Virus record (IMG/VR): IMGVR_UViG_3300045988_168112
DNA: 64,000 nt
Strand: one strand, 5' to 3'
Origin: a virus
The translations under genes and the position numbers were made by a program. Below the pieces are notes generated by a model. That model saw only the letters and a program-made list of their open reading frames with translations, was not told the DNA's origin and ran no database searches. Numbering within the stretch: position 1 is the first letter of the stretch; each line of letters starts with the position of its first letter. This document shows, in pieces, positions 1 through 64,000 of this stretch.

Positions 1-70
1 CAACGTAGGATTGAAAGAAATCTTTTATATTGTATCCTGTAACTGAAAGAAACTTTTCGTACATATCCAT
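1..70 (-). CDS. hypothetical virion-module protein, N-terminal fragment (continues past left edge)
   Basis: ATG at 70-68, 2 nt after the TAG of the upstream gene; frame open to nt 1 (MDMYEKFLSVTGYNIKDFFQSYV). Confidence 0.4.
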   Translation of the reverse strand, partial: MDMYEKFLSVTGYNIKDFFQSYV

Positions 71-72
71 AG

Positions 73-849
73 CTACAAAATATTAGCGATTGTCGCAGCG
101 AGGTCATTAACTCCTTTTTGAATTGCACCTGCTGCACAAATTTTTGTCAAAGCTGTTTTTGCTTTTTTAGCTCCTGCTACAGATTCTAAAGGGGCAATCG
201 CAGTCATTGATAAATTATAATCCCATATCATATTCCTTTGAATATTTTGAGAAAAAGATAGTCCTGCTGGTGGTATTACAACTAAATAACTCTCACCTAA
301 AGCCATATTATAGAAGTATAATCTCAATGGTAAACCCAATTGGTCTACTCCATTACTTTTTGAAATTATAGCTTGCAATATTTTTATACATCCATATCCA
401 GTTTTAATACCAGCATCAAAAGATGCAGATTTTAAGCTATTAGTACTTTTTCCAGAAATATCTGTCAACGACCATTTACCTGCCGACATACTATAAGCTG
501 CACCCGTCAAACTACTCGCAGCTCCTCCTAACGATAATAAAATTTTAAAAGTCCTACCGAAATCTCCTCTAATGTTTATTTGTTGAGGAGTAAAAGTCGG
601 TGAACTCAATACAGTTATTCCACCTGCAGTATTCCTTATCGTTTCTCTCTTAGGTTCAGTTTTAGTTATACTATTTGGATTAATAGGAAAAGTGAAAAAG
701 TCAATTGTGTTATTCTGAGAATCAGCTAATTCAAGTGTACAAAGATATACCTCAAAATCATTTGGAAATTGAGATGCTAACACTGCTCGTCCTGCAGTTT
801 CAATAATCCCTGATGCTTTTTGAATTGCTGATTGTGCTAAACTTGCCAT
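73..849 (-). CDS. baseplate/tail-tip structural protein (tube-initiator-like, by position)
   Basis: 258-aa ORF downstream of tape measure and hub-like genes; FTFPINPNSITK..TAGGITV..INIRGDFG pattern resembles tube/baseplate-initiator proteins. Confidence 0.45.
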   Translation of the reverse strand: MASLAQSAIQKASGIIETAGRAVLASQFPNDFEVYLCTLELADSQNNTIDFFTFPINPNSITKTEPKRETIRNTAGGITVLSSPTFTPQQINIRGDFGRTFKILLSLGGAASSLTGAAYSMSAGKWSLTDISGKSTNSLKSASFDAGIKTGYGCIKILQAIISKSNGVDQLGLPLRLYFYNMALGESYLVVIPPAGLSFSQNIQRNMIWDYNLSMTAIAPLESVAGAKKAKTALTKICAAGAIQKGVNDLAATIANIL

Positions 850-868
850 ATAATACTTTTCTTTATCG

Positions 869-884
869 CCTAAAGATACGAATT
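869..884 (-). promoter_or_regulatory. promoter-like motif, late variant AATTCGTATCTTTAGG
   Basis: Minus strand AATTCGTATCTTTAGG, 20 nt before ATG 849; 15/16 identical to site at 23092-23107. Confidence 0.4.
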
Positions 885-890
885 ATTTCA

Positions 891-1937
891 TTAATCTGAA
901 AAAGTTACCGTGCTTTTTATACCATCAAATTGTAATGGATTTACTGCTGCTACTGCACCTACACCTGCACCAAATCCGGCTTTACCTCCATCCATCGCTG
1001 CCGAACCTGCAAGTGCTGTTTGCCATGCGTTCTTTAGCGTCATTATCTGATTTTCCACATTATTCAACATTTGAATAAGTGTATTTGCTAATGTCAATGG
1101 TTCTTTAGCACCATTTATTTCTACTTTTTGTCCGGTTATGAGTTTAATTAAATTTCGAGTTAACTGAACTTGTTCTTCATCATTGTTGAAACCAATTATC
1201 AAATTACCATCATCTATCGTTATATGTTCCTGTTTATCATGTAAATTGATATCTATTTGATTGTCATCTATCAATAAATGTGTTTCTTTTTGATTTGTTC
1301 TTCTATACAAATCAAATTTTTCCATATCAAAAACTATCTTTCGAACTTCTTCACCTGGACTTTCAACTTCTTTTTTGACATTGACTATCTCAGCTTCTAT
1401 TGATTTGTATCCTGTGACTTTAACTTTTTCAGATGCTTTAAGTTCAATTTCTCCTGAAGATTGTAATCGAATTTTATGCTCTACATTTCCACCCATAGTG
1501 ATATTCAAATTAATCGGTTTAGCTTTACCGACTAAATTCAAATTCCACTCTCTATTAATTGGGTCCATACAAAACAACATGTCTGTATCTTCAGATGTCT
1601 TTCTAAATCTTTGAATTTCTTCTGACCAAGCAAATATTTCATCATTACCTTGTAGAGTTCCAATTATTATTGGTTGGTTTCTGAATGCACCTGATGCTAT
1701 TACAACTTGAGTTCCTTTTTCACCTGGCTCTTCAGGAAATTGAATATTTTGTATAGCTTCATTTGTAATATAGACATCAGTCTTAAAAAGACCTCCTTCT
1801 ACAAGAACACAAACTTTGTTCGTTCTGTAACATGTTTCTATATAAGAATCTCTATCTATTTGAGTGGGAATCATTATATAACCAGTTGTCACTGGTCCCA
1901 AATCATTATATTGAAATTTAGGTTTATTTCCAGCCAT
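891..1937 (-). CDS. baseplate hub / central spike-like protein
   Basis: 348 aa, position after tape measure and large tail protein; N-terminal OB-like region then repetitive beta-strand segment (KIRLQSSGEIELKASEKVKVTGYKSIEAEI). Confidence 0.4.
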   Translation of the reverse strand: MAGNKPKFQYNDLGPVTTGYIMIPTQIDRDSYIETCYRTNKVCVLVEGGLFKTDVYITNEAIQNIQFPEEPGEKGTQVVIASGAFRNQPIIIGTLQGNDEIFAWSEEIQRFRKTSEDTDMLFCMDPINREWNLNLVGKAKPINLNITMGGNVEHKIRLQSSGEIELKASEKVKVTGYKSIEAEIVNVKKEVESPGEEVRKIVFDMEKFDLYRRTNQKETHLLIDDNQIDINLHDKQEHITIDDGNLIIGFNNDEEQVQLTRNLIKLITGQKVEINGAKEPLTLANTLIQMLNNVENQIMTLKNAWQTALAGSAAMDGGKAGFGAGVGAVAAVNPLQFDGIKSTVTFSD

Positions 1938-4135
1938 TATTTTAATCCTCCATACATTTTTCTATTCAAAAAATATTCAAATTGAGATTTGTTTACAATT
2001 GGACTCGTTGCTGTCGTCAGATTCCCTTGTTGAGCACTTTTTGCAGCTTGTTTAAGTTCTTTCAAATCCACAAGTTTGAAATACGATGGTTTAAAAGAAC
2101 CTCCAGTAGGTGAAATAGCTTCGTTAATAGATGCATCACTTGCTCCAACTTGAGAATTATCTTGTCTCTTACTTGTACCTAACGTTGAACTTCCTTTAAG
2201 AATTGGAACATACATTCCTCTTTCAACTTGAATCGTTGTCCTTCTATCTATCCCTCCTTCAGTAAACGATACTTCATTTGAAACACTTAATACATAGAAG
2301 AATTCATTTGTACTTTCATTCAATACAAATGAACCAACTTTTATTCTTCTATCTCCATTTATCACAATTGTTCCAGTCCTTGTGAACGGAAGATAAGCAT
2401 TACTTTCAACTACATAAATAAGGTCGTTTAACAACGCTGCTTGCATTGTAACAAATTGTTCTGGTCCTTCATATCCATTTATCACTCGCATCTGAGCGTA
2501 CATATCATTTATTTCCAATTTTCGATTGCCCCACAATTCTGCATATTCATTCAAATAGACAATAGGTACAAAAGCAAGATTCACTTGTTGTTTATCTCCA
2601 AGAATGTTATTATTTTGAACATGAATTTGAAACCATGAATATATTCTCGAATCATAGCTTAAATTGTATGACAAAACATTATCTGGAGTTATCGTAATAT
2701 AACCACCTTTCTCAAATACATCCATTATAGCATGTTCTGTAAATGGTGGTTGTCTAACAATCAAGTCAATTGTATTTATATACGTATCAAAAAAGAATTC
2801 TACAAATGGATATTGACAACATCTACTCATATAATCCATCAATGTTCCATTAGGATTTCCAATACTTGAATCGACAACAATCCTTTGTTGAACTTCAGGG
2901 CTCATATAAGTCTTGACAATCTGCCATATACCATTCACCTTTGCAGCTTCAAGTCCTTCAACTTGATAACTTTGAATTCTCTTATCTTTCCATGATTTGA
3001 ACAATTCGTTCTTACAAACACCGATATTAGACATTATATTAATTACAAACCAGATTATCTCATTGATTCTCTTGTATTTATAACTCCATATATAATTATA
3101 ACTACCGGTAAGAACATTTCTTTTATACCAAGAATCTTGTGGACGACCTAAATAGACCCAATGCTGTTTTGTATTTTCAACATCTATCAATGGAATGAAA
3201 TAACTACCATCTTCTTCAAATAACTTAGAGATATCTCTACCGCTCACAGTTGTTGTTTTTACGTTGTCTTCTGATGAGTATTGAGTACTTGACTCATCAA
3301 TAAAGCCAATCATATCCCATACGTTATATGAACCATCAGTTTCTGCAAGTTTGTTAGGTGAAACGAAAATTGTGTTTGCGTCTTCACTATCACTTTCACC
3401 TTCTAATTTTAGCCTCTCAAATCTTACAAAAACAATATCGTTAGCTTGCACAACTTTTTCAAGATAAGACTTAACATCATTTCCTTCCTTTGTCACTACA
3501 TTAAAGACATCTTGATAACTTGCACCAAAAACATTTTCTTTCTTAGCATCCCTGAATGGAACTAATGTAAAACTAAAATCACCTGTTTTAAACGATTTAT
3601 TTACATTACAATTCATAATGAATTGACTTACATCAATTACTGAATCAATCGATTTACAATAAATCCAAACACGTATATTTACAGGTTGAACTTTCGTATT
3701 TACATTGAATTCTTCATCGTAAGCAACTATATTGTCAGGAACATAATCTTCGTCAGCAAGTAACTTAGTCATATTATCACTCCAATAAGAAGGGAAATCT
3801 TCTTGAACAAGATATTGTTTGTCTTGGAAAATCTGTTCCAATAATACATTGGTACCGTCTGAAGGAAATGATAACGACCAACCTGGTTTTATATATGGGA
3901 GATTCTTACTCTCATATTCACTTTTATATGTTTCTTTTTCGAAATCATCATAACTGGACCAAATTATTTCAAGATTAGTTAATCCATTCACTTCATTAGC
4001 GATATCCATGAATTCTTCTATGGTTATCTTCTTCTTGTCACTCTCATTCAATTTCGGTTGCCAAAAATCAATGAATGATTGAGGAGAGATTTTCTCTTTA
4101 GAATAGACTATATAATTTAACTGTTTCTTTGCCAT
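1937..4135 (-). CDS. large tail/baseplate structural protein
   Basis: 732-aa ORF immediately after tape measure; its TAA stop overlaps the next ATG by 1 nt (ATAATG at 1937); no catalytic motif seen. Confidence 0.4.
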   Translation of the reverse strand: MAKKQLNYIVYSKEKISPQSFIDFWQPKLNESDKKKITIEEFMDIANEVNGLTNLEIIWSSYDDFEKETYKSEYESKNLPYIKPGWSLSFPSDGTNVLLEQIFQDKQYLVQEDFPSYWSDNMTKLLADEDYVPDNIVAYDEEFNVNTKVQPVNIRVWIYCKSIDSVIDVSQFIMNCNVNKSFKTGDFSFTLVPFRDAKKENVFGASYQDVFNVVTKEGNDVKSYLEKVVQANDIVFVRFERLKLEGESDSEDANTIFVSPNKLAETDGSYNVWDMIGFIDESSTQYSSEDNVKTTTVSGRDISKLFEEDGSYFIPLIDVENTKQHWVYLGRPQDSWYKRNVLTGSYNYIWSYKYKRINEIIWFVINIMSNIGVCKNELFKSWKDKRIQSYQVEGLEAAKVNGIWQIVKTYMSPEVQQRIVVDSSIGNPNGTLMDYMSRCCQYPFVEFFFDTYINTIDLIVRQPPFTEHAIMDVFEKGGYITITPDNVLSYNLSYDSRIYSWFQIHVQNNNILGDKQQVNLAFVPIVYLNEYAELWGNRKLEINDMYAQMRVINGYEGPEQFVTMQAALLNDLIYVVESNAYLPFTRTGTIVINGDRRIKVGSFVLNESTNEFFYVLSVSNEVSFTEGGIDRRTTIQVERGMYVPILKGSSTLGTSKRQDNSQVGASDASINEAISPTGGSFKPSYFKLVDLKELKQAAKSAQQGNLTTATSPIVNKSQFEYFLNRKMYGGLK

Positions 4136-4137
4136 AA

Positions 4138-6852
4138 TTAATCTCTTTCTTTAGGTAAAGTTTTCTTTCCTGCTGTAATAACATTAAGAAAACCTTTAGT
4201 AATAGCAAGTTGAAGACTTTTCATAAATGCATCCCAATCAGATTCTCCAGCTTGTTTAAACGCTTCATTTAAAGTCTTAGTATCTTGAATCACTTGTCCA
4301 GGTGTTGTTAAATAAGTAGTTGCTTTATTGATTAAAGCATTATTTATAGAATTAGTATCTTGTTTTATTGAGTCTAAAATTTCACATACATCTCCCAAAG
4401 ATTTTTCACCTTGAGTAATCTGCTTATTAGCATCTGTAGCAGTGATTCTCTCTGCACGTCCTACTGTCTGACGAGCTTCTGTAGGTTCATATGCACCTCT
4501 TGGAGTTTCTTTTAATGCACCAAAAGATTTTTGAATCTCATTATATATTCTATCAATTACTTCAGTCGGTTCTCCAGTAGCAAATTGTTTTCTGATATCT
4601 TGCCAACTTAAATTAGGAAATACACCTTTCAGTAAATTAATAAATTGTTCATTATTCTGTGACAATCCTTGCAACTCACTTAAGAAACTTCTCATAAATT
4701 CAGGGTCTGCATTTCCACTCTGAACTTTTTCAAGTTGTTCCATTGCTTCAGAGTACGTCCTTATATTAGGATTTGTCCTCGTCAATGTTCTTAATAAAAG
4801 AGCTTGAGTCGTCTCATCTTGGGAAATACCACTTCCTGAAAATGCAGATTGATATCTTTCAAGTTGTCTTCCTTGTGCACCAGTTGCAGTCCTTATACCT
4901 GACATTACAGCAGCAACTTTACCTGCATCAAATTCGCCAGCTTTAGAAAGAATTTCATCAGACCTCTTTGAGAATGTCTCAAGTGATTCTTCCATAGTAG
5001 ACGCTATTTCACTGAAAGGTAATTTCAACTCTCGCATTGACCTTTCAAATGCTCTAATTATAGCAGAACCACCATAACTTGTATTTTCGTCACCGAATCT
5101 TAATGCTCCTTGTAGACGATTAACTGCACTTGGTGCGATTCCATACAATCTTTCTGCAGCCATCAAAGATTGAGATTCTCTTTCTGCAGTTACATCAAAT
5201 TCAGTACCACCAGGAGCACGACCACCTGCAGCTCTTGTCAATTCAGTCCTTCTCTGAAGATAGGAACCAATATCCATACCAAGAGCATCTGCAGCATATC
5301 TTCCTTCTCTTTTCGCAGTGCCAAATGCATCTTTTGTTGAAACGCCGAATGTTTGAGCATAAGGGATTGTCTTATTTTCGGCTTCTGCAAATTTAGAAAA
5401 TGTTTGTAATATTCTATCTGCAGCAATATTAGCAGGCATCTCGATACTTCGAGCTATAATATTACCAAAGATAGGTATCCAACGATACATATCAGCTTCA
5501 TTAGCTGCTTGAACTCTTTTATAATTGGCTGCAGTTTCTACAGAACCCTGATATTCAGACCTTAAACCGAATTCTTCGTTTCTGAAATATCTCTCTGTAG
5601 CAATATTCTTTATTTGATTGAGGAAAGCAATAGTTCCAATACCACCAAGAAGACCAGATAATCCTTTTCCTAATCCACTAATAATATTTAATCCACCTGC
5701 ACCACCCTCTGATGATGAAGGTAATATAGGAGGAATATTCGTACCAGAACCACCTCCACCTACATTATCATTATTTTGATTATTGCGATTAACAACAGAT
5801 TCTCTTAATTCATCTACATTATCTTCAATTCGAGACAATGAAGCTGTTAATGCTTCAAGATAACGATTTGTTCCAGAATTATCTTTCTTCTCTTTATTAT
5901 CACCTTTTATAAGATTTCTAATAGCATCACCTAATTCTCTCGAAGTTTGATAAATAACACCAGAAACACCATCTATAGCTTTAATAATATTTTCATCGTC
6001 AAAATTGAATTGTTGTTGACCTTCGATAATTCTCGTTTCTCTTCGTTCAACAACTTCATCATCTCTTTCTCTTAATCGAGGACTTTCTGTAGGAGGTATC
6101 TGATATTCAGATTTTGTTTCTACTGGGTCTTTTTCTCTTAATACTGAAGTATTCTCTTGAATAGTTTCTGTATTACGTTCAATGTTTTTGACGTTTTCTG
6201 TTACATTTTCACTATTATTTTCAGTTCTTCGAGAATTATCAACATTTGTGACAGAATTATCAATATTCTCAACATGACGATTTATCTCAGTTAAAATCTC
6301 TTTCTGAGTTTCTTTGATTGTTTCTGTAGGTTTCCTTTCAATAGGGAGTTCTCGTGTTGGTTGTCTTAAATTCCAAGAAACGGAACCAGTTTCTTCATCT
6401 ATAACTGGTTCCACGTCTTCTTGATATTCAACCTTCCTTTTCGGACGTCTTTTTTTTGGTTTTTCTGAAGGTTTAGTTATTTCTTCATCATCAGGTTGAA
6501 TTTCTGTTTCTTTATTTACTTCCCATGTAATAGAATTCGCATTCTCATCATAAACTGGTTTTAACTCTCTTTGAGTTTGTTGTTGTGGAAGTGGAGTTGA
6601 AATAGGCTGTTGCACTTCAGGAGCTTGCATTGAAGCAGATTGTCTTCTCAAATCAATAAGAAGTTTCTCCAACTGATTCCTATCTTCCATTAGAGATAAT
6701 TGTTCACGAAGTTGCTGCAGATGTTTCTCAGTATTCTGAGAATTCGTTGAAGCAGCTTGGTCAATTTCACGATATAATGAAACTGCTTCTTCTCTCAATT
6801 GTCTTAATGGAGTAACATCAGCGGTCACTCGTATTCTTTTATCTTCAGCCAT
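4138..6852 (-). CDS. tail tape measure protein
   Basis: 904 aa, largest tail ORF, directly after two small chaperone-position ORFs and tube/sheath; N-terminal coiled coil; Gly-rich hydrophobic segment GGGGSGTNIPP..GGLNIISGLGKGLSGLLGGIGTIAF. Confidence 0.7.
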   Translation of the reverse strand: MAEDKRIRVTADVTPLRQLREEAVSLYREIDQAASTNSQNTEKHLQQLREQLSLMEDRNQLEKLLIDLRRQSASMQAPEVQQPISTPLPQQQTQRELKPVYDENANSITWEVNKETEIQPDDEEITKPSEKPKKRRPKRKVEYQEDVEPVIDEETGSVSWNLRQPTRELPIERKPTETIKETQKEILTEINRHVENIDNSVTNVDNSRRTENNSENVTENVKNIERNTETIQENTSVLREKDPVETKSEYQIPPTESPRLRERDDEVVERRETRIIEGQQQFNFDDENIIKAIDGVSGVIYQTSRELGDAIRNLIKGDNKEKKDNSGTNRYLEALTASLSRIEDNVDELRESVVNRNNQNNDNVGGGGSGTNIPPILPSSSEGGAGGLNIISGLGKGLSGLLGGIGTIAFLNQIKNIATERYFRNEEFGLRSEYQGSVETAANYKRVQAANEADMYRWIPIFGNIIARSIEMPANIAADRILQTFSKFAEAENKTIPYAQTFGVSTKDAFGTAKREGRYAADALGMDIGSYLQRRTELTRAAGGRAPGGTEFDVTAERESQSLMAAERLYGIAPSAVNRLQGALRFGDENTSYGGSAIIRAFERSMRELKLPFSEIASTMEESLETFSKRSDEILSKAGEFDAGKVAAVMSGIRTATGAQGRQLERYQSAFSGSGISQDETTQALLLRTLTRTNPNIRTYSEAMEQLEKVQSGNADPEFMRSFLSELQGLSQNNEQFINLLKGVFPNLSWQDIRKQFATGEPTEVIDRIYNEIQKSFGALKETPRGAYEPTEARQTVGRAERITATDANKQITQGEKSLGDVCEILDSIKQDTNSINNALINKATTYLTTPGQVIQDTKTLNEAFKQAGESDWDAFMKSLQLAITKGFLNVITAGKKTLPKERD

Positions 6853-6853
6853 A

Positions 6854-7177
6854 TTATTCTTTATCTTCCATTTCTGCCATTAGAGCAGCTTCTCTACGAA
6901 ATGCTTCAATATCATATTCTTCAATCATTCCAGAATCTTCTCTCTTCAACCATTCTCCTATATTAGGAGTATAAACGTCGTCGTTTTTATCCAATTCTCT
7001 CTTACGTATTTCTGAATATATCGAATCTTCTTCGAATTCCATCCTTTGAGCTACAAAGGAACATTTTCTATGTTCTTCAGACATAAAAGCTATTCCATGT
7101 TTCTTTCTCCACCATCTATCATAAGGAAATCGATTATTCCATTGAATCATGAATGTTTTAAGCTCATCAATGGTCAT
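6854..7177 (-). CDS. tail assembly chaperone-position protein (second)
   Basis: Small acidic ORF just before tape measure; ATG at 7177 (ORF track start 7186 is TTG); in frame with upstream ORF across a TAA. Confidence 0.45.
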   Translation of the reverse strand: MTIDELKTFMIQWNNRFPYDRWWRKKHGIAFMSEEHRKCSFVAQRMEFEEDSIYSEIRKRELDKNDDVYTPNIGEWLKREDSGMIEEYDIEAFRREAALMAEMEDKE

Positions 7178-7189
7178 ATCATTCAACTT

Positions 7190-7522
7190 TTACTGATTCA
7201 AAATCTGATAAACTTCCTTCAAGAAAGGATAAACTTCAGTATCGTAAAACTTACGAATTTCAGCGAAATCTTTCAAACCCAATTGATTAAAAGAATCAAC
7301 TTTCAAATCTTTAACAAGCTCAGGCATCAATACCGTCAGTGTTGCTTCGATATCGATAATATCTAAAGCATTCTGAGCTGCCTTAGTAGAGTTGCCAAGT
7401 AATGTATTATAAAATCCTCTACCAAGACTTTGTTTCATGGTTTCAATACGATAGTATTCACCTACATTAGGGAATTTGATTGTATATTCCTTCCCTCTTA
7501 AATTAACTGTTTTATCTTCCAT
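7190..7522 (-). CDS. tail assembly chaperone-position protein (first)
   Basis: 110-aa ORF between tube and tape measure; ATG at 7522 (track start 7528 is TTG). Confidence 0.45.
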   Translation of the reverse strand: MEDKTVNLRGKEYTIKFPNVGEYYRIETMKQSLGRGFYNTLLGNSTKAAQNALDIIDIEATLTVLMPELVKDLKVDSFNQLGLKDFAEIRKFYDTEVYPFLKEVYQILNQ

Positions 7523-7599
7523 AATCAATTGTTTTAATTCGTTATAAAGTTCTGACTTTATTTCAAAGAATCAATCAAATCATTGCTCAAAATACCTAT

Positions 7600-7641
7600 T
7601 AATAAAAAGAAGAGAGAATAGTTTTTAATTATCCTCTCTTC
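7600..7641 (-). terminator. intrinsic terminator after tail tube gene
   Basis: Stem GAAGAGAG (7609-7616) / CTCTCTTC (7634-7641); minus strand reads hairpin then CTTTTTATT. Confidence 0.5.
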
Positions 7642-7687
7642 AATATAAAGATTTATGTCAATTCAAATCATTATAACTAACTGATTA

Positions 7688-8170
7688 TCAGAGTTCCAAT
7701 GTTGATATCGGGTTGATATAAACTCCTGAAATATTGTATCCGGACACGCCTCCTTCGGCCAAACTGAACGCTTGATTATTGACAAAACAAGGATTCAACA
7801 AGCAAATTGTCTGACCAGTAGGGTCAACTTGTGTTACCATTTTCGTATTAGAATCCTGAGTTTGAATTGTCTTGCTGTAAATAGCAATAGCAAATCCAAG
7901 TTCACCTAATACCAATGTATCTACAATAGCCTTTACTGAACCAAGACGGTGCATCATACCTTCCATTACCGGTTGCTTGAAATCAATAAAGAACTGGTCT
8001 ACTGTCCATGTACAATCATAACCTACTGGAGGTATCTCTTGTTTCAAAAGATTACCAAGACCTTGAACATTCGCACGACTGATATTCTCAGCGAATTGCA
8101 GGTTTCTTACAAAACCTGCAACCTTATTATCTATCTTTATATACGCTTTAGGCGCTGTAAAAACTGCCAT
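7688..8170 (-). CDS. tail tube protein
   Basis: 160-aa ORF immediately downstream of the sheath gene and upstream of chaperones/tape measure. Confidence 0.6.
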   Translation of the reverse strand: MAVFTAPKAYIKIDNKVAGFVRNLQFAENISRANVQGLGNLLKQEIPPVGYDCTWTVDQFFIDFKQPVMEGMMHRLGSVKAIVDTLVLGELGFAIAIYSKTIQTQDSNTKMVTQVDPTGQTICLLNPCFVNNQAFSLAEGGVSGYNISGVYINPISTLEL

Positions 8171-8186
8171 ATTCTTTCGTTTTTAA

Positions 8187-9830
8187 TTATCCACGAATTA
8201 GATATCCAGTAAAGAACAACTTCGTGATTTCGTTATTTACCACAATCTTATAAGTAGTGAAATAAGCATCATCTTTACGAGTTGTTACTACATCCTGGAA
8301 TGACAACAATAAATTGTCTTGCTCACTTGTAGCTGTTCTCGATTGTAAATAAGCTACTGTCCAATCTTTAACAGCACCTGCTGACAGAGTATTGGCATTC
8401 ACACCGTTTTCTTGACCAAGAAGGTCGAGTGTTGCATTTACAATCAATTCTTTATTAATCTGCGCTACAACACGCATGAACTGAATAGAGTAAGATTGAC
8501 CTTTTGCATTGAACAGATTGGCGTTATCTTGCAATGTATTTACACCCTGCAAAATATTGAACTTTCCAGTATAGTCGTTCAATACAACACAAAGAATACC
8601 ATACTTCAAAGCTTTTTTCTTTTCAGTCTCAGTCAATATATGTTTTACTCTATCAACACCAATTGTCTTGAATGTAGGAGGTACATAAGGCGGTTTTCCG
8701 CTTACACGGCCCACTACTGCACAAGTCATGTAAATAGCCGGCCACCAACGAATCTTCTGTGCATCAAATGCAGATACCATACCTACACCACCATGTACCA
8801 ATTGAATATAACAACTATCGAAAGCTTGAGCTAATGTGATTTCTTGTGCAAAATTAGCTGAATCATCATAACCTGCTACATACAAGAAGTGTTGGAATTT
8901 AGCATCTTGTGTCATATGAGTGATATATGCTTTTGTAGTTGCTGAATTTGCATTCGCTCCTACTTGGTCAAGTATCACTGCACTATAATCCAAACCTACA
9001 ATCTGGTCAAGAACAGCATTTAAATCGTTCATATCAAACGATTCAGTACCACCAGTAGCAAGGATATAAGGTTTACCGTTCAATGCAGTAGTAATATCAT
9101 TCTGCTCAATCTTACCAGTACCTTCAACCTGAGAAGTGGAATCAAGAACAAATACCAAACCAAAATTAGAATCATTATTGGCCCAATCAATCAATTCTTG
9201 AATGTTATCAATTTCAGGAGATTCGAGTACTAATTCAGGGTCACAATTTTCTTGCGTAATGTCACCATAAGGCAAACCATCTGTATAAGTACCAGTATAA
9301 GTACCTCTCCAGAATTGCAGAATCCATTTAGTAGCATCTTCACGTCCTGCGATAAAACTCAGACCGTAGCCTTTTGTCAATAATTCATCGTTCAACAACG
9401 AACCATTGGCTACTAAACCTTCATCTAATGTTTTAACTGCGAATGTACCTCCTGCTGCTGTTGCAAATGTAATTTTTGCTCCTGTAGTTGTTGCTGCACG
9501 AACAAATTCAAGTTCAGAAATACCTACTGCGTCAGGATTCGAAGAGTCTGGTGCGAATAACGCTTCTGCAGCTCTCCACCACATTCCACCTTTCATAAAT
9601 CCACGAAAATCTGAAAGATTGTCAAATGTATAAATAGCATTCTGACCTTGTGTATTTTCACCATTAATACCAGCACCACCACCAAATCCAGCAGAATATG
9701 TACCAGTATCAATAACAAGAACCTTACCGTAATCTAAATTACGAGCAGGTCCAGTTTCTCCACTTATAATGGTGCTGTAAACACCAGGAAGAGATATTTG
9801 ACGATTGTTAAAATAAAATGTGCTTGACAT
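8187..9830 (-). CDS. contractile tail sheath protein
   Basis: 547 aa; N-terminal LPGVY motif typical of sheath proteins; sheath-tube-chaperone-tape measure order. Confidence 0.7.
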   Translation of the reverse strand: MSSTFYFNNRQISLPGVYSTIISGETGPARNLDYGKVLVIDTGTYSAGFGGGAGINGENTQGQNAIYTFDNLSDFRGFMKGGMWWRAAEALFAPDSSNPDAVGISELEFVRAATTTGAKITFATAAGGTFAVKTLDEGLVANGSLLNDELLTKGYGLSFIAGREDATKWILQFWRGTYTGTYTDGLPYGDITQENCDPELVLESPEIDNIQELIDWANNDSNFGLVFVLDSTSQVEGTGKIEQNDITTALNGKPYILATGGTESFDMNDLNAVLDQIVGLDYSAVILDQVGANANSATTKAYITHMTQDAKFQHFLYVAGYDDSANFAQEITLAQAFDSCYIQLVHGGVGMVSAFDAQKIRWWPAIYMTCAVVGRVSGKPPYVPPTFKTIGVDRVKHILTETEKKKALKYGILCVVLNDYTGKFNILQGVNTLQDNANLFNAKGQSYSIQFMRVVAQINKELIVNATLDLLGQENGVNANTLSAGAVKDWTVAYLQSRTATSEQDNLLLSFQDVVTTRKDDAYFTTYKIVVNNEITKLFFTGYLIRG

Positions 9831-9921
9831 AAAATTTATTAATTTTCATTAATTTTACGAACTGATATATGATTTAATTCCTTCGATTCTTTCTAAATAA
9901 TTCTCAGGAATATAATTAACA

Positions 9922-9954
9922 CCTAAATATAGATATTCTTTTTCTTTCTACAAA
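9922..9954 (-). promoter_or_regulatory. promoter-like TTTG-N19-TATATTTAGG upstream of sheath gene
   Basis: Minus strand TTTGtagaaagaaaaagaatatcTATATTTAGG, about 90 nt before ATG 9830. Confidence 0.4.
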
Positions 9955-9961
9955 CCAAATA

Positions 9962-10657
9962 TTAAATTATCTCTGATTCTACACCTGGCAATCCATGATT
10001 TTGATAATTATCTCCATCAATCGCTGCTATTCCTGCATCTTCAAATAACAATTTATTTAAAAATTCAGTATTAACCAAAGATGAAATAATTTGTTCAACA
10101 GAAACTTCCAATCTTACAGACCTTACAAATATAGGTAGAGGAATCAAGTTTGTATCTGCCATAAGCTCTGTCATTGTTATATCGATAGTCGAATAATTAG
10201 CAGCTAACCAGTTATACGCTCCAGTCATTAATGCATAAAGTACTTCTGATAATAAAATACTTTCTAACATATTATCTGACAGACACATAATTTCAAAACC
10301 ACATTCTCTACTATCTCGAACTTGCCATGCTCCATCAGGAGTATAAATTTCACCATTCAATTTACCTATTGAATTAGCAGGTCCTTTTGTTTTACCTGGT
10401 TCTCTTATGACGTAACAAGGTAATCCCGTCTTATCTTTAGGAAATTCAAGTCTTACTTCTATTTTCCTCGGATTAGCAGATGAACGAGTGAATAACGATT
10501 TTGCTTGTCGATAGAAATCAAAATTTCCATCCTTCATTCCATATAACAATCTATATAGAAAGGTATTTTCTTCGTCATTTTTATGATTTTCTAAATCTTT
10601 GGGTATATATTCCAATAGATTTAGAATAAGCTGTTTTACACGGATTATTTCTATCAT
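9962..10657 (-). CDS. neck/tail-completion protein (by position)
   Basis: 231-aa ORF between head genes and sheath. Confidence 0.35.
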   Translation of the reverse strand: MIEIIRVKQLILNLLEYIPKDLENHKNDEENTFLYRLLYGMKDGNFDFYRQAKSLFTRSSANPRKIEVRLEFPKDKTGLPCYVIREPGKTKGPANSIGKLNGEIYTPDGAWQVRDSRECGFEIMCLSDNMLESILLSEVLYALMTGAYNWLAANYSTIDITMTELMADTNLIPLPIFVRSVRLEVSVEQIISSLVNTEFLNKLLFEDAGIAAIDGDNYQNHGLPGVESEII

Positions 10658-10658
10658 A

Positions 10659-11438
10659 TCATTTGTTATTTAATATCCTTTCTAATGTTTCATCAATAGC
10701 CATATCAGCAACTCTGTCTATCTGAGCAATTTCAAGTGCCCTATCCATCAATCTCTTAGCAATAATACCACCATTGAACCAGCTATTAGGGTCTGACTTG
10801 TCACTAACTCTTCTAAATGTCATGTATTGACCTCTATTCTCATTTTCTGAACTTGAAGCTTCAACTCGTACAAGCCCTTCATATTTAGCTGCTTTATGAA
10901 TGTATTCTGGAACTTTTAATCCAGGAATGTTAATTTCTTTTCTTACACCAGGTATTTGTTGACTTTCAGGTAGTTGAGACCTTTTTAATGGCATTGGTGA
11001 ATTTTTAGCAAGTTGATATACATCCTGAGGCATAATTGAACTGAATATTCCTGCTTCAGCAATCGCTTGCGGTGTCGCATGGCGGAACGGTACGGTCAAA
11101 AATGGTTTACCATCTTTTGTTCGCTTTGCTTTTAAAGAACCTAATAAAAATGGTTTTTCATTCCAAGGTCCATGTCCTTCCTCTATAGATAAAGGTAACG
11201 AAGATTCTCTATTAGATAATCCAAAAATAATTTCAGTAGGATTGACTCGTTCAATAAAAATACCTCTTAAATATTCATTTCGAGAACTTTTTAATTCTTT
11301 ATCTATTAGATTTTTCCATCTATAGGAATATTCTTGTGCTACTCTATCTATAATAGTAGTACCTATCATCAATGTTTGATTTTCATCAAGTGAAAACTCT
11401 TCAATAAGAGAAGAAATATCTATATTAATTGGAACCAT
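10659..11438 (-). CDS. neck/head-tail joining protein (by position)
   Basis: 259-aa ORF in head-to-tail region. Confidence 0.35.
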   Translation of the reverse strand: MVPINIDISSLIEEFSLDENQTLMIGTTIIDRVAQEYSYRWKNLIDKELKSSRNEYLRGIFIERVNPTEIIFGLSNRESSLPLSIEEGHGPWNEKPFLLGSLKAKRTKDGKPFLTVPFRHATPQAIAEAGIFSSIMPQDVYQLAKNSPMPLKRSQLPESQQIPGVRKEINIPGLKVPEYIHKAAKYEGLVRVEASSSENENRGQYMTFRRVSDKSDPNSWFNGGIIAKRLMDRALEIAQIDRVADMAIDETLERILNNK

Positions 11439-12216
11439 ATATTTCTTTCTTTAAAAATTCAACCAATTCTTCGACATCATCTGGAACTTTTGCTCCTTTA
11501 GAATCGTTTTCACTTGCCCATAGAGGCTGTAAGTTTCTGTAATTGAAACAAATACGCTGATTCTCCTCTTTTGTTAAATCGAAATAGGAGCAAGGAATAA
11601 TATGGTCGATATGCCATTCTCCATAATTATCCCATGACATTCCTGGCTCGAATTGTAGTTCAAGATGTTGCTTCAATTCTTCAATCGTACAACCGAGAAG
11701 TTCGAGAGTATGACCTGATTTCCAACCTTTCGTTATCGCTTGATGAATTCTTGACCTTAAATTATGTTTTAAAGCAAAAATTTTATCTATTTTCCTTTTT
11801 TCTTGAATATATTTATTACACTTTACTCGTCTTTTTTGTTGTATCTTTTTTAATACAATTTTACCATTGATAGATTGATAATATTTTTTATTATACTCTA
11901 AAATCTTTACATGTCTCCTTTTTCTAATCAAATATCTTACTTCTTTCCCTCTTTCAGACTGTTCGTAATTTTTATTTCTCTCTCTTATCTCATTTTTATT
12001 TTTTAAATACTTATTCTTATTATATTCCTTTATTTCTTCTTTATGAGATTCTCTATATCTTTTAGATGCTTCTTTACTATTATATAAAGGTTTACAATCT
12101 TTACATTGATATTCATAACCATCAAAAGTTTTTTTATTTTTGTAAAAAGAATCTAAAGGAAGTTCCTTTCGACATTTCGAACAAATCTTGGTTCCTTTTT
12201 CGAAGTTAGCTCTCAT
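11425..12216 (-). CDS. HNH homing endonuclease with N-terminal zinc ribbon
   Basis: HIDHIIPCSYF ... NLQPLWASENDSKGAK (HNH); N-terminal CSKCRKELPLDSFY..CKDCK; K/R/E-rich linker. Confidence 0.75.
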   Translation of the reverse strand: MRANFEKGTKICSKCRKELPLDSFYKNKKTFDGYEYQCKDCKPLYNSKEASKRYRESHKEEIKEYNKNKYLKNKNEIRERNKNYEQSERGKEVRYLIRKRRHVKILEYNKKYYQSINGKIVLKKIQQKRRVKCNKYIQEKRKIDKIFALKHNLRSRIHQAITKGWKSGHTLELLGCTIEELKQHLELQFEPGMSWDNYGEWHIDHIIPCSYFDLTKEENQRICFNYRNLQPLWASENDSKGAKVPDDVEELVEFLKKEIYGSN

Positions 12217-12219
12217 AAT

Positions 12220-12990
12220 CTATATATTATCGTTAATTATTACACCTGAACCATCGAAATTCGGTTTTTCTATTGCTATCAAATGACTTCTTCTTACTAT
12301 TGCTTGAACCGGAAGTTGAATCTTCTGCAAAGAACCTTTTATCTTATTTGTTTCCCAAGATGCCCTTACTTCATGCGGTAGGTCAAGTACGTGTCCCTCG
12401 ATTCTATGCTTATAATAAATACTCACTACTCCATTTGTAGGAGGTTCAAAATCCAATATTAAACAATAAGGATTTTCAGGATTTACATGAGCTTGATTCG
12501 TTTTACTTAATTTTTCAGTAGAGGAAATGAAAGTATGAAGAGATATCAAGTCAATCACTCGATACGTCGTAAAAACAAAAAACTCCCCGTTCATTTCTCT
12601 TATTTCCAAATTCTCACTAAAGTAAGAATATTCTGTCTCAAAAGTTATACGATTGAAATAACCTAAATTAGGTTTATCTTTATCAATCACTGTCACTGCG
12701 AATGTTCCTAATAAAGCCTCAGTCCAATTCTTATATTGATTGTTCTGATTAATTCCAGTTATAAGAGCTTTTGTTTTTGTAGGATTAACATAGAAATAAC
12801 CAGTACCGAAACAATTCTGACAATCAGGTAAAGCTGCATCTCTTCCATGACAAGGACATCTCAATGCTGTTTCAAGTGTTACATCGTAACCTTTAGCAAA
12901 GATAGCTTTCTCAAACTCATCCTTATAAAATTCTGGTCTAAAATTACTTAAACCTGGATTAGGTGTCTGTAAGATATTCTTCTGTTCCAT
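12220..12990 (-). CDS. virion neck/connector protein with Cys cluster
   Basis: 256 aa; CPCHGRDAALPDCQNCFGTG zinc-like cluster; position between head and tail genes. Confidence 0.35.
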   Translation of the reverse strand: MEQKNILQTPNPGLSNFRPEFYKDEFEKAIFAKGYDVTLETALRCPCHGRDAALPDCQNCFGTGYFYVNPTKTKALITGINQNNQYKNWTEALLGTFAVTVIDKDKPNLGYFNRITFETEYSYFSENLEIREMNGEFFVFTTYRVIDLISLHTFISSTEKLSKTNQAHVNPENPYCLILDFEPPTNGVVSIYYKHRIEGHVLDLPHEVRASWETNKIKGSLQKIQLPVQAIVRRSHLIAIEKPNFDGSGVIINDNI

Positions 12991-12992
12991 AG

Positions 12993-13796
12993 TTAAAATA
13001 CTCTGAATTTAACTTCATCGTAAACAAGTTTCAATCTGCCTACTGCACTATCAATATCCTTTTTGTATTGAATAAGTCTTGCTGAATATGCTGCTGATGT
13101 TGCACTTGCTGTTGTACCTATACTTTGACTCAAACCATCTATACTTAACGATTGACTTGATACACCAGCAACACCGAGGACCAAATCTCCTGCGATGTTT
13201 AACGGACCAAAAGTAGCCAACATTCCAACTATATTCAATAAATCCATTGGCATATCATCTATATCCCATCCTGTGATGTACTGGATTCTCCAATAATCAG
13301 GAATATTCTCATATCTTTGAGTTCCAATCTGAGATGTGATTCCAGTCAAAATAATTTCGGCATTTCCTTGAGTTGTTGATGAACCAGTAGGTACTACACT
13401 AATTCTCCTTTTCCCTTGATTCATTGCCGTATCGTATTCACAGAACAACCATCCTTGTGGATATATAATTTGTTCCATTTTATTCAGCATACCAATCATA
13501 GATAAAGGAATTCGTACAGGATAATTTGTCTGAAGTATAGGGAATTGTTGCCAATAATCTGAACGATAATATGAAAGAGTTTGGTCAACTAACTGTTTCA
13601 TAAAACGCAGATTAAACCAATTTTCTACATCTCTCTGTGCAGATTCTATGTAGAATCTCATGTTTTCATCTGAAAAAGACGTCCCTTCTCCTCCTTCGAT
13701 TTTTATACCGAAAAGATATAAAGACCAAATTTCAGCAACAGAAAAAGCTAAACCAGTATTCTTTCTGTATTTTATTTTCAAAGTTAGTTGACCCAT
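12993..13796 (-). CDS. head-tail connector/adaptor protein (by position)
   Basis: 267-aa ORF two genes downstream of the major capsid gene. Confidence 0.35.
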   Translation of the reverse strand: MGQLTLKIKYRKNTGLAFSVAEIWSLYLFGIKIEGGEGTSFSDENMRFYIESAQRDVENWFNLRFMKQLVDQTLSYYRSDYWQQFPILQTNYPVRIPLSMIGMLNKMEQIIYPQGWLFCEYDTAMNQGKRRISVVPTGSSTTQGNAEIILTGITSQIGTQRYENIPDYWRIQYITGWDIDDMPMDLLNIVGMLATFGPLNIAGDLVLGVAGVSSQSLSIDGLSQSIGTTASATSAAYSARLIQYKKDIDSAVGRLKLVYDEVKFRVF

Positions 13797-13808
13797 TGTA
13801 ATACGTTA

Positions 13809-14348
13809 TTATGCTTTACTCAAAATCATTTCAATAATTTCATCTTTTTTCTTGCCTTTCAAGTCGTCTTCAGAATAATTACCACCTTCTTCTGACATTG
13901 CAAGAGTTTTCAAGTCGTCGACTTTTGTTGCTTTCAAATCTGCTAACAAATTATCGTCTTCAATTTCTTCTTTGGTTGTTTCTTGAATTTCAGTCTTTAC
14001 TGATTCAGTTTTTCCAGCTTTCAACTCTTCAACCAATTTCTTCCAAGATTCGATTTCACCATCTTTTTTAGAAAGTTCAATTTCCTGAGATTCAACGATA
14101 CTCTTCAATCTACGAATCTCGTTTTCGTATTCCTCATTATCTTTCTTGATTTCTGTACGCAACTTATCTTCCATTTTTGTTCTATATTCCGGTTCTTCAC
14201 CTTCTTTATAAATGTTAGGAAACTGACCATCGACAATTTCCTGATACAATTCGTCAGATACAGTTGCTACACCATTACAAAATTTTACTATCCCATTCTT
14301 GAAACTTAGAGTGTGTTGGGAATAAACTCTACTTTTAATTGTTACCAT
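13809..14348 (-). CDS. acidic coiled-coil protein (head-associated?)
   Basis: 179 aa, E/K-rich heptad-like sequence, directly after capsid gene terminator. Confidence 0.4.
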   Translation of the reverse strand: MVTIKSRVYSQHTLSFKNGIVKFCNGVATVSDELYQEIVDGQFPNIYKEGEEPEYRTKMEDKLRTEIKKDNEEYENEIRRLKSIVESQEIELSKKDGEIESWKKLVEELKAGKTESVKTEIQETTKEEIEDDNLLADLKATKVDDLKTLAMSEEGGNYSEDDLKGKKKDEIIEMILSKA

Positions 14349-14360
14349 AATTCATTAATT

Positions 14361-14408
14361 TAAAAATAAAAAGGAGAAGGAGTTCTTTTAATCTCCCTCC
14401 CCTTTTTT
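14361..14408. terminator. hairpin terminator after major capsid gene
   Basis: GGAGAAGGAG (14373-14382) / CTCCCTCCCC (14393-14402), 8 of 10 pairs, flanked by A-run and T-run. Confidence 0.55.
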
Positions 14409-14430
14409 GAAACAATTTATTGCAATTAGA

Positions 14431-15954
14431 TTACAAACCTTCGTCACCAATGTTAACGATACGTACAATCTTAGCAGGCTGATATAATACCGGAGTACCA
14501 TAGTTCAAGATACAGAATCGACGACTCGGAGCAGTAACTGCAAAGTCCATCTTAACAGTATCAGAGAACTGTAAGTATTCGTTAATCTGACTATCATTGT
14601 AATATACCAAGGCAGACTTGGTACCTGCAATGATACGGTTGCGGTCACGTACACAATTTGCAGCAGCACCATCATAACCAGTTGCCATCTGAGAAACAGG
14701 TACTTCAAAAATCGGGAAGTATTCTGTCGTATCATTCAAAACAGCATCTTTCTTTGTACGATAAATAACAAATGAAGAAGCTGCATAAGCACCACCTACA
14801 CCAGCAGTAACACCGAACTCAACTGACTGAGTTGCAGTAACAGCTTGAGCACCAGCAGATGTAATATTCAAAGGTGCAGATTCACCATAACGATTCTTTG
14901 CAGTTACCAAGTAACCATAAGCACCTGCATGACGACCAAAGTTAGTCTTAGTATCAGCATTATTAACCTTAATTGCTGTTCCAGCAGTCGGAGCAACCGG
15001 AGCAACCGGAGCTTTCGGACTTGTAGCGCCTTTACCTACTCTAATAGGCTTACGAACATCAAAGAAACGGTCATTCTTAATGTTAATTTTACCAAACTGG
15101 GTTGTAACATCATTTACAGACTGACCCATAGTAGCACCAGTTACAGAAGCTGCAAGACCTACGATAACTCGCTTGCTTTCGTGGAACTGTTGTACGTAAT
15201 TGTTGAATACAATCGGGTTAGAGATGATTCGGTCAATATAACCATTATAAACATTCACCACAACATTAGATGCATCCTGAATCATCTTATCATTCAAAAC
15301 CTGATTCTGAGCATCAATAACAGCCGGAGAATTGAAATAACCATCAAGCAGTTGTTCAGAAGTCTTACCTTCTGCTGTACCACCGTCCATTTCATTTACA
15401 CCCAACATGTGCTGACGGAATACACCATCAAACTCGATATCAACACAAGAAGAGTCTGCACTTGTCAATGCTGTGTCAATCAATGTCTGTAGCAAAATGG
15501 TCTTATTCTCAACTTCCTGACGATACATGTTATCAATACCGTTGTATTCAGCAATCATTGCAGGATGAGTTACTTGACCAGTAACACCCATGTATTTAGT
15601 CAAGATTGACTTACGTCTGTATTGAGAATCGGTTTCTTCAGGGGTTTCACCTTCAGTATTGAAGATACTGATATCTTCACCATACTTATACAACTGATTG
15701 TACTGATGAACATTCTGTTTAATCTTCTGTTTCGGCATTTCCATATAGTACACCAACTGATTCAATCTATTGGTCAAAATCTTCAAGACTGAATCCAAGG
15801 ATTCAACTTTCAGACCACCACCATTATTAATCATGTTGTTGTATTGCATACCGGTCATAGAACCGGCTTCCATAGCTTTCAAGATATCGTTTGATGACAG
15901 TCCATCGAACAAATCGATATCTGTTCCGTTATTAGTGTATTGATACAAATCCAT
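14431..15954 (-). CDS. major capsid protein
   Basis: 507 aa; follows protease and acidic scaffold-like gene; followed by a hairpin terminator; size and order fit an HK97-fold capsid protein. Confidence 0.75.
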   Translation of the reverse strand: MDLYQYTNNGTDIDLFDGLSSNDILKAMEAGSMTGMQYNNMINNGGGLKVESLDSVLKILTNRLNQLVYYMEMPKQKIKQNVHQYNQLYKYGEDISIFNTEGETPEETDSQYRRKSILTKYMGVTGQVTHPAMIAEYNGIDNMYRQEVENKTILLQTLIDTALTSADSSCVDIEFDGVFRQHMLGVNEMDGGTAEGKTSEQLLDGYFNSPAVIDAQNQVLNDKMIQDASNVVVNVYNGYIDRIISNPIVFNNYVQQFHESKRVIVGLAASVTGATMGQSVNDVTTQFGKINIKNDRFFDVRKPIRVGKGATSPKAPVAPVAPTAGTAIKVNNADTKTNFGRHAGAYGYLVTAKNRYGESAPLNITSAGAQAVTATQSVEFGVTAGVGGAYAASSFVIYRTKKDAVLNDTTEYFPIFEVPVSQMATGYDGAAANCVRDRNRIIAGTKSALVYYNDSQINEYLQFSDTVKMDFAVTAPSRRFCILNYGTPVLYQPAKIVRIVNIGDEGL

Positions 15955-15986
15955 AACTTATTTTTATTTATAATTTAAATCCGAAT

Positions 15987-16655
15987 TTACTTTACAAATT
16001 TAATACCATTTTTAGTGTACATGTAACGAGCCAATTCTTCACCTACTGTTTCAGCATAAGGATTGGTCATATAATTCAATGCATCAGCTTCCAGAGATTT
16101 TCTAATTGAATCGTCACTTTCGTTAGTGAGAGCTTTTTCAATCATCTTAGCTACCATCGGACGTTGATTGATGATATTAAGTTCAATCTTTCCATTGTCA
16201 TCCTTTTCAAAGTTCATAGACTTCTGAATAGCTGACATGTTGTCCAAACCTTCTGAACGAAACTTCGGTGCTTCTTGACCAAACTTATCCATCTTAGCAC
16301 TCAGGTTATCCAGACTTTCAGCCATACGCTCAATGATAGGATTGAAGATTGAACCTACAGACTTCATAATCATTGATTCCATAGATTTCATCATTTCACC
16401 TTCTGCATTCTTATCTTCGGCAGTATTCTTTTCATCCTCTTTCACCTTCTCTTCTTTCTTGACAGCTTCTTTTTCAAGCTTATCAATATCTTCCTCTTCT
16501 TTTGTTTCAGACTCATGGTCACCACGAGCTGCTTTATCTTCAGATTTTTCAATCTTAATATCGCCATTAGCTATTGCTTTTTCGATATATTCCTCGCTAA
16601 AGTTTGCATCCAGCAATGACTTCACGATTTTGTTGTCTAAATATTCCTTTTTCAT
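15987..16655 (-). CDS. capsid scaffolding protein
   Basis: 222 aa, highly acidic/lysine-rich helical, between protease and capsid gene. Confidence 0.5.
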   Translation of the reverse strand: MKKEYLDNKIVKSLLDANFSEEYIEKAIANGDIKIEKSEDKAARGDHESETKEEEDIDKLEKEAVKKEEKVKEDEKNTAEDKNAEGEMMKSMESMIMKSVGSIFNPIIERMAESLDNLSAKMDKFGQEAPKFRSEGLDNMSAIQKSMNFEKDDNGKIELNIINQRPMVAKMIEKALTNESDDSIRKSLEADALNYMTNPYAETVGEELARYMYTKNGIKFVK

Positions 16656-16660
16656 TTTAA

Positions 16661-16694
16661 TTAAAATTTATGTTTACGTAAAAATAGAACCAAA
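16661..16694 (-). promoter_or_regulatory. possible host-type promoter TTTG-N20-TAAATTTTAA
   Basis: Minus strand TTTGgttctatttttacgtaaacaTAAATTTTAA, 5 nt before ATG 16655; AT-rich context so chance match is possible. Confidence 0.25.
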
Positions 16695-16709
16695 TTTTTA
16701 TTTTACAAA

Positions 16710-17489
16710 TTAAATTCGCTGACTTTTTAAGAAATCTTGAAGAACATTTATAGAAATATGACCCTCTTCATAACTTTTGAATAGATTTTTAAGAATCTCA
16801 TCATTCTTCGCTTTAAGAGGCTCGATTCTAATTCGAAAATCTTTATCAATAGAAAGAATATGTCCATCCTTTTCCATTTCAAGTAAAATGTTAGTTGTTC
16901 GAAAATCTTTATCAGATTCAAATTCGTAATCTACATAATCCTTAGTTTGAACTCCCTTTACAATATCTGCAAAAGTATTTGCATTCACTGGAGTCATAGT
17001 CATTGCAAGATTCGTAATAAGAGCTTTTTTGATTTTCTTAGGATTTGACTTATCTCTTTCAAGAGCTTTACCTTCTATACTAAAACCAGGTTTACGATTG
17101 GTACCTGATTCTTTCATCTCAAGTGCCTTATCATAAAATGCTCTTGCTTCAGGAGATTTTTTCCAAAGTTGACATTTTACATAAAACTTATTATTTTCAA
17201 CTTTTGCACTAATAGGTGCTCCAATCCAAAAACGAGATTTATTAATAGGTGAGCGAGAGGTTAAATGGTCTAAATTTATTAAACCATGTTTCAAAAATCG
17301 GTCAATTATAAAACCATTAGGTTCCATAGATTCACCTTCTGCATCTTCAGATGTATCGGAAGCCAACCCTTCAAATATCATTCTTTCGTATCTCCTATCA
17401 TCACCAATTGGATAATCGAGAGGATTAAAAGAAGATTTCTCAAAGTCAGCTTCTGTAAAAAAGTTAAATCTTGAACCTATTTCAAACAT
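16710..17489 (-). CDS. prohead serine protease (HK97/S78-like)
   Basis: GLINLDH (His) and GFSIEGKAL (Ser) motifs at expected spacing; upstream of scaffold and capsid genes. Confidence 0.6.
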   Translation of the reverse strand: MFEIGSRFNFFTEADFEKSSFNPLDYPIGDDRRYERMIFEGLASDTSEDAEGESMEPNGFIIDRFLKHGLINLDHLTSRSPINKSRFWIGAPISAKVENNKFYVKCQLWKKSPEARAFYDKALEMKESGTNRKPGFSIEGKALERDKSNPKKIKKALITNLAMTMTPVNANTFADIVKGVQTKDYVDYEFESDKDFRTTNILLEMEKDGHILSIDKDFRIRIEPLKAKNDEILKNLFKSYEEGHISINVLQDFLKSQRI

Positions 17490-18310
17490 TTTCGTTTCTG
17501 TTCCATAATCACCGAATTTAGAAATTTATCAATCAAATCATCGATTTCTTTGTATCTTCTCACTCTTTTCCAATCATTTTCAGAAACTTTCTTCTTCGTT
17601 CCCATAATTGCACCGAAAATCGCTGCATTTGTATCAGTATCTTCGCCATAATTGATAACTGAACAAAGGTCTTCAAAAAGTGTAGAATTCTTATTTTCTT
17701 GCGCTAAATAATTATCAATCACGAGATTATATGTGTTTATCACATCACCTCTATTATCATAATCATTCACCTCAAGATTTTCCATCGGCAAATCTCCTAA
17801 CAAATTTTTGAGTATGCAACAAAATTTACTACCGAATTCAAAACAATTCTTATTATTGTGTGTATAGCAACAAAACGCTTCAAATAGATTTTTCGTATAT
17901 TCATCAGATTCATTCAAACAAGCTATTGCAATAGGAAGTGAATAAAACAATGCACCGTTGCCCATTCTATCTGTTCTTGAACATCCTTTGCACTGTATTG
18001 ATTCTACTGTTTGATTTCCAATATCAAACAATCTACTTCCTGCATTGAATTTCTTGTTTTTATACCATAAATCCAAGTTCTTTTCGAATTTATCAATCTT
18101 CTTGATATTTTCTCCAGGTGTACAAAAAGCATCTAATAAACACAATAAAACAGATGTATCGTCAGACCACGTTCCCTCTATCTGTCCATGAATTCCTCCT
18201 GAAGCGAATCCACAACAGAGAAATGTTCCTTCACTTCTAAATTCAAAAGGAACACCAAGTACATCTCCAAGGATATAGGCTCTGATACTATTTCTTATCT
18301 TCTCTTTCAT
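17477..18310 (-). CDS. ADP-ribosylglycohydrolase (DraG/ARH family)
   Basis: N-terminal IRAYILGDVLGVPFEF and C-terminal GEDTDTNAAIFGAIMG family signatures; start taken at MKEKIRN (ATG 18310), track start 18358 adds an odd 16-aa extension. Confidence 0.8.
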   Translation of the reverse strand: MKEKIRNSIRAYILGDVLGVPFEFRSEGTFLCCGFASGGIHGQIEGTWSDDTSVLLCLLDAFCTPGENIKKIDKFEKNLDLWYKNKKFNAGSRLFDIGNQTVESIQCKGCSRTDRMGNGALFYSLPIAIACLNESDEYTKNLFEAFCCYTHNNKNCFEFGSKFCCILKNLLGDLPMENLEVNDYDNRGDVINTYNLVIDNYLAQENKNSTLFEDLCSVINYGEDTDTNAAIFGAIMGTKKKVSENDWKRVRRYKEIDDLIDKFLNSVIMEQKRKCLK

Positions 18311-18449
18311 TGTTCTCGAATTTCTTTGCATTCTTAATTGCATTGTCAACCATTTCATCAGTTGCTTTTTTCCTCTCTTCTTCAGTAGGAGTATGAATAA
18401 TACTCATTGTACTGCAGTCATTCCATCTTGATACTTTCTTTGTTTCCAT
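18288..18449 (-). CDS. small ORF (53 aa) overlapping the ARH start
   Basis: ATG 18449, 21 nt after promoter -7 box; METKKVSRWNDCST...NNEREDKK; below the ORF-track length cutoff; ends 23 nt inside the ARH gene in another frame. Confidence 0.35.
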   Translation of the reverse strand: METKKVSRWNDCSTMSIIHTPTEEERKKATDEMVDNAIKNAKKFENNEREDKK

Positions 18450-18470
18450 TAGCTTTTTCTTTTTAGTATC

Positions 18471-18501
18471 TAAAGATACACCTTTTATTAATGTGGTCCA
18501 A
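18471..18501 (-). promoter_or_regulatory. promoter TTG-N20-TATCTTTAGA in front of small ORF/ARH
   Basis: Minus strand TTGgaccacattaataaaaggtgTATCTTTAGATACTAAAAAG, between the ART stop (18518) and ATG 18449. Confidence 0.55.
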
Positions 18502-18517
18502 CAATTCTAATAAAAAG

Positions 18518-21124
18518 TTACACCATTTCGACAACAATTGAATTAAGTCCTTTAGCAAGAACTTTGAATTTACTGAATCTCTGTGTCAAGTATTCATATT
18601 CATCAACTGTATTATTGATATTCGCAACTTTATCTCCTTTCTTAGCCAATAGTGTTATTTGGAAGTCACTTCCAAACAAAGATAGTTGTTTTAATGAAAA
18701 CGAACTAAAACTCTTATCTTCTATAACAGAACCAACTTCAGCGTTCAATAATTCATTTAGGCTATTCATATCTCTTGCTTCTAATCTTCTATACAGAACT
18801 AAATTTTCTTTGCAAGGATTTTTATCTATTGCTTCAGCAATTAATTGAGCCATTAAAGCAATTCCTGTTCCACCACCTTTACCGTAATTATAATCTCGAA
18901 TAGCTTCATAATCAGTACCCATATATCTTTTTAAAGCTTTATATTGAGTCTTAGTAACTTTTAACTTTTTACCTTGTTTTTCATAATAATCTATCATTTC
19001 ACCTTCATCTTCGAGAGTATGACCTGTAAAATGTTTATACTTCACACCATTCCATTCTGAATATAAAACACCATTAGCTACTGGAAGATAACCTGAATCA
19101 ATAAGTACTTTGTTTACTTCAGCTCTTTGTGTTGATTCTAAATAAGGATATTTACTAAGGATTTCTTCAAAATCTTCATCTTCAATATAATTTTTAAACC
19201 TTTTCTCAATATTTTCATCGATAGTAACTGAATCAAGTACTTTCCCAAATCTTTCTTTTTGTTCTTTATCTAAAGTATCGTTTTGAGAATTCCTTTTCTT
19301 CAAGAATTCTTTGAATTCTTTCTCAGCTTCAAACTTCACATCGTTCTTTTCTTCTTTAGTATCTAATTTTTTTAGATTATCTTTCAAAGCAAAAACACCT
19401 TGATGTTTCGGCCAAGACATAGATTTATTGTTACTCAAATCTTCCAATAAATACTCTCCTTTATCTTCGTCTCGAGAAAATCTATAATCTACACCATTTT
19501 CAGTAAATTCAACTGCCTTACCTTCATCTAACTTCTGTAAAATCTTACCATACAGTATCATACCAGCTTGTGACTTTATAGAATCCATTTTAACTACTGG
19601 TTTATCAATTTTATCTTTCTTCTCTTCAACTTTCGTTGATTCTGGTTTCTTAGCTTCTACTGCAAGTTCTGATTTAGATTCTTCTTTTTTAAGAGTCTTT
19701 TCAAATTCCTCCTTCACCCGTTTCTTGAATTCATTGAGAGGTTCATTTGGCTTAGATTCCATATAGAAGGAACCTTTCTTAGCTTTATATTTATCCTCTC
19801 CCTTCATATTAAGAACAATTGTCTGACCATCAACCTTAACATAGGTTTGAGTGATTTTCTTGAAACCATTCATTTCATTGAGTTTCTTATCGATACTATC
19901 AGAAATATCTTGCTTCAATTTATCCAACTTAGAATCAAGTGTCTTCTCATCTATAGGTTTAGTTTCTTTCGCCTCTTTATTCTTAGCTATCTTTTCTTTG
20001 ATTTTATTAATTACAGACAAATCTAAATCAAGTTCACCTTTTTCTTGAGCATCAAGAATACGTTGAAGAGCTGATGTAATACCAAGCTCATTCGCAGATT
20101 TATCATCTGACACTTTACCTTTACGATTCTCAATTTCCTTTTGAGCTGCCTGCTTGACTTCAAGAGAAGCATCTTTATCATTGATTGCAGCTTGTAACTG
20201 TTCATCACTTGCTTTAGATGCGTGTTGAGAGTAATCAACTTTTGCAGTTTTAGCTTCAGATTGTTGTTCATCTTTTTTTGAAGATTTTCCTTTTCCTTTA
20301 GGTCTCCAACCGTTAGCAGTTTTCACATATACCTTACCTCCCCACGTCTTTTCTGTACCAATAGGGGATGATTTCTTAGCTTTCTCTATAATTTCGTCCA
20401 TAAGTTGTTGTTCAATATTTAGATTTGTTGTATCTTTAGGAACAGAAAGAGCGTTGGAGCTTATTAAGGGATTGAGCCTTGCCGAGTCCATATCATTAGA
20501 ACTATCAGGTCCATCGAGTATAGTCAAGCTCTTTTTAATTTTATCTTCAATCTTAATATCTTTATTGTAAGATGTTAATACCCAAAGTTTTTCTCTAAAA
20601 TTATCATCTTCATCATAAACTACAGACTTTGTAAGTGTCACTTTCCATTCTCCTTTATAGATATTTACTTTCATCCCGTTTTCATAGAATTTCCCTATTT
20701 GCCCATTTTTCAATATATCTGAAATCCTATCTGCTATATCTTCATAAGATTTAAAATCATTTTGTTCTATAAAATGACGTTTTCTTATATGACGAAGACC
20801 TTTTCTTTCATCTCCCCAAATTATATCTATCTTACCAAGTCCTTCTCTTTCTATAGCTCCAATCACTTGACCGTTTCTTTCTTTCAAAAGAAAATCAATA
20901 GCTTCTTTAGGTTTACCTGCATATTTAAAATAATTCCGACCAAAAACTTTTAATTCGTCTTTAGCATATCGCTCTTTACTTACCTTTTGTCCTTTTACTA
21001 CTCGCCAACTTCCATCGGCTTGTTTCTGATATTTTACATTCTTCCATATCCTAATTTCACCAACTACGGCTTTTGCTTTCATTAATTCATTAAAATCTTC
21101 TTGATTCTTTATTGTTTGCATCAT
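18518..21124 (-). CDS. polyvalent protein: N-terminal PBECR-like nuclease region, K/E-rich linker, C-terminal ADP-ribosyltransferase
   Basis: C-terminus YKALKRYMGTDYEAIRDY, LVLYRR (Arg), SFSSFS (STS-like), DEYEYL (ExE) = R-S-E ART triad; N-terminus IDIIWGDERKGLRHIRKRHF; ATG at 21124 (track start is TTG). Confidence 0.7.
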   Translation of the reverse strand: MMQTIKNQEDFNELMKAKAVVGEIRIWKNVKYQKQADGSWRVVKGQKVSKERYAKDELKVFGRNYFKYAGKPKEAIDFLLKERNGQVIGAIEREGLGKIDIIWGDERKGLRHIRKRHFIEQNDFKSYEDIADRISDILKNGQIGKFYENGMKVNIYKGEWKVTLTKSVVYDEDDNFREKLWVLTSYNKDIKIEDKIKKSLTILDGPDSSNDMDSARLNPLISSNALSVPKDTTNLNIEQQLMDEIIEKAKKSSPIGTEKTWGGKVYVKTANGWRPKGKGKSSKKDEQQSEAKTAKVDYSQHASKASDEQLQAAINDKDASLEVKQAAQKEIENRKGKVSDDKSANELGITSALQRILDAQEKGELDLDLSVINKIKEKIAKNKEAKETKPIDEKTLDSKLDKLKQDISDSIDKKLNEMNGFKKITQTYVKVDGQTIVLNMKGEDKYKAKKGSFYMESKPNEPLNEFKKRVKEEFEKTLKKEESKSELAVEAKKPESTKVEEKKDKIDKPVVKMDSIKSQAGMILYGKILQKLDEGKAVEFTENGVDYRFSRDEDKGEYLLEDLSNNKSMSWPKHQGVFALKDNLKKLDTKEEKNDVKFEAEKEFKEFLKKRNSQNDTLDKEQKERFGKVLDSVTIDENIEKRFKNYIEDEDFEEILSKYPYLESTQRAEVNKVLIDSGYLPVANGVLYSEWNGVKYKHFTGHTLEDEGEMIDYYEKQGKKLKVTKTQYKALKRYMGTDYEAIRDYNYGKGGGTGIALMAQLIAEAIDKNPCKENLVLYRRLEARDMNSLNELLNAEVGSVIEDKSFSSFSLKQLSLFGSDFQITLLAKKGDKVANINNTVDEYEYLTQRFSKFKVLAKGLNSIVVEMV

Positions 21125-21140
21125 CAATTGTTTTTATTAA

Positions 21141-21202
21141 ATAGTCTTGAATTATTGTCCTCAGCAAAGTCTACCCCGCAGTCCAATAATATTCAAGACT
21201 AT
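21141..21202 (-). other. long bulged hairpin between Nudix and ART genes
   Basis: ATAGTCTTGAATTATTG (21141-21157) pairs with CAATAATATTCAAGACTAT (21184-21202), 2-nt bulge, 26-nt relatively GC-rich loop. Confidence 0.5.
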
Positions 21203-21214
21203 TTCAACGAATTC

Positions 21215-23074
21215 TTAATGTAACTGCAAACGATACTTCGTCTGTTTGAGTGTTGCCATAAAATCTTCAACCCAAGACTTTTCACCTGCATAATTTTGCT
21301 TGTCTTCGAGTTTAGAATAGAATTCTTTTGTCCTATCAATAATCAGATTGATAAGTCCTATCGGGTCATCAACTTCAATTTCTTCACCGTTGATTTCACC
21401 TTCTTTGAATCGTCCGAATTCTGACTGTCCTGCTTCCATTATCTTATCTTCATAATCTGAAAGTTCCTCTATCAAATCATCGAGATATTGATGTTTAGCA
21501 TTATCTTCTTCACTCCAATGGATATTCTTTGATTTCGTCTTCACGCCTTCAATGAAATTAGCAAAATCAGCAAACACTCTGTACATCTCATCTTTTGCTT
21601 TTAGAATCTCAGAACCATCATCTAAAGAAACGTTACTGTTTATCTCTTTACGAATATCATCTATACCCCAAGATTTCTCTATTTCTTCATCAGAAACAAG
21701 AATCTTGTTTATATCGAGTTTTCCTTCGTTTTTCATCTCATTCAGTAAAGATTTGAACATATCAGCTTGGTCGAGGTCATTGAAGTCAATTAACATTCTA
21801 AAACCTGTTGGTTCTTCAGTTTCAATCTCAATAGATTTTTCTATACCATCACCTTCAGGTTCTTTTGTTTCTTTATCTAAATCTTCTTTACATAAAGCAT
21901 TAACACTATTACAATCTATAGTCTTTTCAACATTCTCTTTTTCTTTCCAATCCTCAGGAAGTTCATTCTCAAGACCCAGCTCTTTAGCACGTTTCTTAAT
22001 CCATGCTTTCACCTTTTCTTTCGGCATATCAGAAGCGCCGGACAACTTAATAGCATCTTTCAAATCCTGACTATTCCTTATAGGATATTTCCCGTTCGGC
22101 ATTGCCTCGCCTTTCTTTGCAAGGTCTTTTCTTTCTGTATGTGAAAAATAGGTTTTATTATTTGCCTTTTTGATATCTTCTGGACATGATTTACAAACAT
22201 CGCCGAAGACTTTTTCTGAAATATCACCATTCAAAAATGACTTCATAATCTTCAAGACTTTATTTTCAGATACTTCAAGTCCTAAAATTCGTTTGATATT
22301 ATCTTTCATATCAAAAATGAAATCATAATCATCTAACTCTGTAGATGGATTAATCCAAGCAGAACCAATTTCTTCTTCACTATCAAGCAACAATGAAGCT
22401 GGAGCTTCACTATCAATATGACCTATAAAATAATGAATTTCAAAATCTTTACCTGTCGCGATTCCAACTGGATAAAGCAAATCTTCAGGAACATCTAATC
22501 CAGTCTCTTCAAATAATTCTCTATGAGCTGCTTCACGCCATTCTTCTCCTGCATCTACATGACCTCCAGGAATACACCATTCAGTAGTACTTTCACCCAT
22601 ATCACCAACTCTCTGTAGGATAAGAAGTTTGTCCCCTCTAAATAAAAGCACATCTGCATATTTCACTTTACCAATCTTCGCTTTGATAATGTCATTGTAA
22701 ATAGACTTTGAAATTACACCAGATTTACACAATCCTTTAGCTTCAAAGAGGTCTTTCATATCTACAAGTGCTTCTGCAATTTCAGTATCATCTTCTAATA
22801 ATTTTATAGACTTTTCTATAGAAGTCTTTTCTTTTTGGATACTTGCAACATGTTTCGTATGTTCCTTCAAAAAAGAATCGTATCTTTTCAAAGCATCTTC
22901 TTTCTCTTCTGCATCTAAAGTGGAGATACTTTTAATAATACTATTCTGTTGTGCAAACTCATCTGCAAGATTATCTATCTCTTTATTGATATCTTGAGAT
23001 TTTTGAAGAAGTTTTCTGTACTGATTGATTTTTTCTTCTTTTGAACGAAAACCAAATAATTTCTTTATATTCAT
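21215..23074 (-). CDS. Nudix hydrolase domain protein with coiled-coil N-terminus and long C-terminal extension
   Basis: Perfect Nudix box GGHVDAGEEWREAAHRELFEETGL (nt 22499-22567); 619 aa total. Confidence 0.75.
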   Translation of the reverse strand: MNIKKLFGFRSKEEKINQYRKLLQKSQDINKEIDNLADEFAQQNSIIKSISTLDAEEKEDALKRYDSFLKEHTKHVASIQKEKTSIEKSIKLLEDDTEIAEALVDMKDLFEAKGLCKSGVISKSIYNDIIKAKIGKVKYADVLLFRGDKLLILQRVGDMGESTTEWCIPGGHVDAGEEWREAAHRELFEETGLDVPEDLLYPVGIATGKDFEIHYFIGHIDSEAPASLLLDSEEEIGSAWINPSTELDDYDFIFDMKDNIKRILGLEVSENKVLKIMKSFLNGDISEKVFGDVCKSCPEDIKKANNKTYFSHTERKDLAKKGEAMPNGKYPIRNSQDLKDAIKLSGASDMPKEKVKAWIKKRAKELGLENELPEDWKEKENVEKTIDCNSVNALCKEDLDKETKEPEGDGIEKSIEIETEEPTGFRMLIDFNDLDQADMFKSLLNEMKNEGKLDINKILVSDEEIEKSWGIDDIRKEINSNVSLDDGSEILKAKDEMYRVFADFANFIEGVKTKSKNIHWSEEDNAKHQYLDDLIEELSDYEDKIMEAGQSEFGRFKEGEINGEEIEVDDPIGLINLIIDRTKEFYSKLEDKQNYAGEKSWVEDFMATLKQTKYRLQLH

Positions 23075-23091
23075 AGCTTTATAATTTTTGT

Positions 23092-23107
23092 CCTAAATAT
23101 ACGAATT
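23092..23107 (-). promoter_or_regulatory. promoter-like motif, late variant AATTCGTATATTTAGG
   Basis: Minus strand AATTCGTATATTTAGG, 17 nt before ATG 23074. Confidence 0.4.
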
Positions 23108-23111
23108 CTAT

Positions 23112-23546
23112 TTATGAAATATCACTCTTGATACGAATATCTTCAACGTAATAAAAATCACGTTCACCTATATAGACATTATAAAAGAATCTGTTCACAG
23201 TTTCAAGTTTCTCAATACGGTCAACTATATAACTATTCTTTCTACCCTCAAGTATCATTCCTGGTTTTAATTTAGAGGTTTTTGTAAGTGAACAAGTCTT
23301 TTTGTTTGAATCTATAACATAAAGTAACTGTTCTCCTGATATTCTATCTAAAACTACTTCTTCATCAGCATGACAATATACGTTATAGACAGATTCATTA
23401 AAACGCGCAGCTCTTTTATAAAGAGCTTCTAATTTTGCAAATCCATTTTTGTTCACAATCAAATCACCAATTTTCAAATCTTTGATAAACTTAGGTCCTT
23501 CGAATGTCTTCACTTCGACGAAACTTGAATTAAAACCACCTTTCAT
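23112..23546 (-). CDS. free-standing Hint-like domain protein
   Basis: SFVEVKTFEGPKFIKDLKIGDLIV (intein block A-like) and RFFYNVYIGERDFYYVEDIRI (C-terminal block-like); no extein. Confidence 0.4.
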   Translation of the reverse strand: MKGGFNSSFVEVKTFEGPKFIKDLKIGDLIVNKNGFAKLEALYKRAARFNESVYNVYCHADEEVVLDRISGEQLLYVIDSNKKTCSLTKTSKLKPGMILEGRKNSYIVDRIEKLETVNRFFYNVYIGERDFYYVEDIRIKSDIS

Positions 23547-23548
23547 AT

Positions 23549-24148
23549 TTATTCATGTATTATTGTTTTTAATACTCCACCAAAATCTTGGATAACATAT
23601 TCTATAGGTGCTATCAGATTATAAAGAGTTCCTTTGTATGTAGTTTCTTTAATATCTTTAACAATAAGTTTTCTTACACCAAAATGACTTTTAGATGTAT
23701 CTTCAAAACTTTTTACATACTCTTCAATCGATAATTTTCGTTCCTCACTATCTGACCTTAAAGATGAACCTGATATTCTATTCAAACACTCACCTTCAGT
23801 CATCTCACTTAAAAGTTTTTCATCTAAAATAGGTAAACAACATTTTTGAGAATATTTACCAATAAATAATTTTTGACCTTCACAAATTGAAATCTCTCCA
23901 GCTTCACTTTCAAAGATTAAAGTAAATATCTTACCATTATAATCTCCTATATTGATTCTTGCTGGCATATATCTAAAACTAAAGGTAGGAATATGAAGCA
24001 TCTTAACAAAATCAATTCCATTCTTATTAAGGTCACTGATTTTGATGAATTCATCTTCAAACCTCTCTTCTTTAAGTCTACTATCTTCGTAAGTTTCAAC
24101 CTTCTTTCTCAAGACTTGTACTAACACATCTCCTTTGTATCCTATCAT
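23549..24148 (-). CDS. second Hint-like domain protein
   Basis: GTLYNLIAPIEYVIQDFGGVLKTIIHE C-terminus resembles the intein/Hint terminal block (..vYnL.v...h.f.a.G.l.HN). Confidence 0.35.
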   Translation of the reverse strand: MIGYKGDVLVQVLRKKVETYEDSRLKEERFEDEFIKISDLNKNGIDFVKMLHIPTFSFRYMPARINIGDYNGKIFTLIFESEAGEISICEGQKLFIGKYSQKCCLPILDEKLLSEMTEGECLNRISGSSLRSDSEERKLSIEEYVKSFEDTSKSHFGVRKLIVKDIKETTYKGTLYNLIAPIEYVIQDFGGVLKTIIHE

Positions 24149-25095
24149 ACTATAAACTCTTTATTGCCGACTGTTATTTTAACTTTACTTCTTCTCTCAA
24201 CTTTTCTATCAAAATGTTTGACTGGTTCAAATGATTGTGTTTCGTCATTCCAAACATATGATTTCGGGATATAACGCATATTACACCTACAAAATGGGTG
24301 AATTGGTCCAAGAGTTGGTTTCCAATCTTTTGACTTTAAACCTATATTGTCACCATTCGCTATTAGGTCAATCAACTTGAATATTCTTGGCTTCGTACCT
24401 ACACCTCCAGTTGTATAGAGTTGTTGACAATATTTACACGCACCAGGGTACACTTGTTTATATACCAATGCTTCTGCACCATGTTCATTCATTATCTGTT
24501 GTGCTACACCTATTTGATAGACGTATTGCATTTCAGTCTCGACTATTCTGCCCCAATCTCTATTCCAATCGTCCAACGAATGTCCTATACTACTGATAAT
24601 AGATTGGATTGATTTCTTTTTCAAAGTTCCTTCAATTATTTCCTTCTTAATGGTGGTTAATTCAAGTTGTCTTTGAATTTCTGCTATTAACTTAACCTCC
24701 TCTTCAGATATAGAATTTGAAAGAATATCCCGCATTCTTTTCCCCATTGTCTTTATATAGGAGTAAGTTCGGGTCGCTGCAGCATCGTACATTGCTTTTT
24801 CTGAAGCTGTCAATGCCTTATACTGCTTCTTGTCTATGTAAGACAAAAGGTCAGTATAATCCAATGTCCTTAATTGACTTGGAGTCAATTGTCCTGATAA
24901 TCTACCAAAAAGGTATGATTGATAATATGGAGGCAATTTCTTCAATTCATCCTTCCATTTATAACCATACCTTTTTAATAACTCCTTGTCTTCAGAAGAT
25001 AATTTACTCTCACCAAGAACATCTGCAACAATTCTTGCAAGTCGATAATCTATAATATCGAATAACCTCTGTATTTCATCAGGAGTGAAAATCAT
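24145..25095 (-). CDS. MuF / SPP1 gp7-like minor head (morphogenesis) protein
   Basis: PGACKYCQQLY ... IHPFCRCNMRYIP signature; two genes after portal (a small 67-aa ORF lies between). Confidence 0.7.
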   Translation of the reverse strand: MIFTPDEIQRLFDIIDYRLARIVADVLGESKLSSEDKELLKRYGYKWKDELKKLPPYYQSYLFGRLSGQLTPSQLRTLDYTDLLSYIDKKQYKALTASEKAMYDAAATRTYSYIKTMGKRMRDILSNSISEEEVKLIAEIQRQLELTTIKKEIIEGTLKKKSIQSIISSIGHSLDDWNRDWGRIVETEMQYVYQIGVAQQIMNEHGAEALVYKQVYPGACKYCQQLYTTGGVGTKPRIFKLIDLIANGDNIGLKSKDWKPTLGPIHPFCRCNMRYIPKSYVWNDETQSFEPVKHFDRKVERRSKVKITVGNKEFIV

Positions 25096-25295
25096 TGTTT
25101 TGCAATTTTAGTCATTTCCTTGGTCAAATCTATCATCATATTATTGACCTGAGTTGAAAACATAACTTGTGCCAATCCTTCATATCCACATTGGACTTTC
25201 GGATAACGAATAGGGTCCTTTGTATGATATATAACATTCGACTTTTTAGCCATCTGTTTGATATCAACTCCATCAACTTTTTTAATCGGCGGCAT
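25092..25295 (-). CDS. hypothetical small protein
   Basis: 67-aa ORF coupled between portal and MuF genes. Confidence 0.55.
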   Translation of the reverse strand: MPPIKKVDGVDIKQMAKKSNVIYHTKDPIRYPKVQCGYEGLAQVMFSTQVNNMMIDLTKEMTKIAKQ

Positions 25296-27010
25296 TACTT
25301 GTATAAATTAGTTTTATAATAATTTATCGCTTCTGCAAGTATAGGATTATTGTCAAATGATTTATACTTATCAAACGGGTTTTCACTGAATGATTCTTCA
25401 TCATTTGGAACTCCTGCTTCTTCTGATTCTCCAGGAACAGACGCTCCATACATCTGCTGCTGTTGTTCAGCTTGCTTTGCAGTCTGATAAACTTGATTGA
25501 TAATGATATCGTTTTCTGGGTCAAGTGGTCTTCCTGAATACTTCTGGAATATATCTTGCATTGCAACCATACCTTTTTCAAGTTTCTCAGCATCAAGTTT
25601 TACTTGAGCTTCTTCATCTTCAACCTCAATACCAGTAAATGAAAATTCGAAATCTTCATCAAGCTCACTTACGATATATTTCGTAATCACATTCTCCAGG
25701 AATATAAGAATAGGTTTCAAACCTTTCTCTCTACTATGTTGCAATCTGGCTTTTTGACCATCTTGTCCAAAGATTTGAGCTTGGTCTTTGAATTGGAATC
25801 CTAATTCCGTAGGGTCTATTCTATAGACAGAACAACTCATTATAACCAAGAATTTCAACCAATCATTGAATTCCATATCACGGTTTCCTTTCTGGAGGTC
25901 AATCCATTCCAAATCGATACCATTGATAACCGGTACCCTATGAGAATTCTCAACTCCCCTCATCGTCTGCATCCATGCCTGACGAAATTCATTCAATGTT
26001 GATGGTGAAATATTCGCATTCTTTACATTAATAAAACCTTTTGGTTGAGAACCTTGTTTGAAAAATAATCCATTATAACTCATTCCCCATAATATCCATG
26101 TAATAATCTCTACAAGAGTTTCAAGTTCACTTGTACCATATCCATTCTTACGAATATTAGAAGTTTTGTTTCTAATACCAAATCCAAGCTCCCATGGATA
26201 ATATAAAATTGGTTCTTTTGTCATAGGATTACGAATAATCATATCATCCCATACCATACAATATCTTGGTAAATAACCTTTGAACCTGTATCCTTCAAAA
26301 GCTTCTCTTTGTCTTGGGTCAACAGTATCAAGAAATCGAATAAGTGATGCATCAATAGCTCTGAATTTTTTCAATTCCCAATCACGACTCCTGACAACTT
26401 CAAATGCCAGTTGGTCCAATGTAAGACTATCGAATGTTATCTTACGAACGAATTCTTGAAAACTATCCAGATTATCCCACTTCTCATTCCATCCTCCGTT
26501 CTCAAGGAATTTCACAATATTCTCTATCTTTCTTTTATCTTCGTTAGAAAGTTCATCTTCTTTCTCTTCTTTGAAGAGACTTTTCTTTCTTCGGATAGTA
26601 TATCCTTCTTTTTGTTCATCTTCAGAAAAATGCAGAAAATTTTGAACTTGCTCAATACGTGTATTAACTATTGCACGAATGATATAAATATCTCCCATTC
26701 TCCGAAGAGTAGAAAATGATAGAACTCCCTTTGAATCTTTGAATCCTTTACCATTCCCCGCTAAATCATTAGGGTCAAAGAAAACAGATTGTATATGAGG
26801 ATTCGTCTTATTGATTTCGCCTAAATACAAATTAGCTTTCAACAACTCTTCCGTATCATTAGAACTCAAAGCTGATTGAAGTTTACTTTGGAATGCCATA
26901 GGGGCTGCTTTTTGTATCGAATCAAGTTCTTCTAAAGAAAGTCCAGCCAGACTCGATAAAAAGTCTGGCTTTGACTTAATTTGAGAATTTCGTTTATTTC
27001 TTTTTCCCAT
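25295..27010 (-). CDS. portal protein
   Basis: 571 aa; acidic C-terminus; upstream of MuF, protease, scaffold and capsid genes. Confidence 0.75.
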   Translation of the reverse strand: MGKRNKRNSQIKSKPDFLSSLAGLSLEELDSIQKAAPMAFQSKLQSALSSNDTEELLKANLYLGEINKTNPHIQSVFFDPNDLAGNGKGFKDSKGVLSFSTLRRMGDIYIIRAIVNTRIEQVQNFLHFSEDEQKEGYTIRRKKSLFKEEKEDELSNEDKRKIENIVKFLENGGWNEKWDNLDSFQEFVRKITFDSLTLDQLAFEVVRSRDWELKKFRAIDASLIRFLDTVDPRQREAFEGYRFKGYLPRYCMVWDDMIIRNPMTKEPILYYPWELGFGIRNKTSNIRKNGYGTSELETLVEIITWILWGMSYNGLFFKQGSQPKGFINVKNANISPSTLNEFRQAWMQTMRGVENSHRVPVINGIDLEWIDLQKGNRDMEFNDWLKFLVIMSCSVYRIDPTELGFQFKDQAQIFGQDGQKARLQHSREKGLKPILIFLENVITKYIVSELDEDFEFSFTGIEVEDEEAQVKLDAEKLEKGMVAMQDIFQKYSGRPLDPENDIIINQVYQTAKQAEQQQQMYGASVPGESEEAGVPNDEESFSENPFDKYKSFDNNPILAEAINYYKTNLYK

Positions 27011-27022
27011 CGTCAGATAATT

Positions 27023-28525
27023 TTAAGCTCCAGCTAATTGCGTTAAAGTAACAGTCGCTGTCTTATTTCCTTCTGTTGTAGTAACCACTGCTGTTCCAGT
27101 TCTCTGTGCTCCAGTATTTGCTGCTGCCACTACTGAATATTCCGAAGACCCTTTTGTAAATCCTTCACCCTGGACTGTCGTAGTATAAGTTACCGCAGAA
27201 GGAATGCCGCTATTACTTCCATTAACCTTCTTCTGTTTAGTAGCTGTTACTCCGAATATTTTAGTCTCTCCTGCTGCCGCAAAAGAAAGTGTGGTTGGGT
27301 CTACAGTACATGTATATTCATAGGTAACTGTCGCTGCAAGCTGTGTTAACGTAACATTTACCGTCTTGTTGCTTTCAGTCTGTGTAATAGTAATAGAACC
27401 GTTATTATCTGTTTCTGCCTTATTTTCAGCCGCCACTATACTATAATTCTCTCCATTAGATGTTTCAGATGAAGTCTGGCTGAATCCAGTTCCGGTAATC
27501 TGTGCAGTCGTATCTACCTTCTCGACACCACCGGAAGGCTTGCCGTTGACTTTTTTCTGTCTTGTTGAAACAATTTGTAAACTCTTCGTTTCTCCAAGCG
27601 CTACAAACTGTATGGTCTGTGAATTGGCAGACAACGCATAATCATATGTCACTATAGCTGCATTCTGTGTAAGTGTCACTTCCGCAGTCTTTCCACCATC
27701 CTGCGAAATAGTCGCTTTTCCTGTTCTCTGTGAGCTTCCGGTATTCTCAGAAGCTTTCAAATTGTAGTTATTTCCGCTTTCCTCATAATCGAACCCTACA
27801 CCTGCCAGTTCTATATCAGTAGGATATGTTTCTGGCTGCTGTTTTACTCCATTCAGAACTTTTGTTCTTGTAGAGGTAACAGTGACAAGCTTTTCACCTC
27901 CTGCACCGTCGAACGTTACCGCTGTCGGGTCTACTGTAAGCGCATATTCGTAGGTTACAGTAGATGCAGCCTGGTTGCATGTAATCTGCAATGTCTTTCC
28001 GCTTTCATTCTGTTTAACCGTCACTACCGCTTTTCTTGTCGTGTTGTTGGGGTTCTCGTCAACCGTTACTTGTCCTCCACCGTCAACCTTGAATCCTGCC
28101 CCAGATATTGAGAATTCCACTGGTACACCTTCCGGATGTCCTACTGGTTTCCCGTTCTTAAAAGTCTGCTTAGAAGACGTCACCACGCACATATCATCAC
28201 CTCCCTTTGCAGGGAAATTAAGTGTAGGTTCTTTAGTCTCCAATACGTATTCCACAACTTCCTGCACGTCCGACAATACCGCGCCTTCTTCTCCGAATCC
28301 TTCCGGATATGAGATAAGCTTAACAAGCGCCTTAAACGCCCATTCCTTGAACTGTCCTATATTATAAGTATGACCAGCTTCAATTACAATACCGATAGAC
28401 TTATAATATTCAATTGCTCCAACAACGTTTTCAGTTACAAAAACATTCAACTGACTGTCTAAACCATCAGTTATGACAGTCAGTTGTTTGGAATTATCTT
28501 CTGTTGTAAATAATAATCGTAACAT
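27023..28525 (-). CDS. BACON/Ig-like repeat protein (virion surface/decoration candidate)
   Basis: Four tandem units of about 100 aa ending ..N.G..R.G.A..TQ..G.K.A.VTLTQ; e.g. TVTYEYALTVDPTAVTFDGAGGEK, IVTYDYALSANSQTIQFVALGETK, TVTYEYTCTVDPTTLSFAAAGETK. Confidence 0.6.
   Translation of the reverse strand: MLRLLFTTEDNSKQLTVITDGLDSQLNVFVTENVVGAIEYYKSIGIVIEAGHTYNIGQFKEWAFKALVKLISYPEGFGEEGAVLSDVQEVVEYVLETKEPTLNFPAKGGDDMCVVTSSKQTFKNGKPVGHPEGVPVEFSISGAGFKVDGGGQVTVDENPNNTTRKAVVTVKQNESGKTLQITCNQAASTVTYEYALTVDPTAVTFDGAGGEKLVTVTSTRTKVLNGVKQQPETYPTDIELAGVGFDYEESGNNYNLKASENTGSSQRTGKATISQDGGKTAEVTLTQNAAIVTYDYALSANSQTIQFVALGETKSLQIVSTRQKKVNGKPSGGVEKVDTTAQITGTGFSQTSSETSNGENYSIVAAENKAETDNNGSITITQTESNKTVNVTLTQLAATVTYEYTCTVDPTTLSFAAAGETKIFGVTATKQKKVNGSNSGIPSAVTYTTTVQGEGFTKGSSEYSVVAAANTGAQRTGTAVVTTTEGNKTATVTLTQLAGA
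27026..28190 (-). repeat. tandem protein-level BACON-like repeats (about 4 units)
   Basis: Repeat units visible in the translation; nucleotide copies are diverged. Confidence 0.6.
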
Positions 28526-28530
28526 AATCC

Positions 28531-29112
28531 TTATGCGTTTTCTGCTGTCAATTCCTTACGCCATGTATTATCGTTAGCTATTATAACCACGTTCAAGTCT
28601 TCCTTTGCATCTAAACCAAGGTCTTCAAGTGTAAATTCCATCGGCTTGCCTGACATTATCTTTGCAGTAAGTGTTTTTCTATCACCGCGAATTACACCAA
28701 ATCTTCCGACACTCTCATTCAGATTTACATCATTAGGGAAGTAAATATCCACATCCTTAGGAGCAGGAACAGTTGTTTTGATTGTAATTACACACGCATT
28801 TTCATCATTCCATTCTGCTGTCACTGCAACGACCTCATTTAATCCCTGAGGATTCAATTCGAGAGTAAGTGCTTTATTTTCAGCAAAGGCAACGAGTTCT
28901 TCGTGCATTACAGATTCACCTACTTTCCAAGGAAATCCAAGTTTCAATAGAGCATCACTTCCACTTACTTCATCTTCTGTCACACTTACATCACCAGGAG
29001 CAACAATTCCTCTAATTTCTGTGATAAATACTCTTTTTTGGTCGCAACTACCATCAGTTACAACTACTGTATCAATTTTCTTATCTGTATCGATAAATCT
29101 ATATAGTCTCAT
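28531..29112 (-). CDS. paralog of the N-terminal domain of the BACON-repeat protein
   Basis: MRLYRFIDTDKKIDTVVVTDGSCDQKRVFITE aligns with MLRLLFTTEDNSKQLTVITDGLDSQLNVFVTE of the next gene. Confidence 0.55.
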   Translation of the reverse strand: MRLYRFIDTDKKIDTVVVTDGSCDQKRVFITEIRGIVAPGDVSVTEDEVSGSDALLKLGFPWKVGESVMHEELVAFAENKALTLELNPQGLNEVVAVTAEWNDENACVITIKTTVPAPKDVDIYFPNDVNLNESVGRFGVIRGDRKTLTAKIMSGKPMEFTLEDLGLDAKEDLNVVIIANDNTWRKELTAENA

Positions 29113-29137
29113 AATCTTTTCTATTTTTAATTGTTAA

Positions 29138-29668
29138 TTACTTACATTCAAAAACTATTTCTTGTGTTACAGCACCATTTTTATCAAGTACATAAACCTG
29201 ATAAATACCAGTCAAATCTGCTTTCTGAACACCCAAATCCTTCTGGCACTCGAAACCCAGATATTCGTTCTTCTCCTTCATTGTCAGAATCTTCTTATCG
29301 ACAGATGCGGTACCGATAGTTTCTGGAATGTTGGTGAACTCGCAGAACTTGTTATTATGCTTAATGCAAATCTGAGTACCTTCCGATACCTTTGCTTTGA
29401 AGTTCATCCACAACCAAGGAAGACCATCTGCATATTCAGCCTGCCACGGATATTCCGTCAGATAAGATTCGGGGAGAATCGTATTATAATCTTCTTCACT
29501 ATTAATAATGCCACTATTAGGGTCCATTTGAATAGGATTTTTCAATTGTGCTCCTGCTTCAACTTCATTTAATGCTGCTTCAATGGCATTAAAATTATCA
29601 TCTAAACCTGAAGCTACTTGTGCACCGGTCTGACCGTCTGTTATTTGATAAAAATCTATCTTATTCAT
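29138..29668 (-). CDS. hypothetical protein
   Basis: ATG 29668 overlaps the upstream TGA (ATGA); track start 29695 is TTG. Confidence 0.55.
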   Translation of the reverse strand: MNKIDFYQITDGQTGAQVASGLDDNFNAIEAALNEVEAGAQLKNPIQMDPNSGIINSEEDYNTILPESYLTEYPWQAEYADGLPWLWMNFKAKVSEGTQICIKHNNKFCEFTNIPETIGTASVDKKILTMKEKNEYLGFECQKDLGVQKADLTGIYQVYVLDKNGAVTQEIVFECK

Positions 29669-30006
29669 AATTTCCAAATTAAATCTTTTGTCCAAACGAA
29701 TTCATTATTCCAAATATCGTTATCTGAGAATAAAGTCTTATTCATTCTCCATATACCGTCACTCAACCAAACATTCGAATTATTCCAAATGCCATTGTTC
29801 ATAAGCCATACAGGAGGAATATTGAATATACCACCAGAAATCCAATATCCGCGCATATTCCACTTATCATTCTTCAAAACCCAAGGTTTTACAGTAATAG
29901 GTGGCATTGAATTAGAAATTCCGCTTCCACTACCTCCTCGAAATGTTCCTGGGTTTTCTTCAGTTCCTATTCGAGTATAAACTCCAGGTAAATAATCACT
30001 TGCCAT
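29665..30006 (-). CDS. Trp-repeat small protein
   Basis: MASDYLPGVYTRI N-terminus; C-terminal array NGIWNNSNVWLSDGIWRMN..NDIWNNEFVWTKDLIWKL; start at ATG 30006. Confidence 0.5.
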   Translation of the reverse strand: MASDYLPGVYTRIGTEENPGTFRGGSGSGISNSMPPITVKPWVLKNDKWNMRGYWISGGIFNIPPVWLMNNGIWNNSNVWLSDGIWRMNKTLFSDNDIWNNEFVWTKDLIWKL

Positions 30007-30481
30007 CTTTCTTATTTTTAGGAGAACCGTTTTCATCGAAATCAGCCAAGTACTTCTTGATTCGACTTGGAACTAAATTTGGATATAATTTAGAAGCATT
30101 TTCTACAATTGAAATTGATTCGCGTATAATCAACGCATTACATACAACCGATTTAAACCAAGTATATGATTCTATACTTCCTCCTTCAACCGTAAAGTTA
30201 CCTAATACATGCGAAACAATCAACAGAGCGCTATAAATAATTAGCTTCATTGCAATCATTCCAAACCCTTTACTTGAAAAATCTTTATTCTTCAAATGAA
30301 AGACCCAACTTACTAATGTATCAACTACAACTAATATCATTAGATATTTTAGGAATTCCCAATCACGGAACATATATTGCTCAATAAATGATGCTGTATT
30401 CGAAAATGATATAGGAATACTTAAAAGTACCGGAAAATAGAAACTATAGATATAATTCTTGAATTTGTTTATATGTCTCAT
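29996..30481 (-). CDS. holin (phage_holin_4-like)
   Basis: 161 aa, 3-4 TM helices; KYLMILVVVDTLVSWVF..SSKGFGMIAMKLIIYSALLIV resembles holin family 4. Confidence 0.55.
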   Translation of the reverse strand: MRHINKFKNYIYSFYFPVLLSIPISFSNTASFIEQYMFRDWEFLKYLMILVVVDTLVSWVFHLKNKDFSSKGFGMIAMKLIIYSALLIVSHVLGNFTVEGGSIESYTWFKSVVCNALIIRESISIVENASKLYPNLVPSRIKKYLADFDENGSPKNKKDGK

Positions 30482-30489
30482 TTTATGTA

Positions 30490-31437
30490 TTAGTTTTTGT
30501 TACCAAATTTCTTATCTCTGTTTTTGGTCACATGGTCGTACATCTTTGAAATGATTTCTTTTACAAGTGCAGATTCATCTACTAACTCATCTTTCTTAAA
30601 GAATAATCTTGTTTTTGAACGAGTCTTTTCTACTTTACCATCTTGAGTTTCAAATATATGTTTACCGTTTTCTTCTCCTTTATAGGTAAGTCTTGAACTT
30701 CTCGGATTACTATTTGCATAAACAATATCACCTGGTTTCAATTTAGAAACAGTGAGACCTTTTGAACTGTCAAGAATCTTCTTAAGTATCTGTTTTCTAT
30801 ATTGAAGACTGATATCAGCATCTGACAACTCATCATTCATCACTTCTGGATTTTCAAGATACTCTTTAATCAATTCTTTTCGAATCTCTTTAGTTCTCTT
30901 GGATTCACCGTTTTCATCTTCTTTCTTAGATTCTTTAGTTTCGGATTCTTTGCCAGTACCTGTTGTTCCTTTCTTTTTAAGTCTCCAACCTTTCTCGGTC
31001 TTGACATACATCTTACCACCATACATCTTTTCTGTTCCAAGCGGAAGAGCTTTTGCTTTCTCAATTGCAACATCATCTGCACAATTGATACCTGCAATCC
31101 CTTTTAAAATATTCAAAGGAGTCTCTTTGTAGCAAAAACACATTCTATCATCTATAGACTTGAAGATACCATCAGGAATTTCAACCGGTTCTCTCTGCGC
31201 TTCTCTGTAGAACATCAAACTCTTCATTAAATCATTGCTACGTACAAATACAGGCTTCAAAGACATATAATCAGCAGTACAACAAACTATCTCAAATTCA
31301 TCAATTTCTTTATTCTTTGATTTTTCGATAACATCCTTTGAAAATGCATCTACTTGCGCCTTAGTAAACACTTCAAGATTGTTTTTCTCAACAAATCTAT
31401 TGAATTCATCTTGCGTAAATTCTTTAGGATTATTCAT
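30490..31437 (-). CDS. hypothetical protein sharing a 33-aa module with the ART polyvalent protein
   Basis: IEKAKALPLGTEKMYGGKMYVKTEKGWRLKKKG versus IEKAKKSSPIGTEKTWGGKVYVKTANGWRPKGKG in ORF 18518-21124. Confidence 0.6.
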   Translation of the reverse strand: MNNPKEFTQDEFNRFVEKNNLEVFTKAQVDAFSKDVIEKSKNKEIDEFEIVCCTADYMSLKPVFVRSNDLMKSLMFYREAQREPVEIPDGIFKSIDDRMCFCYKETPLNILKGIAGINCADDVAIEKAKALPLGTEKMYGGKMYVKTEKGWRLKKKGTTGTGKESETKESKKEDENGESKRTKEIRKELIKEYLENPEVMNDELSDADISLQYRKQILKKILDSSKGLTVSKLKPGDIVYANSNPRSSRLTYKGEENGKHIFETQDGKVEKTRSKTRLFFKKDELVDESALVKEIISKMYDHVTKNRDKKFGNKN

Positions 31438-31480
31438 ATTGTAATTTGTATTAATTTAAACGGAATGTTGTTTTAATGCG

Positions 31481-31511
31481 TAAAAATAACAATTTTAATT
31501 GACCTCTACAA
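31481..31511 (-). promoter_or_regulatory. promoter-like TTG-N20-TATTTTTAC
   Basis: Minus strand TTGtagaggtcaattaaaattgtTATTTTTAC, 43 nt before ATG 31437. Confidence 0.35.
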
Positions 31512-31538
31512 CTTATATCCCGTCAAATTAATCAATCA

Positions 31539-32408
31539 TCAAATATAAACATATGAATGGTGTAATTCAATCATTCTCGATATCACTTTATCACATTTCT
31601 TCTCAAACTTCTCAATCATTTCACGTAACATACTTCTTTTAGGGATATCTATCGTATAACTCTTTGAACAATAATCAACGCGCGTCAATACTTCTGTTTC
31701 TGTAGGTCTTCTCCAAGCTTTGCTGCCAAAAAATACTCTGAATTGTCTCAATACTTTTCTCACTTCATCAATTGTAAGTCCAATGTTCTTAGCTATAGTC
31801 CTTGACCTTAGGTATAATTGTGCAATAGGATTAATTGAATCGTAACATAACTTCGTCCTTGATAAAATCTTTTCAATCTTAGTTTCAGCTTCTTCTTTAG
31901 TTATTTCATTCTCAATAACTTTTCTTCTTATCTCTCTTATTTCTCTATAATCTCTTGTAAATGAATTATTTTCAACTCCAGCTTCTAAACAATTTCTAAA
32001 TCTATTCAAGTAATCAAATACCAATTGGCAATTAGCAGTCCAAGTATATTTCTTATTATCTTTAATGAAATCTTTCTTCATGTAATTAGGAATAATTGTG
32101 CAGTATTGCAGTAAATCCTCTGGGATTATTTCTACATGCACTTCACCAGTCTCTTTATTGAAGGTGTAAATACCATCTAACTTCAAACTCAATAGATTTC
32201 TTGAAACACCAACTATGCCAAGATTGGTTTCGTTCACAATCCATTTCTTGAGTTTACCTTCACTTGTAAATAGGATTTTACCAGTATCTCCAGTTCTTTC
32301 ACTGAGCTGTTTTGCAGCAGATGTTCTACCTTCGGCTTTGAGTAAAGCGTATATAATATTGTAACGATTGGTTTTTCTGAGTTTAATATATAAGCTATTT
32401 TTATTCAT
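31539..32408 (-). CDS. putative DNA-binding regulator (N-terminal wHTH-like, C-terminal HTH-like)
   Basis: Start at MNKNSLYI (ATG 32408); YNIIYALLKAEGRTSAAKQLSERTG and RSRTIAKNIGLTIDEVRKVLRQF; first gene after the divergent control region. Confidence 0.4.
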   Translation of the reverse strand: MNKNSLYIKLRKTNRYNIIYALLKAEGRTSAAKQLSERTGDTGKILFTSEGKLKKWIVNETNLGIVGVSRNLLSLKLDGIYTFNKETGEVHVEIIPEDLLQYCTIIPNYMKKDFIKDNKKYTWTANCQLVFDYLNRFRNCLEAGVENNSFTRDYREIREIRRKVIENEITKEEAETKIEKILSRTKLCYDSINPIAQLYLRSRTIAKNIGLTIDEVRKVLRQFRVFFGSKAWRRPTETEVLTRVDYCSKSYTIDIPKRSMLREMIEKFEKKCDKVISRMIELHHSYVYI

Positions 32409-32467
32409 ATTCTTTCGTTTTAAGTGTTGTAAAAGTAGAAAGAATATTTCTAATATCAAATATATAC

Positions 32468-32495
32468 AAAAAAATAAGAGTACCTGAGTACTCTT
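32468..32495 (-). terminator. intrinsic terminator inside the 5' leader of gene 31539-32408
   Basis: Minus strand AAGAGTAC-TCAG-GTACTCTT followed by ATTTTTTTG; perfect 8-bp stem. Confidence 0.6.
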
Positions 32496-32528
32496 ATAAT
32501 TCCTTAAAACAAAAGTGCTAAATGTGAT

Positions 32529-32548
32529 ATAGTCTACGCTTAGACTAT
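32529..32548 (-). other. leader hairpin
   Basis: ATAGTCTA-CGCT-TAGACTAT, perfect 8-bp stem. Confidence 0.5.
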
Positions 32549-32605
32549 TTATAATATGCAACACTCAAACAGACAAACTCTTCACAGAGGCTTCTGTTAA
32601 TGCTG

Positions 32606-32636
32606 TAAAGATACCACTACTTATCTCCTCTAACAA
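32606..32636 (-). promoter_or_regulatory. promoter TTG-N20-TATCTTTAC
   Basis: Exact TTG (32636-32634), 20-nt spacer, TATCTTTA (32613-32606) on the minus strand; about 200 nt before ATG 32408. Confidence 0.55.
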
Positions 32637-32707
32637 TGAACAGGTTCTTCTGAATTATTTCTATACTGATTCTTAGGGGGTTACGACCTTATCCTCTTTA
32701 TAATCAC

Positions 32708-32723
32708 ATAACCTGCTGGTTAT
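32708..32723. promoter_or_regulatory. operator-like palindrome ATAACC-TGCT-GGTTAT
   Basis: Perfect inverted repeat; second copy 55 bp away. Confidence 0.5.
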
Positions 32724-32762
32724 AATTATCTTTCTCTATTTCTATATATAAAAGAAGATGCT

Positions 32763-32779
32763 TATAACCTCTGGTTATA
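32763..32779. promoter_or_regulatory. operator-like palindrome TATAACC-TCT-GGTTATA
   Basis: Perfect inverted repeat with the same half-site as 32708-32723. Confidence 0.5.
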
Positions 32780-32866
32780 TGATTATACGATTTGAATTGT
32801 TGTATCTACTTGATTCTCAACACTGGTAAAATATAAGAAATTCTCAATGCACGACCAAAGAAAAAG

Positions 32867-32880
32867 TTTGTATCTTTAGA
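32867..32880 (+). promoter_or_regulatory. plus-strand copy of the promoter motif TTTGTATCTTTAGA
   Basis: Only plus-orientation copy; 29 nt before ATG 32910 of the only plus-strand gene. Confidence 0.5.
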
Positions 32881-32909
32881 CAGTTTGTTTAATCTAAATA
32901 TATTTGTGT

Positions 32910-33365
32910 ATGAAAATTATTTACAATTCAAAATTGGCTCGATTGTTATTGCTTAACTTCAAAGCAATCCTTATCATGCTCTGGCTCTTGTGTAAGAAAG
33001 GTCCTGAATATTATTCAGAAAAGTTCATCAAGCACGAAGAAACTCACTCCTTCCAATGGAAGTGTTGTATGTTCTTAGGAGTGTTCATCTGGCTTGCATT
33101 CTCATTGGTATTTGATACACTCTGGTTATTACTACTCATTCCATTTACATTCTACATCTGGTACTGTATTGAATATGTGATAAGATTCATCATTGGAGTA
33201 GTGAAAACTCCTCCTATTATGAAATTCGGGTTCAAGAAATGGCTCAAAGGTTTTCAAGAGATTGGTCATGAATCTTATCGTAAGATTGTATTTGAACAAG
33301 AAGCTAATGCTGTGGAGGATGGGATAGTAAATTATGAGTTCCTTTCTTTCTTCAAGTATTATTAA
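32910..33365 (+). CDS. membrane protein with HExxH motif (putative metalloprotease-like)
   Basis: ATG 32910 (track start 32904 is TTG); 3 hydrophobic helices; KHEETHSFQW (nt 33033-33047); only plus-strand gene. Confidence 0.6.
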   Translation: MKIIYNSKLARLLLLNFKAILIMLWLLCKKGPEYYSEKFIKHEETHSFQWKCCMFLGVFIWLAFSLVFDTLWLLLLIPFTFYIWYCIEYVIRFIIGVVKTPPIMKFGFKKWLKGFQEIGHESYRKIVFEQEANAVEDGIVNYEFLSFFKYY

Positions 33366-33398
33366 AAAAGAAAAGGCGTTTCACAACGCCTTCTTTTC
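33364..33398. terminator. bidirectional intrinsic terminator
   Basis: AAAAAAGAA-AAGGCGTT-TCAC-AACGCCTT-CTTTTC between convergent genes. Confidence 0.65.
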
Positions 33399-33499
33399 AT
33401 GAATAATGTAATTAAAACGGATAAATTGTAATGTATACTCAATTCGATTGTAAAATTACAAGTTCTTTCTTAAATATAAATCTTAGAGTGTCTTGGTAT

Positions 33500-33682
33500 T
33501 CAATTATTCTCACCTAAACAATGTACCATTATAGCAGCAAAGAAAGGTGTTATAATAAATGACATAAAGAGCCAGAAGATTCTACTCCTCTTAAGTCTAC
33601 TTGCTGTTTCTCCTACTTCTGTGCAAAGATAGAAATAAATCAATGCACATATTAAACCAAAAATAAAAACTAATGCATCCAT
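33500..33682 (-). CDS. small membrane protein
   Basis: 60 aa, two hydrophobic helices. Confidence 0.55.
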   Translation of the reverse strand: MDALVFIFGLICALIYFYLCTEVGETASRLKRSRIFWLFMSFIITPFFAAIMVHCLGENN

Positions 33683-33770
33683 AATCTAAAAGTTTTAAAT
33701 TGTTAATAATATCATTCTATTCAATGCATGTCAAAACTCGAATTAAACAAGAATTAACATACATTTCAAG

Positions 33771-34169
33771 CTATTGCACAGAAGGTTTGAAGTACGGTAG
33801 AGATATCTTTATTTCACTCATCGTCTCACAAAGCTCCCACCAAGGTATAATTACATGAGGAACGCAATAAAGGACATTCTTATTCTCAAAGAAGTAAACA
33901 GTACACAATTCATTGGTCTTTCTTTTGTTCTCGAAAGAAATCTCACCAAGTACATCCATAATCTTTCTTAATCCAAATGGAGTGATATTCTTATTAGCTT
34001 GAAGTATGAGAATGTCTTGTGCAGGTATCTGAAGCATGTCTTCAATAAGAGAAACTGTTTCAGGATTATACATTTCTGTATCAGACAAGAGTATCAATTT
34101 ATTCGACTCACAAAGCCAATCAATATAAGGACAATTGCCATTCTTGTAGGTAAAATGAATTTTATTCAT
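33771..34169 (-). CDS. hypothetical protein
   Basis: ATG 34169 (track start 34190 is GTG); overlaps the upstream stop by 8 nt. Confidence 0.6.
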   Translation of the reverse strand: MNKIHFTYKNGNCPYIDWLCESNKLILLSDTEMYNPETVSLIEDMLQIPAQDILILQANKNITPFGLRKIMDVLGEISFENKRKTNELCTVYFFENKNVLYCVPHVIIPWWELCETMSEIKISLPYFKPSVQ

Positions 34170-34446
34170 CGTAATATTCTTTAAAGTCACGAATTTCTTT
34201 ATCTATCATTCTATTGATATTCTCAATTTCTTCATACTTCTCTTCTTCAATGAGTCTCAATTTATGACTTATCATAGAATTGATATATCTGTTCCAATCC
34301 CGTTTACCCATCAACATCAAGTCAATAGCTATAGAATCAATAGACCTCTGCATTTCATCTTTGTGACGTGTATCATATCGAAACCAGATAAGGAATAGAA
34401 GTACGAGTACTGCAAGTAATACGATTATAATATACAATTCTGTCAT
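34162..34446 (-). CDS. membrane-anchored small protein
   Basis: 94 aa, N-terminal TM helix LYIIIVLLAVLVLLFLIWF. Confidence 0.6.
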   Translation of the reverse strand: MTELYIIIVLLAVLVLLFLIWFRYDTRHKDEMQRSIDSIAIDLMLMGKRDWNRYINSMISHKLRLIEEEKYEEIENINRMIDKEIRDFKEYYDE

Positions 34447-34449
34447 AAT

Positions 34450-34653
34450 TTATTCAGTAACATAATGGTCAAGTAATTCGTTAGCTATCTTATCGACTCT
34501 TTCCTTAGAGAAAGATGAATCAACAAGTCTTTTCTCTGCAATGATAGTACCACTATCAAAAGTTTTCATCTTTACTACTATAGATGAAAATGATTCACCT
34601 TCTTTGGCATAATCACATTCAACTGTAATATTCTTTCTTTTAAATGTTTCCAT
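34450..34653 (-). CDS. hypothetical protein
   Basis: 67-aa ORF tiling the operon. Confidence 0.55.
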   Translation of the reverse strand: METFKRKNITVECDYAKEGESFSSIVVKMKTFDSGTIIAEKRLVDSSFSKERVDKIANELLDHYVTE

Positions 34654-34670
34654 AATTATAACATTCTTTC

Positions 34671-35195
34671 TTAATCATTGAGAACCGATTTAACTGCAAA
34701 CAACTTGGTATACGCTTCTTCCTTGGTCTGGAAATAGTTAAGGTTTTTGTACCGTAAATTGTCCGATTCGTTTTCTTCCTCTGTAGTCTTACATATCACA
34801 AAACGGTTCCAGTCAATATAGTAATAGGAATTGCTGATTTTGGCACGCCAGCGAAGCTTTTTAAAGCATTTTTCTTTCTCGTCATAGTATAGGTTGTTTT
34901 CAGAAAGAACTTTGTACATACGTTCTTTTTCTTCTTCTGTAGAAAATCTGAAAGATGGGATAGAATCATAGTAAGAAAATGACATTCCAGTTTTAAGAAA
35001 ATGTAATTCATTATTTCGTAAATAAACATGATAAAATGCTTTAGAAATATCTTCTTTACATTTGCGTTCTCTATATATCATTATCGTACCGTCTTCATGT
35101 GTCAGACAGTCACCGTCTTCCAGTTTTGTAAGAGTACAATCTTCATCATGAATAGACAAGAATTTCCCGTCTTTGTCGCATAAAACCTTTTTCAT
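34671..35195 (-). CDS. hypothetical protein
   Basis: 174-aa ORF. Confidence 0.65.
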   Translation of the reverse strand: MKKVLCDKDGKFLSIHDEDCTLTKLEDGDCLTHEDGTIMIYRERKCKEDISKAFYHVYLRNNELHFLKTGMSFSYYDSIPSFRFSTEEEKERMYKVLSENNLYYDEKEKCFKKLRWRAKISNSYYYIDWNRFVICKTTEEENESDNLRYKNLNYFQTKEEAYTKLFAVKSVLND

Positions 35196-35213
35196 AATTG
35201 TAAAATATTTTTA

Positions 35214-35396
35214 TTAGAAAACATAATTAATCAAATCAGAAATCCAGGACAAGAACTGTATCATTCCGAAGAATAGGAAGGTGCAGATTATTGCACCTAT
35301 TCCATACCAGAAACGTACCCACCATTCACGATACTTTGTCTTTAATACTTTCTTGCCGAAACGTCCATTAAAGAAATTTATAAGCTGCTTTTTCAT
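35214..35396 (-). CDS. small membrane protein
   Basis: Start at MKKQLINFF (ATG 35396) avoids an 80-nt overlap; C-terminal TM WYGIGAIICTFLFFGMIQFLSW. Confidence 0.5.
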   Translation of the reverse strand: MKKQLINFFNGRFGKKVLKTKYREWWVRFWYGIGAIICTFLFFGMIQFLSWISDLINYVF

Positions 35397-35409
35397 GATA
35401 TATAAGTTT

Positions 35410-35655
35410 TTAGAATTCGACAAGGAGAAGAGGTTTACAGTTTTCCCTCTCTCTGACCCACATATAATCTCTTCCGAAACCGTAATCAAAAAGAGAATTG
35501 AACGTAACCGGATAATCCATAGAAATAAACTTCATTGCTTCTCTCAGTTCTTTTTCGTCATTACATTGAACTATTTTGTTAAGCATATTGACATAAAGAG
35601 AAATTGCTACTGGTGAATGATTAACATTTAACGGGTTTTCTACGATTGCTTTCAT
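35410..35655 (-). CDS. hypothetical protein
   Basis: 81-aa ORF. Confidence 0.6.
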   Translation of the reverse strand: MKAIVENPLNVNHSPVAISLYVNMLNKIVQCNDEKELREAMKFISMDYPVTFNSLFDYGFGRDYMWVRERENCKPLLLVEF

Positions 35656-35670
35656 AACTGTGTATATTGT

Positions 35671-35688
35671 GGTAGCCCGAAGGCTACC
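35671..35688 (-). other. GC-rich tetraloop hairpin
   Basis: GGTAGCC-CGAA-GGCTACC, between two small genes, no U-run. Confidence 0.45.
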
Positions 35689-35697
35689 GGATTAAAT

Positions 35698-35874
35698 TTA
35701 GAACATTATTACTATTTCACCGTTTTTATAGCCAAGACAAGACCCCTTCTCAATGGCTTCTTCCAGTGTCTTTACTTCAAACAGCACTTTCTTTTTCTCA
35801 TAATCCAAACCGTAGTAACTTACTGTTTTGTTATTGGCGTTAATTCCGTTTTTGTGTATTTCCAAAAGTTTCAT
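35698..35874 (-). CDS. small ORF not in the ORF track (58 aa)
   Basis: ATG 35874 to TAA 35698: MKLLEIHKNGINANNKTVSYYGLDYEKKKVLFEVKTLEEAIEKGSCLGYKNGEIVIMF; fills an otherwise empty gap. Confidence 0.5.
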   Translation of the reverse strand: MKLLEIHKNGINANNKTVSYYGLDYEKKKVLFEVKTLEEAIEKGSCLGYKNGEIVIMF

Positions 35875-35887
35875 ATTTCTTTAATTT

Positions 35888-36163
35888 TTATTTGTTCAAC
35901 ATTTCGATTTGTCTTTGAAGGAGTTTAGCGCGGTTCTGCTCATTCTCTGCAAACTCCATATTCCCGATAGACTTATAGAACTCCACATTTTCAAGTGCCT
36001 CGGCAAGTGCTTGTTGTTTCTTGGAAATCATAGAGGAGATTTCGTTGTTATTACCTCTCTTCATCATCTCTTCCATTTCCGTACCTCTCACCTTGTAAAA
36101 TTCTGCTTTCATAACCTTATTTCTTTTAATTTGTTTGATATTGTAAAGGTACACATTTATCAT
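35888..36163 (-). CDS. coiled-coil small protein
   Basis: ATG 36163 (track start is TTG); alternative start MKAEFYK at 36112. Confidence 0.5.
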   Translation of the reverse strand: MINVYLYNIKQIKRNKVMKAEFYKVRGTEMEEMMKRGNNNEISSMISKKQQALAEALENVEFYKSIGNMEFAENEQNRAKLLQRQIEMLNK

Positions 36164-36178
36164 CAATTGGACAACAAA

Positions 36179-36748
36179 TTACTTATTTTTCTTTGTTGGT
36201 TTGATAACTCTTTTGTCCTCGAATTTATCCTTTACATAGAGCAACCATACACGACGTACATTCGTATAGGTACAATTCATGATTGTACGGATTTTGTAAT
36301 GTGACCAATTAGGATGTTCCAGTATCATGTTATAGATTTCCAACGATTGCTTACCACGAGGCTTTTCTTGACGATAACTTGCTCTTTTGGTAGAAGATTT
36401 TCTCTTCTTACTTATAGTGAAAGAAATTGTACGAAGAGTATCATCAGCTTTCAATATTGTAAGGCCATAGGATTTGGCTTTATAATTCTTCTTTGCATCA
36501 TCAAAATGTGCTTCGTCGAAAGTGATTATGATTTGTTCGTTGTTACATTTAGTAGTACCATTGTAGGTTTTGATGAAGTCGTTGAGCGCTTGCTTTTGTT
36601 CAGGAGTCTGGCCTTCAAGTCCTACCTCTTTTTCTGCCTCTTCGATAAGAGCGATAAGTTCGTCTTTCTTATACTTCTTGATATTCTTGATACCAAGTTC
36701 ACTTGCTCTTTTTCTCAATTGCTCGACTGTCATAACTGTTGTTTTCAT
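36179..36748 (-). CDS. DNA/RNA-binding protein with Rho_N/SAP-like N-terminal motif
   Basis: TVEQLRKRASELGIKNIKKYKKDELIALIEEAEK; basic middle; C-terminal HTH-like segment. Confidence 0.45.
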   Translation of the reverse strand: MKTTVMTVEQLRKRASELGIKNIKKYKKDELIALIEEAEKEVGLEGQTPEQKQALNDFIKTYNGTTKCNNEQIIITFDEAHFDDAKKNYKAKSYGLTILKADDTLRTISFTISKKRKSSTKRASYRQEKPRGKQSLEIYNMILEHPNWSHYKIRTIMNCTYTNVRRVWLLYVKDKFEDKRVIKPTKKNK

Positions 36749-36787
36749 ATTTTCTCGTTTTTAAATTGTTACTCTTTTTTGAATGCC

Positions 36788-36818
36788 TAAAGATACCAAA
36801 AGTTTATGTACCTGACAA
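36788..36818 (-). promoter_or_regulatory. promoter TTG-N20-TATCTTTAGG
   Basis: Exact TTG-N20-TATCTTTAGGCATTCAAAAAAG on the minus strand, 39 nt before ATG 36748. Confidence 0.6.
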
Positions 36819-36854
36819 CTTTTTCTGGTAATTTGTTCGCCTTGTTGGTTAAAC

Positions 36855-37046
36855 TTATGCTAATTCAATCGCTCTTGCAGGTACACCAATCATAGTCCAG
36901 GTTTTACCATCTTTTAAATAATCTACTGAATAGTCAGCTTCAAAAGTGCAAACATTCATATCAACACTTGAAATAATACCTTCTACCTTACCATTTTTAG
37001 TAGTTACGACTACTGATTGACCTTTCTTAAATTCTGTTGCTTTCAT
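36855..37046 (-). CDS. small SH3/KOW-like protein
   Basis: 63 aa, KKGQSVVVTTKNGKVEGIISSV. Confidence 0.5.
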   Translation of the reverse strand: MKATEFKKGQSVVVTTKNGKVEGIISSVDMNVCTFEADYSVDYLKDGKTWTMIGVPARAIELA

Positions 37047-37068
37047 ATCTTATATGTTTTAATTGTTA

Positions 37069-37239
37069 TTACTTATTTACTTTTCTACAAACATCTTCAA
37101 CTTTAACGTGTAATACTTTCCAAGTACCTATTGCCAAATCAAGTGTTCCATTGGGATTGATTTTCTCGATAACGAATTTTTTTACTGGGTAAAAGTTATA
37201 AGTTACCATACGTCCTAATCTTGCGTTAAACTTTTTCAT
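37069..37239 (-). CDS. small ORF not in the ORF track (56 aa)
   Basis: ATG 37239, 47 nt after the promoter -7 box: MKKFNARLGRMVTYNFYPVKKFVIEKINPNGTLDLAIGTWKVLHVKVEDVCRKVNK. Confidence 0.5.
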   Translation of the reverse strand: MKKFNARLGRMVTYNFYPVKKFVIEKINPNGTLDLAIGTWKVLHVKVEDVCRKVNK

Positions 37240-37286
37240 TGTCTTTATCTTTAATCGTTCGACTTATTATCTCCTTTTTGGATACC

Positions 37287-37317
37287 TAAAGATACACCTT
37301 TGTGACACGTGTAGCAA
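37287..37317 (-). promoter_or_regulatory. promoter TTG-N20-TATCTTTAGG
   Basis: TTGctacacgtgtcacaaaggtgTATCTTTAGGTATCCAAAAAG; spacer contains the palindrome ACACGTGT. Confidence 0.6.
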
Positions 37318-37333
37318 CACATTCACCAATAAA

Positions 37334-37368
37334 GTGGTCGAAATTAAGATTCTTTAAAGTTCGACCAC
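37334..37368 (-). terminator. hairpin (second of two) after the peptidase operon
   Basis: GTGGTCGAA (37334-37342) / TTCGACCAC (37360-37368), perfect 9-bp stem, then TTTATT on the minus strand. Confidence 0.45.
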
Positions 37369-37409
37369 AGGTCTAAACATATTTTAATATATGAGATATA
37401 AGAATATAA

Positions 37410-37456
37410 AGAATGCTCGTCAAACTTGTAATTAAACAAGAAATAACGAGCATTCT
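37410..37456 (-). terminator. hairpin after M15 peptidase gene
   Basis: AGAATGCTCGT / ACGAGCATTCT, perfect 11-bp stem, 25-nt loop, T-rich tail on the minus strand. Confidence 0.45.
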
Positions 37457-37479
37457 AACTTGGCAAACAAAAGTTCAAT

Positions 37480-37947
37480 TTATACCCTGAAAAGAGTTAT
37501 CTTCTTACCATTACCCATATCGTAAGTATCAACATGTAACCAACTCACTCCATCCTCGAGTCTTATAGGATAAGGAAGGTTATCCTGATTCTTTATAATG
37601 AGCTGACGTGCCTTTTCAGCACTCATGCCTTGTACAGTGATATCATATGCCTCGCCTGTGCAGTGTCCGGAAATATAGACCTTTTCAAGATTAGTTTTTT
37701 CTTTAGGAATTGCACAAATGTTACATCTAAGGCCACGTTGTGAATAACTACCACCACTCTTCCAATTGTTGATGATAAAAGGCTTCTGGATAATATATTC
37801 ACGTAGCACCAACAATGTCTCAAGTGCTGCCATAGAGAAGAAACTCCACATCTGTTCCTCTCTGTATTTATTGTATACATGCGGACAAACAAGTTCTTCA
37901 ATTTTGAAGTATTGTTTTAGTTTCTTGATTAATTCATCTCTTTTCAT
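37480..37947 (-). CDS. peptidase M15 family (endolysin candidate)
   Basis: SGHCTGEAYD (SxHxxGxAxD) and SWLHVD zinc-ligand motifs. Confidence 0.65.
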   Translation of the reverse strand: MKRDELIKKLKQYFKIEELVCPHVYNKYREEQMWSFFSMAALETLLVLREYIIQKPFIINNWKSGGSYSQRGLRCNICAIPKEKTNLEKVYISGHCTGEAYDITVQGMSAEKARQLIIKNQDNLPYPIRLEDGVSWLHVDTYDMGNGKKITLFRV

Positions 37948-38189
37948 AATTCTTCATCTTTAGTCCATTCATTACTATTCATAATTTCATTCTCATCCAT
38001 CAAAGGATAAGGATAAACGACGTCTTCCACAACTTCTTCACTTTCCGAAATCGTCATAACCGGAGGTACAAGTATGTTATACGTCTCTTCATGCAGCAGT
38101 GCTTTTGTGCCGTCATTGTTCGTTCTCCTTGTCTTCCAGTCCTTATCGAACTGTTTCAGTTCTTCTATAGGTATAGCTAACCACTTCAT
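37944..38189 (-). CDS. hypothetical protein
   Basis: ATG 38189 in a TGATTATG stop-start junction (track start is TTG). Confidence 0.55.
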   Translation of the reverse strand: MKWLAIPIEELKQFDKDWKTRRTNNDGTKALLHEETYNILVPPVMTISESEEVVEDVVYPYPLMDENEIMNSNEWTKDEEL

Positions 38190-38191
38190 AA

Positions 38192-38842
38192 TCAATCATA
38201 TTTTAGTTTATAGTCATTAATTACTTTCTCAATCTGCAAAGGTGTAAGTTCGTCATAGAAGCCGATAAGCTTGTAGAGAGCCATGTTTGAGAAATATCCG
38301 GCCAATCCTATATCACTTCCAAGAACCACCTTTTGCGGCTTTAAATCTGTACCGTTCACTATCGTGATAATTTGATGTTTCAAATAGACCTCTTTTCCAT
38401 TCATAGTGGTATTCAACTTTCCGTTTATATAAGTCACCCCACCCCAGTTATAAGCATTATATGCTATATGATTTAATGAAATACTTATTCCAAAACTTGT
38501 CTGACTTACTCTTTGGTCATATAGGAATCCACTTTTATCGGTAGTTAAAGATGGTATTACTTCCATAAACAACGTCTTGAATCCTTTCGTAACATTCTGC
38601 ATTATCGCATAATCATCTATACTATCAAAGACAAAAGCACCGTCTGACCTGTAGCCGCTACTCTCTGTATACGCTGCATTGAATATCTCTGCATCATGTC
38701 CATTACCCGACAAATCGTCTATGATGTTACGGGTAGGAGAAGAATTGTCCTTAAGTGATAAGTCGTAATAGACGTCCGGTTCCGGTATCGTGACCTTGCC
38801 AGACCTCCTGCCAAACAAAAGACTTGTACCAATACCAATCAT
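38192..38842 (-). CDS. LamG/concanavalin-like jelly-roll domain protein
   Basis: DLSGNGHDAEIFNAAY..GAFVFDSIDDYAIM typical of Laminin_G_3-type domains. Confidence 0.5.
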   Translation of the reverse strand: MIGIGTSLLFGRRSGKVTIPEPDVYYDLSLKDNSSPTRNIIDDLSGNGHDAEIFNAAYTESSGYRSDGAFVFDSIDDYAIMQNVTKGFKTLFMEVIPSLTTDKSGFLYDQRVSQTSFGISISLNHIAYNAYNWGGVTYINGKLNTTMNGKEVYLKHQIITIVNGTDLKPQKVVLGSDIGLAGYFSNMALYKLIGFYDELTPLQIEKVINDYKLKYD

Positions 38843-39162
38843 AACCCTATATTAAATTGTGCAGTAGTACCAGTAACAAACACCTTATCAATAAGATAAG
38901 GCATAGGAGAACCAATATAAGCAGACACTTCCACCTCACTAATAGTATAAGTCTCAATAGAAGGTGCTCCACAGAGGTGTACTTTGATAGTTCCAGCAGT
39001 CAATGGAATGACCAAGAAATTCTTATCACTATCGTGCTCCACAGAGGTGTACTTTGATAAATCAAAATCCTCAGCAACCTGGCCAACTTCAAATGCTCTA
39101 CTTATTGCAGTAATGCTTACTTGTCCTTCACCATTACTAATTCTAATTTTATTAGGATACAT
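38839..39162 (-). CDS. hypothetical protein containing a 26-bp internal direct repeat
   Basis: 107-aa ORF after a terminator. Confidence 0.55.
   Translation of the reverse strand: MYPNKIRISNGEGQVSITAISRAFEVGQVAEDFDLSKYTSVEHDSDKNFLVIPLTAGTIKVHLCGAPSIETYTISEVEVSAYIGSPMPYLIDKVFVTGTTAQFNIGL
38964..39059. repeat. perfect 26-bp direct repeat, two copies offset by 70 bp
   Basis: GTGCTCCACAGAGGTGTACTTTGATA at 38964-38989 and 39034-39059. Confidence 0.9.
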
Positions 39163-39185
39163 AACTTTATAAATTGTTTTAAATT

Positions 39186-39230
39186 AAAAAGGAGGAGGAA
39201 CTTCATCGTCACCGAATTCATTCCTCCTCC
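39186..39230 (-). terminator. intrinsic terminator
   Basis: GGAGGAGGAA / TTCCTCCTCC, perfect 10-bp stem, 20-nt loop, TTTTT on the minus strand. Confidence 0.55.
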
Positions 39231-39308
39231 TAACCTTTAAATATGTCAAACTTGAAAGAAAATTTCCAATCGTAAAAGTACAAGATTAATTCATATTAAC
39301 CAACCTTT

Positions 39309-39539
39309 TCAAAGATTTTCAAATCTTTTTTGATTGTGTATGATTTCTTTATTGAGCTCATCTTGTATAAGTTCAATTACTTTTCTGGTCAATTCTTTAT
39401 CTATATAGATATTCATTGTGTTAGATGCAATACGAATACGTTCATCTTCTTTCATCTTTTCCAACTCCTGTAGAGTTTGTCTATATCTATCGATATTCTT
39501 CTTTAGGAAGATTGCTGTTTGGAATACATCTTCTTTCAT
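39309..39539 (-). CDS. coiled-coil small protein
   Basis: 76-aa ORF. Confidence 0.55.
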   Translation of the reverse strand: MKEDVFQTAIFLKKNIDRYRQTLQELEKMKEDERIRIASNTMNIYIDKELTRKVIELIQDELNKEIIHNQKRFENL

Positions 39540-39540
39540 A

Positions 39541-40023
39541 TTATTCTACAATTTCCGCATCACTTTCCGGCTCGTATTCTTTCTTCTCTTCTTCAATAGG
39601 AGCTTTCTTCCACTGGTCGATAAAGTGTTCGATTACGCGTCTTCCATCCTTCACAACCTTTTCCAGTTTTTCGTCCGGTTCCAACAGTTCATCTGCCATT
39701 GCTGCGGCTATATGCTTTGCCTTCATTACCTCTTCTACAAGGTTGCTTTCTATCAATTCACCCAAACTTTTCTTTGTCAGTAGGTTGAAGGTTAATCCTT
39801 CAATGATTTGCTTTCTTTTTGACATTGCATTGAGCATAGCATTCATACGTGGAGCGAACTGTTCCGGCTTCATGTTCTCGAAGCTCTTATCGTCGAACCC
39901 TTCCAGCTTTTCGCCTGCCATGAATGCCACTTCATATTCTTTTGGTGTCATTACTACACCTGCCTGTAGGCACTCTGTACAGAATAGAATAAACTTCACG
40001 TTGTTTCTTAGGTCTTTTTCCAT
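39541..40023 (-). CDS. hypothetical protein
   Basis: 160-aa ORF. Confidence 0.65.
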   Translation of the reverse strand: MEKDLRNNVKFILFCTECLQAGVVMTPKEYEVAFMAGEKLEGFDDKSFENMKPEQFAPRMNAMLNAMSKRKQIIEGLTFNLLTKKSLGELIESNLVEEVMKAKHIAAAMADELLEPDEKLEKVVKDGRRVIEHFIDQWKKAPIEEEKKEYEPESDAEIVE

Positions 40024-40038
40024 AATCTTTCTTTATAT

Positions 40039-40281
40039 TTAGTCAATACATTCTTCAATTGGTATATCGTTTATTGTCACCATCTCCCAATCTCCATCCA
40101 TCATCTCATAGATACAATTGATTGTCTTATGGTCTGCAATGATTTCTTCATCAACACCTTTCTTTCTCCAGGTATTACTTTCTACCATTGCAGACCATTT
40201 TGTCCCTTCTTGGAACATCAATTTATTAGGGAGTTGTTTATATGTTGATTCTATGAGTTGACTTAACGTCTCTTCTGTCAT
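40039..40281 (-). CDS. hypothetical protein
   Basis: 80-aa ORF. Confidence 0.6.
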   Translation of the reverse strand: MTEETLSQLIESTYKQLPNKLMFQEGTKWSAMVESNTWRKKGVDEEIIADHKTINCIYEMMDGDWEMVTINDIPIEECID

Positions 40282-40288
40282 AGGTCAA

Positions 40289-40717
40289 TCAATACTTCTC
40301 AAGATAAGTGTTGCCTTTATGGTCCTTCCAGACGAGACATATCTCACCTTCTTTATCGATATTCACACTTTCGAATGTGATAGGATAACCATGATTCTCA
40401 CCATCCTTTGTGACATAATGTGAAATCTTATAAGTGACTTCTTCATCCTTATCATACTTCTGGTAGAGTGAAGTGAATTCATCATAGGTGAACATCGTTG
40501 CTTCATGGTCTTTTTCAGTAGGAAATGATATCATGTAACGTACAAGTTTACCATCTTTCACCTCTGTACTGACTATTGAATCAATCTTGAGTTCATCAAT
40601 GACATCAATCACTTCGGCACAACGAAGCCTCCAGTCGTCAGGATACTTCTTCTTGCAACTAAGGAGGTCTAATTCATTACCCTTCAATAGCTCTACAAAT
40701 TCTTTTTCTCTTTTCAT
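40289..40717 (-). CDS. hypothetical protein
   Basis: 142-aa ORF. Confidence 0.65.
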   Translation of the reverse strand: MKREKEFVELLKGNELDLLSCKKKYPDDWRLRCAEVIDVIDELKIDSIVSTEVKDGKLVRYMISFPTEKDHEATMFTYDEFTSLYQKYDKDEEVTYKISHYVTKDGENHGYPITFESVNIDKEGEICLVWKDHKGNTYLEKY

Positions 40718-40824
40718 GTTTTTAATTGTTTAATTATTGTTTATAATTGTAAGATGAGTAATACTATAACAAATGTATAACATGGATTAATAATAGGGTT
40801 TAACGTACTTCTCATCTCACTGTG

Positions 40825-40832
40825 TAAAGATA
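40825..40832 (-). promoter_or_regulatory. promoter -7-like box GTAGTATCTTTAC (no clear -33)
   Basis: TATCTTTA core about 105 nt before ATG 40717. Confidence 0.3.
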
Positions 40833-40843
40833 CTACTTCTCGT

Positions 40844-41164
40844 TCATCTTTTGTACCTGTCAAGTACTCTTTCAAGTAATGTTTTGGCACTCTCAATATC
40901 CTTTTTGTCTCTTGTAGTCAATTCGTCACTTATAGTAAGTATACTATCAACAATCTTGAGTATTGTAGGGATACTTGATTTGAGCTTCGTCTGACCAGCT
41001 CTCGTCGTGTAGCTTATATTAAACTTATCCTTCTCCTTCTTGAGTGCTGATTGTGCTTCTCCATATGTAGCAAAGTAGCCTACATTATAGGTCTTGCCAT
41101 GATGATAGAAAGTCACTCTCCATGGCTTCTTCAAGTTCCCTTTTGTGTAGTATATATTCTTCAT
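40844..41164 (-). CDS. AP2-like DNA-binding domain protein
   Basis: PWRVTFYHHGKTYNVGYFATYGEAQSAL matches the AP2/ERF-type beta-sheet plus helix pattern. Confidence 0.5.
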   Translation of the reverse strand: MKNIYYTKGNLKKPWRVTFYHHGKTYNVGYFATYGEAQSALKKEKDKFNISYTTRAGQTKLKSSIPTILKIVDSILTISDELTTRDKKDIESAKTLLERVLDRYKR

Positions 41165-41168
41165 AGTC

Positions 41169-41417
41169 TCAATATATCTCGTCTACTTCAACATCAATTA
41201 GAGATTCTATTCTATACACAAGTCCATTGTCAATTATCTTCTCAAACTTGATACCTGCTGCCTCAAGCTCCTCAGCTATTGCATTCCTGTACATCCATCT
41301 TGGTCTTAGGTAGATGTATTCATCATCTTTTTCAAGTGACAGGAGTATCTTGGTGGGAGAGTATTCTTGTTCCCGAATAATCTCCCTGATTCTCTTCATT
41401 GTGAGCTTCTTTGTCAT
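41169..41417 (-). CDS. hypothetical protein
   Basis: 82-aa ORF. Confidence 0.6.
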   Translation of the reverse strand: MTKKLTMKRIREIIREQEYSPTKILLSLEKDDEYIYLRPRWMYRNAIAEELEAAGIKFEKIIDNGLVYRIESLIDVEVDEIY

Positions 41418-41743
41418 AATGTCTTGATGAACGTCATTACCTTCTTTAATTGTTCATACGACAGGTCGTCCATATTGTCAATGATACATTCGTAAAGTAT
41501 CTCTCGTTCACTATCTTCATAGAACCTTGTTCCAATCTCGTCACCATCGCCATTCTTTGCGTAGAGCACTTCACATTCGTCCATGTAGAACTCTTTGTTA
41601 CTCTTGTCTATAAACGAAATGAAACCTAATGTCGCTGTCTCGTCACATGTACCAGTACATGTTAATGTTACTACTTCGTCCTCGTTGAACAATAAGAACT
41701 TTACTTGGTCTCCTACACTCAATGGTCTAAATACTTCGTTCAT
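41414..41743 (-). CDS. hypothetical protein
   Basis: 109-aa ORF, first gene after the promoter. Confidence 0.6.
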   Translation of the reverse strand: MNEVFRPLSVGDQVKFLLFNEDEVVTLTCTGTCDETATLGFISFIDKSNKEFYMDECEVLYAKNGDGDEIGTRFYEDSEREILYECIIDNMDDLSYEQLKKVMTFIKTL

Positions 41744-41791
41744 AATCTTTTTTGTTTTAAATTGTTACACATGTCTCTTCTTTTGATATTG

Positions 41792-41822
41792 TAAAGATAC
41801 ACCTTATTCTTCGACCACACAA
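41792..41822 (-). promoter_or_regulatory. promoter TTG-N20-TATCTTTAC
   Basis: TTGtgtggtcgaagaataaggtgTATCTTTACAATATCAAAAG, 48 nt before ATG 41743. Confidence 0.55.
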
Positions 41823-41979
41823 CAAGTCGACCATAAAATGTTGTCCAAATTGTGTACTTTTTCTTCATGTCCTTCCATTCTTATTTATAGAATCCTATGA
41901 TTAGCAATTAGTCGATACACTGGTTAGATGTCAATCTCGCTGCACAAAACACCTTATTTTGTTCATCTTATTCCATTTC

Positions 41980-42025
41980 CATAAAAATAGAAAGGCCTTA
42001 GCAATCATCGCGACTCCTAAGGCCT
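41980..42025 (-). terminator. intrinsic terminator
   Basis: AGGCCTTAG (41993-42001) / CTAAGGCCT (42017-42025), perfect 9-bp stem, then TTTCTATTTTTAT on the minus strand. Confidence 0.6.
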
Positions 42026-42064
42026 ATAATTACGAGAAAATTTCACTAATTATGAACAACGAAG

Positions 42065-43186
42065 TCAGTGTGCATTATTGTTCTTCATCTGTCTTAGACG
42101 CTGTCTTATCAGGTCTTTCTTGCTTGTTCCTTCTTCCTCTTGAATTATCTCTGCCTCAGTGTATTCGATAGGTTTCATTTCGTTTAGGAATTGTTCATTC
42201 TTCTTTTCCAAGTCGTTCCAATCGTATTGTTTTATAAGGTCTCCAGGTAGCATTATCTTCTCTTGTCCAAGGATATTCTTATTGAATCCGTTGAAGTCTT
42301 TGTACCAGGAGCTTGCGAGTTGGTTTATCATTATCTCAGGTCTTATTCCTGACTTGGCACTTACGAGTCCAATGATTATACTGTTTATAGGTATATCACG
42401 CATTACTCTACTTATGTTCTCTCCTCCATGTATTGTTGCATTTATATCTATTTTTCCGTCAACTGTGAGTTTGAGTTCATTCCCTTTTACTTCCTTTCTT
42501 GCTTGTTCCAGGATTGCTCTTATTTCTCGTGATATAATCAATGCTTTTGTCTCTTGACCTCTATCGATATGGTCTTCGTATTTGAGTTGTAGGTCCGTGA
42601 GTATATCATTAAGGATTTCTAATCGTCCCGCTTCTGTTGCTACACGATATTTATCACTCTTTACTACGTATTTATTTTGTCTATTTTCAATTATTGACTT
42701 ATTTTCATTATAGAATTTTGTCAACTCTCCTTCTTCTAAATCATATCCTTCTCTCTTCTTGATTGTCTTCTTGACATCCTTTATTGAATACATAGAACCA
42801 AATAGGTCAAGAAGCATCGGTGTCAACTTTGCAAGCGCCTTACTTCTATCATTATAAAGGTCAAATGTATGCATATATTTTGACCGTGCTCTATTGTATT
42901 GAGCAAGTAGTGGTACAATGACTTTTGCACGAATTTCAAGTGCATCTTTGATATCTTCTTCTTTTGCACCACGATTTTTCATTACTCCCTTGAGATTCAC
43001 GTATTTAAGGTCGATTGAATGCAACACACCGTTGTGACCTTCATATGTGACAAATCTATCAGGACATTCGTCTAATTTGATACGAATTCTTTCATATTCC
43101 ACATAAGCATCTTGCATATGTTTAGAGGCTATCTGAACAAAGTCAGGAGCCTCTTTAATTATATCTTCTCTACTTACCTGTGTCAT
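42065..43186 (-). CDS. hypothetical protein (monocistronic cassette)
   Basis: 373-aa ORF with a promoter-like box upstream and a terminator downstream; no motif recognised. Confidence 0.7.
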   Translation of the reverse strand: MTQVSREDIIKEAPDFVQIASKHMQDAYVEYERIRIKLDECPDRFVTYEGHNGVLHSIDLKYVNLKGVMKNRGAKEEDIKDALEIRAKVIVPLLAQYNRARSKYMHTFDLYNDRSKALAKLTPMLLDLFGSMYSIKDVKKTIKKREGYDLEEGELTKFYNENKSIIENRQNKYVVKSDKYRVATEAGRLEILNDILTDLQLKYEDHIDRGQETKALIISREIRAILEQARKEVKGNELKLTVDGKIDINATIHGGENISRVMRDIPINSIIIGLVSAKSGIRPEIMINQLASSWYKDFNGFNKNILGQEKIMLPGDLIKQYDWNDLEKKNEQFLNEMKPIEYTEAEIIQEEEGTSKKDLIRQRLRQMKNNNAH

Positions 43187-43214
43187 TTCTTATGTTACTT
43201 ATTGTAATTATCGG

Positions 43215-43222
43215 TAAAGATA
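43215..43222 (-). promoter_or_regulatory. promoter -7-like box TATATCTTTACC (no clear -33)
   Basis: 28 nt before ATG 43186. Confidence 0.3.
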
Positions 43223-43258
43223 TATAAAACATCCTTTCTATGCTATGGGTTTTGTGAT

Positions 43259-43378
43259 TCAATACCAAACATCATTCATTAATTGTGTCTCTTCAACGAT
43301 TTCTTCATTATCTTCTTGAGACATTACAAATTGTTCGAATGTGAGGTCTTCATCTTCTTGTTCTAATAAGTAGTACAT
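43259..43378 (-). CDS. possible very acidic micro-ORF (39 aa)
   Basis: MYYLLEQEDEDLTFEQFVMSQEDNEEIVEETQLMNDVWY; ATG 43378. Confidence 0.3.
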   Translation of the reverse strand: MYYLLEQEDEDLTFEQFVMSQEDNEEIVEETQLMNDVWY

Positions 43379-43382
43379 AGGT

Positions 43383-43730
43383 TTACGAATTTTGTTTGTT
43401 ATAATACTTTTCAATTTCTTTTTTCATTATATCAATCTCCCAAGGATTGATTAAAAGTTCCATTTTCAACACTTTTGCTTGATTCAAATAATCTCTCTTA
43501 TTGTTGTACTTTATGTTTTGTATTGAATGTACATCAAGCTCTACATAGTAAAGATTTTCTTTACCAATCACAATTGGTTCGAAATTCACACTATAGCAAC
43601 TTACGTTATGATAATTCTCATTTTCGTCTTTATAGGTGAGTACGAAATTACATATGAAACCATCATTATTATCATTGTATATTTTTGTCACTCTCTTTTG
43701 ATAGAGGTGTGCGAGTAATTTTTGTACCAT
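43383..43730 (-). CDS. hypothetical protein
   Basis: 115-aa ORF. Confidence 0.6.
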   Translation of the reverse strand: MVQKLLAHLYQKRVTKIYNDNNDGFICNFVLTYKDENENYHNVSCYSVNFEPIVIGKENLYYVELDVHSIQNIKYNNKRDYLNQAKVLKMELLINPWEIDIMKKEIEKYYNKQNS

Positions 43731-43742
43731 TTTTCTTTTTAT

Positions 43743-44141
43743 TTATATAATAAGTTTTAACGCTTCCTTAATTCCGGCCTCCAATGTTTCTTCGTAGGTA
43801 TCCCACAGACCGCCATCATTAGGACCCCTGGAATCATCATCTTCCTGCCACGTTCCGTTATCGGCTTTCACTATAGCATAGCCATACCCTACGGCACTTC
43901 GGTATATTTCGATATGCAGGTTCTTGTTTTCACGCAGCCACTTTTGGGCAATGGATTGAGTTGGAGCAGAGATAGAGTAAACGTCTGCATTATAATTCTG
44001 GGCATCGTAGCTTTCATCTATCTCATACTCAGGACCACTACCTCCTTTATACACCAATTCATAAAAGCTACTAACATCTTCTTTAAATCCTGCCGCCTTT
44101 AGTAGCTTCGCTGTCTCTAATGTTACAAATTCTTCTGTCAT
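43743..44141 (-). CDS. hypothetical protein
   Basis: 132-aa ORF, ATGA overlap with the upstream gene. Confidence 0.65.
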   Translation of the reverse strand: MTEEFVTLETAKLLKAAGFKEDVSSFYELVYKGGSGPEYEIDESYDAQNYNADVYSISAPTQSIAQKWLRENKNLHIEIYRSAVGYGYAIVKADNGTWQEDDDSRGPNDGGLWDTYEETLEAGIKEALKLII

Positions 44142-44602
44142 AGCTGTATAAATAGTCTAATTGTTAGAACAATGGTCGTAATGATAAAGATTAATGCGAA
44201 ATATTTCCATATTTTTACAGTAGCCTCTAAACCGTGCTTCCGTTTGTCAAACTCACTTAAGGCATAATTCAAAGCCTCGTCTTTCAATCCCTTAAGCTTA
44301 TCATTCAAAGCCTCGGTTATATCGTCTGCGATAGTATGCTTCACCCTTTCTGACACGGATTCCGGATAACCCCTCTCTTCATAATTCAATTCATTCAACA
44401 AATCATAATGGAACATATAGGGTATTCCGTTTACTTCATAGGAGAGCTTGATACCGCTTTCTTTGATGTATTTCAAAAACTTTTCCTCGGCAATCTCGTT
44501 TATCCTTTCTTGGTTAAATTCTGACTGCTTCTTTATCTCATTAAAATATTCCTCGTCAACAATTACACAGTTGTTTTCAAGCTTCATTACATGTGCTTTC
44601 AT
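44138..44602 (-). CDS. hypothetical protein with C-terminal TM helix
   Basis: 154 aa; GGAGG 8 nt before the ATG. Confidence 0.65.
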   Translation of the reverse strand: MKAHVMKLENNCVIVDEEYFNEIKKQSEFNQERINEIAEEKFLKYIKESGIKLSYEVNGIPYMFHYDLLNELNYEERGYPESVSERVKHTIADDITEALNDKLKGLKDEALNYALSEFDKRKHGLEATVKIWKYFALIFIITTIVLTIRLFIQL

Positions 44603-44632
44603 TGTTTATTCCTCCTATTTCTTGTTTTGATT

Positions 44633-44779
44633 TCATAATTCGTAAGATAAAATTACAACCGTTAATGCAATGAAAATGATTGCTACTATCAAGGCGATAG
44701 ATAGACATCCCCTTTCGTATTCTTCATCTTCCGATGGTGTGTTTTCGTTATACCAATCTAATGGATGTTTTAATTTCAT
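44633..44779 (-). CDS. micro-ORF (48 aa) with TM helix, not in the ORF track
   Basis: MKLKHPLDWYNENTPSEDEEYERGCLSIALIVAIIFIALTVVILSYEL; AAGGAG 6 nt upstream; ATGA overlap. Confidence 0.45.
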   Translation of the reverse strand: MKLKHPLDWYNENTPSEDEEYERGCLSIALIVAIIFIALTVVILSYEL

Positions 44780-44901
44780 TTCTCACTCCTTTCTTTCTCC
44801 TTTTTAGCTTTATCACAAGCCGACTTCTTCATTACATACGGACAATCGCAATTCCCGTATCTTTCGTTATACCAACAACAATAGTCACACTGGTGCATCA
44901 T
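44776..44901 (-). CDS. Cys-rich micro-ORF (41 aa), not in the ORF track
   Basis: MMHQCDYCCWYNERYGNCDCPYVMKKSACDKAKKEKERSEK; GGAGG 5 nt upstream. Confidence 0.45.
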   Translation of the reverse strand: MMHQCDYCCWYNERYGNCDCPYVMKKSACDKAKKEKERSEK

Positions 44902-45117
44902 TTATTCCTCCTTATCTATCTTAATATCCGTTACTTTGCCACGATTGATGAATTTATAAATAATCCCTTTCGCATAATTTATATCGCATAATTTATCATA
45001 AGTAAACCGATATGTATGACAAGTATAGTATAAAGAGCATCCTTTGCAGTCATTACTTTCTTGTCTTACAAGCTCATGCAGCACCCCATCAATTATTATT
45101 CCGTTCTTTACTTCCAT
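44902..45117 (-). CDS. small Cys-containing protein
   Basis: ATG 45117 in a TGATTATGGAAG junction. Confidence 0.55.
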   Translation of the reverse strand: MEVKNGIIIDGVLHELVRQESNDCKGCSLYYTCHTYRFTYDKLCDINYAKGIIYKFINRGKVTDIKIDKEE

Positions 45118-45119
45118 AA

Positions 45120-45362
45120 TCAATATTCTAATACTTCACAATCACTTACTTTCACTTTCATAAACTTTTTAGTTTCCTTATCCACTATCAAAAACTTATC
45201 TTTCCTAAAAAAGCCTCCATCTATATACCCCACCACCTTTCCAGTGCCTTTATAGGTAAACTCTTCTACAGTAGGAAGAGGCATACTTGGATAAAACATA
45301 TCACGCTCTTCGCAACGAATATCGTAATCTGTCGAATTGAATATTTTATAACTAACTTCCAT
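45120..45362 (-). CDS. hypothetical protein
   Basis: ATG 45362 in a TGATTATGGAAG junction (track start is TTG). Confidence 0.55.
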   Translation of the reverse strand: MEVSYKIFNSTDYDIRCEERDMFYPSMPLPTVEEFTYKGTGKVVGYIDGGFFRKDKFLIVDKETKKFMKVKVSDCEVLEY

Positions 45363-45364
45363 AA

Positions 45365-45562
45365 TCAAATACAATTAGGGCATTCTGCCGATTTATTACC
45401 TTTAGTATCTGTGTATGTATAGATACTTTCTCCTTTTGAGGAAATCACATCGACCATACAGCCGCACTTCGTACACTTTCTATGCGCATTGTTAGGGTTG
45501 TTTATCCATCTATGCCCTTTTCTGTTTTCTGCGCCTAACTTTGTTCCTCTATTAAATCCCAT
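45365..45562 (-). CDS. zinc-ribbon small protein
   Basis: CTKCGC ... CPNC; start MGFNRG preceded by GGAAAGGGTG. Confidence 0.5.
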   Translation of the reverse strand: MGFNRGTKLGAENRKGHRWINNPNNAHRKCTKCGCMVDVISSKGESIYTYTDTKGNKSAECPNCI

Positions 45563-46079
45563 AATCACACCCTTTCCCGTAAACATTTACGAACTCGCTG
45601 ACATCCATATAGTCTATGCCAAAATTCTCGGCTGTTTTCTTGTCACTGTCTGAAAACTGCCCTTCGAGGCCGCTTGCATCACCAATCATTAAACAATCTT
45701 CTACCTCCAAACTGAAATCTTTCCATGTATTGTAATTATCAAAAAGTTCTTCAAGCATTCCGGTATTTGGCTTTCTCATAGGGTTGCTTCTGTCATTGCT
45801 TCCGCAATACTTAAAACGCGTATCAATGTCGCAATAATCCATTATACTGTAACTCACGTACTCACATTTTACATAAATAAATGATTCTGGAACCAACCCT
45901 TTTTCTATCCCTCCCTGGTTTGTCACGATAAAAATTTCTTCGGGATTCAAATTCTTTATTGCATCCATGACATCAAACTTAAATTTCATGTCCCATATCC
46001 CCTTTGGAAACGTCTCACCACTTGCAGTTTCTATTAACGTGCCGTCCATATCACAAAATAAAACCTTGTACTTTTTCAT
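45552..46079 (-). CDS. HAD-IIIA family phosphatase (polynucleotide 3'-phosphatase / GmhB-like)
   Basis: FCDMDGTLIET (DxDGT), IVTNQGGIEKG, MIGDASG motifs. Confidence 0.65.
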   Translation of the reverse strand: MKKYKVLFCDMDGTLIETASGETFPKGIWDMKFKFDVMDAIKNLNPEEIFIVTNQGGIEKGLVPESFIYVKCEYVSYSIMDYCDIDTRFKYCGSNDRSNPMRKPNTGMLEELFDNYNTWKDFSLEVEDCLMIGDASGLEGQFSDSDKKTAENFGIDYMDVSEFVNVYGKGCDYGI

Positions 46080-46090
46080 TTCTCGTTCCT

Positions 46091-46273
46091 TTATTTGTTT
46101 AAATCTTTATCTTCACATCGAACTATTTTATGTTTCTTGCAAAACCTAATTGAATACCTTACTGCCTTTCGTATATCTTCATACTCCTTTGTACTGTACA
46201 CGTTGTATGTACGGAGCTTTTTCATAATTTCCTCTTCTATAAAAGGAAGAACTTCTTTCTCAAACCTGCTCAT
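46091..46273 (-). CDS. hypothetical protein
   Basis: 60-aa ORF, ATGA coupling. Confidence 0.5.
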   Translation of the reverse strand: MSRFEKEVLPFIEEEIMKKLRTYNVYSTKEYEDIRKAVRYSIRFCKKHKIVRCEDKDLNK

Positions 46274-46461
46274 TTCCTATGTGTTTTACGGTTCTTGTTT
46301 CTCTTCCTACGTTTCGCAATCTGCTTGTTTGTGCATCTATCATCTTTTGGGCGATATTTTCTCATTTTGGGTGCATCACACGGTTCTAAAGGAGAAATAT
46401 CAACATATGGATTATAAATATCATAACGAGTATTATCGTTCCAAGAAATTTCATTCTGCAT
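46270..46461 (-). CDS. basic small protein
   Basis: 63 aa, C-terminal KRRKRNKNRKTHRK; AGAGGGG upstream. Confidence 0.5.
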   Translation of the reverse strand: MQNEISWNDNTRYDIYNPYVDISPLEPCDAPKMRKYRPKDDRCTNKQIAKRRKRNKNRKTHRK

Positions 46462-46464
46462 ATT

Positions 46465-46761
46465 TTACCCCTCTTTCTTTTTAAGACTTATATCAATTGA
46501 CAACCTATCGGTAATTTCCTCTTTAATTATCTCCTTGCACAAATTCCTTATCATAGAGTAATCACCATGTCTTTGTATCTCGTTGGAAACCATACAACGA
46601 ACCCACCTCTCTATATCAACGTCGTTTCCGTAGGTATTATGAAAGATACGTTTGACTTCTTCTTTCACGATTGGAATCATAATTTCCTTTATATCCTCTT
46701 TAGTCAACTTTAGTTCGTTGTGGATATAATTCTTCACTTCTCTATATCTATATTTACTCAT
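46465..46761 (-). CDS. hypothetical protein
   Basis: 98 aa; GGAGG 10 nt upstream. Confidence 0.6.
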   Translation of the reverse strand: MSKYRYREVKNYIHNELKLTKEDIKEIMIPIVKEEVKRIFHNTYGNDVDIERWVRCMVSNEIQRHGDYSMIRNLCKEIIKEEITDRLSIDISLKKKEG

Positions 46762-46766
46762 AATGC

Positions 46767-46958
46767 TTAAACCTCCACTTTTGTATAATTACTAAACTTA
46801 CAATAAAGATATTCGCTTGAAAACCATCCTAATTGATGTTTATCATTAACATATTTACAATAGGTTTCCCATTTGTCCTTGTGTACAATCTCATACATTA
46901 CGCCTTTGTACATAAACAAATCCCCTTCTTGTAAATTTGAAATCTTAATTGTTTTCAT
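46767..46958 (-). CDS. hypothetical protein
   Basis: 63 aa; GAGGA upstream. Confidence 0.5.
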   Translation of the reverse strand: MKTIKISNLQEGDLFMYKGVMYEIVHKDKWETYCKYVNDKHQLGWFSSEYLYCKFSNYTKVEV

Positions 46959-47260
46959 ATTAACCCAATCCTCTTTAATCTTTTTCTAAAATTCTTTTCA
47001 TTCAAAGCTTGTTCGTAATAGCAATCCGGCTCAATAACTGTTTTAGTTTTCATTATAGGTTTCCCGTTTAATCCAATTGAAACTTCGTTGGTAATAGAAG
47101 CTCTCTTTATCTCTTTCGTTTTCAGATTGAATGAAAATAGAATATGACCCGGAATCTTTTTCTTCTTATCCGTCAATTTATATTCATGCTGTTTCTTTTG
47201 AACATATTCTACCTGGTTTTTAGATAGACCACCCTTTGTTAAATCCGGAACTATTTCCAT
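46955..47260 (-). CDS. hypothetical protein
   Basis: ATG 47260 preceded by GGTGA (track start 47269 is GTG). Confidence 0.55.
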   Translation of the reverse strand: MEIVPDLTKGGLSKNQVEYVQKKQHEYKLTDKKKKIPGHILFSFNLKTKEIKRASITNEVSIGLNGKPIMKTKTVIEPDCYYEQALNEKNFRKRLKRIGLI

Positions 47261-47261
47261 A

Positions 47262-47435
47262 TCAATCACCGTTTAAAATATACAACAACTCTCTTGCTTT
47301 CCTATAGGTATCAAAACCTTTTACATTCACCCATTCGGATGAAAGACGTTTGTCTTTTCTTACTTGTACGCAATACACGACTATCGGAATACACCCGCTA
47401 TACCTTATTTCTTTCACAATCCTATATCTTTCCAT
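47262..47435 (-). CDS. small ORF not in the ORF track (57 aa)
   Basis: MERYRIVKEIRYSGCIPIVVYCVQVRKDKRLSSEWVNVKGFDTYRKARELLYILNGD; fits exactly between neighbouring genes. Confidence 0.5.
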   Translation of the reverse strand: MERYRIVKEIRYSGCIPIVVYCVQVRKDKRLSSEWVNVKGFDTYRKARELLYILNGD

Positions 47436-47436
47436 G

Positions 47437-47697
47437 TCAAATACAGTTTCTTATAAACGTTTCCTTGTCAATCATACCGTTCTTTGATTCTTCCACCAAG
47501 TCAAAAAATGTATCAGCAGAACAAACATGCTCTTCTATCATTATACATATTCCATCACCGGGATAATATTCACACGAAACATCATCACTCCAATCTATAT
47601 ACTTTTGTGCTTCTTTGACTATATCGTAACAATCAAGCATATACCCTTGATATTTAATAGAAGCTTTCCTTATTTTGTCAAATACATTTCCTTTCAT
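47437..47697 (-). CDS. hypothetical protein
   Basis: Start at MKGNVFDK (ATG 47697) preceded by AAGGAG at 9 nt; track start 47736 would overlap the upstream gene. Confidence 0.55.
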   Translation of the reverse strand: MKGNVFDKIRKASIKYQGYMLDCYDIVKEAQKYIDWSDDVSCEYYPGDGICIMIEEHVCSADTFFDLVEESKNGMIDKETFIRNCI

Positions 47698-47716
47698 ATT
47701 TTCAATCTCCTTTCTA

Positions 47717-47971
47717 TCACTCAATACATAAAACAAGTCCCCTACGTATCATATCTTCCAACTCTCTTTCGGAAAACTCATCGAACGAATGTTTGTCCAT
47801 AGTGCAGAAATGATACCTTACAGAATGCTTTTCATAATCAATGTTTTTATGATAATCAATCATTACATCACTTATAACCGTTTCGATAATCTTACCGTTT
47901 ACAATAAAAGAAAAACGTGTTCCGACATCATAACACACCTTCTTAAACAAAAGAACTTTCCTTTCATCCAT
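47717..47971 (-). CDS. hypothetical protein
   Basis: 84-aa ORF. Confidence 0.6.
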   Translation of the reverse strand: MDERKVLLFKKVCYDVGTRFSFIVNGKIIETVISDVMIDYHKNIDYEKHSVRYHFCTMDKHSFDEFSERELEDMIRRGLVLCIE

Positions 47972-47972
47972 T

Positions 47973-48218
47973 TTATTTCAATTTTTCTTCAAGTTCAGCA
48001 ATTATACAATCTGCATCACCGCCATGTACCCAGTCCTCCAGTACAGAAGACAAAGCTTCAATAACTTTCTCCTTCTGCCATTCGGCACCACTATTAAAAC
48101 CATTAGCAATCATTTCCTTGATGTCAGAAATTCTATTCGGTACCCCACATGTTCCAAATGAGCGAATAACCGATTCGGCATATTCTATTGACGCCTTTTT
48201 AATAATCTTTTCTGTCAT
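47973..48218 (-). CDS. hypothetical protein
   Basis: 81-aa ORF. Confidence 0.6.
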   Translation of the reverse strand: MTEKIIKKASIEYAESVIRSFGTCGVPNRISDIKEMIANGFNSGAEWQKEKVIEALSSVLEDWVHGGDADCIIAELEEKLK

Positions 48219-48224
48219 AATACT

Positions 48225-48443
48225 TCACTTTTTAGGATTATTGTTACACTTTTCAACAAGTTGAAGATTCTGTGGAAGGAATGTCCTTAATTCGCCATCT
48301 ATCTCAAGATGATAATACTTCGTACTTCCAGTTCCACATATACTTGCTATTCTACTCACTTTACCTACCAACATCAAATTTGAACAATGTAGGATTTTCA
48401 CTCTATCTCCTACTCCAAAGTTCTGATTCTTTGATTTTGCCAT
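48225..48443 (-). CDS. small SH3/KOW-like protein
   Basis: 72 aa, GVGDRVKILHCSNLMLVGKVSRI. Confidence 0.55.
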   Translation of the reverse strand: MAKSKNQNFGVGDRVKILHCSNLMLVGKVSRIASICGTGSTKYYHLEIDGELRTFLPQNLQLVEKCNNNPKK

Positions 48444-48460
48444 TGTTTATAATTGTTTAA

Positions 48461-48540
48461 AAGGAAAACTGTTCAAGTTTGCAGTAAATTAACAAATAAG
48501 TTGGATTGAACAAAATAAACAACTTGAAACAATTTTCCTT
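48461..48540. other. long imperfect inverted repeat
   Basis: AAGGAAAACTGTTCAAGTT (48461-48479) versus AACTTGAAACAATTTTCCTT (48521-48540); 1 mismatch plus 1 bulge; 41-nt loop. Confidence 0.6.
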
Positions 48541-48584
48541 ATTTGATAAAAATACAATTTTGTTATCAATTAAATGATTTGAAG

Positions 48585-49115
48585 TTACTCGATTCCTTTT
48601 AAAAATGAGACATCTTCAAGCTGCTCACTCATCCGCATTATTCGAAGAATCTTCTCCCATTTTTCAGGTGTCATTTCTGTATCATCTGATTCTACATTCT
48701 CACTGAAGATATCGTGTTTATTCAGGAATGCTTCATACAAATTATCCATCATTGACTTAACCTCTTTCTTCCATTGTTTGGAATAAAACTCATACATTTC
48801 TTTAACTTCAATGTATTCAGCATCAGTAAGTTCGATAGAAATGAAAGTTTTATATTTATTGGAGTGATATGTAATAGAGTCTTTGTTCAAAACCTTATGT
48901 ACACATTGGAATAGAAGTTTCCGAGCATATGTATTAGAATATGGTAATTTGAAACATCTCTCTTCTTTCTTTTCATTAAATAGAGTTTCGATATCCAATC
49001 CATTAGCCAAACATAACGCATCTAAAGCTCTTTTAGCTGCTAATGCTTCACCCATCTCACCTCTTTCTACAAGAGCTTGAAGTTTCTTAGCTTTTTCGAG
49101 TATCTTCCTATCCAT
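48585..49115 (-). CDS. hypothetical protein (DUF2786-like N-terminus)
   Basis: Start MDRKILEKAKKLQALVERGEMGEALAAKRALDAL at ATG 49115; the track extension covers the promoter. Confidence 0.5.
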   Translation of the reverse strand: MDRKILEKAKKLQALVERGEMGEALAAKRALDALCLANGLDIETLFNEKKEERCFKLPYSNTYARKLLFQCVHKVLNKDSITYHSNKYKTFISIELTDAEYIEVKEMYEFYSKQWKKEVKSMMDNLYEAFLNKHDIFSENVESDDTEMTPEKWEKILRIMRMSEQLEDVSFLKGIE

Positions 49116-49141
49116 AATATTTCTTCTTTTTTTTGAATGCT

Positions 49142-49172
49142 TAAAGATACACCTTTGGACCACGCGGTCCAA
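49142..49172 (-). promoter_or_regulatory. promoter TTG-N20-TATCTTTAAG
   Basis: TTGgaccgcgtggtccaaaggtgTATCTTTAAGCATTCAAAAAAAAG; spacer has the palindrome GGACCGCGTGGTCC; 26 nt before ATG 49115. Confidence 0.6.
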
Positions 49173-49182
49173 CGATTTTCAA

Positions 49183-49473
49183 TTAAATTTTAATGACTTG
49201 GACATATTTTAATTCACCTGTATATCCTCTGCCACGTAACTCTTCTATGAGTTGTCTTGGAGTAAATTTTGCCAAATCAGGATTTACAAAAACTTTATGA
49301 ATACCTGATTGTGATTCTTTTTTAATTTGATTTCGTAATTTATCATGTGAATTTTTACACTTTTTGCATACATTAAGATGTCCATCCTTACAATTTACAG
49401 AAGTATAAAATTGGTCTAATGGTAATTCTTGACCACACTTCTTACACACTTTAGTCTTTACTTCGTTTTCCAT
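49183..49473 (-). CDS. zinc-ribbon protein paralogous to the HNH endonuclease N-terminus
   Basis: CKKCGQELPLDQFY..GHLNVCKKCK versus CSKCRKELPLDSFY..GYEYQCKDCK in ORF 11425-12216. Confidence 0.55.
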   Translation of the reverse strand: MENEVKTKVCKKCGQELPLDQFYTSVNCKDGHLNVCKKCKNSHDKLRNQIKKESQSGIHKVFVNPDLAKFTPRQLIEELRGRGYTGELKYVQVIKI

Positions 49474-49478
49474 AATTA

Positions 49479-49718
49479 TTACAATGTTAATGTTTTAATG
49501 ACTTTACCTGAATTCATCAAACGATTTTCAATCACATTTAAATTCAATTGAAAACCTGATGTGAGACTATTAACAGTCAATACTATGAGATTAGAATTAG
49601 GGATTATCTCATAAACTCCTTTCATGAATTTACCGTATTCCCACAATAACGCATCGAGTTCGTCTATTACATCTGTCCTAAGACACTCGATAATAAATGT
49701 ACTGATTTTTGCCTTCAT
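49479..49718 (-). CDS. hypothetical protein
   Basis: 79-aa ORF, first after the promoter. Confidence 0.6.
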   Translation of the reverse strand: MKAKISTFIIECLRTDVIDELDALLWEYGKFMKGVYEIIPNSNLIVLTVNSLTSGFQLNLNVIENRLMNSGKVIKTLTL

Positions 49719-49755
49719 ATTTTCTCGTATTTAATCATTGTTCTTTTTGGATATC

Positions 49756-49786
49756 TAAAGATACTACTTTTCTATGAGATACCAAA
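49756..49786 (-). promoter_or_regulatory. promoter TTTTG-N19-TATCTTTAGA
   Basis: ACATAAACTTTTGGTATCTcatagaaaagtagTATCTTTAGATATCCAAAAAG; shares a 19-mer with the site at 36791-36809. Confidence 0.55.
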
Positions 49787-49822
49787 AGTTTATGTCTAAA
49801 TTGTGTATCAAATTAATATATA

Positions 49823-49855
49823 TTAAGAAAGGACCTTGTTTCACAACAAAGCCCC
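49823..49855 (-). terminator. weak hairpin terminator
   Basis: Imperfect stem (6 of 9 pairs) around a GTTTCACAAC loop, T-rich tail on the minus strand. Confidence 0.3.
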
Positions 49856-49881
49856 TTCAAAACTCTAATATACAAACATGG

Positions 49882-50310
49882 CTAACACGTAATAAACTCT
49901 TCAATTTTAGTTTCTTTTATGTCAACAACACGCGTCTCACTGAGAAAATCCTGATTTAAAATCTTACTCATCATTTCACTTGCTTTTGTAGAACTTTCAG
50001 ATTGAATGAGGTATTGTATCTTGTTTTCTTTCACTTTACCTCTCATATCGGTCTCAAACCATAATCCTTTACATAAGAACCATAATCCTTTTCCTGAATG
50101 GACGCCAGAAATATTTATTTCTTTAATAGGACTAATATCGAACTCAACATCGATATTCTCATTGCCCCACTTAGTAGCAATTGCTTCTGCATCAGTGTAA
50201 TTAACTGCTGAACAAGCAATTACATTCTGACACTTTTTCATTCTCCTATTTGTAGAATTTTCATCTTCTGCCCAATAAGAGATAGTTATTTCAAAGTACT
50301 TGTGCAACAT
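49882..50310 (-). CDS. tandem DUF4494-like protein
   Basis: Two halves with the same pattern (YFEITISYW..TDAEAIA..ISPIKEINIS and WFLCKGLWFE..STKASEMM..VVDIKETKIE). Confidence 0.4.
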   Translation of the reverse strand: MLHKYFEITISYWAEDENSTNRRMKKCQNVIACSAVNYTDAEAIATKWGNENIDVEFDISPIKEINISGVHSGKGLWFLCKGLWFETDMRGKVKENKIQYLIQSESSTKASEMMSKILNQDFLSETRVVDIKETKIEEFITC

Positions 50311-51083
50311 CTTCTTAGATAATCGACATTCTTTTTGATTAATTCAATATCTTCTTCTTTCACCTCTTTTTCAAAATAATCTGGAGGTGTAGGTATTCTC
50401 TTGAATGTACCTTCTTTCTCAATCTCCACACCGTGCAACGCTGACAAGATAGGATAACAACTGTCAGTTGACCTTATTGCAATATGATTAGTATTATAAC
50501 ACCTGAATTCTATTGGATTTCCTTGTCCTAAAAAATGCAATGGTTTACGTAGCAAGTCTTGCTCCTCAAGTTTCATGACCAATAAAGTCCTTGCTTCTGC
50601 GATATCCGGATTCTTCATAATGTGAGGAATTGCTTTCTTACTCATACCGATACAAGAAACAAAATCGTTATGCAAGAAATACTTGTAACATTCCATCCAA
50701 TCTTCATAAGTATCACCTTGTGGACATGCAAGAATGTTAGTCCTCTTATAGAGGAAACCTTTTCTTCTTGCATCCTTCATCCATTCGAGGAATTGATTGA
50801 AGTTATTCAGCGTTTCTTCTTTATTATAAAGAACATCAAGAGGTATTACTTCATTAGGTTGAATTTCAAGTGTCAATTTGAGTAATTCTTTGTTAGTCAA
50901 TATTTCACCTTCATCTCCAACGCCTGAATCAAGTATGGTAAATCGACCTTGTTTGATAGCATTCTTTGTATATTCGCGATACTTTTCGTTTCTTTTATAA
51001 AGTTGTCCAAGTATATAGAAATTATTATCCCCTAATTCACTCAATTCCAAATGATTCATAGGTGGTGTAACGAATATTTTCAT
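50286..51083 (-). CDS. TGT-fold transglycosylase-like protein (DpdA-like candidate)
   Basis: ILDSGVGDEG, LACPQGDT, LHFLGQGNP, RSTDSCYPILSALHG occur in the same order as the TGT DSGGFQ / VQGG / hLxGxGxP / DxFDCVxPTRxARxG blocks; no Zn subdomain. Confidence 0.45.
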   Translation of the reverse strand: MKIFVTPPMNHLELSELGDNNFYILGQLYKRNEKYREYTKNAIKQGRFTILDSGVGDEGEILTNKELLKLTLEIQPNEVIPLDVLYNKEETLNNFNQFLEWMKDARRKGFLYKRTNILACPQGDTYEDWMECYKYFLHNDFVSCIGMSKKAIPHIMKNPDIAEARTLLVMKLEEQDLLRKPLHFLGQGNPIEFRCYNTNHIAIRSTDSCYPILSALHGVEIEKEGTFKRIPTPPDYFEKEVKEEDIELIKKNVDYLRRCCTSTLK

Positions 51084-51088
51084 AACTT

Positions 51089-52030
51089 TTAATTATTAAA
51101 TTTGATTTCTACCTTATTTTCTAATTCTGGTGCTGTCACAAGATAGATAATGAAATCTTTAAGACCTATTTCAGCATCACCTTTTTCAATCTCCTCAAAA
51201 GAGTATTGTTCATTCTTTATTTCGTTTGATACTTTCTCAAAACGTTCTCTTCTTGTCTCTTCTTTCACAGACAATACAGTAACTGTAAAGTCAACTTTAG
51301 AAGAATTTTGAACTAATGTCTCTATAATCTTATTGAATAGACTTTTTTGTCTACAACCTACAATATATATCTTATTGATAGATTGTAGGTTCCATTCAAA
51401 TAAAATCTTTGAACATATTCTTTCACAAAGTACCTCACTAAGGCCTGAGTCGAATGTCCTCATTTCAGAATAGGTCAATTTACGAACTATATCACCAACT
51501 TCAATAACACTATCATTCTTTTGCTTCACTTTATTCACATATGTGGTTTTACCTGAGAAAGCTTCACCTACTATAAACTCAATCTTAGGGAGTTCTATTA
51601 TTAGCTTTTTAAATGCTTCATTGAAGTTTTTGGGTTTTTCTTCAGTAGAATCATCTTTTACTTCCATTTTCTCAACTATAGCGTAATTTTCACCATCTTC
51701 ACTGACCTCAACTGAGTCAAAATCAAATTGCTTCAAGATATTTTTTGCAATCATTTCACATGACATAGAACCAAAATCATAACATTCGCAACCTGATTCA
51801 AATACTGGGAATTTTCGGTTTATATATTGTTTTACTTTTCTCCTTAGCAATATAAACTCTTCATCACGATTATCGTGATTAACCCGTTTTTTACAATTGA
51901 ATTTAAAGATATGTCTGTGAGGTTGTTCCAAGAACTTCACTAACTCACCATGATTTTTTGATGCATCAGGATAATTATGAAATCCTTCTACTTCAAAACG
52001 AATTCCGATAGATGTCTGTAATTTGTTCAT
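51089..52030 (-). CDS. fusion: QueD/PTPS-like N-terminal domain + P-loop kinase-like C-terminal domain
   Basis: FEVEGFHNYPDAS..QPHRHIFKF..DEEFILLRRKV..SMSCEMIAKNI then Walker A GEAFSGKTTYV; ATG 52030 in a TGATTATG junction. Confidence 0.45.
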   Translation of the reverse strand: MNKLQTSIGIRFEVEGFHNYPDASKNHGELVKFLEQPHRHIFKFNCKKRVNHDNRDEEFILLRRKVKQYINRKFPVFESGCECYDFGSMSCEMIAKNILKQFDFDSVEVSEDGENYAIVEKMEVKDDSTEEKPKNFNEAFKKLIIELPKIEFIVGEAFSGKTTYVNKVKQKNDSVIEVGDIVRKLTYSEMRTFDSGLSEVLCERICSKILFEWNLQSINKIYIVGCRQKSLFNKIIETLVQNSSKVDFTVTVLSVKEETRRERFEKVSNEIKNEQYSFEEIEKGDAEIGLKDFIIYLVTAPELENKVEIKFNN

Positions 52031-52032
52031 AA

Positions 52033-52284
52033 TCAATAAGTTATTTTAAAACGTCTTTTAATCACTTCTTTATCTGCAATACCGTAGACTAAACAATAAT
52101 CTTTCTTTTTCTTCTGACAAAATTGAACTGGACCTCTGTAGATACACTTACCGTCAAGAAAAAGTCTCATAATCTTTTCACCATTGATATTCTTATTCCT
52201 TGAAGCTTGCTTTATCACTTCAGGAGAAACTCTGTCAATCCAACCATTTTTATGATGGATAAATGATTTTAACTGTTCATCCAT
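52033..52284 (-). CDS. hypothetical protein
   Basis: 83-aa ORF. Confidence 0.6.
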   Translation of the reverse strand: MDEQLKSFIHHKNGWIDRVSPEVIKQASRNKNINGEKIMRLFLDGKCIYRGPVQFCQKKKKDYCLVYGIADKEVIKRRFKITY

Positions 52285-52300
52285 ATCTCATTCTTTTATA

Positions 52301-52308
52301 TAAAGATA
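52301..52308 (-). promoter_or_regulatory. promoter -7-like box TATCTTTAT directly after the RNR terminator
   Basis: 16 nt before ATG 52284. Confidence 0.3.
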
Positions 52309-52309
52309 A

Positions 52310-52352
52310 GGCTAATTTGTACATTGACCAGCGTTTTAGTACACAATTAGCC
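52310..52352 (-). terminator. hairpin terminator after RNR gene
   Basis: GGCTAATT-TGTAC / GTACA-CAATTAGCC (8-bp perfect outer stem plus 5-bp inner stem), then TTATCTTTAT on the minus strand. Confidence 0.55.
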
Positions 52353-52361
52353 TTAATAGAT

Positions 52362-54686
52362 TTATCTCAATTCGCATGCACCACCTGCACAAGCAGTCGC
52401 TACATTCTCGCCTACATTCTTATATTCTTGTTCCCATTCGACATTCTCCCAATCAATAGGTTTTTGATTCTTAATCTTCTGCCATTGATGGAATATATTC
52501 ACATGTTTTAAGCAACGTGAGCATTTTTCATCATCACCCTCAAAATAATTCTTAGAGAACTTCTTGAATCTACGGACCCAATCATTCCTCATTTCAATTT
52601 TGTGTTGCAAATAAGAAGAAATTGCATTGACGTCACTGATACACAATCCATCTATAGTCACAAGAAGTTTACCATCTTTAATGTGTTTTTTGATAAATGA
52701 AAGTAGATAATCGTCAGTATAGATTAATAAGTCATTAGCCTTACCAGTCGCTGCATTACAAGCTGTCCATATATCACCAAAAACTTGTAATCCATCTACA
52801 ATAAGACCTGAAGAAAGAATTGCACCTTGTCCATATGTATCAGCAAGCTCTTTTTCATCAAGATAAGAAGTGTAAGGAGCTTGTGGATAATCGAGGTCAC
52901 CAGTTTCAGGTAGGAAACTCAATCCACAGAATCCATCTTTGTGTTCCCATATCCAATCTGCAATTTCACTCCACTCATCTTCTTTAACTGATACTGTACA
53001 ACTTACATTGTGATGATATTTAGGTTTAGCTATTGAAGATGGATGCTCTGTATTAGTACCTTCTATAATCCAACCTTTCTCAGTAGTATAAATTCTATAA
53101 AGAAAATCAAGAGTACTGAAATCTGTACGAACCATTGTTTCATCATCGAGTTCAATAGGGAAAGATAATACAGTTTCGCCTTTCTTGTTCCAAAATGAAG
53201 GATTTGCAATATCTGGATTCAATTTAATAACTTCTTTCAATGCCTGCTCATTGTTATTCGCTTGAATATTACGAATATACTTACGAAAATGATAAGCATG
53301 AATACCAGAGCCGCATCCAAGCAATTGTGACGCGTTTCCTGAAGGTTTGATTACGGTCGTTCTTGCTGCAGCATTTATTCCAATAATCGCAGCAACTTCT
53401 TTATTCACTTCTTTTACGATTCTTGCACCTTTTCTTTGTATTCTTTCATTAAAAAGAATATTAGGATTATCTGCCATGCCAGTGATACCAACACCAAGTA
53501 ACGCATCACGCTTCATTATCTTACGTGTAGCTTCTGAAAGTAACGGTAGATTTTCAGTATAAGCTGCTTGAAATGTACCTAATATAGCTGCTGCACGACA
53601 TGCTTTATAGAAGTCTTCTTCGGTTTTGACTTTCTTTCCATTAATTTCACAAAGGTTACAAAAACTAAAACCATATTCTTTACTACCATCAGGATTTGTA
53701 TAAGTTGGATATAACAATGCTTCTGCACAAGGATTTATGACTGCTTCAGTGTCAGGCATGAATAATAATCCTGGTTCTCCATATTGTTTGATATATTCAA
53801 ATATCTTGTCGTACTTTTCTTTAGGAGTGTCTTCGTAGATTGCTACAGAATTATTACATCTACACAATTCCGGATGGGCTAAGAACCAATCTCCAGTCTT
53901 ACATTGCAACATTTCTTCATCATCAATATCAAAAATAGAAATCATTGCACTCCTTCTTATACCACCACTTATTACAGCATCAGCAATAATACACGACATA
54001 AGATGAAGTTCAAAAGGTCTTAGCTTCCTGCCCTTTGCCTTACTTAGAATCTTACGCAATTTATCATGGCAAACTTTCAATGGTTCTGGCCCAGGTGCTT
54101 TGAATCCACCACTTACAAAAGCACCTTCTGGTCTAATATGCGAATAATCGAATTCGATATCACTCAATCCTTTATAATATGATTCAATCAATAGACCAGT
54201 AGATAAGGCCCAACCTTCAATCGAATCTTCTATGACTGTACTAACCTTTTTAGAATTATCGATTCCTTTAACAATAGGTAATTGTTTAATATGTACTTTT
54301 TGAATCGAGTAACCAACACCTGAACCAGACAACAAAAGCTCCATCAATTCTTGGAAAAATTCGATTCTATTACAGTAACTTCCAGAACAATTAAAAGACC
54401 TAAAATTATTTTTCAACAATTGAGGACCACCATATTGTAAAGACCTTTGAGAGCCAAGTACTTCTTGATTATAATATGCTGACCAAGCCTCTTGAAATGC
54501 TTTATTGAAAGCATCTTTATTTTCATCTTTGATTTTTCCATTGAAAAACTCATAATGCATTTCCATAACTCGACTGACAGATTCCGGCCATGTCTCTTTC
54601 TTACCATCAGGCTTTACTCTCGAATACTTACTGTAGAATATATAGTCTGAGATTATATCTCGACTATCTATACGTTCATTACTCAT
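52362..54686 (-). CDS. nrdJ: class II (adenosylcobalamin-dependent) ribonucleotide reductase, monomeric RTPR-like
   Basis: INPCAEALL and FCNLCEIN active-site blocks; C-terminal redox pair CAGGAC; 774 aa. Confidence 0.75.
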   Translation of the reverse strand: MSNERIDSRDIISDYIFYSKYSRVKPDGKKETWPESVSRVMEMHYEFFNGKIKDENKDAFNKAFQEAWSAYYNQEVLGSQRSLQYGGPQLLKNNFRSFNCSGSYCNRIEFFQELMELLLSGSGVGYSIQKVHIKQLPIVKGIDNSKKVSTVIEDSIEGWALSTGLLIESYYKGLSDIEFDYSHIRPEGAFVSGGFKAPGPEPLKVCHDKLRKILSKAKGRKLRPFELHLMSCIIADAVISGGIRRSAMISIFDIDDEEMLQCKTGDWFLAHPELCRCNNSVAIYEDTPKEKYDKIFEYIKQYGEPGLLFMPDTEAVINPCAEALLYPTYTNPDGSKEYGFSFCNLCEINGKKVKTEEDFYKACRAAAILGTFQAAYTENLPLLSEATRKIMKRDALLGVGITGMADNPNILFNERIQRKGARIVKEVNKEVAAIIGINAAARTTVIKPSGNASQLLGCGSGIHAYHFRKYIRNIQANNNEQALKEVIKLNPDIANPSFWNKKGETVLSFPIELDDETMVRTDFSTLDFLYRIYTTEKGWIIEGTNTEHPSSIAKPKYHHNVSCTVSVKEDEWSEIADWIWEHKDGFCGLSFLPETGDLDYPQAPYTSYLDEKELADTYGQGAILSSGLIVDGLQVFGDIWTACNAATGKANDLLIYTDDYLLSFIKKHIKDGKLLVTIDGLCISDVNAISSYLQHKIEMRNDWVRRFKKFSKNYFEGDDEKCSRCLKHVNIFHQWQKIKNQKPIDWENVEWEQEYKNVGENVATACAGGACELR

Positions 54687-54703
54687 TTTTATTCATTTGA
54701 TTT

Positions 54704-55039
54704 TTAACGAATTTCTTCTGCATCTGCAGGGAAAAGTATACAAACAGGGATAGAAGGGACCTGAAACATCAATGGTATATTGTCCATTGATGCATCTCTA
54801 TCTTTTGCTCGTATCTTATCGATTATTTCGTTAAAAATACTTCTTTCTATATAAAGATATAGAGGTTTGGGTTTATACTTTTCATCTTTTTGCAATTGTA
54901 CTCTTTCAATTGCAAGATGTGTGTGTAATATTTCTTCATCTGGAAGATACGGTACAAGTTCTTTTATTTTATTTGCGCAAATCGCAGAAAAAGATTTCCC
55001 AGGTTTTATAACCTGAATATACAATTTAACTTTCTTCAT
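54704..55039 (-). CDS. hypothetical protein
   Basis: 111-aa ORF. Confidence 0.6.
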   Translation of the reverse strand: MKKVKLYIQVIKPGKSFSAICANKIKELVPYLPDEEILHTHLAIERVQLQKDEKYKPKPLYLYIERSIFNEIIDKIRAKDRDASMDNIPLMFQVPSIPVCILFPADAEEIR

Positions 55040-55041
55040 AA

Positions 55042-55272
55042 TTACAATATTTTATAAATTCCTTTATCAATTCTTTCTAATTTACCTTCTTTCATTAGAT
55101 GTTGAAACCAATGGTCAACTCCTGCTCTAATAGAGCCAGGTTGAAACTTATTCATATTATTGATTTTTCTAACTAATTCATTTCTCTTGATAATGCCAGA
55201 TTTTTCATTCTTCATTAACTTATCAACAGCATCTACTACCGTATAGATGTTATCTAATCTATCTTCTCTCAT
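55042..55272 (-). CDS. winged-helix-like small protein
   Basis: Start MREDRLDN at ATG 55272, ATGA overlap with the helicase stop. Confidence 0.5.
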   Translation of the reverse strand: MREDRLDNIYTVVDAVDKLMKNEKSGIIKRNELVRKINNMNKFQPGSIRAGVDHWFQHLMKEGKLERIDKGIYKIL

Positions 55273-56723
55273 ATTGAACAATAAACTAATTCTTTCCGTG
55301 CTCTTGTAATAGCAACGAACTTTAAACAATATTCACTATAAATCGCTTCTTCAGTTATAGCATGTGTACTTGGAATAAGACTTTGATTCAAGAAAAACAC
55401 TCTATCAGCTTCGAGCCCTTTTGATTTATGAATAGTACTTAATACAATACCTTCAGTTTCATCTGTATAGATTCGTTTGATATTGTTTTCAAGACTTTCC
55501 ATATTATTCCATACGCAATACAATCTTTGTAGGATTAAACACTTTTCAACGAGGTTCAAATATGAAGGATTATTAATTGCTGCAGAATAAGATAAACCTT
55601 TTTCTTTCAGACTTTCAATTTTTTCTTCTTTAAGCCTTTCAAGGTCGTCAATACAGTTTATCTTATCAGTCAAAGCACATAATGCGTTACCAAAGTCTCT
55701 CCCTTTAATCGTAGCCTTCTTACCTTCTTTAAGAAGTCCAATAAACACTTCAATTAGAGGGAGATTATTCCTGCATAATACAAAGTCACCTACTTGAGCC
55801 TCTTGATATTCACCATTTCTTACGATACCATCAATTGCATTAGGTGCAGCTTCGATTCCTAACGAGAATACCTTCTTAGCCTCCTCAACAATTTTCTTAG
55901 CACAACGATATGTTACATCTAACGGCAATACTGCTGTATTCGGCAGATTTTGCAAAAGTCTAAAGTTCGATACGCTGGACCCAGAAAATTGGTAAATACA
56001 CTGTTTTTCGTCGCCCACAGAAATTAATCTACCAAATTTTGGCTTGATAAATTGCTGAGTCAATTCTCTTTGCAATACATTCTGGTCTTGGACTTCATCT
56101 AAAAATACGACGTCGTATTTAGGAAAATCTTTGTCATCAAGCAATGTATATGGTAACCACAACATATCAGTGAAATCCATCTGAAATTCTTTATTACCAT
56201 TGATTTTTAACGCACTCTTACTCCATTCGTATTCAATCTTTTGAATATCTTCAATCATCCTGTCACGAAATTCAATATCTTTCTCAATACATAACAAAGG
56301 AATATCTCTTTCGTAGTCAACCAATAAGTTCATTCTAATTGTGTTCCATATATCCTGAAGTTCAAATAGATATCTCATCTGTTGTTTCTGAGGTATATCT
56401 TTAACATCTAATATTTTCCTTGCTAATTGAAAACATTTATTCTCGTTCAATTTCATCTTAAATGAGAAATTGTAGAATAATACTTTCAATCCTTTTGCAT
56501 GAAAAGTATTGACTTCAATCCTTTCAGGAACTTTCAATTTGAGTTCTTCAGCGATACTCTTATTGAATGCCATAAACAAGACTTTCTTTCCTGGAGATGT
56601 CCTTTTGCAGCATTCAATAATAGTATGTGACTTTCCTGAACCGGCTGTGGCACTTATAGCAATATTCTTTCTTGTCTGTTCGTATGTATCGAAAATGGCT
56701 AACTGTCTGTCACTCCATTTCAT
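55269..56723 (-). CDS. UvrD/PcrA-like SF1 DNA helicase
   Basis: ATAGSGKSHT (Walker A), VFLDEVQDQN, TIHKSKGLEADRV, VAITRARKEL. Confidence 0.8.
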   Translation of the reverse strand: MKWSDRQLAIFDTYEQTRKNIAISATAGSGKSHTIIECCKRTSPGKKVLFMAFNKSIAEELKLKVPERIEVNTFHAKGLKVLFYNFSFKMKLNENKCFQLARKILDVKDIPQKQQMRYLFELQDIWNTIRMNLLVDYERDIPLLCIEKDIEFRDRMIEDIQKIEYEWSKSALKINGNKEFQMDFTDMLWLPYTLLDDKDFPKYDVVFLDEVQDQNVLQRELTQQFIKPKFGRLISVGDEKQCIYQFSGSSVSNFRLLQNLPNTAVLPLDVTYRCAKKIVEEAKKVFSLGIEAAPNAIDGIVRNGEYQEAQVGDFVLCRNNLPLIEVFIGLLKEGKKATIKGRDFGNALCALTDKINCIDDLERLKEEKIESLKEKGLSYSAAINNPSYLNLVEKCLILQRLYCVWNNMESLENNIKRIYTDETEGIVLSTIHKSKGLEADRVFFLNQSLIPSTHAITEEAIYSEYCLKFVAITRARKELVYCSI

Positions 56724-57190
56724 TTTGTAAAGTAGGTTAACTGGTTGATATAATCAACTAATGATTTATAGTCCTTTTCGCGTTTCATGTCCATTTTCTT
56801 TTTAATTACGCTCAGAACATCGCCGAATTCTATGTTATTGTAGAAAACAGTCCTGTTGTAGTCTACTTTGTTTACCACCCATATGTCTACATCCACATCT
56901 TCTATTCTTATACGATATAGAGGGGCTGTTTCTACATATTCGGAAAGGATGTCGCTTTTCATGTCCTTGTTTATCCTTGCCATCGTACTTAGAGCACGCA
57001 GAGAATCGTCACTTATCCCCTCTATCTCTATATCCAGGTCGTGCGGTTCAACACAAAATCCGTGTACATACATTGCCATGCTTCCACCAACAACCATACG
57101 TTTACACTGCAAACTGTTCCTTAATACGTTAAAAACTTTAAACAATTTATTAACTTTCTCTTCTTTAGTAAAAACAAAATCCTCATTCAT
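56720..57190 (-). CDS. Pol-beta superfamily nucleotidyltransferase-fold protein
   Basis: VVGGSMAMYVHG ... HDLDIEIEG (GS and DxD motifs). Confidence 0.5.
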   Translation of the reverse strand: MNEDFVFTKEEKVNKLFKVFNVLRNSLQCKRMVVGGSMAMYVHGFCVEPHDLDIEIEGISDDSLRALSTMARINKDMKSDILSEYVETAPLYRIRIEDVDVDIWVVNKVDYNRTVFYNNIEFGDVLSVIKKKMDMKREKDYKSLVDYINQLTYFTK

Positions 57191-57666
57191 AATTCTTCAA
57201 TTTTATCAGGTTCGTAATATTCAAAATTCTTATAATCAGCTAAAGCATCAGCAACTGCATTTCCATATACAATAGGGTCAGATAAGTTAGTTCCATGTCC
57301 TCTTGTCCATTTTAATCTTACTCTCATCTTCTTACTTTTATAAATTATATCCGCCACTTTTTTCCATAAATCGACATTAGCACAACCTTCCCAATTGTTT
57401 TGAATATAGGTGAATAATTTCTTAGTACCATTCACAACATATTCACTATCACTCCATACTGTTACGTTTGATGGTTCAGATTTATTTACAGCTTCTAATG
57501 CAGAAAGAAAAGCTCTCAATTCGCATCTACTTATAGTAGTGTCACAATATCCTTTTGATATGAAATATTCTTTATCGTCACATTGTATATAAACACCAAT
57601 GCCACCCTTACGAATTTTCCAATTGCAACTACCATCTGTAAAAATGATTATATTCCTTCTTTCCAT
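57187..57666 (-). CDS. rnhA: ribonuclease HI
   Basis: IIIFTDGSC, RCELRAFLSALEA, VWSDSEYVVNG, GNAVADALA (DEDD residues); start MERRNIII at ATG 57666. Confidence 0.8.
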   Translation of the reverse strand: MERRNIIIFTDGSCNWKIRKGGIGVYIQCDDKEYFISKGYCDTTISRCELRAFLSALEAVNKSEPSNVTVWSDSEYVVNGTKKLFTYIQNNWEGCANVDLWKKVADIIYKSKKMRVRLKWTRGHGTNLSDPIVYGNAVADALADYKNFEYYEPDKIEEL

Positions 57667-57669
57667 ACC

Positions 57670-57677
57670 TAAAGATA
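57670..57677 (-). promoter_or_regulatory. promoter -7 box TTGGTATCTTTAGG abutting the RNase H ATG
   Basis: TATCTTTAGGT-ATG: only 3 nt between the box and the start codon. Confidence 0.4.
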
Positions 57678-57692
57678 CCAACTTTTTATCTG

Positions 57693-59372
57693 TTATTGAC
57701 CAATAGATGCTTTATATTTCTTCAATAAAGCCATATCAAGGGACACGTTTTCACTTGAAGAGACATTCTCAATACCTTTATTCACAGCATTAGTGACAAG
57801 TGTCTTTTCGTCCAAAATTTCCTTTATCCTTATATCAATAGTATCTTGTGACATTATATAATACACATTAGTGCTATTCTTCTGTCCCATTCTATCTAAT
57901 CGTGCTATTGCTTGTTCAAGATGAGAAGGTCCATTAGGATACTCAATGAATATCATATTACTACACACTTGTTGAAGTCCATCTACTCCAGTTGATAATG
58001 TAGCAATATTCGCAAACAAGAATTGTTTACTCTTCTTCCATCTCTCAACTCTCGCCATCTTTTCTTCTGTAGAAGTCTGACCGATAATAAGTTCACTATC
58101 CTTTTTGAATTCTTTATGTAATTGTTCCAATGGCTCTGTGAGTGTTCCAAAAACCAACACTTTCAATTCTTCATCAGCTTCTTTCCAATCTTTCAAGAAT
58201 TGGATTATAAACTTCAATTTGCCTTTTAAAGATAATTTCTTCAAATTAGCAATTCTCACGAGATGTTCTGCTCTTTTAGCACGTTCTGCTGCTTCAATAT
58301 CAAATTCTTCAAGATAAGCAATAAGGTCATCTTCTGCTTTCTTATATTCTTTTATGTTAGTAATTGAACTATCTATCACCTGCTCTATCACTTCAGGTAG
58401 TTCAGTCAATACTTCATCTTTATTTTTTCTGAAATAACAATAGTGTTTTATTATCTCGTATAATTCAGAAGTATATGAAGCACCAGTAGAATCAAGTCCA
58501 AACCTTGTCATCCTTGCATTACAATATCTATAGAGGAAATACTTCAAGTCAGGAAATATATCAAATCTGCCTATTATATTCAAAATATTGATTAATTCTT
58601 GAGGACGATTCATTACGACAGTACCACTCAAAGCATATACTTTATTGGCCTTTTCAACTATCTTCATCACTGCTTTTGAACGTAACGATTTAGGATTTTT
58701 ACATAAATGCACTTCGTCCAATATCACAGCTCCCCATTTCTTTGAAAGTGACCTTGTATACCTTAATTGTATATCGTTCTTAGATTTTTCTCTTTTATAG
58801 AGATAATCGTAATTTATCACAGTCACATCAGCCTTCCAATCTGTGTTTTCACTATCCTTAGAATCTATGATATGAACACTTCTTTTAGGATTCCATCTAT
58901 TCCATTCTTTCAACCAACTTGATTTGACTGTAGATGGACATATGATAAGACACGGAAATAAATCAAGAGTTTCGACACACAAAAGGCTCTGAGCTGACTT
59001 TCCGAGTCCCATCTCACAACCATTGATACAGTTACCATGATTTATCATATATGTTATACCTTCTATTTGATATGGTCTTGGTGTCATTGGAAAGTTCAGA
59101 TACTCAACCATCTCTTTAAGAAGTTCTTCATCAATCATCTTATGGATAGGTTTAAGTTCTATGTCACGAGGTTGAATCACCTTTTTATTCACAAATCCAT
59201 TATCTTCAAGAAATCCCTTGAACTTCGAAGAATTCTCTAAATTCAACTGTGTATACCATTCTTTAGTTGCTGGATTATAATGACATTTGAACTTTTTCAT
59301 TTCAGCAACTAAATATGGACGATATTCAAAACCTATCCACAACCAATCTTTATCTCTATAATAATATCTCAT
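57693..59372 (-). CDS. SNF2-family helicase/translocase
   Basis: RPYQIEGITYM, GCEMGLGKSAQS, ILDEVHLCKNPKS, QAIARLDRMGQKN. Confidence 0.8.
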   Translation of the reverse strand: MRYYYRDKDWLWIGFEYRPYLVAEMKKFKCHYNPATKEWYTQLNLENSSKFKGFLEDNGFVNKKVIQPRDIELKPIHKMIDEELLKEMVEYLNFPMTPRPYQIEGITYMINHGNCINGCEMGLGKSAQSLLCVETLDLFPCLIICPSTVKSSWLKEWNRWNPKRSVHIIDSKDSENTDWKADVTVINYDYLYKREKSKNDIQLRYTRSLSKKWGAVILDEVHLCKNPKSLRSKAVMKIVEKANKVYALSGTVVMNRPQELINILNIIGRFDIFPDLKYFLYRYCNARMTRFGLDSTGASYTSELYEIIKHYCYFRKNKDEVLTELPEVIEQVIDSSITNIKEYKKAEDDLIAYLEEFDIEAAERAKRAEHLVRIANLKKLSLKGKLKFIIQFLKDWKEADEELKVLVFGTLTEPLEQLHKEFKKDSELIIGQTSTEEKMARVERWKKSKQFLFANIATLSTGVDGLQQVCSNMIFIEYPNGPSHLEQAIARLDRMGQKNSTNVYYIMSQDTIDIRIKEILDEKTLVTNAVNKGIENVSSSENVSLDMALLKKYKASIGQ

Positions 59373-59380
59373 TTTTCTTT

Positions 59381-59422
59381 AAACTAAAATAGAGGAATCG
59401 TGTTTCACAACAAAATTCCTCT
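59381..59422 (-). terminator. hairpin terminator after ligase gene
   Basis: AGAGGAAT (59391-59398) / ATTCCTCT (59415-59422); loop contains GTTTCACAAC; ATTTTAGTTT on the minus strand. Confidence 0.45.
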
Positions 59423-59456
59423 TAATCGATTTATATTAACTAAAAGCACTCAAAAC

Positions 59457-61391
59457 TCAACTTAAAAATTTTTCTTTAAATTCTTGCATCGTAAAAATAG
59501 GTACTCCTAATGATTCAGCCTTTTGTTCTTTAGTCGAGCCACTACCTCTTTCTTTTACGACTAAACAAGTAGTTTTCTTACTAACTGAAGAACCAATCTT
59601 ATGGCCTTGCTCTTTCAACTTATTCTCCCAATCCTTATTCCTGAAGCCAGTAAATACAACCGTCATTTGTCCTTCAAAAGATTTTTCCTCAAGACCATAA
59701 TAAGTTATAGGAATATGTGCAGAGTCATCGTCGTTCACCCACCAATCTTCAATACCTAAAACAAATGCTAAAGCTGTACTGAATCCGACACCTTCAACTT
59801 TATCTTCAATGTCAGCCGCCCAGCTTTCATCACATTCTTTTGCAAAATCGGCTACATCTTTACAAGTATATAACTTTAATCCGTCAAGAATTTTTTGACA
59901 TGTCTTTTCGGCTATTACACCTCCAAATTTATTATAAGCTGTCAATAATTTTGCAAAATTGGTGCCTTTCTTTTTCAACTCTTCAAACTGTCTTGAAAGT
60001 ACTTTTGCTGCTACATTTCCTATACCTTCAATTTTTTTTAAGTCTTCTTCTGACAATAAGAGAATACTGTCCGGTGTTTTGTACCCGGCATTGAATAGCT
60101 TCTTTATTGTCGGTTCCCGGAATTCTTTGAAATCTAATACTGAAAAGAAATAGACGCATCTTGCCAGCATTATGCCATCACATTCTTTATTGTGACAAAT
60201 CAAATCGACATTATTATTGTCCCAATCAACTTTTTTACCACAAACAGGACAAACAGAAGGTAATATTTGACTAAAATCACCTAAAGATTTAACTGTCTTT
60301 AAATGTTTAGGTATCACATCTCCAGAACGTGCAATTACTACTCTTGCTCCTTTATCAATAAGATTTTCTCTGACATATCTTGCATTATAAGCTGTACAAC
60401 GAGAAACTGTAGCACCACATAATTCTATTGACTCAATATTGACTACAGGAGCAAGTCGTCCATCTTTAGAAATCTGCCAATCGACACTTTTTACAACCGT
60501 TTCTTCTCTCTCTGACCAATCAGGATTCTTATATGCAATTGCATATTTAGGATTATTATTTGCAAGTCGACCAAGTTCATTTCTCTTTGAAGCATCATTA
60601 ATATCAATTACAAGTCCATCGCATTTGAATCCATTGGTCAGATTCTCAAAAAGATTGTTCATCAAAGTTGTAAACGAATCTTCATTCTGCATAAGACTAC
60701 CTACTGAAACAGTTGCATAAAAAGTCTTTATCCATTTATTGTTCTCGTTAAGAAAATCGAGTTGTTTTTCTTTATCCCAATCTTCTCTATTGCAGCCATA
60801 TCTAACATAAGCGATTAATCCTACATTATCAGAAACTACAGGTGAATTCATAAGTCCAGCTACAGCATTTCTTGCTGACTTATATTGAGTTGTCTCTTTC
60901 AATTTCAAAAAATTGATTGTAGGAAAGATTGCTTCACCAAAAGAATAAGTCACTTTATCGTAAGACCTCCATTCGGAATTGATAAGTTTTCCAAACCTAT
61001 CTTTACAATTCTGACCATATTCACCATCACCTCTTGTCCAAGCATCTCCAACAATCTCATTTACACATAACGATATTCCATCGTATTTAGGTGTTATAAT
61101 GAGTTTATCATAATATTCAAGATTACAAGAGTCAATCCATTTCAAAATCTCATCATAAGTTTTAACCTTCTCTAAACTATACATAGGAATAGGAAGTCTC
61201 TCTTTCCTATCATTCACTTCATCTTGAATACCTTTCTTGAACCAATCAGCATCAGGATTGATATTATGTAGCAATTCTACCAATTCATCAAATTCTGTAT
61301 CAGTAACTTTTGGTTCACCTAAACGATACAATGTATTGTAATCACGTATCTGTTTTTCTAATATCTTAGGGTCTAAATTCGATTTTACCAT
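59457..61391 (-). CDS. ligA: NAD-dependent DNA ligase
   Basis: ITPKYDGISLC (KxDG), Zn finger CPVCGKKV..CHNKEC, HhH region, C-terminal BRCT-like VVFTGF; start MVKSNLD at 61391 avoids overlap. Confidence 0.8.
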   Translation of the reverse strand: MVKSNLDPKILEKQIRDYNTLYRLGEPKVTDTEFDELVELLHNINPDADWFKKGIQDEVNDRKERLPIPMYSLEKVKTYDEILKWIDSCNLEYYDKLIITPKYDGISLCVNEIVGDAWTRGDGEYGQNCKDRFGKLINSEWRSYDKVTYSFGEAIFPTINFLKLKETTQYKSARNAVAGLMNSPVVSDNVGLIAYVRYGCNREDWDKEKQLDFLNENNKWIKTFYATVSVGSLMQNEDSFTTLMNNLFENLTNGFKCDGLVIDINDASKRNELGRLANNNPKYAIAYKNPDWSEREETVVKSVDWQISKDGRLAPVVNIESIELCGATVSRCTAYNARYVRENLIDKGARVVIARSGDVIPKHLKTVKSLGDFSQILPSVCPVCGKKVDWDNNNVDLICHNKECDGIMLARCVYFFSVLDFKEFREPTIKKLFNAGYKTPDSILLLSEEDLKKIEGIGNVAAKVLSRQFEELKKKGTNFAKLLTAYNKFGGVIAEKTCQKILDGLKLYTCKDVADFAKECDESWAADIEDKVEGVGFSTALAFVLGIEDWWVNDDDSAHIPITYYGLEEKSFEGQMTVVFTGFRNKDWENKLKEQGHKIGSSVSKKTTCLVVKERGSGSTKEQKAESLGVPIFTMQEFKEKFLS

Positions 61392-61395
61392 AATC

Positions 61396-61932
61396 TTATA
61401 ATTTTGAAAGTTCTGCACGTAATTTCTCTATATCATCACATTCGTTCCCCTTAACATCTTCTTTAGGAATTTTCATAAAAATAGCATATGCTTCTGGGAA
61501 ATTATCTTTCAATTGTTTTGTTGTATTGATGTTTTCGAGTGCGCATTTTGTCCGGTTTTTGATATTAGACGCTTTCCTGTCTAACTCAATCATTCTATTG
61601 ACAAAAAGGCTTACTTCTATTGAATTTTTCAATTCTTTATACTTTGCATCAGTTATAAGCGAATATACAAAATAATTAACTTCAACATAATTCACTATAT
61701 TATATATTCGTTCGCGTGTAAAATTTGACAGATAAATGCACTCTCTGGTCTGTACTACATCAGGATATTTATCTATAAACTCAACAACATCTTTTGGTAG
61801 ATTTTTCTTGAAAAATTCGTCGACAAATTTACCAAAATCTTCAAATTCTTTTCTTGACTGCTCTATGATAGGATTAATTATACTTTTTGCAATCCTATCT
61901 TTTTCACTAACTGTTAATCTTTCGCTCGCCAT
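61396..61932 (-). CDS. hypothetical protein
   Basis: 178-aa ORF. Confidence 0.65.
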   Translation of the reverse strand: MASERLTVSEKDRIAKSIINPIIEQSRKEFEDFGKFVDEFFKKNLPKDVVEFIDKYPDVVQTRECIYLSNFTRERIYNIVNYVEVNYFVYSLITDAKYKELKNSIEVSLFVNRMIELDRKASNIKNRTKCALENINTTKQLKDNFPEAYAIFMKIPKEDVKGNECDDIEKLRAELSKL

Positions 61933-61934
61933 AA

Positions 61935-62255
61935 TTAAAATACGTTTTCTTTGTTACTAATCATCCACATATAATCGTCGTGTCCGAATTTAAAATCTTT
62001 CTTTGGTCGACCTTGAATTCTATCTTCAAGAGTTACTGGATTCGCAGTAGATGCTTGAAATGTAAGATGAACTGCAAAATCAGTAATCTCTTGTGCCCCA
62101 CGAACTTCATTGAAATAAACATCTCGAGTTTTTGGTGAAAAACTCTCAACAATATACGCTCTTATTTCACCAAGAAATGAAACCACTAAAATTTGCTTTT
62201 GTGTATTATACACAATTGCCCACAAATTGTCATAAAAAGTGTTATTTATTTCCAT
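61935..62255 (-). CDS. hypothetical protein
   Basis: 106-aa ORF, first after the promoter. Confidence 0.6.
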   Translation of the reverse strand: MEINNTFYDNLWAIVYNTQKQILVVSFLGEIRAYIVESFSPKTRDVYFNEVRGAQEITDFAVHLTFQASTANPVTLEDRIQGRPKKDFKFGHDDYMWMISNKENVF

Positions 62256-62271
62256 ATCTATTTTATTTGCC

Positions 62272-62302
62272 TAAAGATACCAACTTTTTATCTATGTTGC
62301 AA
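62272..62302 (-). promoter_or_regulatory. promoter TTG-N20-TATCTTTAGG
   Basis: TTGcaacatagataaaaagttggTATCTTTAGGC, 16 nt before ATG 62255; 24-mer identical to the site at 57668-57691. Confidence 0.55.
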
Positions 62303-62304
62303 CA

Positions 62305-62643
62305 CTACACCTCTTTAAAGAATGATTTTGTGACTTGATTTCTCTTCTGTCGGATAGTCTCATCAATAGTGTTCTTGATACCATCTTTATATCTCTTTTT
62401 CAAGACTGAAGCCTTTTCTTCATTACTCTTGGAATTGAATGATGAGTAATTAATATTGATATCTCCTTCCTGCTCAGGAATGACTTCACGATAATCATAT
62501 TCTTCACCACACTCAGGACAAGATGGCACTTCGATAGGTACAAGTTTCATCTCTTTATTATATCCCATTCTATATGAAGCAGCTAACACTTCTTTACCAA
62601 ACTGCTTACAATCTTTGTTTTTACATTTCCAATATATAGCCAT
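62305..62643 (-). CDS. zinc-ribbon protein
   Basis: CKNKDC ... CPECG. Confidence 0.55.
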   Translation of the reverse strand: MAIYWKCKNKDCKQFGKEVLAASYRMGYNKEMKLVPIEVPSCPECGEEYDYREVIPEQEGDININYSSFNSKSNEEKASVLKKRYKDGIKNTIDETIRQKRNQVTKSFFKEV

Positions 62644-62645
62644 AA

Positions 62646-63134
62646 TTAATAATTATTTCTTCTACCATATTCTGCCATTAGTAACGAATCTGCAAAATTA
62701 TCATCTTCGTTCTTACACTTCTCAGTTCTTCGTAAATCTACTGTAGGAAAGATTCTATGACAAGCCATAAAACTCATTACCTTTTTATTATCGTTCTTAG
62801 GAATACCTTGATGCATCTGTTTCTGCCAAGTCTTTGGTGCTATTTTCGTGTACGATATCCCTAACGAAGAAATGACGCCTTCTATCAAACCTACAATCCA
62901 ACCGAAATGGAAATTTGATTTTGCTGAGCTGCCAAAAATTGAATGAACATCTTCAAGAATGATGTGACAATTATCTTCGTAGATACTCAAATCAAAAAGA
63001 TTATTCACTATTTCATTGACGTCTACAACTTTATTATTCTTCAACAATGGAAATGCAGAAACAAATTTCCCATCTTGGTCTATTATTGATACAAAACCAA
63101 ATTTTCCAGGGTCGATTCCTATATAATATTTCAT
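62646..63134 (-). CDS. RuvC-like Holliday junction resolvase
   Basis: YYIGIDPGKFGFVSII N-terminus and DDNFADSLLMAEYG C-terminus. Confidence 0.65.
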   Translation of the reverse strand: MKYYIGIDPGKFGFVSIIDQDGKFVSAFPLLKNNKVVDVNEIVNNLFDLSIYEDNCHIILEDVHSIFGSSAKSNFHFGWIVGLIEGVISSLGISYTKIAPKTWQKQMHQGIPKNDNKKVMSFMACHRIFPTVDLRRTEKCKNEDDNFADSLLMAEYGRRNNY

Positions 63135-63136
63135 TT

Positions 63137-64000
63137 TTACACCTCCAATCTACTTATACCATTCTCTTTAATAACTTTCAATTGACGAATCTCTTCATTT
63201 AATTTAGGTACATGAGTAACAACAAGAATAGGTTGTTTGAGAAACGAAATTGACGAAATGATATTTTCAATACCTAACGAATCAGCACTTTCTAATACTT
63301 CGTCGATAAATAAAAAGTTCATACCTCCATATTGTTTGGTAGTATTTATCATCGTTTGTAATGCCAATATCAAAGCTATTTCACAACGAGCTTGTTCACC
63401 ACCTGAATAATAGAAGAATGATTCCATTTCATTTCTGAATACATAAGGAGTGATTTCATCTTTCACCTTACCATTCGCTCCCTTTTTGAATCCTTCTATC
63501 ATTATTCTTAAGTCACTACCCATCCTCTTCAATATATCATTAGCTGAAAATTGAATATTCTTCAATTGTTCAAGTGCAAGATACATTTTGAAGTCCTTGA
63601 ATCGAGTCGTCCATTGTTGAACTTTAAATATCCTATCGTTCACCTGAAGTATCTCTTTATCTTTACTTTCAATTTCGTTTTCAAGATTCCTGATATTTTC
63701 TTCCAGATGTGATGTATCCTTTTTCTTCAATGGGGTTGTCTTGAGTTCGTCTATTAATTTCAACTTATGGACTTTCAATTGTTCATTGTCTGCAATCTGT
63801 TCCTTAAGTTTATTGATATTACTTTCAATTTTCACAATACTCTCATCAATTTCGTAATATTGCGACGAAAGTGTCTTAAGTTTATTCCGAATACTTATCT
63901 GCTGGTCAATAATTTTTTTTTCTTCAGCTTGAGTCTCTTTCTTTAGAGAGAGATATTCGTCAATTATTGAATCGAGTTCTTCAATTGATTTATCAATAAG
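63137..64000 (-). CDS. SbcC/Rad50-like ATPase, C-terminal part (continues past right edge)
   Basis: Coiled coil then YSGGEQARCEIALILAL (signature) and LFIDEVLESAD (Walker B); frame open from 63835 to 64000 (track M at 63835 is GTG). Confidence 0.7.
   Translation of the reverse strand, partial: LIDKSIEELDSIIDEYLSLKKETQAEEKKIIDQQISIRNKLKTLSSQYYEIDESIVKIESNINKLKEQIADNEQLKVHKLKLIDELKTTPLKKKDTSHLEENIRNLENEIESKDKEILQVNDRIFKVQQWTTRFKDFKMYLALEQLKNIQFSANDILKRMGSDLRIMIEGFKKGANGKVKDEITPYVFRNEMESFFYYSGGEQARCEIALILALQTMINTTKQYGGMNFLFIDEVLESADSLGIENIISSISFLKQPILVVTHVPKLNEEIRQLKVIKENGISRLEV

Follow-up and report, generated by a model that had tools for sequence, protein, structure and literature searches.

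What do an ADP-ribosyltransferase (ART), an ADP-ribosylglycohydrolase (ARH) and a Nudix protein do side by side in the head operon of a gut phage, and do they form one unit? The window analysed here, the whole 64,000-nt stretch of IMG/VR virus record IMGVR_UViG_3300045988_168112, carries the three genes consecutively and co-oriented on the minus strand (17477-23074), with portal, MuF and Hint-like genes on one side and prohead protease, scaffold and major capsid genes on the other. A check of the window's open reading frames (ORFs) placed the Nudix gene at 23074..21215 (619 aa), the ART gene at 21127..18518 (869 aa) and the ARH gene at 18358..17477 (293 aa), exactly as in a first-pass annotation that had set them between MuF/Hint genes and the protease; every motif that it quoted from the three proteins is present in the translations. 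Its view of this slot as typical of packaged effectors agrees with the literature, in which packaging is predicted for ARTs and Nudix proteins of the head module (PMC9503650).

Gene order and domains of the locus

The features of the locus are as follows, from the upstream to the downstream flank.

24145-25095, minus strand: MuF-like minor head protein (phrog_115, 1.9e-6); upstream flank, 23112..25095 with the next two ORFs
23549-24148, minus strand: 199-aa ORF, upstream flank
23112-23546, minus strand: 144-aa Hint-like ORF, upstream flank (gp41-1 intein match, E=0.04)
21215..23074, minus strand: Nudix-DUF5856 protein, 619 aa (Pfam and PHROG matches)
22343-22657, minus strand: Nudix domain, aa 140-244 (Pfam NUDIX)
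21227-21520, minus strand: DUF5856 domain, aa 519-616 (Pfam)
18518..21127, minus strand: 869-aa predicted multidomain effector (ORF and domain searches)
21002-21046: degenerate copy of a 35-aa motif
20558..20857, minus strand: PBECR1 nuclease-like domain, aa 91-190 (Pfam PF18809, 1.6e-10, 41.9 bits against a cutoff of 27.6)
20303..20344, minus strand: core of the conserved ~35-aa motif (PIGTEKTWGGKVYVKTANGWRPKGKG; regex and HMM scans)
18521..19045, minus strand: ART catalytic domain of R-S-ExE type, aa 695-869 (Pfam on the isolated domain, PDB sequence matches, AF2 and fold matches)
18288..18449, minus strand: conserved small ORF, 53 aa (METKKVSRWNDCSTMSIIHTPTEEERKK...), candidate Bsi-like immunity or inhibitor protein
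17477..18358, minus strand: ADP-ribosylglycohydrolase (Pfam and PHROG; best PDB matches Tri1 and Lmo0067)
16710..17489, minus strand: prohead maturation protease, downstream flank (phrog_1028, 1e-35)
30982-31023: further copy of the 35-aa motif, in ORF 30490-31437

The flanking genes include the portal (Pfam, 1.9e-16) and the major capsid protein (phrog_752, 4e-51), and the ARH ORF overlaps the protease start by 13 nt. The Hint gene of the first-pass annotation is weakly supported by the direct intein match; the 144-aa ORF is homologous to a stretch inserted into the MuF gene of relative L187 that Pfam annotates as PT-HINT. Scans for sigma-70-type promoters (53 sites, 55.7 expected from shuffled sequence) and intrinsic terminators (4 sites, 4.0 expected) revealed no excess.

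The 869-aa protein is composed of the PBECR1 nuclease-like domain, the 35-aa motif, Lys/Glu-rich helical and small β modules, and the C-terminal ART domain. The ORF is listed from a TTG; two ATG codons come directly after it, so translation probably begins at 21124 or 21121 instead. Pfam reported no ART in the full-length protein, and ADPrib_exo_Tox emerged on the isolated C-terminal 159 aa only (6.4e-10, 39.1 bits against a cutoff of 23.4), where PDB sequence matches to Vip2 and C2-I were also found. The AF2 model of aa 695-869 (pLDDT 87.3) matched Vip2, C3 exoenzymes, CDTa and C2-I in Foldseek at probability 1.0 with TM values of 0.66-0.79, and 8za7_B, the toxin partner of Lmo0067, was recovered by both PDB sequence and fold searches. 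Viral structural neighbours of the model comprise a 'Mono-ADP-ribosyltransferase C3' entry of the same species, MuF- and portal-fused ARTs and the T4 Alt family. The catalytic motifs supply R in LVLYRR, S in SFSSFS and ExE in DEYEYL; numbered within the domain, R86/R87, S115 and E149/E151 do not vary among orthologues as distant as 36% identity, and L186-L188, at 33-36% identity, keep the catalytic residues. The R-S-E triad read in this C terminus by the first-pass annotation, which had proposed a profile search and a structure prediction with fold search, is thus borne out by both.

The N-terminal part of the protein is modular. Orthologues are conserved over aa ~236-869, with the N-terminal ~230 aa variable or absent: PBECR1 is a separate gene in L102 and L103, MuF_C takes its place in L013, and in ART proteins with neither domain the 35-aa motif lies at aa ~20-60. 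This motif is present in 187 representative proteins and recurs in polyvalent-type phage proteins; the 53 motif proteins scanned for domains contained NUDIX (5), LPD1 (3), ADPrib_exo_Tox (3), MuF_C (2), PBECR1 (2), InPase (1) and Kinase-PolyVal (1). PBECR1 domains are known from polyvalent proteins and from fusions with MuF or portal proteins (PMC5512222). By domain content, PBECR1, MuF_C and the 35-aa motif link the ART protein to polyvalent, virion-associated effectors. An immunity partner for the PBECR1 domain was not identified. The first-pass annotation had overlooked PBECR1, the small conserved ORF of 53 aa and the fact that the ART protein is modular and of polyvalent type.

The third gene is, as that annotation had it, an ADP-ribosylglycohydrolase with intact catalytic residues (PF03747, 4e-24, 86.2 bits against a cutoff of 26.2); 25 sequences, the most distant at 23% identity, all share its catalytic and metal-binding residues. 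The true start is probably M17 (nt 18310), giving 277 aa, and orthologues measure ~270 aa. In NCBIfam the ARH scores best against the Tri1 ADP-ribosylarginine hydrolase model, though below its cutoff (3.1e-14), and the DraG model also matches (1.1e-7). Because its best solved relatives, Tri1 (6dre, 1.4e-11) and Lmo0067 (8za7, 1.8e-11), are immunity proteins, the likeness of the ART and ARH genes to a toxin/immunity pair, proposed earlier, gains support; Lmo0067 belongs to a Listeria 'ART-ARH type toxin effector-immunity pair' (8za7).

Between the two lies the small ORF, which overlaps the probable ARH start by 23 nt, and the ARH is translationally coupled to it. An ORF of 51-58 aa occupies this position in every ART+ARH locus examined, occurs with ART/ARH regardless of PBECR1, was called by an independent gene caller in L102, L103 and L186-L188, and evolves under purifying selection (dN/dS 0.10-0.41). 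Searches of Pfam, PHROG and PADLOC returned nothing for it. By analogy with Bsi, it is a candidate non-enzymatic immunity or inhibitor protein, and together with the ARH it makes up two probable antidote genes.

Distribution and evolution of the ART-ARH cassette

Of 81 related loci spanning the site, 28 have both ART and ARH, 53 have neither, and none carries only one. The 53 ART-minus loci form one clade, so the absence amounts to about one loss event, and the presence-absence pattern is therefore weak as independent evidence of co-occurrence. At least six diverged sublineages keep ART, small ORF and ARH side by side in this order, which persists in more distant relatives at 33-36% ART identity. 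The real cassette is ART, the 51-58-aa ORF and ARH.

The ART evolves fastest of the compared genes: in distant comparisons its dN is 0.40-0.57 and that of the capsid protein 0.11-0.13, and in two close ones the values are 0.05-0.09 and 0.00-0.01. It is also exchanged as an allele among near-identical phages; in L001 its dS reaches 0.47, whereas the genes next to it show 0.07-0.18.

Human-gut contigs of up to ~105 kb make up the family of this phage, which probably infects Parabacteroides or another Bacteroidales. Its genes include RNR, an NAD-dependent ligase and helicases, the relatives of its capsid protein are Herelleviridae-like, and none of the ORFs scanned looked like a lysogeny gene; together these suggest a virulent phage, which would gain nothing from host fitness. 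As a point against the reading set out next, MuF toxins have been reported only in temperate phages (PMC5576092).

We think it probable, if well short of certain, that the cassette is an effector-immunity module of the head operon, with a packaged and injected ART, protection by the small ORF and ARH, and a separate Nudix protein. Within the head-morphogenesis operon, the cassette would occupy a variable 'cargo slot'. The 869-aa protein would be a polyvalent-type effector uniting the PBECR1 RNase-like domain, the 35-aa module, linkers and a C-terminal, presumably arginine-directed mono-ADP-ribosyltransferase of the Vip2/C3/Alt kind; it would be made late, together with the head proteins, packaged and injected. 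The two genes that follow would shield the producing cell, that is, the phage's own late-phase machinery, with the 53-aa protein binding and blocking the ART active site, as Bsi does, and the ARH stripping arginine-linked ADP-ribose enzymatically, as BAH and Tri1 do. Against packaging stands the lack of a MuF N-domain, the supposed capsid-targeting domain of MuF toxins, in the ART protein.

Known systems resembling the cassette

The closest known system, set beside the cassette by description and not by sequence, is Bxa-Bsi-BAH. The Bxa system of Bacteroides stercoris is reportedly also treated by Brown and colleagues in 2021. Bxa, of the B. stercoris prophage PhiBxa and the MuF polymorphic toxin family, is a MuF-ART from the head morphogenesis region that modifies arginine and is neutralised by BAH, an ARH1-type hydrolase immunity protein, and by Bsi, a small binding immunity protein; the whole arrangement has been characterised by experiment (PMC11699363). 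The first-pass annotation, which was not aware of its three-gene unit having been described inside a head module, thereby overstated the novelty, and the cassette is a variant of an arrangement known from a Bacteroides prophage. Both are found in Bacteroidales phages, where the toxin gene precedes a small non-enzymatic ORF and an ARH-family hydrolase without N-terminal extension; modular N-terminal parts swap between toxins in both, and the ExE motif of the phage ART fits the arginine-linked modification shown for Bxa. Bxa is fused to MuF, whereas the phage ART is joined to PBECR1, for which one orthologue has MuF_C and others no such domain, and MuF is encoded on its own, three genes upstream. 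The small ORF encodes 53 aa, compared with at least 92 residues in Bsi, and, unlike PhiBxa, the phage belongs to a family of contigs to ~105 kb with a Herelleviridae-like capsid protein and is probably virulent.

These likenesses raise the alternative that the ART is released at lysis or carried by the capsid to act on competitor bacteria or host epithelium, the small ORF and ARH protecting only the producer. Bxa shares the head-region position and immunity arrangement and acts on epithelial non-muscle myosin II as well as being antibacterial (PMC11699363), and the closest folds to the ART (Vip2, C3, CDTa, C2-I) are eukaryote-targeting toxins. The gene content suggesting a virulent phage argues against such release, and the RNase-like PBECR1 fusion and polyvalent-type motif point to intracellular bacterial targets; we consider this alternative unlikely.

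Virion-packaged ART and Nudix proteins were predicted systematically in 2017 (Iyer and colleagues, PMC5512222) and 2022 (PMC9503650), and the polyvalent proteins of these surveys resemble the locus in a multidomain PBECR1 and ART effector among virion genes, a Nudix in the head module, MuF, Hint and MuF_C in the neighbourhood, and the co-occurrence of the shared motif with LPD1, InPase and Kinase-PolyVal domains. However, 'genuine' polyvalent ARTs are of the H-Y-D (HYD2) type and Alt/VIP2-type ARTs were not found in them (PMC5512222), whereas the phage ART is R-S-ExE; their functions are fused in one giant polypeptide, here spread over several adjacent genes. ARG/ARH domains are reported as rare in phages, with ART-ARG only as a toxin-antitoxin pair of Aeromonas phages outside the head module (PMC5512222, PMC9503650).

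Tre1-Tri1 (Serratia T6SS; 6dre/6drh) and Lmo0066-Lmo0067 (Listeria; 8za7) likewise pair an ART toxin with an adjacent ARH. They differ in delivery, which in the phage would be by capsid and not by a secretion system. The alignment of the phage ARH starts at Tri1 residue 70, so it lacks the preceding N-terminal segment, which we take to be the extension plugging Tre1; speculatively, the 53-aa ORF just upstream may play that extension's role. T4 Alt, a head-packaged, injected RNA polymerase ADP-ribosyltransferase, is an R-S-E ART made late, has family members among the structural neighbours of the model, and is a precedent for packaging and injection. It differs in genomic context, a sequence search detected no similarity between it and the phage ART, and we know of no adjacent ARH or inhibitor gene in T4.

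The Nudix gene and possible regulatory or counter-defence roles

The 619-aa protein comprises an N-terminal coiled-coil-like region, the Nudix domain (4.2e-16, 59.6 bits against a cutoff of 21.1), a variable middle that carries insertions in orthologues, and DUF5856 (1.4e-8). Its Nudix box, described earlier as perfect, is canonical (G171-x5-E-x7-REUxEExGU). The gene is present in 81/81 related loci covering the site (Nudix domain identity 56-100%), and at least 1345 database relatives exist.

The first-pass annotation had joined Nudix, ART and ARH into one writer-eraser-scavenger pathway, a possible flow from NAD through ADP-ribosylated protein and free ADP-ribose to AMP plus ribose-5-phosphate, or, alternatively, had the Nudix destroy ADP-ribose-derived immune signals within the same unit. 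The adjacency and co-orientation of the genes, the 35-aa motif common to some Nudix orthologues and the ART protein, a PDB match to the T. thermophilus ADP-ribose pyrophosphatase (1v8i, 5e-5) and the action of NudE-type phage Nudix proteins on ADP-ribose (PMC9503650) are consistent with this. Nevertheless, the Nudix gene is kept in 53/53 loci that lack ART and ARH, and in DAC22, a distant Bacteroides phage, a stand-alone Nudix gene is found at the corresponding position; the three genes are therefore not one unit, and an obligate flow through them is not supported. The best NCBIfam models (RppH, generic Nudix, NadM-Nudix, NudE) all score far below cutoff, so that no substrate class is assignable, and the strongest PDB sequence matches are NUDX1-type enzymes. 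In the Bessman-group signature, ADP-ribose pyrophosphatases carry a proline ~16 residues after the Nudix box, which is absent here. We give the pathway a slim chance.

Nudix-DUF5856 is a separate conserved head-module gene outside the variable cassette. Alongside the favoured module of packaged ART and two antidotes, it would belong to the same polyvalent class as the ART protein and probably be virion-associated too, without depending on the ART/ARH pair.

A reversible DraT/DraG-like cycle, in which ART and ARH tune a host or phage protein such as a head-assembly or packaging component within one infected cell, would suit genes inside the morphogenesis operon, the DraG match and the suggestion that the packaging apparatus is a target of head-module ARTs or is protected by them (PMC9503650). 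It appears improbable: one large clade of the same family assembles heads without either gene, the fast-evolving, recombination-exchanged ART is typical of conflict effectors and not of housekeeping regulators, and it is fused to a toxin-type nuclease domain. Equally doubtful is an ARH serving as counter-defence against host ART immunity, unrelated to the phage's own ART, like the orphan antitoxin AdfN against DarT1: phages do carry orphan antitoxin-like ADP-ribose erasers (PMC11825919) and ARH homologues circulate on host mobile elements, but no locus of the 81 has ARH without ART immediately upstream, the ARH is coupled to the small ORF, and late-operon expression would be poorly timed unless the ARH were packaged. 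These mobile homologues share 45-50% identity with the phage ARH and sit on integrative elements in Parabacteroides-like contigs.

Gene order of the head region

The genes of this stretch of the window all lie on the minus strand, with the portal first among those listed here.

Genes of the head region in transcription order
27010..25295, minus strand: portal
between the portal and the MuF-like gene, minus strand: 67-aa ORF
25095..24145, minus strand: MuF-like minor head protein, 316 aa
23112-24148, minus strand: 199-aa ORF, then 144-aa Hint-like ORF, after the MuF gene and before the Nudix gene
23074..21215, minus strand: Nudix protein, 619 aa
21127..18518, minus strand: PBECR1-ART protein, 869 aa
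18449..18288, minus strand: small ORF, 53 aa
18358..17477, minus strand: ARH, probable start M17 at nt 18310
17489..16710, minus strand: prohead protease
between the prohead protease and the major capsid protein, minus strand: probable scaffold protein
15954..14431, minus strand: major capsid protein

The first-pass annotation had described three consecutive genes upstream of the protease, encoding a Nudix protein, an ADP-ribosyltransferase (ART), and an ADP-ribosylglycohydrolase (ARH). Its coordinates are all right, each motif that it quoted is present, and Pfam assigns the first and third proteins to NUDIX (4.2e-16) and ADP_ribosyl_GH (4e-24). The three genes stand, but the inventory had overlooked PBECR1, DUF5856, and the 53-aa ORF.

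Directly upstream of the portal gene, a 500-aa ORF (27023-28525, minus strand) contains three to four internal repeats of ~100 aa each (…TVTYEYALTVDPT…KKVNG…), similar to Ig-like or BACON-like repeats; a PHROG search with this ORF returned no match. Downstream of the capsid gene, within the structural block, an endonuclease VII/HNH-like ORF (11425-12216, minus strand; phrog_1035, 1.3e-20) is possibly a homing endonuclease. The window MuF gene is uninterrupted, followed by the free-standing 199-aa and 144-aa ORFs. In two related loci, at L186:330-2270 and L187:804-2192, an inserted segment interrupts the MuF gene; the L187 insert, annotated PT-HINT, is a homologue of the free-standing 144-aa ORF of the window, and L186 encodes its homologue of that ORF as a separate gene downstream. 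In another related locus, at L188:1-1663, the portal gene contains an intein with a LAGLIDADG domain, and intein/Hint elements appear to shift about among the head genes of this phage family. Scans for sigma-70 promoters and intrinsic terminators, ill-suited to Bacteroidales promoters, stayed at background level.

The 869-aa protein and its downstream partners

The ART domain, forming the C-terminus of the 869-aa protein (aa 695-869), matches Pfam ADPrib_exo_Tox when isolated (39.1 bits, cutoff 23.4, E 6.4e-10) and matches Vip2 and C2-I by sequence; the Pfam scan of the full 869-aa protein does not report it. The AF2 model of the domain, built from a 15-row alignment, has a pLDDT of 87.3 and matches Vip2, C3bot, CDTa, and C2-I with a Foldseek probability of 1.0 (TM 0.66-0.79); it also matches 8za7_B, the toxin of a complex deposited as [quoted passage not shown]. 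The YRR, SFS, and EYE motifs align with YRW, STS, and EKE of Vip2, respectively, corresponding to the catalytic R, S-x-S, and ExE. Even at 33-36% identity, family members show no change in the catalytic R, S, and ExE (arginine-specific ARTT motif). Profile, modeled fold, and aligned catalytic residues mark the domain as a predicted R-S-E clade member, and the earlier ART call is borne out by the profile match of the isolated C-terminus and the Vip2-like fold of the model. Public records label the protein family "VIP2" or "Mono-ADP-ribosyltransferase C3". No relative of the ART domain was found in species-representative bacterial genomes, so neither a prophage copy nor a link to Bxa, the toxin of a Bacteroides stercoris prophage, is established. 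A tblastn search of 50,697 GenBank phage records with the ART domain returned nothing, and the sole megablast match to the 13-kb region is 182 nt long.

The start of the 869-aa protein contains a PBECR1 nuclease-like domain (aa 91-190; 20558-20857, minus strand; E 1.6e-10), belonging to a family that was defined on phage polyvalent proteins and also has members in fusion with MuF and portal (PMC5512222). It keeps the conserved His and Thr/Ser motifs (GLRHIRKRH ... LTSYNK). Loci differ in the N-terminal module of the ART protein: it is PBECR1, MuF_C (PF18819, 1.2e-19, in the L013 orthologue), a separate PBECR1 gene (L102/L103), or none. The AF2 model of the whole protein, the middle region (aa ~290-690) included, is poor (mean pLDDT 43.8), and its comparison with PDB folds yielded only noise (best E=0.29). 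In three loci otherwise 94-100% identical to the window (L002, L005, and L018; contig IMGVR_UViG_3300045988_147099 and relatives), the ART-containing ORF is just 273 aa, which suggests either that the ART gene is split by a frameshift or stop or that the assembly is at fault. Another locus carries ~2.5 kb of additional sequence between the ART ORF and the ARH (L007:7420-9953).

Between ART and ARH lies the 53-aa ORF, closing the gap there and sharing a 23-nt overlap with the probable ARH start, M17, chosen because the orthologues measure ~270 aa. Annotated by independent gene callers and evolving with a dN/dS of 0.10-0.41, the small ORF is present in every ART-positive locus, with or without PBECR1, and thus belongs with ART and ARH. 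A role as the PBECR1 immunity protein was rejected, since the ORF accompanies all ART proteins that do not have PBECR1. No immunity partner for PBECR1 is identifiable; the small ORF follows ART instead. Pfam and PHROG searches with the 53-aa ORF gave no match, and PADLOC models returned nothing meaningful for any cassette-region protein scanned.

The ARH matches PF03747 at 86.2 bits (cutoff 26.2). Ten residues (D32, E39, D66, D112, N134, H167, D240, T241, D242, and T243) are invariant across 25 sequences, down to 23% identity, and another four (S65, D67, T68, and T166) are conserved in at least 90% of them. Conservation of the catalytic and metal-binding residues argues that the ARH is an enzyme rather than a decoy. 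The best solved relatives, Tri1 (6dre) and Lmo0067 (8za7_A), are both ART-immunity hydrolases. Among NCBIfam models, Tri1 (ADP-ribosylarginine hydrolase) scores best at 52.5 bits, far short of its cutoff of 490, and DraG reaches 31.4 bits against 337; both are best matches only, below equivalog level. The ARH alignment begins at Tri1 residue 70, the N-terminal segment of Tri1 being missing.

Nudix gene, shared motif, and cargo slot

The Nudix domain is recognized by Pfam at 59.6 bits (cutoff 21.1), its box GX5EX7REUXEEXGU is readable in the sequence, and the C-terminus of the protein is DUF5856, for which a search for solved relatives found none. All NCBIfam Nudix equivalogs fall far under cutoff, the best being RppH at 30.3 bits against 116. 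A proline 15-16 residues past the Nudix box is the signature of ADPRases; this proline is absent from the window sequence. Database relatives number 455 for the ART protein and at least 1345 for the Nudix protein, and Bacteroides phage DAC22 encodes a stand-alone Nudix at the equivalent position.

The window belongs with human-gut viral contigs of up to ~105 kb that make up a large family, with capsid proteins 69-99% identical; Bacteroides phages DAC19-23 and SPO1-like phages are remoter capsid relatives. The scanned ORFs of the 64-kb window, a span shorter than the longest related contigs, include no integrase. The carrier family is probably virulent. We compared the window proteins with 93 loci by tblastn and built a tree from protease and capsid, 81 of the loci covering the site. 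None of the 81 lacks the Nudix-DUF5856 gene; 28 have ART together with ARH, the other 53 have neither, and no locus has a single one of the two. The Nudix gene is a core gene of the head module, independent of ART and ARH. The three-enzyme flow through ART, ARH, and Nudix that had been suggested at first thereby loses its basis as an obligate route, as Nudix is kept in 53 of 53 loci that do not have ART and ARH and stands alone in DAC22. Where a phage has all three genes, their products may cooperate incidentally.

All 53 ART-minus loci fall into a single tight clade, reflecting essentially one loss or replacement event rather than repeated co-gain or co-loss, and the co-occurrence of ART and ARH was down-weighted as independent evidence for this reason. 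The cassette is ancestral, being kept in at least six diverged sublineages including the outgroup L084. In the ART-minus clade, some loci leave the slot empty (~260 nt) and the others have an unrelated 344-aa gene in it, the latter lying between Nudix and protease in about half of the clade (for example, L043:7314-8348) and without a match in Pfam or PHROG. The site directly preceding the protease gene is thus a variable cargo slot, and the two states, intermixed on the tree, suggest that cargo is often gained and lost between Nudix and protease.

More distant relatives, found via the ARH, preserve the order Nudix, ART protein, 52-57-aa ORF, ARH, and protease, with an ART identity of 33-36% and R, S, and ExE retained. 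Measured against distant relatives of the window, the ART domain evolves fastest in the region, with a dN of 0.40-0.57 where the capsid has 0.11-0.13; its dN/dS over all comparisons is 0.19-0.47. In locus L001, the ART dS is 0.47, compared with 0.07-0.18 in neighboring genes; the ART is swapped as an allele between near-identical phages.

A ~35-aa motif, PIGTEKTWGGKVYVKTANGWRPKGKG (consensus PxGTEKxWGGKxYVKTxxGWRPKxK), lies at aa ~20-60 of ART proteins without an N-terminal nuclease module and otherwise follows that module.

Motif copies in the window
20303-20344, minus strand
21002-21046, minus strand
30982-31023, minus strand

Some Nudix orthologues (L010:4738-7161 and L078:2721-4967) have the motif as an insertion, and it recurs in a 315-aa window ORF (30490-31437) upstream of the head operon that has no match in Pfam or PHROG. 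It has no Pfam model, and 187 carriers were found among 1.84 billion representative proteins. Pfam domains on 53 of the longer carriers are NUDIX (5), LPD1 (3), ADPrib_exo_Tox (3), MuF_C (2), PBECR1 (2), InPase (1), and Kinase-PolyVal (1), an enrichment in domains of polyvalent proteins. From the co-occurrence of this motif with polyvalent domains, the ART and Nudix proteins are predicted to belong to the polyvalent, virion-effector class.

Proposed effector-immunity module and related systems

The best-supported reading of the cassette is an effector-immunity module, whose packaging, injection, target, residue specificity, and immunity roles we infer. The PBECR1-ART effector would be expressed late, and probably packaged in the head and injected. 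In the producing cell, the 53-aa protein, as a small binding inhibitor, and the ARH, erasing arginine-ADP-ribose, would neutralize it. A lytic phage would need such immunity because a promiscuous ART made together with the structural proteins would modify the virion-building machinery and use up NAD+, which would also be needed by the phage's own NAD-dependent DNA ligase.

Much of this has precedent, and the module is neither new enzymology nor a new kind of system. Virion packaging has been predicted for ARTs and Nudix proteins of the head module (PMC5512222, PMC9503650), MuF-fused ART toxins with downstream immunity genes are known (PMC5576092), and a trio of ART, ARH, and small immunity protein has been experimentally characterized in a Bacteroides prophage (PMC11699363). 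The proposed effector-immunity logic is the same as that of Tre1-Tri1. MuF polymorphic toxins (Jamet 2017), carried by temperate phages or prophages, fuse an N-terminal MuF to a C-terminal toxin, whereas here the ART is fused to PBECR1 and MuF is a separate 316-aa gene (24145-25095); the immunity genes directly downstream of MuF toxins would have their counterpart in the small ORF and ARH, putative immunity genes in a conserved downstream place. Polyvalent proteins (Iyer 2017), with at least two effector domains encoded among virion or transfer genes, are matched by the PBECR1 and ART combination between MuF and protease, but their ART is of the H-Y-D (Tox-ART-HYD2) type, in contrast to the R-S-ExE, Vip2-like domain predicted here. 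An R-S-E ART within a polyvalent-type architecture was said not to occur in the 2017 survey (PMC5512222). The cassette differs from known systems in the fusion of ART to PBECR1 rather than MuF, in the predicted R-S-E ART within a polyvalent-type architecture, and in its carriage by a large phage family that is probably virulent. Phages otherwise rarely encode ARH domains (PMC9503650); a relative of the window ARH is detectable in 31 of 50,697 phage records.

Small integrative elements in Bacteroidales contigs (L096-L100 and L104-L106) also carry ARH homologues with 45-50% identity, singly or in tandem and with no ART next to them, one having a named source, Parabacteroides sp. These elements consist of an integrase, HTH_17, Phage_CRI, and T5orf172, followed by one or two ARHs. 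Among species-representative genomes, the sole close ARH relative is in Parabacteroides faecalis (49%), the next best reaching at most 32%. The element ARHs cluster with phage ARHs in an NJ tree without support values, and these sequence relationships suggest host range and gene exchange between phages and host elements. Orphan immunity, defending against phage ART or T6SS ART toxins, is one possibility for the element ARHs. Defense by erasing the modification of a phage effector has been predicted (PMC9503650), and we found no demonstration of it in the literature. It seems improbable that the system extends to a three-way arms race, in which element ARHs would erase the marks of injected ART and the GTEKxWGGKxYVKTxxGWRPK module would act as a virion-loading or docking signal for injected cargo.

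If the proposed mechanism holds, the logic of Bxa, BAH, and Bsi would reach beyond temperate prophage MuF fusions to abundant, probably virulent gut phages, and toxin fusion to MuF would be dispensable. Close relatives with the cassette, the 344-aa gene, or an empty slot offer a natural experiment on the contribution of an injected ART. The 53-aa candidate ART inhibitor and the host-element ARHs, as a possible defense erasing the modification of a phage effector, provide further leads.

Elsewhere in the window, the NAD-dependent DNA ligase (59457-61418, minus strand), composed of adenylation, OB, and BRCT domains, is a second predicted NAD+ consumer beside ART. Near it are encoded an RNR-like protein (52362-54686), a UvrD helicase (55269-56723), and an SNF2 helicase (57693-59372).
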